Shown: piece after piece, positions 1 to 56,556 of the stretch | Numbering within the stretch: the first letter of the stretch is position 1 | Layout of the letters: each line of letters starts with the position of its first letter | From: a virus | Length of the DNA stretch: 56,556 nucleotides | Reading direction: 5' to 3' (one strand) | Virus record (IMG/VR): IMGVR_UViG_3300009529_000009 | Notes under the pieces: model-generated | The model's database searches: none | The model's input: only the letters and a program-made list of their open reading frames with translations | Told to the model about the DNA's origin: nothing | Translations under genes and position numbers: made by a program

Positions 1-158
1 TGCTTGATCAGCGACATAGCCGTGCGGCCGTAGCTGCCCTGGAGCTTCCAGGCCATGCCGCTCTCGACAAGCTGCCCGAAGAAAACGATCGTCTCCTCCA
101 CGTCCATTTCGCCCTGCTCGTACGTCATGATGTCGCCGACATCGGGCATCATCGTCAT
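1..158 (-). CDS. Mirror copy: 3'-truncated hypothetical protein at window edge
   Basis: Twin of 56399..56556. Confidence 0.5.
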
Positions 159-322
159 GCTGCACTCTCCTCTTCTACGCGCCGGAGCACCGACACGCGG
201 TTGACCGTCATCTTCGCCTCGACCGTCATCCCGACCTCGACCGGGGTCATTGCTTCGTACACCGAGCTACTCGGGCCGAACCAGTACTGCAGGTCGCGGG
301 CCATCTTCTCAGTCATCTTCAT
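155..322 (-). CDS. Mirror copy: small [10 protein letters not shown] protein
   Basis: Twin of 56235..56402. Confidence 0.45.
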
Positions 323-343
323 ATCCGCCTCCTTCACACCTGC

Positions 344-371
344 AGTATACCAGATACGGCTCCCGAGTCAA
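344..371 (-). promoter_or_regulatory. Mirror copy: TTGACT-N16-TATACT promoter
   Basis: Twin of 56186..56213. Confidence 0.5.
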
Positions 372-408
372 CGACGAAGTTGAAAAACTTGTGAAGTTTT
401 TCAACCGC

Positions 409-447
409 CAAAACGGCCGCACCACCAGACAGGCCGGTGGTGCGGCC
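409..447 (-). terminator. Mirror copy: Rho-independent terminator
   Basis: Twin of 56110..56148. Confidence 0.65.
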
Positions 448-555
448 GTTGCTGTACTACTTGCCCGCCAGGGCGACTGCTGCGTCGAAGGCCCTTGCCT
501 TCTCCTTCGCCCGCGCAGCCTCTCCATCTCCTGCATGATCTCCTTGCTCAGCATG

Positions 556-1182
556 CTACTCTCCTCTCACGGCGCACAGCTTCGTCGCCCTGCTGACCGC
601 AGCGCGGAAGCGCTTCTTCGCCTCGCGCCGGGCGCTCTTGACCTCGTCCGTCGGCTTCGGCTGAGCGACCTTCGCCCAGTCCGGCGACAGCAGTTCCTTC
701 TTCGCCTTCTCGGCCTTCTTCGTCGTGACCCGCGCCGCGATCCACAAGTCCCCGTACACGGTTCCTGTGACTTCCTTCTCGACCTTCTTCTTCGTCTCTT
801 CCTTCACGCCCTTGGCGAGCACGGCCAAGCGTTGCTTGACGGGAAGCGCAGCCGCCAGGTTCGCTTCCTGCTCGCGACACTGCAGGACCATGTCGCGCAT
901 CGCCTTCGCCTCGACCGAGTACGAGTCCCAGTCCATCGGGATCAGGCCCTTGCTGACCGCGAGGGTGACCCAGTCCTTCGGGAGCAGACCCTCGGAGACC
1001 AGGTGCTTCGACCACGACCAGTTCTTCGTGCCCTTGCCCATGTCCCACTCGTGCTTGACGCCGCGACCGAGACCGAGGCCGTTGCAGGTGAGCAGGCCGT
1101 GCTTGCCCGACTCGGCACGGTACTCCATGACGGCAGCGCGGAGAGCGAGGTGGGGGTAGTCGCGGGCCATCTTCTCAGTCAT
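556..1182 (-). CDS. Mirror copy: hypothetical protein (209 aa, MTEKMARD...)
   Basis: Twin of 55375..56001. Confidence 0.6.
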   Translation of the reverse strand: MTEKMARDYPHLALRAAVMEYRAESGKHGLLTCNGLGLGRGVKHEWDMGKGTKNWSWSKHLVSEGLLPKDWVTLAVSKGLIPMDWDSYSVEAKAMRDMVLQCREQEANLAAALPVKQRLAVLAKGVKEETKKKVEKEVTGTVYGDLWIAARVTTKKAEKAKKELLSPDWAKVAQPKPTDEVKSARREAKKRFRAAVSRATKLCAVRGE

Positions 1183-1924
1183 CTTCAACCTTCATGGCCG
1201 GGCAGAAGAAGCAGCTCGACTTGCGGACCGTGCGCGAGCCCGTGTAGTCTTCGAGCATGTCGACGAACTCGGGGTGGCTCGCGATCGTCGCGTCGAGGTC
1301 CTCGCGGCTAAGCTGCCACTCGCGCAACGGGTAGCGGTTCTTCCAGTGGAGGAACTTGCCGGACGCCTCGTCCGCCTTCTCGACCTTGTCTACCTTGGCG
1401 AAGCGCTTCGAGTCGGCGCAGCCGTAGTCGTAGCCGATGCAGCGCGTGACACGGACGCCCTGCTCCAGCGCCTTGTGTGCGGGCTCCCAGCCCTCGATGC
1501 CCCAGATCTCGTCCTCGATCGCTTCGATCTTCCACTTGAGGCTGCAGCTGTGGCCACCGTAGGCGAGGCTCGGCAGGCCGTCGTTGTGGAGGCAGTTGCC
1601 TTCGAGGCTCTGGTAGCGGGTGGTCGGGGAGTAGTAGGAGGTGACAGTGATCTCGGGGAAACCAACCGAGCGGCACCACAGGTCGAGCGCTTCGACGGTC
1701 TGCCAGGTGTGCTCGTGCTCGCCGCCGACGTCGGCGATGATGATCAGGTCCGGGCGGATGCCCAGCTCGTGCATGTGGAGAATGCCTGCGGTCGAGTCCT
1801 TGCCGCCGCCGTACGACCAGACGATCGGGTGGGTCCACTCGTTACCTTCGGCATCGACCTCGGTCTGACCGACCTTCGCCAGCGCGATCTCGACGTCCTG
1901 GGCGTTGAACTCGTTTCTCTTCAT
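1175..1924 (-). CDS. Mirror copy: PAPS-reductase/PP-loop family protein
   Basis: Twin of 54633..55382. Confidence 0.8.
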   Translation of the reverse strand: MKRNEFNAQDVEIALAKVGQTEVDAEGNEWTHPIVWSYGGGKDSTAGILHMHELGIRPDLIIIADVGGEHEHTWQTVEALDLWCRSVGFPEITVTSYYSPTTRYQSLEGNCLHNDGLPSLAYGGHSCSLKWKIEAIEDEIWGIEGWEPAHKALEQGVRVTRCIGYDYGCADSKRFAKVDKVEKADEASGKFLHWKNRYPLREWQLSREDLDATIASHPEFVDMLEDYTGSRTVRKSSCFFCPAMKVEDD

Positions 1925-1947
1925 CTTGACCTCCCCTTCGTGTGAGC

Positions 1948-1975
1948 AGTATACCAGATACTGCGCGGAGATCAA
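1948..1975 (-). promoter_or_regulatory. Mirror copy: TTGATC-N16-TATACT promoter
   Basis: Twin of 54582..54609. Confidence 0.5.
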
Positions 1976-2011
1976 GAGGAATCTGAAAAACTTATGAGGG
2001 TTTTCATCTCC

Positions 2012-2109
2012 TTATAAAGAGACCGGGCGCCCCGAGGGTGTGTCTGCCGATTGGCCCAGGTGCGGTGGGAAACGGAGAATGGTGGCAGACACACCTCCGA
2101 GGCGCCCGG
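2012..2109 (-). terminator. Mirror copy: long imperfect hairpin/terminator candidate
   Basis: Twin of 54448..54545. Confidence 0.4.
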
Positions 2110-2232
2110 AGGTCAGCTATGTTGTCGAGTAGCCTACGTCGCTCCCCTCGTTGTTGTCAAGGACCGACCGGGGTCCGTGGGAAAGGACCTGACCAAGCCA
2201 TGGGCAGGGAGGACGGCCGGTCGGTCCAACAC

Positions 2233-2826
2233 TCAGTCGTCCTTCGCCGGTACCCCACTCGGTCCGAGAATCACCTTCTCGTCGGGCACAGACAGTCCGA
2301 CAGCTTCCGAACGCTGCATATCCGTGAGCCGTTGCGTCTGCTCTCGCTGAACGCGCTGCGCCCGGATCGAGAACTGCCCGACGACCTCCTGGTCAATGAG
2401 GCCGATGATGTTGTCCTCGTTGACAAACAGGAAGTGCTCAGTGCCGAGCCCTTCGGGATCGCTCCACTCGTAGGTCACCTCAGCATTACGGGGGTTGGCC
2501 ACGACCGTGTCACCCCTACGGTACCGCGTGGCCTCCGGCCCGGCGTCGATCACAGTGAGGATCGGGCACTGATAGCCCCCAGGTCCTCCGGTCTGTGTCG
2601 GCACGATCAGACCCTGCCTGGAGAAGAATTCGATCGGCTTCACCCAGAGGATCAGGTACTTGCCCGTGGGCACGAACGGGCACTCGCCCCGGCCGAAGAG
2701 TCGCGGGCCGCATGGGCCATCCGGATCGGGGGCCACAGGGTCCTGTGACCAGCGCGGGTCGCCCTCGCCCCATTCTGCGTCGACTGGTTCTTCCGCCGTG
2801 TTCAGATCAGCTGCTTCTTCGTTCAT
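2233..2826 (-). CDS. Mirror copy: GroES-like co-chaperonin
   Basis: Twin of 53731..54324. Confidence 0.75.
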   Translation of the reverse strand: MNEEAADLNTAEEPVDAEWGEGDPRWSQDPVAPDPDGPCGPRLFGRGECPFVPTGKYLILWVKPIEFFSRQGLIVPTQTGGPGGYQCPILTVIDAGPEATRYRRGDTVVANPRNAEVTYEWSDPEGLGTEHFLFVNEDNIIGLIDQEVVGQFSIRAQRVQREQTQRLTDMQRSEAVGLSVPDEKVILGPSGVPAKDD

Positions 2827-2844
2827 TGTGTCCTCCTGGAAGTA

Positions 2845-2870
2845 GGGGGTGTCGGTTTCCCGACACCCCC
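2845..2870 (-). promoter_or_regulatory. Mirror copy: GAAA-tetraloop hairpin
   Basis: Twin of 53687..53712. Confidence 0.6.
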
Positions 2871-2887
2871 TTGGTTTTCCCCCACGA

Positions 2888-5575
2888 CTACTCCTTACGG
2901 AGTCCGGCACGTTCGACGGCCTGCTTTGCGATACCCCCCTTGACCGCTCCGCTACCATCGGACTGAAGTATGTCACCAACGACCGAACCATGCAAGAGCT
3001 TCTTGAAAACTCCGTCAACGCTGTCGCCGGTGATCGCAGCGACCGCGCCGAGGCCCTCGACCATCTCGGCCGCCAACACCTTGTCGCCGTGCACCTGCAA
3101 CGCAGCGATCAGGTCCGGCGAGACCGCCGCTATCTTCTTCACGAATGCTTCGGCGCGGGCAAGGACGGTTGTGGTCTGGGTGTCATCGAGCGCCTGCACA
3201 TGACGCTCGCTCTCCGTGTTGCTCTCCCTCGCGTTCTCGACGTACGCCCGCTGCTTGTCGCGTTCGATCTCGGTCTTCACCGACTCGATCGCCCGTAGAA
3301 GGTTCGCACGAGCCTCCTCGTCCGCGAGCTGCTTGGCCGTCAACGCTTGGTCCATCTCGCGCTTCTGCTCACGCAGCGCGTACGATGCAAGCCAAGTCTC
3401 GTGCGCTGCTCCATCGGACGCCCGGTTGATCCGCTCGCGCTCGATCTGGACGCGCAGCTGCTCCTCGTCCCGAGCGAGTTCGACTTGCTTCGAGACGATG
3501 TCACGCCGCTGTATCTCGACCAGCTCCGAGATATCGCTGTCGACAACATCGGTCGCGAGGACCTCGACGTCGTTGACGCGCATCCCGTTCTCCGGGAAGA
3601 AGAGACCGTCACGGTAGTACTCGAAGTCATTCGCTGACGCCTCGTCCTGGTTGCCAGGTTCCATCAGGACAGCCTTGGCCTTGGCTTCCTCGGTGAGCCT
3701 GCACTTCTGCACACCCAGGAGTGTGTTACGCACAACGTCCGGCGCCCGGCTGATGAACTCGTGGAGCTTCATCTTCTTGATCTCGCTGCGAACGAGAGAT
3801 CGTGCATGGTCGCACAAGAGCTTGACGTAGTTCTCGGAGTCAAACCACTTCTCCGGGTCACCCTCGAAGTCGGCTCGATACGAGACCTTGATCTCGACCG
3901 GCACGAAATCGGCCGTCTCCGCCTTGATGACGTCGCCGACCTTGTTGTTGATCACGCGCAGGTAGACGGTCTTGTACAGCACGTCGGTGGTCTTCGGCTT
4001 GCCGGTGGACAGCGCCATCCGCTCCAGGTACTGATCATACTCAAGGAGCTTCGTCTTCGGACCAACGACGACTTCACGCTCGCCGACCTTGCTGACGACC
4101 ATCACTGCGTAGCCCGTCCACACGTTGATGGTTACCGCGCCGTCGTACTTCGTATCGAGCACGAGGGATCGCGGAGGCGTGTAGTCGCTCTTGCGTGTGA
4201 TGACGTCACCCAACAACTCCTCAGCGGCCTTCTCGGAGATCCTCCTACGTGATCTGACAGGTGCACCGACAGTAGGACTGGCAGCAAACATCTCGCTCAG
4301 GAACTGCTGTGGGCTATCTGGCGCCGTCACGTAGTTCGACACGGGGTTCTGCTGATCCTCTGCGACGTTCGAGACCTGCTGCGCCAGCTGCGCATTGACC
4401 CCCAGGGCCTGTGTGTTTCCGGGGAACCACAGACCACAGGTGTCGGCGTCGAGCACGCGGCGAACGACAACCTCCTTGCGTGGGTCAGGCAGGTACATCT
4501 TCGGCCCGAGCACCAGCTTCACTTCGCCAGTGACACGGTCGAGTATGTAGCGGCCGTCGCCCTTCGGAATCGCGATCGCGAAGATACGACCGTCACCCTC
4601 TGCGTACTTGATGCTGGCGTGCTCAGGGCGCGGGAAGTAGATCCGTTGCTCCTTGCCGGTGATGAACAGCTCCTTGCCCTCGGCCCACTCGGTGAGCATC
4701 TCGCCGCCGACATCCGGCAATGGGAGGTCGTCTTTGTAGTCCGCAACGACCTTGATGTAGAGACCGCACCCGTCGTTCAGCTCGATCGCCCTGAACTTGC
4801 GCGTCTCGACACTGGTCTGCTCGTCCTTGTGCTTGACGAAGTGCTCGGTCGCACGCGGGAAGACAACCTGCGGTCCGCGCTCGTAGCGCTTCTCGCCGTT
4901 CTCGTCCACGAGGATGCAGTACTCAAGGGTCTCCAGGGTGACCGCGTCACGAACGTAGTCGCCCTTCTCGCCCTCGATGACTCTGATCCCTGTCGGCGGA
5001 ATGAAGAATGAGACCTCGGTCCCCTTGATGATCAGACGGCGACCGGTCACCAGCTCGTCGGCCGAGATACCGAACAGCTTCTTCGCTGCCTTGGATTCCT
5101 CGTCCTGGTTCTGGCCCTCGGCCGTCTTCACAACCATCTTGTCCCAGTTCGCCTGGGCCTCCAACTCGTCGACCACCTCGGCGATCAGGTACTCATTGGT
5201 CCTGAGCTGGTGGCCCTGCAAGACGCGGGCGGTCTGACCCGGCCACAGAGCGAACGAATCAGGTCCCGGTATGACGACCTGCTTGCCGGTGTCGAGTTCG
5301 GCCATGTCTTCGCGCTTGCCCGCGCCCGGATGATGATTGCCACCCTTGCCCGGGTTGAACAAGATGATGTAGTCGCCCTGCTTCGCGACCGGCAGCGGCT
5401 TCTTGGCCTCAGCCTGCCGGACATGAATGAACTGGTTGCCATCGTACACCACGGGACTGTCGGTGTTCGAGAGCGACTCCTTCATCGGTCCGACGAAGAC
5501 CTTGATCCTGCCGGTCGTCGCGTCCTGCACGTACGCGTACTGCGTAGGGTCAAGGATTAGATCCTGTTCCCTCAT
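2888..5575 (-). CDS. Mirror copy: Major Vault Protein homologue
   Basis: Twin of 50982..53669. Confidence 0.85.
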   Translation of the reverse strand: MREQDLILDPTQYAYVQDATTGRIKVFVGPMKESLSNTDSPVVYDGNQFIHVRQAEAKKPLPVAKQGDYIILFNPGKGGNHHPGAGKREDMAELDTGKQVVIPGPDSFALWPGQTARVLQGHQLRTNEYLIAEVVDELEAQANWDKMVVKTAEGQNQDEESKAAKKLFGISADELVTGRRLIIKGTEVSFFIPPTGIRVIEGEKGDYVRDAVTLETLEYCILVDENGEKRYERGPQVVFPRATEHFVKHKDEQTSVETRKFRAIELNDGCGLYIKVVADYKDDLPLPDVGGEMLTEWAEGKELFITGKEQRIYFPRPEHASIKYAEGDGRIFAIAIPKGDGRYILDRVTGEVKLVLGPKMYLPDPRKEVVVRRVLDADTCGLWFPGNTQALGVNAQLAQQVSNVAEDQQNPVSNYVTAPDSPQQFLSEMFAASPTVGAPVRSRRRISEKAAEELLGDVITRKSDYTPPRSLVLDTKYDGAVTINVWTGYAVMVVSKVGEREVVVGPKTKLLEYDQYLERMALSTGKPKTTDVLYKTVYLRVINNKVGDVIKAETADFVPVEIKVSYRADFEGDPEKWFDSENYVKLLCDHARSLVRSEIKKMKLHEFISRAPDVVRNTLLGVQKCRLTEEAKAKAVLMEPGNQDEASANDFEYYRDGLFFPENGMRVNDVEVLATDVVDSDISELVEIQRRDIVSKQVELARDEEQLRVQIERERINRASDGAAHETWLASYALREQKREMDQALTAKQLADEEARANLLRAIESVKTEIERDKQRAYVENARESNTESERHVQALDDTQTTTVLARAEAFVKKIAAVSPDLIAALQVHGDKVLAAEMVEGLGAVAAITGDSVDGVFKKLLHGSVVGDILQSDGSGAVKGGIAKQAVERAGLRKE

Positions 5576-5849
5576 TCCTTCTGGCGGCACTTTCCGTCCC
5601 CTTTCGGCTCCCCACAGACCCTGTGGGTTTCCACTGCCTGGCAGCCTTCATGCCCGCCGCGATCACGAAACGGAGGTACTTCGATCGGTTGACGCCCCGT
5701 GCGCCAGCTTCACTGTCGATCGATACGATGGTCGCAGGTAGCAGTGCGAACGATATACACTTCATCAGTTCTTCCGGCGGCTTTGGTCTCCTTCCAGCTC
5801 CTGGACGCCGACCACCACGCACGATTTTGTCGCGCTTAGAGCGAGGCAT
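5550..5849 (-). CDS. Mirror copy: ribbon-helix-helix DNA-binding protein
   Basis: Twin of 50708..51007. Confidence 0.55.
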   Translation of the reverse strand: MPRSKRDKIVRGGRRPGAGRRPKPPEELMKCISFALLPATIVSIDSEAGARGVNRSKYLRFVIAAGMKAARQWKPTGSVGSRKGTESAARRNEGTGSNP

Positions 5850-5884
5850 ACGACACTCCCTTCGGTGTTCGACGTGGCCCTCCT

Positions 5885-6352
5885 TTACCTGGTGTCACAG
5901 CTTTGCAATTGCCGTTCGACAACTTCGAGCAGGCGCTGAGCCAGCTCCTTACGGTGCCAGAAGACGAACACGTCCTTGGCGCAGTCGCTATAGTGAAAAT
6001 CAGCGTGAAGCAAGAAGTCCTGGCGCATCTCCCAAAGAGCCCGCGCCTCACGAGCCGTGTAGGCTCCCCGCTTCACGGGCACCACGTACACTACGCTGTA
6101 GCTCGGCACGTCTGCTGCTTCGAGCTTGGCCGCCTGCCCCCGTGGGTCGATTGCATCGGACCTTGGGAGGATCACCATGTAGTCGTCGCCGGAGATGTAC
6201 GAGTACCACCCCGAGGTGATCAGGTCCGTAGGACTCGTCGACTCACGAAGCTCGACATGGTACCCCCAGAAGGCATGGCTGCTGACGATCGTGAGCTGCA
6301 GCTCAGTGAGGTCCGGGCACGCCTGGCGGAACGTTGATTCTATTATGTTCAT
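5885..6352 (-). CDS. Mirror copy: hypothetical protein (155 aa)
   Basis: Twin of 50205..50672. Confidence 0.55.
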   Translation of the reverse strand: MNIIESTFRQACPDLTELQLTIVSSHAFWGYHVELRESTSPTDLITSGWYSYISGDDYMVILPRSDAIDPRGQAAKLEAADVPSYSVVYVVPVKRGAYTAREARALWEMRQDFLLHADFHYSDCAKDVFVFWHRKELAQRLLEVVERQLQSCDTR

Positions 6353-6368
6353 AACGTCTCCCAGGTAG

Positions 6369-6396
6369 AGTGTACAGGGACAGTTGATTCCGTCAA
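6369..6396 (-). promoter_or_regulatory. Mirror copy: TTGACG-N16-TACACT promoter candidate
   Basis: Twin of 50161..50188. Confidence 0.4.
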
Positions 6397-6411
6397 GGGG
6401 AAAATCAAAGA

Positions 6412-6780
6412 TTATGAACGGCGTCCGAGGGCCGCCAGCTTCGACAACCCCCGGTCCACCTTCGGCGCGACAGGAGCCTTCTCAGAAACAAGCTCCTGTG
6501 CAATCTTCTTCTCGACCGGTGACTCGTTCGCCTTGGCACTGAGCGCCAGCGCGTACATAAGGTTCCTGTGCGCATCGAGTGCTTTGAGACAGTGCTCAGG
6601 GAACTGGTTCTCCAAGAGCAACAGTCTCAAATGGTCCTCGGTCTGGGCAGTATCCAGCTTCGACCGGAACGCCACCACGCCACGCAGAGCTTCCCGCAGA
6701 TGCGTGGCGATCGCCTTGATGTCAGACCCCAGCAGGGGCTGTTTGTTTCGCTGCCTCTTGTCTCTCGACCTCTTTGACAC
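6412..6780 (-). CDS. Mirror copy: hypothetical protein (122 aa)
   Basis: Twin of 49777..50145. Confidence 0.4.
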   Translation of the reverse strand: MSKRSRDKRQRNKQPLLGSDIKAIATHLREALRGVVAFRSKLDTAQTEDHLRLLLLENQFPEHCLKALDAHRNLMYALALSAKANESPVEKKIAQELVSEKAPVAPKVDRGLSKLAALGRRS

Positions 6781-7132
6781 TGCCGTCCCCTTTGGTCATC
6801 TCGGGAACACCGTAGTTCCCTTTTTGCCGATCATGCAGCTCGGCCTTCTTCGAGCCGTTCCAGTTGTGCATCTGCGAGTAGTACCCGACTATGCGGGTCA
6901 TGTGCGACATGATGCGCGGTTGCCGCTTGCCAGTCAACACAGCCTGCAGATCGTCCCAGCTGTGCTCGCCGATCGCAGAGATGGACACCGCGTAGTGGCC
7001 TGGCTGCCACGACCCATGTCCATCATGCGAGATCAGTACTACGTCATCAGTTGAGTTCACTCCCTGCCTGACACCCCTCCACGTGAGGTGCGCGTGCTCC
7101 TGTACACGTCTGTAGAATTCACGCCCGTCCAT
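6722..7132 (-). CDS. Mirror copy: NrdD-C-terminal-like glycyl-radical-domain protein
   Basis: Twin of 49425..49835. Confidence 0.5.
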   Translation of the reverse strand: MDGREFYRRVQEHAHLTWRGVRQGVNSTDDVVLISHDGHGSWQPGHYAVSISAIGEHSWDDLQAVLTGKRQPRIMSHMTRIVGYYSQMHNWNGSKKAELHDRQKGNYGVPEMTKGDGSVKEVERQEAAKQTAPAGV

Positions 7133-7874
7133 CCGTAGGGTCCTCTCTTCGGGGTATGGGAAGTGACGCCGGATCGGCCGCCGCCAAGCGACGCGTGATG
7201 TCCTCGGGTGTGTCCAGTGATTTGAACACTGCGTCCAACGAGATCCCGACAACACACTGCGCCGTCTTGAACGTGTACTTCTCCAACTTCGGTTTTCCCT
7301 TACCCGCCTTCTTCTTCGCTGCTCCCTTCGCCCTCCGAGGATACGTTCGCTTGGTCACCACCTCACACGGTGGTATCCAGAACTGAACGCCACGGTTCGC
7401 GTCGACGTGATACCCCCACGCCATGAAAATCTCCAACAGGACTCGCGGGACCCACGCGGTTGGATGCCCATTGAGGACCTTCGTAACAAGGAAGGGCAGA
7501 CGCCCGCTCTCCCCAGCGTCACGAACGCACTTCGCCCAGAAACTGAGCAACGAATTCTCAGGAGACACTGTGTGAAAGATCCCATGAAAATCGATGCCCG
7601 CGTACGACTTGAACTCGAATGAGATATGCTCGGTCAGAGGTCTGCCCTCCGGCCGCACGTGCGTCATGTCGCCGTGCTGGAACTTGGTGAGATCCTTGCC
7701 CTTGATGTGTCGATTGGTGGCTCGTGATCCCGAGCCTGAGGTGCGCCAGAAGAGATCGTCGAGTTTGCCACCGCTGTACCAGAGCGAGAATTGGCGGCAC
7801 ATCTCGCGCTCAAACGAATTGCCTTTTTGGTTGCCTTTGACCATGTTCCCCACCATAGTGTCGCGACTTGTCAT
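7119..7874 (-). CDS. Mirror copy: Hjc-like PD-(D/E)xK nuclease
   Basis: Twin of 48683..49438. Confidence 0.5.
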   Translation of the reverse strand: MTSRDTMVGNMVKGNQKGNSFEREMCRQFSLWYSGGKLDDLFWRTSGSGSRATNRHIKGKDLTKFQHGDMTHVRPEGRPLTEHISFEFKSYAGIDFHGIFHTVSPENSLLSFWAKCVRDAGESGRLPFLVTKVLNGHPTAWVPRVLLEIFMAWGYHVDANRGVQFWIPPCEVVTKRTYPRRAKGAAKKKAGKGKPKLEKYTFKTAQCVVGISLDAVFKSLDTPEDITRRLAAADPASLPIPRREDPTDGRA

Positions 7875-7908
7875 AGTACCCCGCTAGACCCTGCGGAGCA
7901 AGCCGTTG

Positions 7909-8493
7909 CTAGAAATCCATCACTAAGAAGGTGAGCCCGTAGGACGCGTCCTGGGCCTCGAAATCCCACCCACCGTAGATTCCGACCTTGATCTCGTACA
8001 AACTCGTCACACGCCACGACAAGCCAACGGCGGCCAGGTCCTCGGCCAGGATCAGATCACCAGCGAAGCGCTTCACGTCCCACAGCTCAATGCCGAGCAG
8101 GACACTGACACGCTCCTTGGAGACCACGAACCCCGTCGAGACATCAGGAAATTCGTATGTCGCCTCGACATCGTTCGAGCAGGACGAGAAGCTTACCAAG
8201 GCCAGGAGCAACGTTAGTACGCTTGCCCAAGAAGATGTTCTGCATGCGCTTCCACACCTCTTGGCATCTCGCAAGGGACCACCCCGCCTTCTTCGATTGA
8301 TACGCCCTGAAGACCCTGTAGAAACGGAAGAGCAGTTTGCAGACCCGCTCCTTGTCGTACTTCTCGGTGTCGATCCAGCGGAGGACCTCCGGCACCAACT
8401 GACGGTCGACGACCTCCGCGTGCTTGGCCAACAGCTTGTCGAGCTGGCTACGCTCCGACTGAAGCAGCGATGGGAGCACGATCTGAAGAGCAC
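7909..8493 (-). CDS. Mirror copy: +1-frame ORF with lipoprotein-like C-terminal part
   Basis: Twin of 48064..48648. Confidence 0.35.
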   Translation of the reverse strand: MLFRSCSHRCFSRSVASSTSCWPSTRRSSTVSWCRRSSAGSTPRSTTRSGSANCSSVSTGSSGRINRRRRGGPLRDAKRCGSACRTSSWASVLTLLLALVSFSSCSNDVEATYEFPDVSTGFVVSKERVSVLLGIELWDVKRFAGDLILAEDLAAVGLSWRVTSLYEIKVGIYGGWDFEAQDASYGLTFLVMDF

Positions 8494-8509
8494 CGTGCTC
8501 CCGGAGCAC
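8144..8509 (-). CDS. Mirror copy: hypothetical protein, frame A of overlapping pair
   Basis: Twin of 48048..48413. Confidence 0.4.
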   Translation of the reverse strand: MLREHGALQIVLPSLLQSERSQLDKLLAKHAEVVDRQLVPEVLRWIDTEKYDKERVCKLLFRFYRVFRAYQSKKAGWSLARCQEVWKRMQNIFLGKRTNVAPGLGKLLVLLERCRGDIRIS

Positions 8510-8529
8510 TGCCTTGATCGGAGCCCAGA

Positions 8530-8946
8530 TCAGTTTCCCGATTCGGTCTTCTCGGACTTCCGGTTGCGAATCGTCTCAACGATCAGGTCGAGATGCTGTG
8601 CATCCTCGCCGAGCTTCGCCTCGATCGCAGCAACGATCTTGTCCTCAGCGATGTTGTACAACTGCTGGTTCACGAGGAACGTCTTCACGATGCCGACGGC
8701 CTTGGCCGCCTTCTCCTTCGACGCGACCTTGGCACCACTGTCAGCAGCCTTCTTCTCGGCCCAGGCCTCGGTCGCCGTCACGGCCTGTCTCGCTGCCTCG
8801 GCCAGTGCGCCGAGCTGCTTCTGCTCGACCGACAGGCCGAGGCTCTTCAGCAGCTTCGTCAACAGCAGGAGTCCCACCACGCCAGCCAGCGTCCCCAGCA
8901 CCGGCGCGATCACGTTCACGAACGACGCCCAGATCAACTCCAGCAT
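8530..8946 (-). CDS. Mirror copy: single-TM membrane protein
   Basis: Twin of 47611..48027. Confidence 0.55.
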   Translation of the reverse strand: MLELIWASFVNVIAPVLGTLAGVVGLLLLTKLLKSLGLSVEQKQLGALAEAARQAVTATEAWAEKKAADSGAKVASKEKAAKAVGIVKTFLVNQQLYNIAEDKIVAAIEAKLGEDAQHLDLIVETIRNRKSEKTESGN

Positions 8947-8957
8947 GACCGACCCTT

Positions 8958-9437
8958 CTAGCCGAGCAAGCGACTCTTGCTCGACGACTCGCCCTTCTTC
9001 TTGGGCTGCTGGTCGACCACATTGATCGTGACCGACTCAACCTCACGAGGCACATCAACCGTGATGTGCTTCCCCTTCTTTTTGGCCATAGGAATCTTCC
9101 TCGCTTTCTCACTGACCAGGTGTGCACCACTCACGAACGCTGACACAATGTCGTTGCTCGAAATCTCTCGCGTGGCCTTGACCGACTGCACGAACTTGAT
9201 CCGCTTCTTCGCTCGGGGCAAGACGTACTTGCCCTTGAGCCCGGGTAGGTTCGACACACCGCGCTGCGATCGCGTCGAGAGACACCGGAAGCGTCCAAGG
9301 CCTGTGACACAAACCTCTTCTCCGAGCACGAGCTGACGCTGGACCTCGGAGACCAGCTCACGCATGACTCTATGAATATCGGCGGGCCGGGCACCGCAAC
9401 GGGCGGCCACGGTCTCGACCAACTCCCTATGATTCAT
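8958..9437 (-). CDS. Mirror copy: HU-family DNA-binding protein
   Basis: Twin of 47120..47599. Confidence 0.8.
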   Translation of the reverse strand: MNHRELVETVAARCGARPADIHRVMRELVSEVQRQLVLGEEVCVTGLGRFRCLSTRSQRGVSNLPGLKGKYVLPRAKKRIKFVQSVKATREISSNDIVSAFVSGAHLVSEKARKIPMAKKKGKHITVDVPREVESVTINVVDQQPKKKGESSSKSRLLG

Positions 9438-11286
9438 TCTCGTCCTTCGTCTCGTCGATGGTCATCGCCAGATCGAGGTGGTCCTCGGTCTTGTACAGCT
9501 CTCCGCTGGTGTCCTTGCTCGGAATAGCCGAACCCTCTTCCTCGCCGCCTTCCCTCCCGAACCAGTCCTCACGAAGGTCCTTCACGAAGAAGTGCTTCGC
9601 ATCGGAAGGCTTGACCTTGCGTGACTCCATCATCTGGTTGACCCGGCCGAGCCGCGTGACCAACTCCATGAGCAATGGCCGTAGCTCGGGCCGGAGCTTC
9701 TCGAACTCTGCTCCTGGTGCTCCCGAGGGTCCTTCGGCCGGAGGCGGCGGCGGCGGAGGCAGTCCCGGACCGGCGGCATTGACATCGCCCGGCGGTGGCA
9801 TCTCAGGAGGCGGCGCTGGCGGCGCACCAGGCTCGCCACCTTGTTGCTGTGGAGCACCCGGCAGGATCAACGCGTCGATCAGCCTGTCGGACAGGTGCCC
9901 ATACTGCTTGAGCACGTACCTGATCCAGATCTGCATGTCGAAGTTGACCTGTTGTCCGAGGTTGAGCAGGCGATCGATGATGTCAATGCGGATCTCGATC
10001 AGCTGCTGACGGTGCAGCTCTTCGAGGAACGAGACCGGTGCCATAGCCAGGGTGAACTGGTTGTCCGGATCTCGGGGGTCGATCCCCCTAAACGCCAGGT
10101 TCAGCTGGAGGACACGGTGAACACCAAGCAGGAAGTACCGCTGCAGCTTCTGCGGTATGCGGACGTATCGACTGTCCTGCTGTGTGAGTCTCCGGCTGGG
10201 GTCATACGGTGTCGAGCCCTCGATGTTGTAGCCAAAGAAGCTGGGCGGGATGCGGACCGACGCGTGATACCGCGCCAGATAGTAGTGCAGGTTCGTAGCT
10301 TCATTCGCGTTGCTCGAACCCTTGAGTCGTTCGATCTTCGTCTCGCGTCCCTGCACCTGAGGGACCACGAGGTCCTCATTCGCCGTCCACGGGTTCCAGT
10401 CCTCACGGAGCTGGCCGCTGCTCGGGTCGTAGTACTTCGTCTTCTTGAGCTTCGTCGTGAAGCGCTCGACGTAGTCCGAGGTCTCCTCGTCAGTGAGGCC
10501 AGTGCAGTCGACGTAGTAGACGTCGCGGTCAGCATGGCGCTGAAGGATGTAGACGACGTCGGCGTCTTCGGCCATGCGCAACCTGCGGTACGGCCTGCGA
10601 GATGACACGAGCAACGTGGTGCCGTACATGGCCGAGAGCGATCCAAAGATCCTGAAGTGCACGATCTCCCACGGCTGCTTGTTCGGCTCCGAGGAACCAC
10701 CAGCAGTCTCGCCGAGGTAGAAGCCGAGCAGCGTTCCGGTGTCGTAGTCCTCAAACCTGCGGAACCGCTTCGGGTGGTGGAAGCGCAGCATGCTAATGCC
10801 GGTACCGGGCTCCCAGAAGAGTTCGACAGGGAAGTCGCCATATTTGCCGAGGCCTCTGCCGACCAGTGGCGCGTACTCTTCGAGCTGAGTGGTCTCGATG
10901 CACTCCTCGCAGATCTGGCGGATCTCTTCGTTGCAGTCCTCCACCCAGAGCATGCGGTTCGTTGCCGGGTCGATCTGGATTGCGTCCTCGGTATACGTGT
11001 CGAGCACGGCCGACGGGAGATCGTCCGAGTCCATGACATCGACCTCGTCGTAGATCTCCATCCTCGTCTTGCCCAGACGCATGCGCTCGCCGTAGAACGA
11101 GTACATGTTCTGGCCTTCTTCGCCAGACGCGAGCGACGGCGCGGCAGCCTTCCCCGAGGTGTCCCGTCGTCGCATGTAGGGTTTGGGCGCTCCATAGAGG
11201 ACGCCTCGGATGAAGTTGTAGATACGGGTCCCAAAGCCTTGCCTGGGTCGCATCTCTTCGTTGACCACCTGCGGTGCCTGCGCCAT
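9427..11286 (-). CDS. Mirror copy: putative portal protein
   Basis: Twin of 45271..47130. Confidence 0.5.
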   Translation of the reverse strand: MAQAPQVVNEEMRPRQGFGTRIYNFIRGVLYGAPKPYMRRRDTSGKAAAPSLASGEEGQNMYSFYGERMRLGKTRMEIYDEVDVMDSDDLPSAVLDTYTEDAIQIDPATNRMLWVEDCNEEIRQICEECIETTQLEEYAPLVGRGLGKYGDFPVELFWEPGTGISMLRFHHPKRFRRFEDYDTGTLLGFYLGETAGGSSEPNKQPWEIVHFRIFGSLSAMYGTTLLVSSRRPYRRLRMAEDADVVYILQRHADRDVYYVDCTGLTDEETSDYVERFTTKLKKTKYYDPSSGQLREDWNPWTANEDLVVPQVQGRETKIERLKGSSNANEATNLHYYLARYHASVRIPPSFFGYNIEGSTPYDPSRRLTQQDSRYVRIPQKLQRYFLLGVHRVLQLNLAFRGIDPRDPDNQFTLAMAPVSFLEELHRQQLIEIRIDIIDRLLNLGQQVNFDMQIWIRYVLKQYGHLSDRLIDALILPGAPQQQGGEPGAPPAPPPEMPPPGDVNAAGPGLPPPPPPPAEGPSGAPGAEFEKLRPELRPLLMELVTRLGRVNQMMESRKVKPSDAKHFFVKDLREDWFGREGGEEEGSAIPSKDTSGELYKTEDHLDLAMTIDETKDENES

Positions 11287-11289
11287 CTA

Positions 11290-14200
11290 TCAACCTCCCA
11301 CCAAAATTGCCGGTGCCTGCGGTAGTCCCCCGACCGGTAGCCGTTGCTGCATCTCCAACTTGTTGGCCCTCTTCCTCGGTGGGATCAGACCGTAGACTGC
11401 CCCATACAGAGCGTCGCTCACGTCCTTGGACCCACTGAGCGGCTTGAAGACCTTCTTCGCCGTTATGTCGTGCGACAGGTGCCTCAGCTCAGTTTCGAGC
11501 GGTTCGTACGGGTACGTTCTGATTATCCCGGACTCGTAGACACCCTTCAAGTTTATATACGGATCATCCGATTCGTCGACACTCACAAAATCAGCCTCGA
11601 TGCCCATCTTGTGGAGCTTCTGTACGAAGTGCCTTGACTGGTACTTGTCCAGGGAGACCATCTGGAACGTGTAATGGTTCCGGTGGAGGTACTCAACGAA
11701 TTCGATGATCTTGTCGAAGTCCACTTCGCCCCGGCCGTACGGAGGCGGATCGATCCGGAATGCGAAGTCCAGGTAGGTGAGCGGCATGCCTCCCTGTGGC
11801 GGTGTCCACATGTGCACGCACGCGATTCCCACTGAGCAGCCGGTCACCGCAAGGTCGATATGCATGACGCGCCCAGCCTCTGGGTGCAGCCTCGGCCGAT
11901 AGTGGTTGAGGTGTGTCTCGAACATGATGTCCTCGCGCACAGCGTCCTGAATGCGGACAGGCGAGTTCGTCGAGATCACCATGAACTGGGTCTTGAACGG
12001 GTGAACCAAGTTCTCGTCGTAGTTGTTGTATATGACTTCCGGCCTGTGGAACAACCCGCTCGCCGCAACCGTCGCACGCCCAGCGATATTGCGGATGAAG
12101 TCTTCGATGTTGTTTTCGGCGTCGGGCTTGTGCTCCAACGGGGCCGTGATCACATTGGCCTCGTCTACCTGGTCAGCCTCGTCCTCGCCCTCCACGAGAA
12201 TACGAGGCTCCGCAGTGTCGTCGCCACAGAAGACCCGGAACGTCCTTCCGCTCTTGTATGTGCCCTCGGGCTGAACGTCCCATATGGCACGAGAAATTAC
12301 CGCGACACCGTCCTCGTGGCCGTGCTTCGTAATGTGCTCTTCGAGGAAGTCAGTCTGGGCGCGTCGCTGCGAGAGCAGGCACATGAAGTATGGCGCGGCC
12401 GAGCCAGGGCTGGCTACGAACTGGTTGCGGAGGCGTCCTCGGATCGCGCCGTACAGCTTCTGCGCCTGACCCAGCGATTCCTCTGCATGCGCCCTGCTTC
12501 GGCCCTTAGCCGAGCGCATGAAGTTGACCTCGTCGAGAATACCGCCGATGAATGTTTCACCCAGTGCGTGAAGCTCGGTGGCGCCCTCAACGATCGACAC
12601 ATGGTCCGGAAGGATCAGCTCCTTGCTGCGCTCGCCACTCAGCCGAGAGAACTTCTCCACGAAGTACGGGCACTCGTCGATGATCGCCTGGATACGCGAG
12701 TGCATGTCGCCGGTCTTGTACTTGAAGATATTGAAGATGCCGTACCGGATGCTCGATCCACGCATCAGACCAAAGAATCCCTGTGGGTCCCTCAGCAACG
12801 AGAGTAGATAGATCCGGTACCCGGCCATGATCGTAGCTAGGGTGGTGTTATGTGTGACTACACAATGGTCTGTCAGATAGAGACCACCTGGCGCGGACGT
12901 TGAGATGCACTGGGTCTCTTCCGCACCGGAGTATTCAACTGATACAATGGCCCTACTTGGAGCGTATCGAGCCCTCGGCCTGTAGTGGTTCTTCTTTCTA
13001 GTGAGCTGGAATGGGCAGAGCCATGATGGGAGTGCCAGCCTCAGCCTATACCGATCTCGACCGGCCGTAGGACCAACAAGATATCTGCAAACACCGCCAA
13101 GACTTTCGACCAGGAAACGCACATCGGCAGCAAGACGTGGCGACGCAGTCGAATACTCCAGCTTGTTGTTGCTGTGCTCAACAGAACCGTTTTCAGTATC
13201 CATGAGACCCTGCAACAAATACGCCCGTTGCTGTACGCTGCCATAGAGGTAGTCCTTCGGTACTCGCTTCTCGTGCGCTGGGTGGCACATGTCGAGTGCC
13301 TTGAGGGCTTGCATCAACGGATTAGACTTACCACCGCGCGTGCCAGAGGAGAGCGAGTAAGTGTACCGGCCTTTGTGGTTTGCCTGAACACCAGGAGGTA
13401 AGAGAGCCGCCACCCAATGCAGAAGTTCCCTATCAGAGGTCGTCAATATTGGCGTGTTCTGCGTGAGACCGCCATTACCGATCAACACACCCGCCAGGTA
13501 TGGGTGAAGCAGGAGATGTCGTTCCGACCACTGTATCGGGTCAGCCACTGGAACGAACCACTTATTCGAGCCGTCCCTATAGTGTAGGTCCGACGAAAGC
13601 TCCCGAAGAGTCTTCGTTCTCAGGGGTCGCCTATAGTGCTTGTCAGACTTCGTGAAGACAGACCAGAGATGCTCCGCGCCGCACCGAACCACCTGTCCAT
13701 CAGAGAACGTCACAGTGTAGACGTCACGAGCACCCTGTGGGTAGACACCGGTCACCGGGTAGAAGTAGCCATCCCTGCCAGCTACCAGATCATTGGTAGT
13801 GATGTCTCCCATCTTCTTCAGGCCGTCGGAAGTGATCAGTTCTGAGGTCAGTGGTTGGTCTTTGCCCCACCTTGTGGAGCCCGTGAGGACGACCTCGAAG
13901 ACTCGGTTCTTCGGGTTGAGCAGCCAGCACGCATCCCGGAAGTTGACTGGGTAGAGACCCTCACCGAAGCGGCCCGCGTAGTATGGGTCAGTGAGAAACT
14001 GGCGTGGTGTGACCGGGATGTCCTTGTAGTCCTGTGTGACAATCCCAGCCGCAGTCTCGCTCCAGCCATCAAGCATCAGCTCGTCAACGATACGAGGAAT
14101 CGAGTCGCGGAGGTGCTGGAAGTCTTCTGCCCTGACAAGGTTCGCAACCTCGTCGAAGGATGAATAGACCTTCAGAATCTCTCTGCGGAGATCCGGGTCG

Positions 14201-14307
14201 AGACCGGCGACAAACTCGTCGTCACCGTTTATGTGAGCCGTCAGTGCCAGCTGGAGGAGATTTCTCTTCTTCCCCACTACCGGCCTGTCGACCTCGGGCC
14301 TTAACAT
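11290..14307 (-). CDS. Mirror copy: terminase large subunit with intein
   Basis: Twin of 42250..45267. Confidence 0.85.
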   Translation of the reverse strand: MLRPEVDRPVVGKKRNLLQLALTAHINGDDEFVAGLDPDLRREILKVYSSFDEVANLVRAEDFQHLRDSIPRIVDELMLDGWSETAAGIVTQDYKDIPVTPRQFLTDPYYAGRFGEGLYPVNFRDACWLLNPKNRVFEVVLTGSTRWGKDQPLTSELITSDGLKKMGDITTNDLVAGRDGYFYPVTGVYPQGARDVYTVTFSDGQVVRCGAEHLWSVFTKSDKHYRRPLRTKTLRELSSDLHYRDGSNKWFVPVADPIQWSERHLLLHPYLAGVLIGNGGLTQNTPILTTSDRELLHWVAALLPPGVQANHKGRYTYSLSSGTRGGKSNPLMQALKALDMCHPAHEKRVPKDYLYGSVQQRAYLLQGLMDTENGSVEHSNNKLEYSTASPRLAADVRFLVESLGGVCRYLVGPTAGRDRYRLRLALPSWLCPFQLTRKKNHYRPRARYAPSRAIVSVEYSGAEETQCISTSAPGGLYLTDHCVVTHNTTLATIMAGYRIYLLSLLRDPQGFFGLMRGSSIRYGIFNIFKYKTGDMHSRIQAIIDECPYFVEKFSRLSGERSKELILPDHVSIVEGATELHALGETFIGGILDEVNFMRSAKGRSRAHAEESLGQAQKLYGAIRGRLRNQFVASPGSAAPYFMCLLSQRRAQTDFLEEHITKHGHEDGVAVISRAIWDVQPEGTYKSGRTFRVFCGDDTAEPRILVEGEDEADQVDEANVITAPLEHKPDAENNIEDFIRNIAGRATVAASGLFHRPEVIYNNYDENLVHPFKTQFMVISTNSPVRIQDAVREDIMFETHLNHYRPRLHPEAGRVMHIDLAVTGCSVGIACVHMWTPPQGGMPLTYLDFAFRIDPPPYGRGEVDFDKIIEFVEYLHRNHYTFQMVSLDKYQSRHFVQKLHKMGIEADFVSVDESDDPYINLKGVYESGIIRTYPYEPLETELRHLSHDITAKKVFKPLSGSKDVSDALYGAVYGLIPPRKRANKLEMQQRLPVGGLPQAPAILVGG
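12846..13845 (-). mobile_element. Mirror copy: LAGLIDADG intein within terminase
   Basis: Twin of 42712..43711. Confidence 0.6.
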
Positions 14308-15166
14308 TGATCTGCTCCACTGCTACTTCCCGCTCGACCTTCGACGGTATGTCCGGCCCGTTCTCAGGGCCGCCGGACAGGAATCCCTGCATGGCTTGGG
14401 TGAACTCACTGACCGAAGCGGTCAGGTGATGCCTCCGCTGTTCAACCTGCCTCCGCGCCTCGGTGTCGGTGCTGTCACCAGACTCGATGGTGCCAGCTGC
14501 TACGAAACCCATGCGCACGGTACCGCCGTCACCTTTGGGCGGCTTGGGCGTCGCCTTCTCCACAACCTCAGCAAGTAATCGTATCGCGTTGGTCGCGTCC
14601 TTGATGTGGGCATTGGCGTGCCCCATGAAGTCCCACAGATCGTCGTAGTTGAGTTCCGATGCGTCAGCCAGCTCGAACATCCTGCGTGACGCTACAGCGC
14701 TTGCCTCCATGATCGGACCGATCCTGTGCATCTGGTACGTCAGCAGCATATTCGCCGCCGCACGCAGCAACGAAGGGTCCGCGCTGTCGATCTCTATCTG
14801 CTGGTTACCGTCGAACCAATCAGGCCAGCGTCCGTTCGTCATGCGGTACATGTACGCACGGTAGATCTGATCCCCAGTGACCCGCTTATCGAACGGGATG
14901 AAGAACGACTGGCCGGGATACATCTTGTCGTACTCACGCAGCGTCGTCTCGTGATCCTCGCTCAGGTGCTTCTCGAATTCAGCTATGCCGTTGAGGTGTT
15001 TGTGGCACAGCCAGCAGGTACGCACACCGAGCTGCTTCAAGATCTTGGCATCGGGCTGCTTCCTCTTCTTCGCCTTCTGCTCAAACCAAAGCTCACGCCG
15101 CGTTGCCGCCTTCTTCTTGGCAGCCTTCTTCTTCTTCTTGGTTGCAGCCTTCTTCATCTTAGCCAT
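14222..15166 (-). CDS. Mirror copy: poly-Lys N-terminus protein (possible small terminase)
   Basis: Twin of 41391..42335. Confidence 0.4.
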   Translation of the reverse strand: MAKMKKAATKKKKKAAKKKAATRRELWFEQKAKKRKQPDAKILKQLGVRTCWLCHKHLNGIAEFEKHLSEDHETTLREYDKMYPGQSFFIPFDKRVTGDQIYRAYMYRMTNGRWPDWFDGNQQIEIDSADPSLLRAAANMLLTYQMHRIGPIMEASAVASRRMFELADASELNYDDLWDFMGHANAHIKDATNAIRLLAEVVEKATPKPPKGDGGTVRMGFVAAGTIESGDSTDTEARRQVEQRRHHLTASVSEFTQAMQGFLSGGPENGPDIPSKVEREVAVEQINVKARGRQAGSGEEEKSPPAGTDGSHKR

Positions 15167-15560
15167 CAGAGCGTGGTCTCAGTTCCATAGCCAGGCTGTC
15201 CATGAGGCTCTTCATGTTGATGTAGGTCTGTCGGACTTCGGTCTTGCGCATCCCCAGCCTGGTCGCAACCTGCTCTACCACCCGCTCGATCTTCTCTTTG
15301 TCACCCTCGCAGCTGCCCATTGCCGTGTATACCGACACCTGCTTCAGCTTCGTTACGAGATCACGAACAGACGGCACCGCGACTGTGCGACCGGAAAAGA
15401 TCTCGACAAATTTCAGCGCGTCGTCTCCGAAGATGTCGAAGATCTCCGGCAGCGCGTCGAACGGGCACTCCAACAACACCGCCGCGTGCAGGGCAGTGAC
15501 GAACCGCTCCCTGTTGCGGTGGAAGATCTCAAACACCTCGTTTGGTATGTGCATGCCCAT
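15159..15560 (-). CDS. Mirror copy: hypothetical protein (133 aa)
   Basis: Twin of 40997..41398. Confidence 0.5.
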   Translation of the reverse strand: MGMHIPNEVFEIFHRNRERFVTALHAAVLLECPFDALPEIFDIFGDDALKFVEIFSGRTVAVPSVRDLVTKLKQVSVYTAMGSCEGDKEKIERVVEQVATRLGMRKTEVRQTYINMKSLMDSLAMELRPRSDG

Positions 15561-16210
15561 TATGCCACCAATGCTTCTGGTCCGTAGGTCACGTCGTAGT
15601 AGACCCAACGGTAGAGTATAGTCAGGTAGGTGTACATGAAGCCCGGGTCCCAGTAACCCGTCTCGATGATCATCTCTTCTATCGTCCTGGAGTCTGCGTT
15701 CCGGCATTCAAGCTCCACGTAGTTACGGCACAGGTCGAAGTCCACGACGTCGAAGCGTGCACGTCCTGCCATCTTCTCCGCGATCACATCCTTGTGCCAA
15801 CCCGCCAGATGCGCGGCCCACAACTTGCCGTGCAGATTCGGCTCCTGCTCGGGCTCGGTGCTCTCGGCGTACTTGTCCCGCGAGCGCTCTTCGGCCTGTG
15901 TCTTCCGATGGTTGCCGATCAGGAATTGTTGTGTCACAACCCGCACCGACCCCACAAAGAGACTTGGACTGTCACAAGGGATCTTCCGCTGGGACAGCCT
16001 CGACCACAGTTCCAACTGCAGCTCGGCCAGGTGGTCATCGAGATCGAACTCGGAACAGTTGTAGTCCTTACCCTTGATGACCGCAGTGACGTAGTGCTTG
16101 ATCACCGACCAGATCGCAACCCACCGATCCTCGGGCATGCTCGTCTCGTTGCCAGCGGCATACTCACAGTACGCGTGGAACGCCGTCATCTTGTAGTCGC
16201 TACGCCCCAT
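15560..16210 (-). CDS. Mirror copy: hypothetical protein (216 aa)
   Basis: Twin of 40347..40997. Confidence 0.5.
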   Translation of the reverse strand: MGRSDYKMTAFHAYCEYAAGNETSMPEDRWVAIWSVIKHYVTAVIKGKDYNCSEFDLDDHLAELQLELWSRLSQRKIPCDSPSLFVGSVRVVTQQFLIGNHRKTQAEERSRDKYAESTEPEQEPNLHGKLWAAHLAGWHKDVIAEKMAGRARFDVVDFDLCRNYVELECRNADSRTIEEMIIETGYWDPGFMYTYLTILYRWVYYDVTYGPEALVA

Positions 16211-17858
16211 TGAAAACCACCATTGGCTTCGTTGGTTCCGGCTCGTTGTATGCGCCTATCCACGAGCCCTGGCTCTCGGTGTAATTGACAACGATCTTCC
16301 GCCGTACCGGCACCGGGTACTCTCCTTGCGGGCTCATTACGAAGACAGCCGAGCCCTGAGCAGTCGGCAACAGATAGTTCTTGTAGAGACGACGCTTTGC
16401 CCATGGATCGAGCACGTCGACAACGTCGTCGCAGACTAGGATCGGCACCGGGTTCGGCCAGGTCCCCATAAGCACCTCACGCAGAGCGGCCTGGATACTC
16501 AGGTCGATCTTCCTTCGCTGACCGACCGAGGACTTCTTGTACTGCCCGGCCCGGCTCTGCACAAGCAGGTTGATCTCGGCCTTGGTCGTGCCCTTCTTCA
16601 GCTCGCGATCGGTGCATAGCTGCGCCAGGAACTCGGATTCCCACACATCGTTGCACATCTCGACGAGCTTCGTGTTCACTGCATCCAGCACCGACCCCAT
16701 CTTCCGTATTGGGATCTCGGCGAAGGCAGCGTCTAGCAGATCCAACTCAGCAACCTCGCCTGTCGTCTGCGCCACTGCTGCCTCAACCTGGGCGAGCTGT
16801 AGCTCGATCGAGGTAACTTGCTCTGTAGCCGCGTCTACTTGGGCCAGCTCACCAGTAAGCTGCTGCAGCTGCATGCGGTAGTGCTGGATCTCGGCAAGCA
16901 GCTTGTCAGACACAGCTTTCAGATCGGCCAGGGTGCTCGACGCTATGACCCGAGCACACTCAGTGTTCTCGGCCGTGAGCTTCTTGATCGCGTTCGCCGC
17001 TGTCTTCTGGGCAGACTCGATCGCCTGCTTCGAGTAGGGCCTCTTGCAGGTCGGACACGCAGTCATGCTCTGGAGCGAGGACCTCTGCTGTGCAATCTGG
17101 CGCTCAGTATTGTTCTTGTTAGCCATGGCCTGGCCTATGCGAGTCGACTCACCCTGAACCTTTGAGTTGGCCGCGCCGAGTTGCTGGCTCCTCGCCTGCT
17201 CCTGCTGCTGGGCCGTGGTCATCTCCGCCACGATCGTGGCCCTCGGCCTACGCACTTGGGCCTGTGTTGCCTTGAGCTGCGTCAACTGATTGCGCAGGGT
17301 GTTGGCGGACCCTTGTAGCTGCTGCAGCTCGCCAGTGCGCTTCCTGCGCTCCTGGGCAAGCGTAGAGCGAGCCTGCTTCCAACGTTCGAGCCCGAGCAAC
17401 TCAGAGAGCTGCTGGGCTCGGTTGCCTGGTGTCCAGGAGGACAGGCGCTCGGCCACCCCCTGGCCAAGGATCAACGTCGAGCAGAAGATCTCCTTCGGTG
17501 GGAAGACCTGCGCGAGGTACGCTTTGGAATCCGCCAGCGTGCGCGGGCCGCCATCGATCGTGATCTCGTTGCTGGTACCATCCGCCTTCTGCGACCTCGC
17601 GATCGTGACGAATGGAAGCTCCAACTCAACGCGGCACGACTCTGCCCCGTTGTAGCAAACCTCTCGGATGCCCTCGGTGGTCTCTCCATAGATCACCCAT
17701 GCTAGAGCGTCAGGCAAGAAGGTGCTCTTGCCTGCACCGTTCGACCGGTCGCCCTCTCCCTCGTAGATGCCCTCAACTGCAACGAGACCTGCAGTCTCGA
17801 TCTTGTAAGAGAGTTTTTGGTACGAACGGAAGTTCTCAGCTGTCAGCCTCAGTATCAT
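16200..17858 (-). CDS. Mirror copy: Rad50/SbcC-like ATPase
   Basis: Twin of 38699..40357. Confidence 0.85.
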   Translation of the reverse strand: MILRLTAENFRSYQKLSYKIETAGLVAVEGIYEGEGDRSNGAGKSTFLPDALAWVIYGETTEGIREVCYNGAESCRVELELPFVTIARSQKADGTSNEITIDGGPRTLADSKAYLAQVFPPKEIFCSTLILGQGVAERLSSWTPGNRAQQLSELLGLERWKQARSTLAQERRKRTGELQQLQGSANTLRNQLTQLKATQAQVRRPRATIVAEMTTAQQQEQARSQQLGAANSKVQGESTRIGQAMANKNNTERQIAQQRSSLQSMTACPTCKRPYSKQAIESAQKTAANAIKKLTAENTECARVIASSTLADLKAVSDKLLAEIQHYRMQLQQLTGELAQVDAATEQVTSIELQLAQVEAAVAQTTGEVAELDLLDAAFAEIPIRKMGSVLDAVNTKLVEMCNDVWESEFLAQLCTDRELKKGTTKAEINLLVQSRAGQYKKSSVGQRRKIDLSIQAALREVLMGTWPNPVPILVCDDVVDVLDPWAKRRLYKNYLLPTAQGSAVFVMSPQGEYPVPVRRKIVVNYTESQGSWIGAYNEPEPTKPMVVFNGA

Positions 17859-17864
17859 CGGGCA

Positions 17865-18320
17865 CTACCCGCCTGCTCTTGGAGCTTCGTTCTTGGGGCG
17901 CCAGAAGGTCACGTTCCCCGGTAAGTGCTTCACGACTTGAAGAACATGTGCGTCAGCGATCCGGTGACGCCCAGGGAACTCGACGTTGAACGCTGTCCTC
18001 GGGTCGTCTTCCGCCATCACTTGCAGCGACTCGACTGCCGCCTGGAGTACGGACATCGTGTGCGATTGCATCATCCCAAACCAGCACATCAGTGAGGCAC
18101 CGCCGCGTGCGAACTGCTCCCGGAGATGTTCCGGGTCGAAAAGGAGCAGGTTGTACGGCTCCTTCTCCTGGCGGAGTTTCTCAGCCACGCGGCGAGCGAT
18201 CGGCTGCAAGACGAGGTACCTGATCACGCTGCCAACAGGGTCGACGATGAACGCCGTGCCCGGCCGGTTCCACTGAGAAGTCATGTCACCGTACTTGAAC
18301 GTTGGGTTCCTCATGTTCAT
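17865..18320 (-). CDS. Mirror copy: hypothetical protein (151 aa)
   Basis: Twin of 38237..38692. Confidence 0.5.
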   Translation of the reverse strand: MNMRNPTFKYGDMTSQWNRPGTAFIVDPVGSVIRYLVLQPIARRVAEKLRQEKEPYNLLLFDPEHLREQFARGGASLMCWFGMMQSHTMSVLQAAVESLQVMAEDDPRTAFNVEFPGRHRIADAHVLQVVKHLPGNVTFWRPKNEAPRAGG

Positions 18321-18343
18321 AACAGATTACCCTATGCCTGCTC

Positions 18344-19387
18344 TCAAGCCAAGAACTTCCTCGCCAGCTCAAGCAGCTTCGGCGAACACTGCCCGCGCTC
18401 CGACAGGAGTCGCTCGACGTCTGCCACTGGGTCACCACCCAGATCGAACACAGCCTTCTTCGCTACAACAACCGACTCCTTCTTCGGCCGCACCCGCACA
18501 GTCTTGATACCAGCTTGCTGGTACGGTGCCGGGTCCACATCCTCAGTCAGGTTCACGTGGAGCTGCTCACCAATGAACGGGCAGCGTGCAATCTCAATGT
18601 CGAGCTGGTCCTTGGTCCCGCTGAAGAACGTGTGTGAGTGCGGGTTCTGCAAATACGTCACACTGCCGGTCGGCGCCGGATCTGTCTGCCACAAACACGC
18701 GCCATGAAACCGACCGAGGTCCTTGAAGTTGTGCGCCATGACACACCCAGGCACATGGATTGGTGTCATCACGGGACCAATGTCGTACTCGGCGTTGTTC
18801 GCTATATGGTAGTGCCCGGCGAAGACGATGTTGAAGAGCATCGTCACGTCAACGAGGTCGAGACCTTTGTCCTTTGACCCACCGAGCATCATCCCCTCGA
18901 TCGGAACGTGCGTGTACAGCGCCGTCGGCTTGTCGTCTGTCTGGACCCAATCCTGGAACTTGTGCTGGCCCCAGTTCATTGGGTTGTCCATCCATGGCTC
19001 GAACGGTAGCAGAGCTATACGGAAGGACCCGTAATCGACCGCCATCGGTTTCTTCACAAAGTAGAATGCCGAGCTTGGCGGAGGGTCGAAGATGTCGAGC
19101 GCAGAATAGAGATCCGAGTACACATCATGGTTGCCGATCAGCATGTAGACGTGGACGCCGTGCTTCACCGCGAGGCTCTTCAGGGTGTCGATGGCCCACT
19201 TCGCCCGGAGGTTTGCCAAGAGGTCCTGGCCCTGAACGCTCTCAATGGTGTCACCGAGCCACACAAGCACATTGACATTCCGCGCCAGCACCGTGTCGTG
19301 GACCCATCGAACCGTCGCCTCGAAGGCGTCGCCACCGAGAGTCTTCTTGGTCTGTGTGTGCAGGCAGCCTGCTGTCATCACGTTCAT
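18344..19387 (-). CDS. Mirror copy: Mre11/SbcD-like phosphoesterase
   Basis: Twin of 37170..38213. Confidence 0.85.
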   Translation of the reverse strand: MNVMTAGCLHTQTKKTLGGDAFEATVRWVHDTVLARNVNVLVWLGDTIESVQGQDLLANLRAKWAIDTLKSLAVKHGVHVYMLIGNHDVYSDLYSALDIFDPPPSSAFYFVKKPMAVDYGSFRIALLPFEPWMDNPMNWGQHKFQDWVQTDDKPTALYTHVPIEGMMLGGSKDKGLDLVDVTMLFNIVFAGHYHIANNAEYDIGPVMTPIHVPGCVMAHNFKDLGRFHGACLWQTDPAPTGSVTYLQNPHSHTFFSGTKDQLDIEIARCPFIGEQLHVNLTEDVDPAPYQQAGIKTVRVRPKKESVVVAKKAVFDLGGDPVADVERLLSERGQCSPKLLELARKFLA

Positions 19388-20367
19388 CGCAACACCTCGA
19401 ATGCTTGAACCCATGATCCATACGTGCGGAGGAGAGGATTCATCTCGTACAGCGTCATGAATTGCATCACGGCCTGCCAGTTGAACACAGGCTGCTGATG
19501 CCAGTGCATCCAGACCCAGTTCCGTTCCTCTTCGCCCATCGCGAGGCCAGACCAGAACCAGACAAGCTGGATGTTGCGCTCGATCTGCTGTTGTACTTCG
19601 GCTTCGAGCAGCGACTGGTACTTCTTCGCCTTGGGGAAGTGCTGCTTCACAGCCTCTACCATCTGCGCCAAGCTCGGACCCTTCGACTTGTCCATGAGAT
19701 TGCGCACTCCGCCGGGGCCGAGTCCCTTACAGGGCGACGGGATGTTGTCGGACGAGTCGCCAAGGATGCCCTTCGCTACGATCACCTCCCAGGGTCCCCA
19801 ATCACTCCAGTCCCGCCAGTTGTCAGCACCGACGACCAGCTCCTTATTCGTAGAGTAGACCATGCTGTGCTCACCAAGGATCTGCGCAAAGTCCTTGTCC
19901 TCAGACACGACGTACGAGTCGCAGTTATACTGGGCCAACGTGTTTGACAGGTACCAGATCGTGTCGTCTGCCTCGTGCGGCCCATTGACCACAACCACAC
20001 CGAAGCTCGGAAGATACTGAAGGAGGATGTCACGCTGGTAGATGTACATCTGCCTGTAGTTCTCAGACTCCACGCGGTCCTCTTCGCTCTTGTACTCCTT
20101 GCGCTTGTACTCAGGGTAGAGGGCCACTCGGTTGGGATGCTTGTCGAAGTCATGAACCCATAACACGCGTGACGGGTTCAGTGTCCTGACGATCGCTGTC
20201 AGAGACTGGAGCGATTTCATAGCAGCGCCGATCGGAGCACCGTGCGGACCCGACTCAGCGCCGGGCAGGTGCATCGATCGATGGAGTATGTACGACCCGT
20301 CAATTATGGCTACCCCACCGGGTCGAAGCCGTTGTAAGCCAGCCTTCGGCATTGGTCCACCATCCAA
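19384..20367 (-). CDS. Mirror copy: 5'-3' exonuclease/FEN
   Basis: Twin of 36190..37173. Confidence 0.85.
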   Translation of the reverse strand: MDGGPMPKAGLQRLRPGGVAIIDGSYILHRSMHLPGAESGPHGAPIGAAMKSLQSLTAIVRTLNPSRVLWVHDFDKHPNRVALYPEYKRKEYKSEEDRVESENYRQMYIYQRDILLQYLPSFGVVVVNGPHEADDTIWYLSNTLAQYNCDSYVVSEDKDFAQILGEHSMVYSTNKELVVGADNWRDWSDWGPWEVIVAKGILGDSSDNIPSPCKGLGPGGVRNLMDKSKGPSLAQMVEAVKQHFPKAKKYQSLLEAEVQQQIERNIQLVWFWSGLAMGEEERNWVWMHWHQQPVFNWQAVMQFMTLYEMNPLLRTYGSWVQAFEVLR

Positions 20368-21515
20368 GCTCTAACATCGGTTCGCTCGATCAAGAACTGA
20401 CGGTACGTATTCCAGTAGCACGCCGCAGGCGTTGGCATACGGAACGTGATCACCTTGCCCAGGTTCTGTGCGTCCTCTTTCCCTGGTGCAGTGACACTGA
20501 TGTGGCTTGCTCGCTGTGACAAGTACTCAAACATGGCGAAGTCATCGTCGAATCCGCCTTGGAATGTCACAGGTATCCGCGTCCTTCGGTGCGGCGGGAA
20601 CGTCTTGTTTTTGCGGGCCACGGCATACGGCATCACACCGTAGCTCGCCTTCGACTCACCATAGACCTGGCCTCCCGCCTGGACAGCCTGGGCCTCCAAG
20701 AACTTCTTTGCGCTGCGGAATTCCATGCGGATCGAAGCATGGAATCTGATGCCCTGCCCAAACGGTGTCGCGGGCTCGGTGTCCCACTGGTTGAACGTCG
20801 CGGACACATGGTTCACGAACACCATGAGAGCGTTGTGCTTCGCGACGAGCCCGGTGATCTCTCGCAGTCCTTCGCGCACAACACGACCCCCAGAACCCGG
20901 TCGGTCGTCCTTGGAGTGTGATGCTCCGATAGTATCCCATGTGATCAGCATGGGCTTGTTGTGCTTCTTCCCACCCAAGAGGCTCTTGATCCACGCATAG
21001 CCGTCCTCGATGAACTCGAACTCAAGGTACTTCACCGCGTGAGTGTCGACACCGATGCGGGCCATGCGTGCAGGGTCGAGCGTGTACTCAGTAATCCCCA
21101 TACAGACTTCGCCGCCAACACGCTGAACCTGAGCAGCCAGGTTTTCACAGAACGTGCTCTTTCCTGTGCTGTACGCTCCGACGACCTCAATGATACGACC
21201 GACTGGAACTCCCCAGTTCGTCGCGAGCGTACCGTCAGACGGGCTCGGTATGACCTCCCCGTCCTCGGTGACAGTGGTGGGGCCACCCATGATCGCATCG
21301 AGCGGAGTACACCCACAGCTGATACGCTCGCGAACAACCGAGTAGAGCTTGGCGGTCCCGAGCACTCCGACCGGGACCGCCTGCTCTGCCTTCTTGCCCT
21401 TCTGCTTCTTTGCGGCCTGCTTCTTGGTGCTCTTCTTCTTGGCCTTCTTCTTCTTGGGCGTCGTCTTCTTGGTCTGCCTTTTCGCTACCATGAGTTCCGC
21501 ACTCCTCGTCCGCAT
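20310..21515 (-). CDS. Mirror copy: RecA-superfamily recombinase
   Basis: Twin of 35042..36247. Confidence 0.85.
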   Translation of the reverse strand: MRTRSAELMVAKRQTKKTTPKKKKAKKKSTKKQAAKKQKGKKAEQAVPVGVLGTAKLYSVVRERISCGCTPLDAIMGGPTTVTEDGEVIPSPSDGTLATNWGVPVGRIIEVVGAYSTGKSTFCENLAAQVQRVGGEVCMGITEYTLDPARMARIGVDTHAVKYLEFEFIEDGYAWIKSLLGGKKHNKPMLITWDTIGASHSKDDRPGSGGRVVREGLREITGLVAKHNALMVFVNHVSATFNQWDTEPATPFGQGIRFHASIRMEFRSAKKFLEAQAVQAGGQVYGESKASYGVMPYAVARKNKTFPPHRRTRIPVTFQGGFDDDFAMFEYLSQRASHISVTAPGKEDAQNLGKVITFRMPTPAACYWNTYRQFLIERTDVRAWMVDQCRRLAYNGFDPVG

Positions 21516-21603
21516 CGGACTTCAAGAAGGCACGTTCGACAGAGCACCGAGCCGTTGGAGGAGCCGAAGCAGTTACGCTTACCGTTCGGCCCCTCCTGCT
21601 CGT

Positions 21604-23436
21604 CTACTGGGAAAAAGGGGGCTGCTGCCAGTTCGGAGCCGCCATCCCGGCCGGTGCCGGGGCAGGCGCGGGAGCCGGTACAGCTGCTGGCACCGCCGCA
21701 GGAGTCGCGGGCGTTGCAACGGCCTTACACTTCGCGGACTTGTTGAGGTGCGTCGTCAAGCCGCGTTGGCCGCTGTACTCGTTACCGCAGGCAGGGCATA
21801 GGACCTTGTCGGCCTTGGCCTTCCCTTTCGACTTGCCCTTCTTCGCCGGTTCTCCAGCACCATCAGTAGGGGACGTTGCCACCTGCTGCGGGGCCGGAGC
21901 CGGGGGGAAAGGGCTTTGGGGTCCTCCCTGTCCCGGCATCGCCGGAGGCTGAGGGAGAGCGCCAGCCTGAGGAGCCGGTGCAGGCATGGGCATTGGTGCC
22001 GGTGCCCCTGCGGGCATAGGACCAGGAGCCATCATCGGAGCCCCTGGGGGAACAACACCCGGACCCATTGCTGGCGCCCCTACAGGAGCGCCCGGCACCG
22101 CTGGCGGCGCCCACATGTTCTGCTGTGGCTGTGCCAGCATCGGAGCTGGCGTCGGTGCCGGTGCCACGGCAGCCGGTGCCCCGCCGACCGGGGGCATCAT
22201 ACCCATCGGTCCAACTCCGGCCGGAGCTGCCACCGAGGAACCCACTGGAGCTGGCTGAGGAGCTGACTGCGGGACCCCGGTGGCAGGCTGTCCGGCCATC
22301 GCAGGCATCGGCATTGAGCTTGGGCCACCGACACCCGGTGCGGTGTTCTGGAACTGGTTCGGCGGTCCCATCACACCCACTGCAGGAGCTGGAGGCTGAG
22401 GTGCGAACTGCTGACCTGCCTGAGGTCCGAACTGCTGTCCCGGCATCCCCATCTGGCCCATCGCGGGTGCGGCTGCACCATGCGTCTGGCCTACGATGTC
22501 GGGAACGGTGAGCTGCAGATTGAGGCCGAGCTGCTCCGGATGGTAGCCTGTCATCTGCAAGCACTGCTGCGCCAGAGTCTCTGCGATCTTCATCTGGTTC
22601 TGGAGCTTCTCGACCGTCGGGATACCGAAGTTCGCGAACGAGTCGAGGTCATGCATGCCGCTGAGAATCTGCTGCATCGTGTTCGGATCACCGGCGAGCG
22701 GACCCTGCATCGTCTGTTGCCATGTGTAACTGTTCTTGCCCTGGAACGACACGGGCTTCTTGATCAGTATGATCCAACCTGTCTGAAGGTTGAGGATCGA
22801 TCCCACGTACGGCATGGACATCAGCTGCACGAGACCCGAGAACACCGAGACGGGCAGGCGCAGGACGTAAGGCTTGAGCCGCCTGTACAACATGGTGCGG
22901 CCCATGTCCTGCGTGTCGTAGATCACCGAGTTGACGTACTGGTAGGAGCGGGGCGTCATGTTGTCGAGGCTGCCGCCCATGTACTGACTGTACACATCGA
23001 TCACCTGGCAGATCGGGCACGTGAAACCGTAGTTCGGGTACGACTTCTCCCAGCACGACGAGTGCTGGTTGCCGAGCAGCTGGTGGTGCGAGCAATGGAA
23101 CTTCGACCACGCTCCACGCTGTGCAGCCGCGTCGCTCCACGGCGGGAGCACGCGGAACCAGTTGTCACCGGTCTTGAAGGAGTAGAAGTCTGTGTCCTTC
23201 TTCCGCGCCGCGTTCATCGTGCTGATTTCTTCGGCCTGTTTGCGGATGCTCTCCATGTCGACGTCACGAGCCATGATAGAGTTGACGTCGACACCCGGAG
23301 CACCACCCTGGCCGCCCGGCGGCATCGCCGGAGGCTGTGCAGGTGCGAATTGAGCCGCCTGCGGGACGACGGGTGCCATTCCCGGCTGCCCGGGCATTTG
23401 CATTCCCCCGCCAGGCATCATCTGTCCTGGTTGCAT
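21604..23436 (-). CDS. Mirror copy: gp32-like SSB candidate with Pro/Ala/Met-rich region
   Basis: Twin of 33121..34953. Confidence 0.5.
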   Translation of the reverse strand: MQPGQMMPGGGMQMPGQPGMAPVVPQAAQFAPAQPPAMPPGGQGGAPGVDVNSIMARDVDMESIRKQAEEISTMNAARKKDTDFYSFKTGDNWFRVLPPWSDAAAQRGAWSKFHCSHHQLLGNQHSSCWEKSYPNYGFTCPICQVIDVYSQYMGGSLDNMTPRSYQYVNSVIYDTQDMGRTMLYRRLKPYVLRLPVSVFSGLVQLMSMPYVGSILNLQTGWIILIKKPVSFQGKNSYTWQQTMQGPLAGDPNTMQQILSGMHDLDSFANFGIPTVEKLQNQMKIAETLAQQCLQMTGYHPEQLGLNLQLTVPDIVGQTHGAAAPAMGQMGMPGQQFGPQAGQQFAPQPPAPAVGVMGPPNQFQNTAPGVGGPSSMPMPAMAGQPATGVPQSAPQPAPVGSSVAAPAGVGPMGMMPPVGGAPAAVAPAPTPAPMLAQPQQNMWAPPAVPGAPVGAPAMGPGVVPPGAPMMAPGPMPAGAPAPMPMPAPAPQAGALPQPPAMPGQGGPQSPFPPAPAPQQVATSPTDGAGEPAKKGKSKGKAKADKVLCPACGNEYSGQRGLTTHLNKSAKCKAVATPATPAAVPAAVPAPAPAPAPAGMAAPNWQQPPFSQ

Positions 23437-23449
23437 CGCTATTACCTCC

Positions 23450-24157
23450 CTAGCCAGTCACCTGGGGTGATCGCGGGTCAGACGACTCCCTGATCAGTCC
23501 CAATTCGCGCTGGGTCCACACGCTCGCCTGGACGAGCATCTCTGTTTGCATACTGTCGAGCAGGTTCTGCAGCTGGTAGCCCAGGTACTCCCAGTCATCC
23601 TGCAGCTCCTGCAACATCGAGTGCGTCGGGTCATTCCTGATCTGCGCGTCGACCGCGTCGTTCGTCACCTTGATGCTCTTGTCCTGCATGGACATCTCAC
23701 CAAGTCTCTGACGGGTCGGCATGTCGAGGTCGCGCTGGCGCATCTTGCGCACACGCTCGACCAGGCGCTGCATCTCGGTGGACCACGTACGGTAGAACCG
23801 AATGCTCTCCGCGATCCGCACGTACTCCATGACGATCGAACGGATCTCGGTGTTCTGGAACCACGAGATGATGTTCACGATCTGCGTGTACATCGGGTTC
23901 AGGTACTGCATCGTCTCCAGCAACCGCTGATCGTTCGAGGCCTGTGTCGCCTGGTAGATCTTCTGGATCTTCGTGTAGAGGTACTGCTGCACGAAGTCGA
24001 AGGAAGGCTTGTTCACTGCCTGTCCCTCCACTGGTGGCAGATGCACATACACCTGATCCGGTGTTGGCTGCGTTCCCCCTTGCGTTGCTGGTGCAGCCTG
24101 ACCCTGCAACGCACTCTTCTTGACGGCCTTCTTCTTTGCCACTGCTCCTCCTTTCAT
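23450..24157 (-). CDS. Mirror copy: hypothetical protein (235 aa)
   Basis: Twin of 32400..33107. Confidence 0.6.
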   Translation of the reverse strand: MKGGAVAKKKAVKKSALQGQAAPATQGGTQPTPDQVYVHLPPVEGQAVNKPSFDFVQQYLYTKIQKIYQATQASNDQRLLETMQYLNPMYTQIVNIISWFQNTEIRSIVMEYVRIAESIRFYRTWSTEMQRLVERVRKMRQRDLDMPTRQRLGEMSMQDKSIKVTNDAVDAQIRNDPTHSMLQELQDDWEYLGYQLQNLLDSMQTEMLVQASVWTQRELGLIRESSDPRSPQVTG

Positions 24158-26943
24158 CAGCCAGCTCGCGGTGTCACAACCGCATGAATCTCACGTGGGC
24201 TCCAGTCGAGGTTCTGCAGTTGAAGGACCTGTCCCAACGGACCCTCGAACTGCGAAGCGACCTTCTTATAGTAGCGATCGTAGCAGGACTCTTCGTCCGA
24301 TCTCGCCTCGAAGTGTATGTGCAGCTTCTCTCCCTCGAAGTGGTCTATCTCGATCTTGTCTCCCCAAGACTTCCCGAACTCAATGCCGATCTTCAGGGGT
24401 ACGCGGAGCCACGGATACATCGCCATGGGCTCTTCGACCATGACGCGCTGTGCCAGGTGGACCAGCTTGAATAGCTCGCCAGGGAAAACGTCCCAGTAAA
24501 TGGCGTCGTGGTGGAAGATGATCAGCTTGGACTTGAGGCCCATCTCGTCCATATACTGCCGCGCTCGAATGATAGCAAGCTCCACAATGTCGGAGGCCGT
24601 CGACTGGATAGGGGTGTTCATTGCCTGGCGGATCGCATGCCGCTCACTCGTCTGCGTGTTGCCTATGTTGATGATGCTGCGTCGGCCGAATGGCGTGCTG
24701 ACGTAGCCAAACTTGAACAGCTCCTGGCTCTTCTGCGCCTTGAACTGCTCAACCGCCACAAGTGCGAGGAACTTGGCGTGAACGATATCAGCATCACGTT
24801 TGAGCATGCCGGTCTGACCCGCAAGGTTGCCCGCGCCGCCGCCGTAGAGCGAGGCAAACACACAGGTCTTCGCAATTCGACGTTCCTCGGTCGTCACATG
24901 CTCGTACGGTACATCAAACAAGAGGCTGGCCATATATCGGTGGAGGTCAGCTCCGGCCATCTCACAGTAGAAGCGGATCAGGTTGACGTCGTTTGCAAGC
25001 GAGGCGAAGACACGGACCTCGACCTGTGATTCGTCGGCACCAAGTAAACACCCGCCCTGCTCGGCCCACCGTGAAACGTACTGGCACCGGATGTTACCCT
25101 GAGCTGGAGCGCTGTGGATCGGTGGGTCTTGCGCTGAGAAGCGCCCGGTACGAGCACCTGTCACGTTCCACGTCGGGTGGACTAGACCAAACCTGTCCTG
25201 GTACTTGAGGTTCGATTCGACATACGTTCCCAGATACCTCTGCAGTGTGCGCCAGTCGCTCAGCTTCGACAGGACAGCGTGCGGCCGCTTCTTGTTGTTC
25301 CGCCTCGTCCATCCGAGCAACTGTTCAAGCTGGTCGGCCTCAGTCGTACGCGGAGGCTTGTTCGGTATCCTTGCAGGTGGCATCTTCATCACATCATAGA
25401 TCAGCGTCGCCATCTGCTGCGGAGATCCCAGGTTGACAGATTCCTTCGTGGGGTCCTTGCCCATAATCTGCAGCGTCGTCTCTGCATACTTGGTCGAGTT
25501 GATCTCGGCCTCGATCAACTTCATGCTCGACGGGATCTCTTCCTTCAGCTGCGCCACGACCCTGTTGTCGATCGCAACGCCGTCATACTGCATGTCACCG
25601 AACGGAACAATGGCATCCTGGTAGTGCCGCTTGTAGACATCATAGAGACCGTGCTCCTGGAGCATCTTCATGATCAATGGCACGAGGCGCCACGTCACAT
25701 CAGAGTCGATGCACGCGTAGAGCGCGAGGTCCTCCAGTGGTGCCACCGCGTAGCCCGCGCCCTGGCGTGCGATTGTTCTCCAGCGCAGCCAGTACTGCTG
25801 GGCGCCTTCGTCCTTTGCCTTCTTCGCTGCGCGGATCTCCTTGTCGATATACGTCCGTGCTTCCTTCACCTTGTCGATCAGCCGGTAGGACCACGAGGGT
25901 TCCTGAAGGTAGAGCCCACCCATGGTCTCCAAGTCGTTCGGCCTGCTCCCTGTGAAGATGCAGTGGTGGGCCAGCATTGGATCAAAGACGATCTGCTTCG
26001 GCATGAGCCCGAGACGGTGCCGCCACCATTGCCAGTCGAACTTCATGTTCTGGTTGGCCATGGGGATATTACAGAGGGGAGCCAGTATCTCAGAGAGTCT
26101 TGTCATCTGCCCACTGAGCGGCGATTGCCAATGGTCCATTGGAATGTAGCGACCTTGGTGGGCACGGTAGCTCACCGCGAGCCCGAGGCAGGCGAGTTGT
26201 GGGTCATTCGCTTGGAGCCCGGCGGCCTCGAAGTCTGCTGTGATGTAGCCACCCTTCGTGGTGACCTCCTGCACGCACTCCTGAACGTAGGCCTTGACTT
26301 CGTCGATACTCCTGAGCATGGCGTAGTCACGCTTGGCATACCGGGCCTGAGCGCTCTGTGATGTAGCGCCACCCTGTGCAAGACTCCAGGCGAGCTTGAT
26401 GTCGTGCATGAAGAACGTGAGCAGCGTCACATCGTTCCCTTGGCGCCGGATGTAAGAAGGGTGGATGGTCGGCACAACCGTGTATGTCTGCTGACCGATC
26501 GTTGTCTGCTGGACTGTCCCTCGGATGCTCATGATCCCAGCTGTTGTCGTTAACAACGCCTTCGTCGGGATGTCGCCCAGGGTGAGTATCACCTTCGGCT
26601 GCGCCAACTCAATGTCACGCAGCACAGACGGCCTGCACGCCTTTATGTGCGGTGCTGCTGGTCTGCCGATCTTGCCAGCCTTCGTGTTGAATGGTGCACA
26701 CCTGACTGTGTTGTTGATGCGAATCATGACGTCTGGGATCTGCATGCGTCGCAGGCAATCGCGGAGGAGTTGCCCGGCGGGTCCGATGAAGGGCACGCCG
26801 TGAAAGTCCTCTTGTGAGCCCGGCGCCTCTCCAAGGATGTAGAGCGTAGGGCGCTCCACACCCCATGGCTCTACGCCACAGGTGCGGATCACTGTCCCAA
26901 CGAGTTCCTTTAGCGGGCACTTCTCTGCTATGCAGTAAGCCAA
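24157..26943 (-). CDS. Mirror copy: UDG(family 4)-DNA polymerase A fusion
   Basis: Twin of 29614..32400. Confidence 0.9.
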   Translation of the reverse strand: MAYCIAEKCPLKELVGTVIRTCGVEPWGVERPTLYILGEAPGSQEDFHGVPFIGPAGQLLRDCLRRMQIPDVMIRINNTVRCAPFNTKAGKIGRPAAPHIKACRPSVLRDIELAQPKVILTLGDIPTKALLTTTAGIMSIRGTVQQTTIGQQTYTVVPTIHPSYIRRQGNDVTLLTFFMHDIKLAWSLAQGGATSQSAQARYAKRDYAMLRSIDEVKAYVQECVQEVTTKGGYITADFEAAGLQANDPQLACLGLAVSYRAHQGRYIPMDHWQSPLSGQMTRLSEILAPLCNIPMANQNMKFDWQWWRHRLGLMPKQIVFDPMLAHHCIFTGSRPNDLETMGGLYLQEPSWSYRLIDKVKEARTYIDKEIRAAKKAKDEGAQQYWLRWRTIARQGAGYAVAPLEDLALYACIDSDVTWRLVPLIMKMLQEHGLYDVYKRHYQDAIVPFGDMQYDGVAIDNRVVAQLKEEIPSSMKLIEAEINSTKYAETTLQIMGKDPTKESVNLGSPQQMATLIYDVMKMPPARIPNKPPRTTEADQLEQLLGWTRRNNKKRPHAVLSKLSDWRTLQRYLGTYVESNLKYQDRFGLVHPTWNVTGARTGRFSAQDPPIHSAPAQGNIRCQYVSRWAEQGGCLLGADESQVEVRVFASLANDVNLIRFYCEMAGADLHRYMASLLFDVPYEHVTTEERRIAKTCVFASLYGGGAGNLAGQTGMLKRDADIVHAKFLALVAVEQFKAQKSQELFKFGYVSTPFGRRSIINIGNTQTSERHAIRQAMNTPIQSTASDIVELAIIRARQYMDEMGLKSKLIIFHHDAIYWDVFPGELFKLVHLAQRVMVEEPMAMYPWLRVPLKIGIEFGKSWGDKIEIDHFEGEKLHIHFEARSDEESCYDRYYKKVASQFEGPLGQVLQLQNLDWSPREIHAVVTPRAG

Positions 26944-27881
26944 CGCTTGCCCCTTGGCTCCAGTGCGTCAGTGTCGAGCTGCCTATCAAACTCAGCAGCG
27001 ATCTCGCCAAAAGCCACAGCAACCTTCTTGAGCAGCACCACCAGATCGCCCTGTGCGCTCCTGAACTGCTCCGGTGTACTGTGGTAGTACTTCTCTTTGT
27101 AGTCGGACACCCACGCCAAGATACGCGCCATCGAAGACGCAGCCTTGTCGAGGTTGAAGAAGTCGAGCCACGCCGCAAGACACGCCAGGTGGGTCAAGTC
27201 GGGTTCACGGTGGTACCTGCGGGTGGTGAACACTGTTCCGCTGACCGACGCAGCCCTCTGCATCAGTCCTTCGATCTTTGTGGTGTACCTATGAAGGTGC
27301 TCCCCCGCAAGACGGTGTGACTCGATCAGCCAACGATGCGCGAGCGAGTCGAAGGTCTTTGCCTCCCTGGGACACAGACGACTGACGACGAGCGGGACGA
27401 TCTCGATGTAGGTGTACTCCATGTGCTGGTAGCTTGGGCCGCGACCGGCCGCTGTATTGAAGCTGTCGCGCATGTTTTTGACGTACAGGTCCAGCGGGAT
27501 CTCGTCGCGCTTTGGGTCCCGCTGGTAGCGTATCTTTACAGCCTCGAAGGCATCTTCCCAAGCGTAGGCCGTGACCGACTGCCAGGTCTGGCTGATCCTG
27601 GTGACGAACGCTCGCCAATTCTTGGCCCAGGTTTTAACAGCCTTCTCGAAGGGCTTGCGATTGCCGGTGGGTAGGTAGCGCACTCCGGTGGAGACCTGCC
27701 CCGGCAAGAGCGCGATGTTGACGCTTGTCCGGTGCCGGAGGTTGAGCTGGTTGTAAGCACGACGCTCTTGTTTGGGCAAGAGGGTGCAGGTGCGAACGTA
27801 GTTCGCCACCTTGTGGTGTAGTTTCGGAGGCGTCCATAGAATGAACGCGCCCGACCCAGTAAGGAAGTCGGAGATAGTCAT
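26928..27881 (-). CDS. Mirror copy: hypothetical protein (317 aa)
   Basis: Twin of 28676..29629. Confidence 0.6.
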   Translation of the reverse strand: MTISDFLTGSGAFILWTPPKLHHKVANYVRTCTLLPKQERRAYNQLNLRHRTSVNIALLPGQVSTGVRYLPTGNRKPFEKAVKTWAKNWRAFVTRISQTWQSVTAYAWEDAFEAVKIRYQRDPKRDEIPLDLYVKNMRDSFNTAAGRGPSYQHMEYTYIEIVPLVVSRLCPREAKTFDSLAHRWLIESHRLAGEHLHRYTTKIEGLMQRAASVSGTVFTTRRYHREPDLTHLACLAAWLDFFNLDKAASSMARILAWVSDYKEKYYHSTPEQFRSAQGDLVVLLKKVAVAFGEIAAEFDRQLDTDALEPRGKRWLTA

Positions 27882-27983
27882 CAGCTCCCCAGTCAGCCGA
27901 GGGCAACCTAACGGCTAGCTGGGGAGTTGTCAAGGATTTTGTGCCTCACTTTTCAGGCACTTATTACACGATCTGATTATACC

Positions 27984-28277
27984 TCACAGATCGACGAGTT
28001 TGCACACCGCCTCGTAGAGATACCTCGTGTCTCCGTAGTCACCGGAGCCTAGCTTCGCCTGCGCGAGCCGCGAGACCATGGTCTTGAACTCGGCGTCCTC
28101 CATGGCCGCCTTGATCAGGGATTCGGCACCGACGCCGTAGTCATTGCACAGCGCCTCGCCGTTCCCGACTATCAGCCAAGAGAGCTTCACGTTAAGCGCC
28201 TTCGCGATCTTCTGCGCCAGCGCCACCGAGATCTCGTACTTGCCGCGCTCGATCTGACTGACTTGGGAAGCGCATCG
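27984..28277 (-). CDS. Mirror copy: 5'-truncated XRE HTH regulator fragment
   Basis: Reverse-complement twin of 28280..28573. Confidence 0.7.
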   Translation of the reverse strand, partial: RCASQVSQIERGKYEISVALAQKIAKALNVKLSWLIVGNGEALCNDYGVGAESLIKAAMEDAEFKTMVSRLAQAKLGSGDYGDTRYLYEAVCKLVDL

Positions 28278-28279
28278 GC

Positions 28280-28573
28280 CGATGCGCTTCCCAAGTCAGT
28301 CAGATCGAGCGCGGCAAGTACGAGATCTCGGTGGCGCTGGCGCAGAAGATCGCGAAGGCGCTTAACGTGAAGCTCTCTTGGCTGATAGTCGGGAACGGCG
28401 AGGCGCTGTGCAATGACTACGGCGTCGGTGCCGAATCCCTGATCAAGGCGGCCATGGAGGACGCCGAGTTCAAGACCATGGTCTCGCGGCTCGCGCAGGC
28501 GAAGCTAGGCTCCGGTGACTACGGAGACACGAGGTATCTCTACGAGGCGGTGTGCAAACTCGTCGATCTGTGA
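28280..28573 (+). CDS. XRE/Cro-CI-type HTH transcriptional regulator, 5'-truncated at the palindrome centre (no start codon; helix 1 missing)
   Basis: The frame reads ...RCASQVSQIERGKYEISVALAQKIAKALNVKLSWLIVGNGEA... This matches HTH_XRE helix 3 plus the linker (consensus ...GVSRSTISRIENGKRNPSLETLLKIAKALGVSLDEL). The frame is open back to the symmetry centre and has an in-frame TGA at 28259 in mirrored sequence. The track ORF 28331 (GTG) is only the tail of this gene. Confidence 0.7.
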   Translation, partial: RCASQVSQIERGKYEISVALAQKIAKALNVKLSWLIVGNGEALCNDYGVGAESLIKAAMEDAEFKTMVSRLAQAKLGSGDYGDTRYLYEAVCKLVDL

Positions 28574-28575
28574 GG

Positions 28576-28672
28576 TATAATCAGATCGTGTAATAAGTGC
28601 CTGAAAAGTGAGGCACAAAATCCTTGACAACTCCCCAGCTAGCCGTTAGGTTGCCCTCGGCTGACTGGGGAG
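28576..28672 (+). promoter_or_regulatory. Regulatory region between HTH gene and downstream gene: TATAAT (28576), short hairpin (28598..28616), TTGACA (28624) and imperfect inverted repeat CTCCCCAGcTAGCCG...CGGCTgaCTGGGGAG (28631..28672)
   Basis: Consensus hexamers are present but not well spaced relative to each other. The inverted repeat abuts the RBS of the 28676 gene, so it is a candidate operator for the adjacent XRE regulator. Confidence 0.3.
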
Positions 28673-28675
28673 CTG

Positions 28676-29629
28676 ATGACTATCTCCGACTTCCTTACTG
28701 GGTCGGGCGCGTTCATTCTATGGACGCCTCCGAAACTACACCACAAGGTGGCGAACTACGTTCGCACCTGCACCCTCTTGCCCAAACAAGAGCGTCGTGC
28801 TTACAACCAGCTCAACCTCCGGCACCGGACAAGCGTCAACATCGCGCTCTTGCCGGGGCAGGTCTCCACCGGAGTGCGCTACCTACCCACCGGCAATCGC
28901 AAGCCCTTCGAGAAGGCTGTTAAAACCTGGGCCAAGAATTGGCGAGCGTTCGTCACCAGGATCAGCCAGACCTGGCAGTCGGTCACGGCCTACGCTTGGG
29001 AAGATGCCTTCGAGGCTGTAAAGATACGCTACCAGCGGGACCCAAAGCGCGACGAGATCCCGCTGGACCTGTACGTCAAAAACATGCGCGACAGCTTCAA
29101 TACAGCGGCCGGTCGCGGCCCAAGCTACCAGCACATGGAGTACACCTACATCGAGATCGTCCCGCTCGTCGTCAGTCGTCTGTGTCCCAGGGAGGCAAAG
29201 ACCTTCGACTCGCTCGCGCATCGTTGGCTGATCGAGTCACACCGTCTTGCGGGGGAGCACCTTCATAGGTACACCACAAAGATCGAAGGACTGATGCAGA
29301 GGGCTGCGTCGGTCAGCGGAACAGTGTTCACCACCCGCAGGTACCACCGTGAACCCGACTTGACCCACCTGGCGTGTCTTGCGGCGTGGCTCGACTTCTT
29401 CAACCTCGACAAGGCTGCGTCTTCGATGGCGCGTATCTTGGCGTGGGTGTCCGACTACAAAGAGAAGTACTACCACAGTACACCGGAGCAGTTCAGGAGC
29501 GCACAGGGCGATCTGGTGGTGCTGCTCAAGAAGGTTGCTGTGGCTTTTGGCGAGATCGCTGCTGAGTTTGATAGGCAGCTCGACACTGACGCACTGGAGC
29601 CAAGGGGCAAGCGTTGGCTTACTGCATAG
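28676..29629 (+). CDS. hypothetical protein (317 aa)
   Basis: ATG with GGGGAG RBS. Preceded by an inverted repeat and promoter-like hexamers. No recognisable motifs. Confidence 0.6.
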   Translation: MTISDFLTGSGAFILWTPPKLHHKVANYVRTCTLLPKQERRAYNQLNLRHRTSVNIALLPGQVSTGVRYLPTGNRKPFEKAVKTWAKNWRAFVTRISQTWQSVTAYAWEDAFEAVKIRYQRDPKRDEIPLDLYVKNMRDSFNTAAGRGPSYQHMEYTYIEIVPLVVSRLCPREAKTFDSLAHRWLIESHRLAGEHLHRYTTKIEGLMQRAASVSGTVFTTRRYHREPDLTHLACLAAWLDFFNLDKAASSMARILAWVSDYKEKYYHSTPEQFRSAQGDLVVLLKKVAVAFGEIAAEFDRQLDTDALEPRGKRWLTA

Positions 29630-32400
29630 CAGAGAAGTGCCCGCTAAAGGAACTCGTTGGGACAGTGATCCGCACCTGTGGCGTAGAGCCATGGGGTGTG
29701 GAGCGCCCTACGCTCTACATCCTTGGAGAGGCGCCGGGCTCACAAGAGGACTTTCACGGCGTGCCCTTCATCGGACCCGCCGGGCAACTCCTCCGCGATT
29801 GCCTGCGACGCATGCAGATCCCAGACGTCATGATTCGCATCAACAACACAGTCAGGTGTGCACCATTCAACACGAAGGCTGGCAAGATCGGCAGACCAGC
29901 AGCACCGCACATAAAGGCGTGCAGGCCGTCTGTGCTGCGTGACATTGAGTTGGCGCAGCCGAAGGTGATACTCACCCTGGGCGACATCCCGACGAAGGCG
30001 TTGTTAACGACAACAGCTGGGATCATGAGCATCCGAGGGACAGTCCAGCAGACAACGATCGGTCAGCAGACATACACGGTTGTGCCGACCATCCACCCTT
30101 CTTACATCCGGCGCCAAGGGAACGATGTGACGCTGCTCACGTTCTTCATGCACGACATCAAGCTCGCCTGGAGTCTTGCACAGGGTGGCGCTACATCACA
30201 GAGCGCTCAGGCCCGGTATGCCAAGCGTGACTACGCCATGCTCAGGAGTATCGACGAAGTCAAGGCCTACGTTCAGGAGTGCGTGCAGGAGGTCACCACG
30301 AAGGGTGGCTACATCACAGCAGACTTCGAGGCCGCCGGGCTCCAAGCGAATGACCCACAACTCGCCTGCCTCGGGCTCGCGGTGAGCTACCGTGCCCACC
30401 AAGGTCGCTACATTCCAATGGACCATTGGCAATCGCCGCTCAGTGGGCAGATGACAAGACTCTCTGAGATACTGGCTCCCCTCTGTAATATCCCCATGGC
30501 CAACCAGAACATGAAGTTCGACTGGCAATGGTGGCGGCACCGTCTCGGGCTCATGCCGAAGCAGATCGTCTTTGATCCAATGCTGGCCCACCACTGCATC
30601 TTCACAGGGAGCAGGCCGAACGACTTGGAGACCATGGGTGGGCTCTACCTTCAGGAACCCTCGTGGTCCTACCGGCTGATCGACAAGGTGAAGGAAGCAC
30701 GGACGTATATCGACAAGGAGATCCGCGCAGCGAAGAAGGCAAAGGACGAAGGCGCCCAGCAGTACTGGCTGCGCTGGAGAACAATCGCACGCCAGGGCGC
30801 GGGCTACGCGGTGGCACCACTGGAGGACCTCGCGCTCTACGCGTGCATCGACTCTGATGTGACGTGGCGCCTCGTGCCATTGATCATGAAGATGCTCCAG
30901 GAGCACGGTCTCTATGATGTCTACAAGCGGCACTACCAGGATGCCATTGTTCCGTTCGGTGACATGCAGTATGACGGCGTTGCGATCGACAACAGGGTCG
31001 TGGCGCAGCTGAAGGAAGAGATCCCGTCGAGCATGAAGTTGATCGAGGCCGAGATCAACTCGACCAAGTATGCAGAGACGACGCTGCAGATTATGGGCAA
31101 GGACCCCACGAAGGAATCTGTCAACCTGGGATCTCCGCAGCAGATGGCGACGCTGATCTATGATGTGATGAAGATGCCACCTGCAAGGATACCGAACAAG
31201 CCTCCGCGTACGACTGAGGCCGACCAGCTTGAACAGTTGCTCGGATGGACGAGGCGGAACAACAAGAAGCGGCCGCACGCTGTCCTGTCGAAGCTGAGCG
31301 ACTGGCGCACACTGCAGAGGTATCTGGGAACGTATGTCGAATCGAACCTCAAGTACCAGGACAGGTTTGGTCTAGTCCACCCGACGTGGAACGTGACAGG
31401 TGCTCGTACCGGGCGCTTCTCAGCGCAAGACCCACCGATCCACAGCGCTCCAGCTCAGGGTAACATCCGGTGCCAGTACGTTTCACGGTGGGCCGAGCAG
31501 GGCGGGTGTTTACTTGGTGCCGACGAATCACAGGTCGAGGTCCGTGTCTTCGCCTCGCTTGCAAACGACGTCAACCTGATCCGCTTCTACTGTGAGATGG
31601 CCGGAGCTGACCTCCACCGATATATGGCCAGCCTCTTGTTTGATGTACCGTACGAGCATGTGACGACCGAGGAACGTCGAATTGCGAAGACCTGTGTGTT
31701 TGCCTCGCTCTACGGCGGCGGCGCGGGCAACCTTGCGGGTCAGACCGGCATGCTCAAACGTGATGCTGATATCGTTCACGCCAAGTTCCTCGCACTTGTG
31801 GCGGTTGAGCAGTTCAAGGCGCAGAAGAGCCAGGAGCTGTTCAAGTTTGGCTACGTCAGCACGCCATTCGGCCGACGCAGCATCATCAACATAGGCAACA
31901 CGCAGACGAGTGAGCGGCATGCGATCCGCCAGGCAATGAACACCCCTATCCAGTCGACGGCCTCCGACATTGTGGAGCTTGCTATCATTCGAGCGCGGCA
32001 GTATATGGACGAGATGGGCCTCAAGTCCAAGCTGATCATCTTCCACCACGACGCCATTTACTGGGACGTTTTCCCTGGCGAGCTATTCAAGCTGGTCCAC
32101 CTGGCACAGCGCGTCATGGTCGAAGAGCCCATGGCGATGTATCCGTGGCTCCGCGTACCCCTGAAGATCGGCATTGAGTTCGGGAAGTCTTGGGGAGACA
32201 AGATCGAGATAGACCACTTCGAGGGAGAGAAGCTGCACATACACTTCGAGGCGAGATCGGACGAAGAGTCCTGCTACGATCGCTACTATAAGAAGGTCGC
32301 TTCGCAGTTCGAGGGTCCGTTGGGACAGGTCCTTCAACTGCAGAACCTCGACTGGAGCCCACGTGAGATTCATGCGGTTGTGACACCGCGAGCTGGCTGA
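29614..32400 (+). CDS. Family-4 uracil-DNA glycosylase domain fused to family-A DNA polymerase (with 3'-5' exonuclease-like region)
   Basis: 928 aa. The N-terminus carries CIAEKC...GEAPGSQED...GVPFIGPAGQLL (UDG family 4). An exo-like ITADFEAAGL follows. PolA motif A is LLGADESQVEVRV, motif B is RRIAKTCVFASLYGGG and motif C is IIFHHDAIYWD. TTG start at 29614. Confidence 0.9.
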   Translation: MAYCIAEKCPLKELVGTVIRTCGVEPWGVERPTLYILGEAPGSQEDFHGVPFIGPAGQLLRDCLRRMQIPDVMIRINNTVRCAPFNTKAGKIGRPAAPHIKACRPSVLRDIELAQPKVILTLGDIPTKALLTTTAGIMSIRGTVQQTTIGQQTYTVVPTIHPSYIRRQGNDVTLLTFFMHDIKLAWSLAQGGATSQSAQARYAKRDYAMLRSIDEVKAYVQECVQEVTTKGGYITADFEAAGLQANDPQLACLGLAVSYRAHQGRYIPMDHWQSPLSGQMTRLSEILAPLCNIPMANQNMKFDWQWWRHRLGLMPKQIVFDPMLAHHCIFTGSRPNDLETMGGLYLQEPSWSYRLIDKVKEARTYIDKEIRAAKKAKDEGAQQYWLRWRTIARQGAGYAVAPLEDLALYACIDSDVTWRLVPLIMKMLQEHGLYDVYKRHYQDAIVPFGDMQYDGVAIDNRVVAQLKEEIPSSMKLIEAEINSTKYAETTLQIMGKDPTKESVNLGSPQQMATLIYDVMKMPPARIPNKPPRTTEADQLEQLLGWTRRNNKKRPHAVLSKLSDWRTLQRYLGTYVESNLKYQDRFGLVHPTWNVTGARTGRFSAQDPPIHSAPAQGNIRCQYVSRWAEQGGCLLGADESQVEVRVFASLANDVNLIRFYCEMAGADLHRYMASLLFDVPYEHVTTEERRIAKTCVFASLYGGGAGNLAGQTGMLKRDADIVHAKFLALVAVEQFKAQKSQELFKFGYVSTPFGRRSIINIGNTQTSERHAIRQAMNTPIQSTASDIVELAIIRARQYMDEMGLKSKLIIFHHDAIYWDVFPGELFKLVHLAQRVMVEEPMAMYPWLRVPLKIGIEFGKSWGDKIEIDHFEGEKLHIHFEARSDEESCYDRYYKKVASQFEGPLGQVLQLQNLDWSPREIHAVVTPRAG

Positions 32401-33107
32401 TGAAAGGAGGAGCAGTGGCAAAGAAGAAGGCCGTCAAGAAGAGTGCGTTGCAGGGTCAGGCTGCACCAGCAACGCAAGGGGGAACGCAGCCAACACCGGA
32501 TCAGGTGTATGTGCATCTGCCACCAGTGGAGGGACAGGCAGTGAACAAGCCTTCCTTCGACTTCGTGCAGCAGTACCTCTACACGAAGATCCAGAAGATC
32601 TACCAGGCGACACAGGCCTCGAACGATCAGCGGTTGCTGGAGACGATGCAGTACCTGAACCCGATGTACACGCAGATCGTGAACATCATCTCGTGGTTCC
32701 AGAACACCGAGATCCGTTCGATCGTCATGGAGTACGTGCGGATCGCGGAGAGCATTCGGTTCTACCGTACGTGGTCCACCGAGATGCAGCGCCTGGTCGA
32801 GCGTGTGCGCAAGATGCGCCAGCGCGACCTCGACATGCCGACCCGTCAGAGACTTGGTGAGATGTCCATGCAGGACAAGAGCATCAAGGTGACGAACGAC
32901 GCGGTCGACGCGCAGATCAGGAATGACCCGACGCACTCGATGTTGCAGGAGCTGCAGGATGACTGGGAGTACCTGGGCTACCAGCTGCAGAACCTGCTCG
33001 ACAGTATGCAAACAGAGATGCTCGTCCAGGCGAGCGTGTGGACCCAGCGCGAATTGGGACTGATCAGGGAGTCGTCTGACCCGCGATCACCCCAGGTGAC
33101 TGGCTAG
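32400..33107 (+). CDS. hypothetical protein (235 aa), translationally coupled to polymerase (TGATG overlap)
   Basis: The ATG shares its A with the polymerase TGA stop. Basic N-terminus. No recognisable domain. Confidence 0.6.
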   Translation: MKGGAVAKKKAVKKSALQGQAAPATQGGTQPTPDQVYVHLPPVEGQAVNKPSFDFVQQYLYTKIQKIYQATQASNDQRLLETMQYLNPMYTQIVNIISWFQNTEIRSIVMEYVRIAESIRFYRTWSTEMQRLVERVRKMRQRDLDMPTRQRLGEMSMQDKSIKVTNDAVDAQIRNDPTHSMLQELQDDWEYLGYQLQNLLDSMQTEMLVQASVWTQRELGLIRESSDPRSPQVTG

Positions 33108-33120
33108 GGAGGTAATAGCG

Positions 33121-34953
33121 ATGCAACCAGGACAGATGATGCCTGGCGGGGGAATGCAAATGCCCGGGCAGCCGGGAATGGCACCCGTCGTCCCGCAGGC
33201 GGCTCAATTCGCACCTGCACAGCCTCCGGCGATGCCGCCGGGCGGCCAGGGTGGTGCTCCGGGTGTCGACGTCAACTCTATCATGGCTCGTGACGTCGAC
33301 ATGGAGAGCATCCGCAAACAGGCCGAAGAAATCAGCACGATGAACGCGGCGCGGAAGAAGGACACAGACTTCTACTCCTTCAAGACCGGTGACAACTGGT
33401 TCCGCGTGCTCCCGCCGTGGAGCGACGCGGCTGCACAGCGTGGAGCGTGGTCGAAGTTCCATTGCTCGCACCACCAGCTGCTCGGCAACCAGCACTCGTC
33501 GTGCTGGGAGAAGTCGTACCCGAACTACGGTTTCACGTGCCCGATCTGCCAGGTGATCGATGTGTACAGTCAGTACATGGGCGGCAGCCTCGACAACATG
33601 ACGCCCCGCTCCTACCAGTACGTCAACTCGGTGATCTACGACACGCAGGACATGGGCCGCACCATGTTGTACAGGCGGCTCAAGCCTTACGTCCTGCGCC
33701 TGCCCGTCTCGGTGTTCTCGGGTCTCGTGCAGCTGATGTCCATGCCGTACGTGGGATCGATCCTCAACCTTCAGACAGGTTGGATCATACTGATCAAGAA
33801 GCCCGTGTCGTTCCAGGGCAAGAACAGTTACACATGGCAACAGACGATGCAGGGTCCGCTCGCCGGTGATCCGAACACGATGCAGCAGATTCTCAGCGGC
33901 ATGCATGACCTCGACTCGTTCGCGAACTTCGGTATCCCGACGGTCGAGAAGCTCCAGAACCAGATGAAGATCGCAGAGACTCTGGCGCAGCAGTGCTTGC
34001 AGATGACAGGCTACCATCCGGAGCAGCTCGGCCTCAATCTGCAGCTCACCGTTCCCGACATCGTAGGCCAGACGCATGGTGCAGCCGCACCCGCGATGGG
34101 CCAGATGGGGATGCCGGGACAGCAGTTCGGACCTCAGGCAGGTCAGCAGTTCGCACCTCAGCCTCCAGCTCCTGCAGTGGGTGTGATGGGACCGCCGAAC
34201 CAGTTCCAGAACACCGCACCGGGTGTCGGTGGCCCAAGCTCAATGCCGATGCCTGCGATGGCCGGACAGCCTGCCACCGGGGTCCCGCAGTCAGCTCCTC
34301 AGCCAGCTCCAGTGGGTTCCTCGGTGGCAGCTCCGGCCGGAGTTGGACCGATGGGTATGATGCCCCCGGTCGGCGGGGCACCGGCTGCCGTGGCACCGGC
34401 ACCGACGCCAGCTCCGATGCTGGCACAGCCACAGCAGAACATGTGGGCGCCGCCAGCGGTGCCGGGCGCTCCTGTAGGGGCGCCAGCAATGGGTCCGGGT
34501 GTTGTTCCCCCAGGGGCTCCGATGATGGCTCCTGGTCCTATGCCCGCAGGGGCACCGGCACCAATGCCCATGCCTGCACCGGCTCCTCAGGCTGGCGCTC
34601 TCCCTCAGCCTCCGGCGATGCCGGGACAGGGAGGACCCCAAAGCCCTTTCCCCCCGGCTCCGGCCCCGCAGCAGGTGGCAACGTCCCCTACTGATGGTGC
34701 TGGAGAACCGGCGAAGAAGGGCAAGTCGAAAGGGAAGGCCAAGGCCGACAAGGTCCTATGCCCTGCCTGCGGTAACGAGTACAGCGGCCAACGCGGCTTG
34801 ACGACGCACCTCAACAAGTCCGCGAAGTGTAAGGCCGTTGCAACGCCCGCGACTCCTGCGGCGGTGCCAGCAGCTGTACCGGCTCCCGCGCCTGCCCCGG
34901 CACCGGCCGGGATGGCGGCTCCGAACTGGCAGCAGCCCCCTTTTTCCCAGTAG
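33121..34953 (+). CDS. putative ssDNA-binding protein (T4 gp32-like Zn-binding pattern) with ~230-aa Pro/Ala/Met/Gln-rich low-complexity region and C-terminal zinc-ribbon
   Basis: GGGAGG RBS. The pattern H..C-x11-C-x2-C (FHCSHHQLLGNQHSSCWEKSYPNYGFTCPICQ) resembles the gp32 Zn subdomain spacing. A long PAPAP/MPG repeat region follows. The C-terminus reads CPACGNEYSGQRGLTTHLNKSAKC. Its position between polymerase and recombinase fits an SSB. Confidence 0.5.
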   Translation: MQPGQMMPGGGMQMPGQPGMAPVVPQAAQFAPAQPPAMPPGGQGGAPGVDVNSIMARDVDMESIRKQAEEISTMNAARKKDTDFYSFKTGDNWFRVLPPWSDAAAQRGAWSKFHCSHHQLLGNQHSSCWEKSYPNYGFTCPICQVIDVYSQYMGGSLDNMTPRSYQYVNSVIYDTQDMGRTMLYRRLKPYVLRLPVSVFSGLVQLMSMPYVGSILNLQTGWIILIKKPVSFQGKNSYTWQQTMQGPLAGDPNTMQQILSGMHDLDSFANFGIPTVEKLQNQMKIAETLAQQCLQMTGYHPEQLGLNLQLTVPDIVGQTHGAAAPAMGQMGMPGQQFGPQAGQQFAPQPPAPAVGVMGPPNQFQNTAPGVGGPSSMPMPAMAGQPATGVPQSAPQPAPVGSSVAAPAGVGPMGMMPPVGGAPAAVAPAPTPAPMLAQPQQNMWAPPAVPGAPVGAPAMGPGVVPPGAPMMAPGPMPAGAPAPMPMPAPAPQAGALPQPPAMPGQGGPQSPFPPAPAPQQVATSPTDGAGEPAKKGKSKGKAKADKVLCPACGNEYSGQRGLTTHLNKSAKCKAVATPATPAAVPAAVPAPAPAPAPAGMAAPNWQQPPFSQ

Positions 34954-35041
34954 ACGAGCAGGAGGGGCCGAACGGTAAGCGTAACTGCTTCGGCTCCTCC
35001 AACGGCTCGGTGCTCTGTCGAACGTGCCTTCTTGAAGTCCG

Positions 35042-36247
35042 ATGCGGACGAGGAGTGCGGAACTCATGGTAGCGAAAAGGCAGACCAAGAAGACGACGCC
35101 CAAGAAGAAGAAGGCCAAGAAGAAGAGCACCAAGAAGCAGGCCGCAAAGAAGCAGAAGGGCAAGAAGGCAGAGCAGGCGGTCCCGGTCGGAGTGCTCGGG
35201 ACCGCCAAGCTCTACTCGGTTGTTCGCGAGCGTATCAGCTGTGGGTGTACTCCGCTCGATGCGATCATGGGTGGCCCCACCACTGTCACCGAGGACGGGG
35301 AGGTCATACCGAGCCCGTCTGACGGTACGCTCGCGACGAACTGGGGAGTTCCAGTCGGTCGTATCATTGAGGTCGTCGGAGCGTACAGCACAGGAAAGAG
35401 CACGTTCTGTGAAAACCTGGCTGCTCAGGTTCAGCGTGTTGGCGGCGAAGTCTGTATGGGGATTACTGAGTACACGCTCGACCCTGCACGCATGGCCCGC
35501 ATCGGTGTCGACACTCACGCGGTGAAGTACCTTGAGTTCGAGTTCATCGAGGACGGCTATGCGTGGATCAAGAGCCTCTTGGGTGGGAAGAAGCACAACA
35601 AGCCCATGCTGATCACATGGGATACTATCGGAGCATCACACTCCAAGGACGACCGACCGGGTTCTGGGGGTCGTGTTGTGCGCGAAGGACTGCGAGAGAT
35701 CACCGGGCTCGTCGCGAAGCACAACGCTCTCATGGTGTTCGTGAACCATGTGTCCGCGACGTTCAACCAGTGGGACACCGAGCCCGCGACACCGTTTGGG
35801 CAGGGCATCAGATTCCATGCTTCGATCCGCATGGAATTCCGCAGCGCAAAGAAGTTCTTGGAGGCCCAGGCTGTCCAGGCGGGAGGCCAGGTCTATGGTG
35901 AGTCGAAGGCGAGCTACGGTGTGATGCCGTATGCCGTGGCCCGCAAAAACAAGACGTTCCCGCCGCACCGAAGGACGCGGATACCTGTGACATTCCAAGG
36001 CGGATTCGACGATGACTTCGCCATGTTTGAGTACTTGTCACAGCGAGCAAGCCACATCAGTGTCACTGCACCAGGGAAAGAGGACGCACAGAACCTGGGC
36101 AAGGTGATCACGTTCCGTATGCCAACGCCTGCGGCGTGCTACTGGAATACGTACCGTCAGTTCTTGATCGAGCGAACCGATGTTAGAGCTTGGATGGTGG
36201 ACCAATGCCGAAGGCTGGCTTACAACGGCTTCGACCCGGTGGGGTAG
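35042..36247 (+). CDS. RecA-superfamily recombinase (RecA/UvsX/Sak4-like) with Lys-rich N-terminal tail
   Basis: GVPVGRIIEVVGAYSTGKSTFCENLAAQVQRVGGEVCMGITEYTLDPARMARIGVD aligns to the RecA core ([21 protein letters not shown]...DAEHALDP...LGVD). An alternative start lies at 35066. Confidence 0.85.
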   Translation: MRTRSAELMVAKRQTKKTTPKKKKAKKKSTKKQAAKKQKGKKAEQAVPVGVLGTAKLYSVVRERISCGCTPLDAIMGGPTTVTEDGEVIPSPSDGTLATNWGVPVGRIIEVVGAYSTGKSTFCENLAAQVQRVGGEVCMGITEYTLDPARMARIGVDTHAVKYLEFEFIEDGYAWIKSLLGGKKHNKPMLITWDTIGASHSKDDRPGSGGRVVREGLREITGLVAKHNALMVFVNHVSATFNQWDTEPATPFGQGIRFHASIRMEFRSAKKFLEAQAVQAGGQVYGESKASYGVMPYAVARKNKTFPPHRRTRIPVTFQGGFDDDFAMFEYLSQRASHISVTAPGKEDAQNLGKVITFRMPTPAACYWNTYRQFLIERTDVRAWMVDQCRRLAYNGFDPVG

Positions 36248-37173
36248 CCATAATTGACGGGTCGTACATACTCCATCGATCGATGCACCTGCCCGGCGCT
36301 GAGTCGGGTCCGCACGGTGCTCCGATCGGCGCTGCTATGAAATCGCTCCAGTCTCTGACAGCGATCGTCAGGACACTGAACCCGTCACGCGTGTTATGGG
36401 TTCATGACTTCGACAAGCATCCCAACCGAGTGGCCCTCTACCCTGAGTACAAGCGCAAGGAGTACAAGAGCGAAGAGGACCGCGTGGAGTCTGAGAACTA
36501 CAGGCAGATGTACATCTACCAGCGTGACATCCTCCTTCAGTATCTTCCGAGCTTCGGTGTGGTTGTGGTCAATGGGCCGCACGAGGCAGACGACACGATC
36601 TGGTACCTGTCAAACACGTTGGCCCAGTATAACTGCGACTCGTACGTCGTGTCTGAGGACAAGGACTTTGCGCAGATCCTTGGTGAGCACAGCATGGTCT
36701 ACTCTACGAATAAGGAGCTGGTCGTCGGTGCTGACAACTGGCGGGACTGGAGTGATTGGGGACCCTGGGAGGTGATCGTAGCGAAGGGCATCCTTGGCGA
36801 CTCGTCCGACAACATCCCGTCGCCCTGTAAGGGACTCGGCCCCGGCGGAGTGCGCAATCTCATGGACAAGTCGAAGGGTCCGAGCTTGGCGCAGATGGTA
36901 GAGGCTGTGAAGCAGCACTTCCCCAAGGCGAAGAAGTACCAGTCGCTGCTCGAAGCCGAAGTACAACAGCAGATCGAGCGCAACATCCAGCTTGTCTGGT
37001 TCTGGTCTGGCCTCGCGATGGGCGAAGAGGAACGGAACTGGGTCTGGATGCACTGGCATCAGCAGCCTGTGTTCAACTGGCAGGCCGTGATGCAATTCAT
37101 GACGCTGTACGAGATGAATCCTCTCCTCCGCACGTATGGATCATGGGTTCAAGCATTCGAGGTGTTGCGATGA
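36190..37173 (+). CDS. 5'-3' exonuclease / flap endonuclease (PIN-like + H3TH)
   Basis: VAIIDGSYILHRS, GPHEADDTIW, VVSEDKDFAQIL and GDSSDNIPSPCKGLGPGG are classic FEN/Pol I N-terminal-domain motifs. The start is TTG at 36190 or ATG at 36205. Confidence 0.85.
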   Translation: MDGGPMPKAGLQRLRPGGVAIIDGSYILHRSMHLPGAESGPHGAPIGAAMKSLQSLTAIVRTLNPSRVLWVHDFDKHPNRVALYPEYKRKEYKSEEDRVESENYRQMYIYQRDILLQYLPSFGVVVVNGPHEADDTIWYLSNTLAQYNCDSYVVSEDKDFAQILGEHSMVYSTNKELVVGADNWRDWSDWGPWEVIVAKGILGDSSDNIPSPCKGLGPGGVRNLMDKSKGPSLAQMVEAVKQHFPKAKKYQSLLEAEVQQQIERNIQLVWFWSGLAMGEEERNWVWMHWHQQPVFNWQAVMQFMTLYEMNPLLRTYGSWVQAFEVLR

Positions 37174-38213
37174 ACGTGATGACAGCAGGCTGCCTGCACA
37201 CACAGACCAAGAAGACTCTCGGTGGCGACGCCTTCGAGGCGACGGTTCGATGGGTCCACGACACGGTGCTGGCGCGGAATGTCAATGTGCTTGTGTGGCT
37301 CGGTGACACCATTGAGAGCGTTCAGGGCCAGGACCTCTTGGCAAACCTCCGGGCGAAGTGGGCCATCGACACCCTGAAGAGCCTCGCGGTGAAGCACGGC
37401 GTCCACGTCTACATGCTGATCGGCAACCATGATGTGTACTCGGATCTCTATTCTGCGCTCGACATCTTCGACCCTCCGCCAAGCTCGGCATTCTACTTTG
37501 TGAAGAAACCGATGGCGGTCGATTACGGGTCCTTCCGTATAGCTCTGCTACCGTTCGAGCCATGGATGGACAACCCAATGAACTGGGGCCAGCACAAGTT
37601 CCAGGATTGGGTCCAGACAGACGACAAGCCGACGGCGCTGTACACGCACGTTCCGATCGAGGGGATGATGCTCGGTGGGTCAAAGGACAAAGGTCTCGAC
37701 CTCGTTGACGTGACGATGCTCTTCAACATCGTCTTCGCCGGGCACTACCATATAGCGAACAACGCCGAGTACGACATTGGTCCCGTGATGACACCAATCC
37801 ATGTGCCTGGGTGTGTCATGGCGCACAACTTCAAGGACCTCGGTCGGTTTCATGGCGCGTGTTTGTGGCAGACAGATCCGGCGCCGACCGGCAGTGTGAC
37901 GTATTTGCAGAACCCGCACTCACACACGTTCTTCAGCGGGACCAAGGACCAGCTCGACATTGAGATTGCACGCTGCCCGTTCATTGGTGAGCAGCTCCAC
38001 GTGAACCTGACTGAGGATGTGGACCCGGCACCGTACCAGCAAGCTGGTATCAAGACTGTGCGGGTGCGGCCGAAGAAGGAGTCGGTTGTTGTAGCGAAGA
38101 AGGCTGTGTTCGATCTGGGTGGTGACCCAGTGGCAGACGTCGAGCGACTCCTGTCGGAGCGCGGGCAGTGTTCGCCGAAGCTGCTTGAGCTGGCGAGGAA
38201 GTTCTTGGCTTGA
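37170..38213 (+). CDS. Mre11/SbcD-like calcineurin-type metallophosphoesterase nuclease
   Basis: VLVWLGDTIE, MLIGNHD and VFAGHYH phosphoesterase motifs. ATGA overlap with the upstream stop (coupling). An alternative start lies at 37143. Confidence 0.85.
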   Translation: MNVMTAGCLHTQTKKTLGGDAFEATVRWVHDTVLARNVNVLVWLGDTIESVQGQDLLANLRAKWAIDTLKSLAVKHGVHVYMLIGNHDVYSDLYSALDIFDPPPSSAFYFVKKPMAVDYGSFRIALLPFEPWMDNPMNWGQHKFQDWVQTDDKPTALYTHVPIEGMMLGGSKDKGLDLVDVTMLFNIVFAGHYHIANNAEYDIGPVMTPIHVPGCVMAHNFKDLGRFHGACLWQTDPAPTGSVTYLQNPHSHTFFSGTKDQLDIEIARCPFIGEQLHVNLTEDVDPAPYQQAGIKTVRVRPKKESVVVAKKAVFDLGGDPVADVERLLSERGQCSPKLLELARKFLA

Positions 38214-38236
38214 GAGCAGGCATAGGGTAATCTGTT

Positions 38237-38692
38237 ATGAACATGAGGAACCCAACGTTCAAGTACGGTGACATGACTTCTCAGTGGAACCGGCCGGGCA
38301 CGGCGTTCATCGTCGACCCTGTTGGCAGCGTGATCAGGTACCTCGTCTTGCAGCCGATCGCTCGCCGCGTGGCTGAGAAACTCCGCCAGGAGAAGGAGCC
38401 GTACAACCTGCTCCTTTTCGACCCGGAACATCTCCGGGAGCAGTTCGCACGCGGCGGTGCCTCACTGATGTGCTGGTTTGGGATGATGCAATCGCACACG
38501 ATGTCCGTACTCCAGGCGGCAGTCGAGTCGCTGCAAGTGATGGCGGAAGACGACCCGAGGACAGCGTTCAACGTCGAGTTCCCTGGGCGTCACCGGATCG
38601 CTGACGCACATGTTCTTCAAGTCGTGAAGCACTTACCGGGGAACGTGACCTTCTGGCGCCCCAAGAACGAAGCTCCAAGAGCAGGCGGGTAG
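38237..38692 (+). CDS. hypothetical protein (151 aa)
   Basis: ORF between the SbcD-like and SbcC-like genes. No motifs recognised. Confidence 0.5.
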   Translation: MNMRNPTFKYGDMTSQWNRPGTAFIVDPVGSVIRYLVLQPIARRVAEKLRQEKEPYNLLLFDPEHLREQFARGGASLMCWFGMMQSHTMSVLQAAVESLQVMAEDDPRTAFNVEFPGRHRIADAHVLQVVKHLPGNVTFWRPKNEAPRAGG

Positions 38693-38698
38693 TGCCCG

Positions 38699-40357
38699 AT
38701 GATACTGAGGCTGACAGCTGAGAACTTCCGTTCGTACCAAAAACTCTCTTACAAGATCGAGACTGCAGGTCTCGTTGCAGTTGAGGGCATCTACGAGGGA
38801 GAGGGCGACCGGTCGAACGGTGCAGGCAAGAGCACCTTCTTGCCTGACGCTCTAGCATGGGTGATCTATGGAGAGACCACCGAGGGCATCCGAGAGGTTT
38901 GCTACAACGGGGCAGAGTCGTGCCGCGTTGAGTTGGAGCTTCCATTCGTCACGATCGCGAGGTCGCAGAAGGCGGATGGTACCAGCAACGAGATCACGAT
39001 CGATGGCGGCCCGCGCACGCTGGCGGATTCCAAAGCGTACCTCGCGCAGGTCTTCCCACCGAAGGAGATCTTCTGCTCGACGTTGATCCTTGGCCAGGGG
39101 GTGGCCGAGCGCCTGTCCTCCTGGACACCAGGCAACCGAGCCCAGCAGCTCTCTGAGTTGCTCGGGCTCGAACGTTGGAAGCAGGCTCGCTCTACGCTTG
39201 CCCAGGAGCGCAGGAAGCGCACTGGCGAGCTGCAGCAGCTACAAGGGTCCGCCAACACCCTGCGCAATCAGTTGACGCAGCTCAAGGCAACACAGGCCCA
39301 AGTGCGTAGGCCGAGGGCCACGATCGTGGCGGAGATGACCACGGCCCAGCAGCAGGAGCAGGCGAGGAGCCAGCAACTCGGCGCGGCCAACTCAAAGGTT
39401 CAGGGTGAGTCGACTCGCATAGGCCAGGCCATGGCTAACAAGAACAATACTGAGCGCCAGATTGCACAGCAGAGGTCCTCGCTCCAGAGCATGACTGCGT
39501 GTCCGACCTGCAAGAGGCCCTACTCGAAGCAGGCGATCGAGTCTGCCCAGAAGACAGCGGCGAACGCGATCAAGAAGCTCACGGCCGAGAACACTGAGTG
39601 TGCTCGGGTCATAGCGTCGAGCACCCTGGCCGATCTGAAAGCTGTGTCTGACAAGCTGCTTGCCGAGATCCAGCACTACCGCATGCAGCTGCAGCAGCTT
39701 ACTGGTGAGCTGGCCCAAGTAGACGCGGCTACAGAGCAAGTTACCTCGATCGAGCTACAGCTCGCCCAGGTTGAGGCAGCAGTGGCGCAGACGACAGGCG
39801 AGGTTGCTGAGTTGGATCTGCTAGACGCTGCCTTCGCCGAGATCCCAATACGGAAGATGGGGTCGGTGCTGGATGCAGTGAACACGAAGCTCGTCGAGAT
39901 GTGCAACGATGTGTGGGAATCCGAGTTCCTGGCGCAGCTATGCACCGATCGCGAGCTGAAGAAGGGCACGACCAAGGCCGAGATCAACCTGCTTGTGCAG
40001 AGCCGGGCCGGGCAGTACAAGAAGTCCTCGGTCGGTCAGCGAAGGAAGATCGACCTGAGTATCCAGGCCGCTCTGCGTGAGGTGCTTATGGGGACCTGGC
40101 CGAACCCGGTGCCGATCCTAGTCTGCGACGACGTTGTCGACGTGCTCGATCCATGGGCAAAGCGTCGTCTCTACAAGAACTATCTGTTGCCGACTGCTCA
40201 GGGCTCGGCTGTCTTCGTAATGAGCCCGCAAGGAGAGTACCCGGTGCCGGTACGGCGGAAGATCGTTGTCAATTACACCGAGAGCCAGGGCTCGTGGATA
40301 GGCGCATACAACGAGCCGGAACCAACGAAGCCAATGGTGGTTTTCAATGGGGCGTAG
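38699..40357 (+). CDS. Rad50/SbcC-like ABC ATPase with central coiled coil and CPTC zinc-hook
   Basis: Walker A GDRSNGAGKST. Long Q/A-rich coiled coil with CPTCKRPY in the middle. Signature/Walker B region SSVGQRRKIDLSIQ...PILVCDDVVDVLD. Confidence 0.85.
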   Translation: MILRLTAENFRSYQKLSYKIETAGLVAVEGIYEGEGDRSNGAGKSTFLPDALAWVIYGETTEGIREVCYNGAESCRVELELPFVTIARSQKADGTSNEITIDGGPRTLADSKAYLAQVFPPKEIFCSTLILGQGVAERLSSWTPGNRAQQLSELLGLERWKQARSTLAQERRKRTGELQQLQGSANTLRNQLTQLKATQAQVRRPRATIVAEMTTAQQQEQARSQQLGAANSKVQGESTRIGQAMANKNNTERQIAQQRSSLQSMTACPTCKRPYSKQAIESAQKTAANAIKKLTAENTECARVIASSTLADLKAVSDKLLAEIQHYRMQLQQLTGELAQVDAATEQVTSIELQLAQVEAAVAQTTGEVAELDLLDAAFAEIPIRKMGSVLDAVNTKLVEMCNDVWESEFLAQLCTDRELKKGTTKAEINLLVQSRAGQYKKSSVGQRRKIDLSIQAALREVLMGTWPNPVPILVCDDVVDVLDPWAKRRLYKNYLLPTAQGSAVFVMSPQGEYPVPVRRKIVVNYTESQGSWIGAYNEPEPTKPMVVFNGA

Positions 40358-40997
40358 CGACTACAAGATGACGGCGTTCCACGCGTACTGTGAGTATGCC
40401 GCTGGCAACGAGACGAGCATGCCCGAGGATCGGTGGGTTGCGATCTGGTCGGTGATCAAGCACTACGTCACTGCGGTCATCAAGGGTAAGGACTACAACT
40501 GTTCCGAGTTCGATCTCGATGACCACCTGGCCGAGCTGCAGTTGGAACTGTGGTCGAGGCTGTCCCAGCGGAAGATCCCTTGTGACAGTCCAAGTCTCTT
40601 TGTGGGGTCGGTGCGGGTTGTGACACAACAATTCCTGATCGGCAACCATCGGAAGACACAGGCCGAAGAGCGCTCGCGGGACAAGTACGCCGAGAGCACC
40701 GAGCCCGAGCAGGAGCCGAATCTGCACGGCAAGTTGTGGGCCGCGCATCTGGCGGGTTGGCACAAGGATGTGATCGCGGAGAAGATGGCAGGACGTGCAC
40801 GCTTCGACGTCGTGGACTTCGACCTGTGCCGTAACTACGTGGAGCTTGAATGCCGGAACGCAGACTCCAGGACGATAGAAGAGATGATCATCGAGACGGG
40901 TTACTGGGACCCGGGCTTCATGTACACCTACCTGACTATACTCTACCGTTGGGTCTACTACGACGTGACCTACGGACCAGAAGCATTGGTGGCATAA
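40347..40997 (+). CDS. hypothetical protein (216 aa)
   Basis: Overlaps the SbcC-like stop by 11 nt. No motifs recognised. Confidence 0.5.
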   Translation: MGRSDYKMTAFHAYCEYAAGNETSMPEDRWVAIWSVIKHYVTAVIKGKDYNCSEFDLDDHLAELQLELWSRLSQRKIPCDSPSLFVGSVRVVTQQFLIGNHRKTQAEERSRDKYAESTEPEQEPNLHGKLWAAHLAGWHKDVIAEKMAGRARFDVVDFDLCRNYVELECRNADSRTIEEMIIETGYWDPGFMYTYLTILYRWVYYDVTYGPEALVA

Positions 40998-41398
40998 TGG
41001 GCATGCACATACCAAACGAGGTGTTTGAGATCTTCCACCGCAACAGGGAGCGGTTCGTCACTGCCCTGCACGCGGCGGTGTTGTTGGAGTGCCCGTTCGA
41101 CGCGCTGCCGGAGATCTTCGACATCTTCGGAGACGACGCGCTGAAATTTGTCGAGATCTTTTCCGGTCGCACAGTCGCGGTGCCGTCTGTTCGTGATCTC
41201 GTAACGAAGCTGAAGCAGGTGTCGGTATACACGGCAATGGGCAGCTGCGAGGGTGACAAAGAGAAGATCGAGCGGGTGGTAGAGCAGGTTGCGACCAGGC
41301 TGGGGATGCGCAAGACCGAAGTCCGACAGACCTACATCAACATGAAGAGCCTCATGGACAGCCTGGCTATGGAACTGAGACCACGCTCTGATGGCTAA
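40997..41398 (+). CDS. hypothetical protein (133 aa), TAATG-coupled
   Basis: The ATG overlaps the preceding TAA. Begins MGMHIPNEVFEIF. Confidence 0.5.
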   Translation: MGMHIPNEVFEIFHRNRERFVTALHAAVLLECPFDALPEIFDIFGDDALKFVEIFSGRTVAVPSVRDLVTKLKQVSVYTAMGSCEGDKEKIERVVEQVATRLGMRKTEVRQTYINMKSLMDSLAMELRPRSDG

Positions 41399-42335
41399 GA
41401 TGAAGAAGGCTGCAACCAAGAAGAAGAAGAAGGCTGCCAAGAAGAAGGCGGCAACGCGGCGTGAGCTTTGGTTTGAGCAGAAGGCGAAGAAGAGGAAGCA
41501 GCCCGATGCCAAGATCTTGAAGCAGCTCGGTGTGCGTACCTGCTGGCTGTGCCACAAACACCTCAACGGCATAGCTGAATTCGAGAAGCACCTGAGCGAG
41601 GATCACGAGACGACGCTGCGTGAGTACGACAAGATGTATCCCGGCCAGTCGTTCTTCATCCCGTTCGATAAGCGGGTCACTGGGGATCAGATCTACCGTG
41701 CGTACATGTACCGCATGACGAACGGACGCTGGCCTGATTGGTTCGACGGTAACCAGCAGATAGAGATCGACAGCGCGGACCCTTCGTTGCTGCGTGCGGC
41801 GGCGAATATGCTGCTGACGTACCAGATGCACAGGATCGGTCCGATCATGGAGGCAAGCGCTGTAGCGTCACGCAGGATGTTCGAGCTGGCTGACGCATCG
41901 GAACTCAACTACGACGATCTGTGGGACTTCATGGGGCACGCCAATGCCCACATCAAGGACGCGACCAACGCGATACGATTACTTGCTGAGGTTGTGGAGA
42001 AGGCGACGCCCAAGCCGCCCAAAGGTGACGGCGGTACCGTGCGCATGGGTTTCGTAGCAGCTGGCACCATCGAGTCTGGTGACAGCACCGACACCGAGGC
42101 GCGGAGGCAGGTTGAACAGCGGAGGCATCACCTGACCGCTTCGGTCAGTGAGTTCACCCAAGCCATGCAGGGATTCCTGTCCGGCGGCCCTGAGAACGGG
42201 CCGGACATACCGTCGAAGGTCGAGCGGGAAGTAGCAGTGGAGCAGATCAATGTTAAGGCCCGAGGTCGACAGGCCGGTAGTGGGGAAGAAGAGAAATCTC
42301 CTCCAGCTGGCACTGACGGCTCACATAAACGGTGA
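41391..42335 (+). CDS. hypothetical protein with poly-Lys N-terminal tail; positional candidate for terminase small subunit
   Basis: Begins MAKMKKAATKKKKKAAKKKAA. Lies immediately upstream of the large terminase. The assignment is positional only. Confidence 0.4.
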   Translation: MAKMKKAATKKKKKAAKKKAATRRELWFEQKAKKRKQPDAKILKQLGVRTCWLCHKHLNGIAEFEKHLSEDHETTLREYDKMYPGQSFFIPFDKRVTGDQIYRAYMYRMTNGRWPDWFDGNQQIEIDSADPSLLRAAANMLLTYQMHRIGPIMEASAVASRRMFELADASELNYDDLWDFMGHANAHIKDATNAIRLLAEVVEKATPKPPKGDGGTVRMGFVAAGTIESGDSTDTEARRQVEQRRHHLTASVSEFTQAMQGFLSGGPENGPDIPSKVEREVAVEQINVKARGRQAGSGEEEKSPPAGTDGSHKR

Positions 42336-45267
42336 CGACGAGTTTGTCGCCGGTCTCGACCCGGATCTCCGCAGAGAGATTCTGAAGGTCTATTCATCCT
42401 TCGACGAGGTTGCGAACCTTGTCAGGGCAGAAGACTTCCAGCACCTCCGCGACTCGATTCCTCGTATCGTTGACGAGCTGATGCTTGATGGCTGGAGCGA
42501 GACTGCGGCTGGGATTGTCACACAGGACTACAAGGACATCCCGGTCACACCACGCCAGTTTCTCACTGACCCATACTACGCGGGCCGCTTCGGTGAGGGT
42601 CTCTACCCAGTCAACTTCCGGGATGCGTGCTGGCTGCTCAACCCGAAGAACCGAGTCTTCGAGGTCGTCCTCACGGGCTCCACAAGGTGGGGCAAAGACC
42701 AACCACTGACCTCAGAACTGATCACTTCCGACGGCCTGAAGAAGATGGGAGACATCACTACCAATGATCTGGTAGCTGGCAGGGATGGCTACTTCTACCC
42801 GGTGACCGGTGTCTACCCACAGGGTGCTCGTGACGTCTACACTGTGACGTTCTCTGATGGACAGGTGGTTCGGTGCGGCGCGGAGCATCTCTGGTCTGTC
42901 TTCACGAAGTCTGACAAGCACTATAGGCGACCCCTGAGAACGAAGACTCTTCGGGAGCTTTCGTCGGACCTACACTATAGGGACGGCTCGAATAAGTGGT
43001 TCGTTCCAGTGGCTGACCCGATACAGTGGTCGGAACGACATCTCCTGCTTCACCCATACCTGGCGGGTGTGTTGATCGGTAATGGCGGTCTCACGCAGAA
43101 CACGCCAATATTGACGACCTCTGATAGGGAACTTCTGCATTGGGTGGCGGCTCTCTTACCTCCTGGTGTTCAGGCAAACCACAAAGGCCGGTACACTTAC
43201 TCGCTCTCCTCTGGCACGCGCGGTGGTAAGTCTAATCCGTTGATGCAAGCCCTCAAGGCACTCGACATGTGCCACCCAGCGCACGAGAAGCGAGTACCGA
43301 AGGACTACCTCTATGGCAGCGTACAGCAACGGGCGTATTTGTTGCAGGGTCTCATGGATACTGAAAACGGTTCTGTTGAGCACAGCAACAACAAGCTGGA
43401 GTATTCGACTGCGTCGCCACGTCTTGCTGCCGATGTGCGTTTCCTGGTCGAAAGTCTTGGCGGTGTTTGCAGATATCTTGTTGGTCCTACGGCCGGTCGA
43501 GATCGGTATAGGCTGAGGCTGGCACTCCCATCATGGCTCTGCCCATTCCAGCTCACTAGAAAGAAGAACCACTACAGGCCGAGGGCTCGATACGCTCCAA
43601 GTAGGGCCATTGTATCAGTTGAATACTCCGGTGCGGAAGAGACCCAGTGCATCTCAACGTCCGCGCCAGGTGGTCTCTATCTGACAGACCATTGTGTAGT
43701 CACACATAACACCACCCTAGCTACGATCATGGCCGGGTACCGGATCTATCTACTCTCGTTGCTGAGGGACCCACAGGGATTCTTTGGTCTGATGCGTGGA
43801 TCGAGCATCCGGTACGGCATCTTCAATATCTTCAAGTACAAGACCGGCGACATGCACTCGCGTATCCAGGCGATCATCGACGAGTGCCCGTACTTCGTGG
43901 AGAAGTTCTCTCGGCTGAGTGGCGAGCGCAGCAAGGAGCTGATCCTTCCGGACCATGTGTCGATCGTTGAGGGCGCCACCGAGCTTCACGCACTGGGTGA
44001 AACATTCATCGGCGGTATTCTCGACGAGGTCAACTTCATGCGCTCGGCTAAGGGCCGAAGCAGGGCGCATGCAGAGGAATCGCTGGGTCAGGCGCAGAAG
44101 CTGTACGGCGCGATCCGAGGACGCCTCCGCAACCAGTTCGTAGCCAGCCCTGGCTCGGCCGCGCCATACTTCATGTGCCTGCTCTCGCAGCGACGCGCCC
44201 AGACTGACTTCCTCGAAGAGCACATTACGAAGCACGGCCACGAGGACGGTGTCGCGGTAATTTCTCGTGCCATATGGGACGTTCAGCCCGAGGGCACATA
44301 CAAGAGCGGAAGGACGTTCCGGGTCTTCTGTGGCGACGACACTGCGGAGCCTCGTATTCTCGTGGAGGGCGAGGACGAGGCTGACCAGGTAGACGAGGCC
44401 AATGTGATCACGGCCCCGTTGGAGCACAAGCCCGACGCCGAAAACAACATCGAAGACTTCATCCGCAATATCGCTGGGCGTGCGACGGTTGCGGCGAGCG
44501 GGTTGTTCCACAGGCCGGAAGTCATATACAACAACTACGACGAGAACTTGGTTCACCCGTTCAAGACCCAGTTCATGGTGATCTCGACGAACTCGCCTGT
44601 CCGCATTCAGGACGCTGTGCGCGAGGACATCATGTTCGAGACACACCTCAACCACTATCGGCCGAGGCTGCACCCAGAGGCTGGGCGCGTCATGCATATC
44701 GACCTTGCGGTGACCGGCTGCTCAGTGGGAATCGCGTGCGTGCACATGTGGACACCGCCACAGGGAGGCATGCCGCTCACCTACCTGGACTTCGCATTCC
44801 GGATCGATCCGCCTCCGTACGGCCGGGGCGAAGTGGACTTCGACAAGATCATCGAATTCGTTGAGTACCTCCACCGGAACCATTACACGTTCCAGATGGT
44901 CTCCCTGGACAAGTACCAGTCAAGGCACTTCGTACAGAAGCTCCACAAGATGGGCATCGAGGCTGATTTTGTGAGTGTCGACGAATCGGATGATCCGTAT
45001 ATAAACTTGAAGGGTGTCTACGAGTCCGGGATAATCAGAACGTACCCGTACGAACCGCTCGAAACTGAGCTGAGGCACCTGTCGCACGACATAACGGCGA
45101 AGAAGGTCTTCAAGCCGCTCAGTGGGTCCAAGGACGTGAGCGACGCTCTGTATGGGGCAGTCTACGGTCTGATCCCACCGAGGAAGAGGGCCAACAAGTT
45201 GGAGATGCAGCAACGGCTACCGGTCGGGGGACTACCGCAGGCACCGGCAATTTTGGTGGGAGGTTGA
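42250..45267 (+). CDS. Terminase large subunit containing an intein
   Basis: Walker A LTGSTRWGKD, Walker B FIGGILDEVNF and a C-terminal RNaseH-like nuclease region (HIDLAVTGCSVG...). ATG 42250 has a GGAG RBS. The N-terminus overlaps the upstream ORF by 86 nt. Confidence 0.85.
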   Translation: MLRPEVDRPVVGKKRNLLQLALTAHINGDDEFVAGLDPDLRREILKVYSSFDEVANLVRAEDFQHLRDSIPRIVDELMLDGWSETAAGIVTQDYKDIPVTPRQFLTDPYYAGRFGEGLYPVNFRDACWLLNPKNRVFEVVLTGSTRWGKDQPLTSELITSDGLKKMGDITTNDLVAGRDGYFYPVTGVYPQGARDVYTVTFSDGQVVRCGAEHLWSVFTKSDKHYRRPLRTKTLRELSSDLHYRDGSNKWFVPVADPIQWSERHLLLHPYLAGVLIGNGGLTQNTPILTTSDRELLHWVAALLPPGVQANHKGRYTYSLSSGTRGGKSNPLMQALKALDMCHPAHEKRVPKDYLYGSVQQRAYLLQGLMDTENGSVEHSNNKLEYSTASPRLAADVRFLVESLGGVCRYLVGPTAGRDRYRLRLALPSWLCPFQLTRKKNHYRPRARYAPSRAIVSVEYSGAEETQCISTSAPGGLYLTDHCVVTHNTTLATIMAGYRIYLLSLLRDPQGFFGLMRGSSIRYGIFNIFKYKTGDMHSRIQAIIDECPYFVEKFSRLSGERSKELILPDHVSIVEGATELHALGETFIGGILDEVNFMRSAKGRSRAHAEESLGQAQKLYGAIRGRLRNQFVASPGSAAPYFMCLLSQRRAQTDFLEEHITKHGHEDGVAVISRAIWDVQPEGTYKSGRTFRVFCGDDTAEPRILVEGEDEADQVDEANVITAPLEHKPDAENNIEDFIRNIAGRATVAASGLFHRPEVIYNNYDENLVHPFKTQFMVISTNSPVRIQDAVREDIMFETHLNHYRPRLHPEAGRVMHIDLAVTGCSVGIACVHMWTPPQGGMPLTYLDFAFRIDPPPYGRGEVDFDKIIEFVEYLHRNHYTFQMVSLDKYQSRHFVQKLHKMGIEADFVSVDESDDPYINLKGVYESGIIRTYPYEPLETELRHLSHDITAKKVFKPLSGSKDVSDALYGAVYGLIPPRKRANKLEMQQRLPVGGLPQAPAILVGG
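42712..43711 (+). mobile_element. Intein (Hint domain with LAGLIDADG-type homing endonuclease) inserted just after terminase P-loop
   Basis: Two LAGLIDADG-like motifs (YLAGVLIGNGG, YLLQGLMDTENG). C-terminal splice motif VVTHN followed by Thr. Boundaries approximate to within about 10 aa. Confidence 0.6.
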
Positions 45268-45270
45268 TAG

Positions 45271-47130
45271 ATGGCGCAGGCACCGCAGGTGGTCAACGAA
45301 GAGATGCGACCCAGGCAAGGCTTTGGGACCCGTATCTACAACTTCATCCGAGGCGTCCTCTATGGAGCGCCCAAACCCTACATGCGACGACGGGACACCT
45401 CGGGGAAGGCTGCCGCGCCGTCGCTCGCGTCTGGCGAAGAAGGCCAGAACATGTACTCGTTCTACGGCGAGCGCATGCGTCTGGGCAAGACGAGGATGGA
45501 GATCTACGACGAGGTCGATGTCATGGACTCGGACGATCTCCCGTCGGCCGTGCTCGACACGTATACCGAGGACGCAATCCAGATCGACCCGGCAACGAAC
45601 CGCATGCTCTGGGTGGAGGACTGCAACGAAGAGATCCGCCAGATCTGCGAGGAGTGCATCGAGACCACTCAGCTCGAAGAGTACGCGCCACTGGTCGGCA
45701 GAGGCCTCGGCAAATATGGCGACTTCCCTGTCGAACTCTTCTGGGAGCCCGGTACCGGCATTAGCATGCTGCGCTTCCACCACCCGAAGCGGTTCCGCAG
45801 GTTTGAGGACTACGACACCGGAACGCTGCTCGGCTTCTACCTCGGCGAGACTGCTGGTGGTTCCTCGGAGCCGAACAAGCAGCCGTGGGAGATCGTGCAC
45901 TTCAGGATCTTTGGATCGCTCTCGGCCATGTACGGCACCACGTTGCTCGTGTCATCTCGCAGGCCGTACCGCAGGTTGCGCATGGCCGAAGACGCCGACG
46001 TCGTCTACATCCTTCAGCGCCATGCTGACCGCGACGTCTACTACGTCGACTGCACTGGCCTCACTGACGAGGAGACCTCGGACTACGTCGAGCGCTTCAC
46101 GACGAAGCTCAAGAAGACGAAGTACTACGACCCGAGCAGCGGCCAGCTCCGTGAGGACTGGAACCCGTGGACGGCGAATGAGGACCTCGTGGTCCCTCAG
46201 GTGCAGGGACGCGAGACGAAGATCGAACGACTCAAGGGTTCGAGCAACGCGAATGAAGCTACGAACCTGCACTACTATCTGGCGCGGTATCACGCGTCGG
46301 TCCGCATCCCGCCCAGCTTCTTTGGCTACAACATCGAGGGCTCGACACCGTATGACCCCAGCCGGAGACTCACACAGCAGGACAGTCGATACGTCCGCAT
46401 ACCGCAGAAGCTGCAGCGGTACTTCCTGCTTGGTGTTCACCGTGTCCTCCAGCTGAACCTGGCGTTTAGGGGGATCGACCCCCGAGATCCGGACAACCAG
46501 TTCACCCTGGCTATGGCACCGGTCTCGTTCCTCGAAGAGCTGCACCGTCAGCAGCTGATCGAGATCCGCATTGACATCATCGATCGCCTGCTCAACCTCG
46601 GACAACAGGTCAACTTCGACATGCAGATCTGGATCAGGTACGTGCTCAAGCAGTATGGGCACCTGTCCGACAGGCTGATCGACGCGTTGATCCTGCCGGG
46701 TGCTCCACAGCAACAAGGTGGCGAGCCTGGTGCGCCGCCAGCGCCGCCTCCTGAGATGCCACCGCCGGGCGATGTCAATGCCGCCGGTCCGGGACTGCCT
46801 CCGCCGCCGCCGCCTCCGGCCGAAGGACCCTCGGGAGCACCAGGAGCAGAGTTCGAGAAGCTCCGGCCCGAGCTACGGCCATTGCTCATGGAGTTGGTCA
46901 CGCGGCTCGGCCGGGTCAACCAGATGATGGAGTCACGCAAGGTCAAGCCTTCCGATGCGAAGCACTTCTTCGTGAAGGACCTTCGTGAGGACTGGTTCGG
47001 GAGGGAAGGCGGCGAGGAAGAGGGTTCGGCTATTCCGAGCAAGGACACCAGCGGAGAGCTGTACAAGACCGAGGACCACCTCGATCTGGCGATGACCATC
47101 GACGAGACGAAGGACGAGAATGAATCATAG
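45271..47130 (+). CDS. putative portal protein (follows terminase) with poly-Pro/acidic C-terminus
   Basis: 619 aa directly after the large terminase. GGAGG RBS. C-terminus PGAPPAPPPEMPPPGD...LPPPPPPPAEGP then an acidic tail. Portal assignment is positional, with a loose gp20-like feel. Confidence 0.5.
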   Translation: MAQAPQVVNEEMRPRQGFGTRIYNFIRGVLYGAPKPYMRRRDTSGKAAAPSLASGEEGQNMYSFYGERMRLGKTRMEIYDEVDVMDSDDLPSAVLDTYTEDAIQIDPATNRMLWVEDCNEEIRQICEECIETTQLEEYAPLVGRGLGKYGDFPVELFWEPGTGISMLRFHHPKRFRRFEDYDTGTLLGFYLGETAGGSSEPNKQPWEIVHFRIFGSLSAMYGTTLLVSSRRPYRRLRMAEDADVVYILQRHADRDVYYVDCTGLTDEETSDYVERFTTKLKKTKYYDPSSGQLREDWNPWTANEDLVVPQVQGRETKIERLKGSSNANEATNLHYYLARYHASVRIPPSFFGYNIEGSTPYDPSRRLTQQDSRYVRIPQKLQRYFLLGVHRVLQLNLAFRGIDPRDPDNQFTLAMAPVSFLEELHRQQLIEIRIDIIDRLLNLGQQVNFDMQIWIRYVLKQYGHLSDRLIDALILPGAPQQQGGEPGAPPAPPPEMPPPGDVNAAGPGLPPPPPPPAEGPSGAPGAEFEKLRPELRPLLMELVTRLGRVNQMMESRKVKPSDAKHFFVKDLREDWFGREGGEEEGSAIPSKDTSGELYKTEDHLDLAMTIDETKDENES

Positions 47131-47599
47131 GGAGTTGGTCGAGACCGTGGCCGCCCGTTGCGGTGCCCGGCCCGCCGATATTCATAGAGTCATGCGTGAG
47201 CTGGTCTCCGAGGTCCAGCGTCAGCTCGTGCTCGGAGAAGAGGTTTGTGTCACAGGCCTTGGACGCTTCCGGTGTCTCTCGACGCGATCGCAGCGCGGTG
47301 TGTCGAACCTACCCGGGCTCAAGGGCAAGTACGTCTTGCCCCGAGCGAAGAAGCGGATCAAGTTCGTGCAGTCGGTCAAGGCCACGCGAGAGATTTCGAG
47401 CAACGACATTGTGTCAGCGTTCGTGAGTGGTGCACACCTGGTCAGTGAGAAAGCGAGGAAGATTCCTATGGCCAAAAAGAAGGGGAAGCACATCACGGTT
47501 GATGTGCCTCGTGAGGTTGAGTCGGTCACGATCAATGTGGTCGACCAGCAGCCCAAGAAGAAGGGCGAGTCGTCGAGCAAGAGTCGCTTGCTCGGCTAG
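47120..47599 (+). CDS. HU/IHF-family DNA-binding protein with basic C-terminal extension
   Basis: MNHRELVETVAARCGARPADIHRVMRELVSEVQRQLVLGEEVCVTGLGRFRCLSTRSQRGVSNLPGLKGKYVLPRAKKRIKF aligns to the HU fold (MNKTELIDAIA...GFGTF...R.GRNP.TG). Confidence 0.8.
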   Translation: MNHRELVETVAARCGARPADIHRVMRELVSEVQRQLVLGEEVCVTGLGRFRCLSTRSQRGVSNLPGLKGKYVLPRAKKRIKFVQSVKATREISSNDIVSAFVSGAHLVSEKARKIPMAKKKGKHITVDVPREVESVTINVVDQQPKKKGESSSKSRLLG

Positions 47600-47610
47600 A
47601 AGGGTCGGTC

Positions 47611-48027
47611 ATGCTGGAGTTGATCTGGGCGTCGTTCGTGAACGTGATCGCGCCGGTGCTGGGGACGCTGGCTGGCGTGGTGGGACTCCTGCTGTTGACG
47701 AAGCTGCTGAAGAGCCTCGGCCTGTCGGTCGAGCAGAAGCAGCTCGGCGCACTGGCCGAGGCAGCGAGACAGGCCGTGACGGCGACCGAGGCCTGGGCCG
47801 AGAAGAAGGCTGCTGACAGTGGTGCCAAGGTCGCGTCGAAGGAGAAGGCGGCCAAGGCCGTCGGCATCGTGAAGACGTTCCTCGTGAACCAGCAGTTGTA
47901 CAACATCGCTGAGGACAAGATCGTTGCTGCGATCGAGGCGAAGCTCGGCGAGGATGCACAGCATCTCGACCTGATCGTTGAGACGATTCGCAACCGGAAG
48001 TCCGAGAAGACCGAATCGGGAAACTGA
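47611..48027 (+). CDS. membrane protein (single N-terminal TM helix, helical Ala/Lys-rich ectodomain)
   Basis: LELIWASFVNVIAPVLGTLAGVVGLLLL is a TM segment. GAAGGG RBS. Possible holin or i-spanin-like protein, but no lysin was seen. Confidence 0.55.
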   Translation: MLELIWASFVNVIAPVLGTLAGVVGLLLLTKLLKSLGLSVEQKQLGALAEAARQAVTATEAWAEKKAADSGAKVASKEKAAKAVGIVKTFLVNQQLYNIAEDKIVAAIEAKLGEDAQHLDLIVETIRNRKSEKTESGN

Positions 48028-48047
48028 TCTGGGCTCCGATCAAGGCA

Positions 48048-48413
48048 GTGCTCCGGGAGCACGGTGCTCTTCAGATCGTGCTCCCATCGCTGCTTCAGTC
48101 GGAGCGTAGCCAGCTCGACAAGCTGTTGGCCAAGCACGCGGAGGTCGTCGACCGTCAGTTGGTGCCGGAGGTCCTCCGCTGGATCGACACCGAGAAGTAC
48201 GACAAGGAGCGGGTCTGCAAACTGCTCTTCCGTTTCTACAGGGTCTTCAGGGCGTATCAATCGAAGAAGGCGGGGTGGTCCCTTGCGAGATGCCAAGAGG
48301 TGTGGAAGCGCATGCAGAACATCTTCTTGGGCAAGCGTACTAACGTTGCTCCTGGCCTTGGTAAGCTTCTCGTCCTGCTCGAACGATGTCGAGGCGACAT
48401 ACGAATTTCCTGA
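48048..48413 (+). CDS. hypothetical protein (121 aa, GTG start), frame A of an overlapping pair
   Basis: Plausible soluble protein sequence. Overlapped in the +1 frame by the ORF at 48064. Confidence 0.4.
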   Translation: MLREHGALQIVLPSLLQSERSQLDKLLAKHAEVVDRQLVPEVLRWIDTEKYDKERVCKLLFRFYRVFRAYQSKKAGWSLARCQEVWKRMQNIFLGKRTNVAPGLGKLLVLLERCRGDIRIS

Positions 48414-55382: not shown

Positions 55383-56001
55383 GAAGATGGCCCGCGACTA
55401 CCCCCACCTCGCTCTCCGCGCTGCCGTCATGGAGTACCGTGCCGAGTCGGGCAAGCACGGCCTGCTCACCTGCAACGGCCTCGGTCTCGGTCGCGGCGTC
55501 AAGCACGAGTGGGACATGGGCAAGGGCACGAAGAACTGGTCGTGGTCGAAGCACCTGGTCTCCGAGGGTCTGCTCCCGAAGGACTGGGTCACCCTCGCGG
55601 TCAGCAAGGGCCTGATCCCGATGGACTGGGACTCGTACTCGGTCGAGGCGAAGGCGATGCGCGACATGGTCCTGCAGTGTCGCGAGCAGGAAGCGAACCT
55701 GGCGGCTGCGCTTCCCGTCAAGCAACGCTTGGCCGTGCTCGCCAAGGGCGTGAAGGAAGAGACGAAGAAGAAGGTCGAGAAGGAAGTCACAGGAACCGTG
55801 TACGGGGACTTGTGGATCGCGGCGCGGGTCACGACGAAGAAGGCCGAGAAGGCGAAGAAGGAACTGCTGTCGCCGGACTGGGCGAAGGTCGCTCAGCCGA
55901 AGCCGACGGACGAGGTCAAGAGCGCCCGGCGCGAGGCGAAGAAGCGCTTCCGCGCTGCGGTCAGCAGGGCGACGAAGCTGTGCGCCGTGAGAGGAGAGTA
56001 G
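55375..56001 (+). CDS. hypothetical protein (209 aa) with Lys/Glu-rich C-terminal half; shares first 10 codons with gene at 56235
   Basis: Begins MTEKMARD. The 29-nt 5' region is identical to 56236..56264. Overlaps the upstream stop by 8 nt. Confidence 0.6.
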   Translation: MTEKMARDYPHLALRAAVMEYRAESGKHGLLTCNGLGLGRGVKHEWDMGKGTKNWSWSKHLVSEGLLPKDWVTLAVSKGLIPMDWDSYSVEAKAMRDMVLQCREQEANLAAALPVKQRLAVLAKGVKEETKKKVEKEVTGTVYGDLWIAARVTTKKAEKAKKELLSPDWAKVAQPKPTDEVKSARREAKKRFRAAVSRATKLCAVRGE

Positions 56002-56109
56002 CATGCTGAGCAAGGAGATCATGCAGGAGATGGAGAGGCTGCGCGGGCGAAGGAGAAGGCAAGGGCCTTCGACGCAGCAGTCGCCCTGGCGGGCAAGTAG
56101 TACAGCAAC

Positions 56110-56148
56110 GGCCGCACCACCGGCCTGTCTGGTGGTGCGGCCGTTTTG
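56110..56148 (+). terminator. Rho-independent terminator GGCCGCACCACC-ggcctgtct-GGTGGTGCGGCC-GTTTTGG
   Basis: Perfect 12-bp GC-rich stem with a U-tract. Followed by the AT-rich palindrome TTGAAAAACTTcacAAGTTTTTCAA (56153..56177). Confidence 0.65.
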
Positions 56149-56185
56149 GCGGTTGAAAAACTTCACAAGTTTTTCAACTTCGTCG

Positions 56186-56213
56186 TTGACTCGGGAGCCG
56201 TATCTGGTATACT
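56186..56213 (+). promoter_or_regulatory. sigma70-like promoter TTGACT-N16-TATACT (TGg-extended)
   Basis: Directly downstream of the terminator and the AT-rich palindrome. Drives the [10 protein letters not shown] small ORF and the next gene. Confidence 0.5.
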
Positions 56214-56234
56214 GCAGGTGTGAAGGAGGCGGAT

Positions 56235-56402
56235 ATGAAGATGACTGAGAAGATGGCCCGCGACCTGCAGTACTGGTTCGGCCCGAGTAGCTCGGTGTAC
56301 GAAGCAATGACCCCGGTCGAGGTCGGGATGACGGTCGAGGCGAAGATGACGGTCAACCGCGTGTCGGTGCTCCGGCGCGTAGAAGAGGAGAGTGCAGCAT
56401 GA
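56235..56402 (+). CDS. small protein (55 aa) beginning [10 protein letters not shown]
   Basis: GGAGG RBS 5 nt upstream. Its stop overlaps the next start (ATGA). Confidence 0.45.
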
Positions 56403-56556
56403 CGATGATGCCCGATGTCGGCGACATCATGACGTACGAGCAGGGCGAAATGGACGTGGAGGAGACGATCGTTTTCTTCGGGCAGCTTGTCGAGAGCGGC
56501 ATGGCCTGGAAGCTCCAGGGCAGCTACGGCCGCACGGCTATGTCGCTGATCAAGCA
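56399..56556 (+). CDS. hypothetical protein, 3'-truncated by window end ([22 protein letters not shown]...)
   Basis: ATGA-coupled start. Open to the window edge. Confidence 0.5.

Follow-up and report, generated by a model that had tools for sequence, protein, structure and literature searches.

Contigs that equal their own reverse complement are a described product of de Bruijn graph assembly. When SPAdes or MEGAHIT meets a 'lonely' inverted loop, it passes straight through and reports the whole palindromic unitig (Rahman & Medvedev 2022, PMC9528984), and under imperfect coverage unitigs can be 'unsafe', i.e. absent from the genome, even when the reads are error-free (PMC9528984). In rnaSPAdes, erroneous hairpin edges link an edge with its own reverse complement, from which chimeric palindromic sequence may result (bioRxiv 10.1101/420208). 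Contigs of this kind have been discarded as assembly errors before, with 81 wholly palindromic contigs removed from SPAdes assemblies of 1,781 M. bovis SRA read sets (PMC9455707) and further palindromic contigs removed from single-cell genomes (bioRxiv 10.1101/2023.06.06.543983). A related structure is made by polymerases: in chimeras from MDA (phi29 polymerase) or the T7 replisome, a 3' end re-primes at a short inverted repeat and yields rc(Y)-Y, a sequence Y preceded by its own reverse complement (PMC9484634). Such chimeras are usually minority reads, often with deletions or unequal arms at the read level. Natural hairpin ends are a further source of palindromes, and Tel sites consist of a perfect palindrome some tens of bp long. 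At the N15 telRL and Borrelia ResT telomeres, a perfect palindrome marks the place where a contig folds back (PMC6945570). Palindromes within coding sequence are rare but known, for example in the mitochondrial genes of Nematomorpha (PMC6649704).

The window analysed here, i.e. the whole stretch of 56,556 b, is one complete JGI/IMG metagenome contig. Comparison of the window with its own reverse complement gave 0 mismatches. The sole long palindrome centre lies between positions 28278 and 28279, with arms of 28,278 b each and no spacer. Owing to this perfect self-complementarity, the independent sequence is 28279-56556 only. Like the palindromic contigs of de Bruijn assemblers, the window has identical arms of equal length, carries all its genes in mirror image and turns at a palindrome that is ambiguous at the smallest k; it is a case of this known artefact class, the palindromic or hairpin contig. 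Unlike in other palindromic contigs, the native palindrome at its turn could be pinned (36 bp, within a CDS), and unfolded controls are available in the sister strains, whose version measures 30 bp. The features discussed below are as follows.

28279..56556, plus strand: right arm, the real sequence; a 28,278-b piece of a predicted large, novel tailed phage (Pfam/PHROGs annotation and native contigs).
1..28278, minus strand: mirrored arm, identical base for base to the reverse complement of 28279-56556; L001 and L011, both native contigs, part from it at 28260.
28261..28296, no strand assigned: genuine native palindrome, 36 bp and perfect, with left half ACTTGGGAAGCGCATCGG and right half CCGATGCGCTTCCCAAGT (left half identical in L001 and L011, right half from the window).
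28294, plus strand: strain-specific A (CAA, Gln39, synonymous), from base-by-base comparison; G (CAG) in L001 and L011.
28280..28573, plus strand: 3' part of the regulator gene, residues 35-131 of the native 131 aa (partial HTH_3 match; identical to residues 35-131 of the intact protein P0003).
27984..28277, minus strand: mirror copy of the regulator fragment, an artefactual duplicate (self-complementarity of the window).
28279..56556, plus strand: right-arm genes, namely the truncated HTH gene, a 317-aa ORF, a UDG-like/exonuclease/PolA fusion, an SSB-like and a RecA-like gene.
28279..56556, plus strand: further right-arm genes, namely FEN (flap endonuclease), an Mre11/Rad50-like pair, HU and a PD-(D/E)XK nuclease.
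Right arm, plus strand: large terminase of 1005 aa with an intein-like LAGLIDADG insert (Pfam/PHROGs).
Right arm, plus strand: T4-type portal, and a 900-aa protein with a major-vault-protein shoulder domain (Pfam/PHROGs).
56399..56556, plus strand: ORF still open at the outer end of the window (translation).

How the locus reads in related phages was taken from contigs that cross the junction. L001 and L011, contigs of two other JGI samples, are ~99% identical to the window right of its centre. Past the centre they share exactly 18 bases with it (28261-28278) and diverge from 28260, where the left side of L011 falls to ~28% identity with the mirrored arm, i.e. chance level. In both contigs the regulator gene is intact and has a start codon. 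As the match extends only 18 b past the centre, the gene is not itself mirrored and has its own, unrelated 5' part. The sequence-only reading had proposed aligning contigs with an intact copy of this gene, and had named a match to the mirrored arm beyond a 34-bp core as the sign that the true gene is palindromic. The two contigs supplied the true 5' sequence, and the match ends one base per side past that core; a gene palindromic beyond the core is refuted by L001 and L011.

Straight read-through was found in three independent native contigs of this allele family (L001, L011 and L002), and the fold-back is absent in 8/8 native contigs. L001, L003 and L007-L011 are independent native contigs, 97-99% identical to the right arm, of which L007-L010 match the window only from 28562 rightwards. 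In these four, the place of the window allele is taken by a divergent allele of the regulator, 127 aa long and preceded by ORFs that L001 and L011 have as well. Further upstream, L010 encodes a glycosyltransferase-like ORF, a DEAD/SNF2-type helicase, a DnaB-like helicase and a primase-like protein, all co-directional. The region just upstream of the regulator is a mosaic, strain-variable cassette. Exact DNA pattern scans with centre-adjacent sequence and a degenerate palindrome returned nothing from IMG/VR, JGI metagenome contigs or GTDB genomes, collections that evidently do not hold the relevant contigs. The mirrored arm 1..28278 most likely belongs to no genome, and the mirrored half together with the "truncated gene" is almost certainly a technical artefact, not biology; as genomic features, the fold-back and the gene truncation are not real.

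The interval 27984-28573 comprises both mirrored copies of the regulator gene fragment. Rightwards from 28280 the frame reads RCASQVSQIERGKYEISVALAQKIAKALNVKLSWLIVGNGEA... and ends at a TGA stop (28571-28573), giving a fragment of 97 aa. Its residues 4-35 match profile positions 24-55 of 55 of Pfam HTH_3 (PF01381), and since the match begins at profile position 24, the fragment lacks the first 23 positions, which hold helix 1 and most of helix 2. The window copy comprises helix 3 onward and the C-terminal domain, with start codon and helix 1 absent. Leftwards of the centre, the same frame continues for six codons as LGKRIG and then meets a TGA at 28259-28261. GTG at 28331 is the earliest in-frame start following a stop, and the ORFs 27984-28226 (minus strand) and 28331-28573 (plus strand) are mirror images of each other.

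A search with the 97-aa fragment returned two protein clusters whose members are intact regulators. P0001, encoded on L001, begins MRGLRNTQCWTLATLGKRIGRCASQVSQIERGK...; P0003, encoded on L011, is 131 aa long, starts with GTG and is identical to the window over residues 35-131; P0002 is 82% identical and contains ...TIGKRIGRSASQ.... All three intact proteins carry PF01381, and the regulator allele of L010 covers the complete domain (profile positions 1-55 of 55). The window copy is thus a fragment of an XRE-family HTH regulator. The 80-aa ORF 28331-28573 is itself present in a public protein collection as P0004, where it clusters with intact regulators. Its source is recorded as a JGI/IMG contig of exactly 56,556 b, which identifies the window as a whole contig. 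From the letters alone it had been proposed that the fold-back point lies inside an XRE-type HTH gene and truncates it, and that the 5' end of the gene, with start codon and helix 1, lies outside the window. Both proposals agree with these data, the centre leaving residues 35-131 and the intact genes for P0003 and P0001 having unrelated DNA upstream. The observation that LGKRIG suits the native HTH domain proved sound as well, these residues being part of the real protein (...TLATLGKRIGRCASQVSQ...).

The extent of the palindrome at the turn is not definable from the window alone, because the entire window is palindromic, and it was therefore read from native relatives. The first base of the palindrome is the third of codon T28, its last base is the second of codon V40, and its centre falls within Gly34 (GG/C). 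The strain-specific A at 28294, mirrored by T at 28263, lengthens the perfect palindrome from 30 to 36 bp; in the unfolded sister strains L001 and L011 it measures only 30 bp. This A is a true strain SNP, because a folded right side of the L001 type would carry C/G at -16/+16, not the observed T/A, and the observed pair agrees with the native left arm. The sequence-only reading had named a local 34-bp palindrome as the nucleating point. A short native palindrome does sit at that exact spot, but the native relatives set its length at 36 bp, not 34. For a 28-kb sequence, the chance expectation is ~8e-7 palindromes whose arms reach 18 bp or more; among the other perfect spacer-less palindromes of the arm, the longest has arms of 7 bp. 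The palindrome is real and chance is excluded, and it is the turning point of the fold-back.

Four alleles were compared by counting Watson-Crick pairs at the homologous centre and by folding 63 nt of single-stranded DNA.

Window strain: 18/18 Watson-Crick pairs; dG -22.5 kcal/mol; z -6.2.
L001 and L011: 17/18 pairs; dG -19.8 kcal/mol; z -5.1.
L002: 12/18 pairs (central positions 3-5 mismatched); dG -14.7 kcal/mol; z -2.9.
L007-L010 allele: 8/18 pairs; dG -8.2 kcal/mol; z -0.1.

Pairing count and dG rank the four alleles identically, and the palindrome is not conserved among the relatives. In this four-allele comparison the three L002-specific changes lower pairing, and since the central changes of L002 are not compensatory, there is no evidence of selection for a hairpin. 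With L007-L010 as outgroup, +5 A→T (with the adjacent +4; Ser→Cys) and the synonymous +16 G→A come out as derived and raise complementarity, on four alleles and one divergent outgroup allele. With so few sequences, mutation bias, selection or chance may lie behind this pattern. Template-switch mutation perfects imperfect inverted repeats, a process known as quasipalindrome correction (Ripley-type mutagenesis), and the substitutions of the window/L001 lineage may resemble it. The likeness to quasipalindrome correction and to the coding palindromes of Nematomorpha lies in an inverted repeat within a protein-coding gene. With the former the locus would also share derived changes (two adjacent bases, Ser→Cys; one synonymous) that each raise the complementarity of the arms. 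It differs from both in being a 36-bp repeat at a single locus, known from four alleles and polarized by one divergent outgroup allele.

As an operator the palindrome was rejected: no further half-sites occur in intergenic DNA of the window or of L011, and the sole other half-site match, one mirrored and with 3 mismatches, lies inside the RecA-like gene. Around the native regulator gene, no promoter-like or terminator-like sites were found. What remains as biology is an XRE-family regulator of 131 aa whose gene has a perfect 36-bp palindrome over the coding region for helix 2, turn and helix 3, a minor curiosity.

All long ORFs of the right arm lie on the plus strand. Because the ORF at the outer end is cut, that end is an ordinary contig break and not a second terminus. 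Against deposited phages, the arm proteins reach only ~22-26% identity; the portal resembles those of T4-superfamily myoviruses (130-380 kb) and PolA, whose exonuclease domain is a weak Pfam match, resembles SPO1-like polymerases. A blastn search of 28279-32400 against deposited phages gave no match, and a search with a 266-aa protein, aimed beyond the outer end, returned only distant IMG/VR relatives (≤41% identity). Judged by its predicted proteins, the arm is part of the genome of a large tailed phage not yet described; that genome probably exceeds 100 kb. The alternative of a complete, hairpin-ended 28-kb genome was rejected on account of most structural genes being missing, both 'ends' cutting CDSs and the closest phages measuring 130-380 kb.

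We consider it probable, though far from settled, that the fold-back arose at the graph level, at the palindrome and after loss of the upstream branch. The true genome reads X-palindrome-Y and the contig rc(Y)-palindrome-Y, with X comprising the first 34 regulator codons and, upstream of those, the helicase/primase module. When k is ≤35, a two-strand de Bruijn graph turns the 36-bp palindrome into a self-reverse-complementary edge (an 'inverted loop') that can be entered from X or rc(Y) and left to Y or rc(X). Had the X branch been removed or weakened, whether by a gap in coverage, by strain heterogeneity or by graph cleaning, the loop would be 'lonely', and a SPAdes-type assembler would push through it and emit a single, exactly symmetric contig. 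Identical arms that end at the same base are expected when one graph path is walked out and back; that they represent the consensus of two independent arms is very unlikely.

A k-mer test on the reconstructed native sequence, run at odd k values, bears on this account. The 36-bp version gives a self-reverse-complementary (k+1)-mer and a node with two entries and two exits for k ≤35 and none for k ≥37, and the 30-bp version gives the same ambiguity only for k ≤29. At k=33, only the folded strain (36 bp) is therefore ambiguous and the two correctly assembled strains are not, a contrast that sets one folded contig against two unfolded ones. JGI's standard procedure takes unamplified 2x150 libraries and assembles them with metaSPAdes at k=33,55,77,99,127. 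This sample was presumably assembled with that k series, at whose smallest value the native palindrome at the junction is long enough for ambiguity. From k=37 upward the palindrome causes no ambiguity, so that for the false junction to persist, the k-mers of the true X-palindrome-Y path must have been absent, or discarded at the k=33 stage. Loss of upstream k-mers is plausible given the mosaic, strain-variable cassette upstream; the X branch would have been lost in this way, and chimeric reads would not be needed. A search for the predicted twin contig (X-palindrome-rc(X)) through its chimeric protein MVAKTS...RCASQVSRVSNTACCGAHACGNRSRD returned no candidates, and as P0001 was likewise not returned, this search is uninformative.

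Snap-back or template switching in vitro would yield the same contig from real molecules, and we regard it as possible but doubtful. Here MDA, PCR or end-repair fill-in would have produced hairpin or inverted-dimer DNA: a strand ending at or near the palindrome would fold, prime itself and copy Y, and the assembler would follow the chimeric reads. The palindrome does form a very stable DNA hairpin (-22.5 kcal/mol, z = -6.2), and this route accounts without extra assumptions for the missing X side and for a junction that survives large k. Short inverted repeats are template-switch sites for the T7 replisome, with hairpin and inverted-repeat products, and inverted-repeat chimeras are reported for MDA (PMC9484634). 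The SPAdes authors tie hairpin edges to chimeric reads and MDA (bioRxiv 10.1101/420208), and palindromic contigs occur in MDA-amplified single-cell genomes (bioRxiv 10.1101/2023.06.06.543983). However, JGI libraries are as a rule not amplified, with low-input or external samples as possible exceptions, and chimeric reads, normally a small minority, should lose to the true path. The 30-bp hairpin is moreover nearly as stable (-19.8 kcal/mol), and the contrast between 36 and 30 bp is better predicted by the k threshold. The sequence-only reading had argued for a template-switch or fold-back event. The fold-back part of this stands, and it takes reads to distinguish a polymerase switch from a purely computational turn in the graph. 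A technical origin of whatever sort, be it in the graph only or by in-vitro snap-back, is highly probable. Quite improbable, by comparison, is an origin in the phage itself, where strand switching or hairpin capping at the palindrome during replication would have left real inverted-dimer or hairpin-ended defective genomes in the sample. Products of this kind are formed in vitro when a phage replisome with an exo+ polymerase meets a short inverted repeat (PMC9484634). The arm encodes PolA with its weakly matched exonuclease domain, a RecA-like protein and FEN, and the phage thus has its own polymerase and genes of recombination-dependent replication. But a 56-kb perfect palindrome with no helicase/primase module and only half of the regulator would be a defective genome, L001, L011 and L002 read straight through, and there is no positive evidence for such molecules. 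Long palindromes are also unstable in bacteria through cleavage by SbcCD (Mre11/Rad50), and the phage encodes an Mre11/Rad50-like pair of its own.

Two readings would make the symmetry a property of the genome. A natural hairpin telomere or protelomerase target, N15 telRL-like or Borrelia-like, could have been read around its closed end, and genuine hairpin telomeres do yield palindromic contig ends (Borrelia, PMC6945570). Yet the centre falls in codon 34 of a conserved 131-aa CDS that is embedded in a cluster of co-directional replication genes, and thus neither at a replicon end nor in non-coding DNA. The palindrome decays in the relatives, its centre included (17/18, 12/18 and 8/18 pairs), although a telomere target should be conserved, at the centre above all. 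In contrast to the N15 and Borrelia telomeres, the fold-back runs 28 kb to an arbitrary break within an ORF. No resolvase gene accompanies it: Pfam and PHROGs revealed no protelomerase or tyrosine recombinase among the 29 arm ORFs, nor did the 10 ORFs of a 10-kb native upstream stretch include one. To our knowledge, the nearest phage groups, T4-superfamily and SPO1-like myoviruses (130-380 kb), use no hairpin ends. That a junction inside a CDS speaks against a telomere or resolution site had been argued from the letters, and the co-directional replication module, the lack of a protelomerase and the non-conserved palindrome strengthen that argument; the telomere reading is close to refuted and has a minimal probability in our view. 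Just as little weight falls on the idea that a replicating genome truly carries this large inverted duplication, or that the gene is palindromic beyond its core. Mirror symmetry alone speaks for it, but the intact genes match the mirrored arm for 18 bases and then fall to ~28% identity, and a spacer-less 56-kb palindrome with zero divergence and equal ends is the signature of a path traversed twice.

The value of the finding is mainly one of data hygiene. Half of the contig is not genome and each gene is duplicated, and the spurious truncated 80-aa protein P0004 has already entered a public collection. CheckV-type tools call closed viral genomes by a rule of an inverted terminal repeat of at least 20 bp. 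A fully palindromic contig trivially passes this rule, so that a 28-kb fragment could pass as a complete 56.5-kb genome with inverted terminal repeats. The window offers a worked example in which the nucleating palindrome is located to the base and sister strains with a palindrome shorter by 6 bp were assembled correctly. A suitable screen asks whether a contig equals its reverse complement, and the fix is to cut at the centre and retain one arm. Were the improbable in-vivo fold-back true after all, the palindrome, 'perfected' stepwise as the relatives suggest, would be a natural snap-back hotspot in a large myovirus, with defective genomes abundant enough to dominate the assembly. For the phage itself, the 36-bp palindrome in a coding helix-turn-helix motif may record a template-switch mutation.

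Sequence comparison points to the regulator gene at the window centre, an XRE-type HTH gene, being a swapped cassette. Four metagenome contigs (L007–L010) match the window at 97–99% identity beginning at 28562, 12 b ahead of the HTH stop codon, and extending rightwards, and their own HTH regulator is a divergent 127-aa allele (...ALGRRIGLSASQLSQIERGK...). On the other side, relative to L001 and L011, the unfolded sister contigs with an intact regulator gene, homology is back ~48 b upstream of the regulator start codon, at 83–92% identity. In appearance the exchange is typical of immunity-type mosaics. This mosaic cassette may be the reason for a fragile assembly graph directly upstream of the palindrome, the inverted repeat within the regulator gene. 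The features of this region are:

window 28562; L008 5726-6109; L011 ~2003: regulator cassette swap, from comparison of L007–L010 with the window and L001/L011
window 28331-28573, mirror 27984-28226: P0004 ORF, from JGI gene calling
window 28625-28675: TTGACA-like hexamer followed by an inverted repeat, between the regulator and a 317-aa gene

The palindrome was compared between window 28261-28296, L002 345-380 (a relative) and L008 5812-5847, with the divergent allele as outgroup. At this homologous site, the number of paired positions rises through the allele series from 8/18 in the divergent allele via 12/18 in L002 and 17/18 in the sister contigs to 18/18 in the window. Polarized by the outgroup, CGG AGC to CGA TGC (Ser to Cys) and CAG to CAA are derived in the window lineage, both raising complementarity; such changes are reminiscent of quasipalindrome correction via template-switch mutation.

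The 80-aa “protein” P0004 is a gene call starting at an internal GTG of the truncated regulator gene and falls into one 90% cluster with the intact regulators. Mirror-image duplication gives two copies of every gene on the contig. Downstream, within the stretch common to the window and the L007–L010 strains, the 18-nt inverted repeat (CAACTCCCCAGCTAGCCG / CGGCTGACTGGGGAGCTG, 83% complementary, 12-nt loop) and its hexamer may constitute a promoter/operator. Separately, L001 388-488 has two counterparts in L009: the contig's own homologous copy from 1414 onward (83% identical) and a 101-b segment at 745-845 with 100% identity; the extra segment may be a small strain-chimeric join.

Four further loci stand out in the right half:

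window 29614-32400: DNA polymerase, 928 aa; UDG-superfamily domain fused to a weakly matching 3'-5' exonuclease domain and to PolA
window 37143-40357: Mre11/Rad50 (SbcCD-like) pair; metallophosphoesterase and AAA_23 ATPase
window 42250-45267: large terminase, 1005 aa; LAGLIDADG-type insert at residues ~360-405
window 50967-53669: 900-aa phage protein; Major Vault Protein shoulder domain match, E = 1.3e-17

A Major Vault Protein shoulder domain is unusual in a phage structural or late region. The 900-aa protein matches the vault repeat Vault_3 below threshold (E = 5e-5, 23.8 bits; cut-off 28.8), and has neither a PHROG family nor a sequence match among PDB entries. The terminase insert suggests an intein or homing-endonuclease insertion within the ATPase domain. 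The polymerase aligns over residues 28-865, its entire architecture, with SPO1-like phage polymerases at ~25% identity. SbcCD-like nucleases cut DNA hairpins, and the phage's own Mre11/Rad50 pair thus argues against in vivo persistence of long palindromes.
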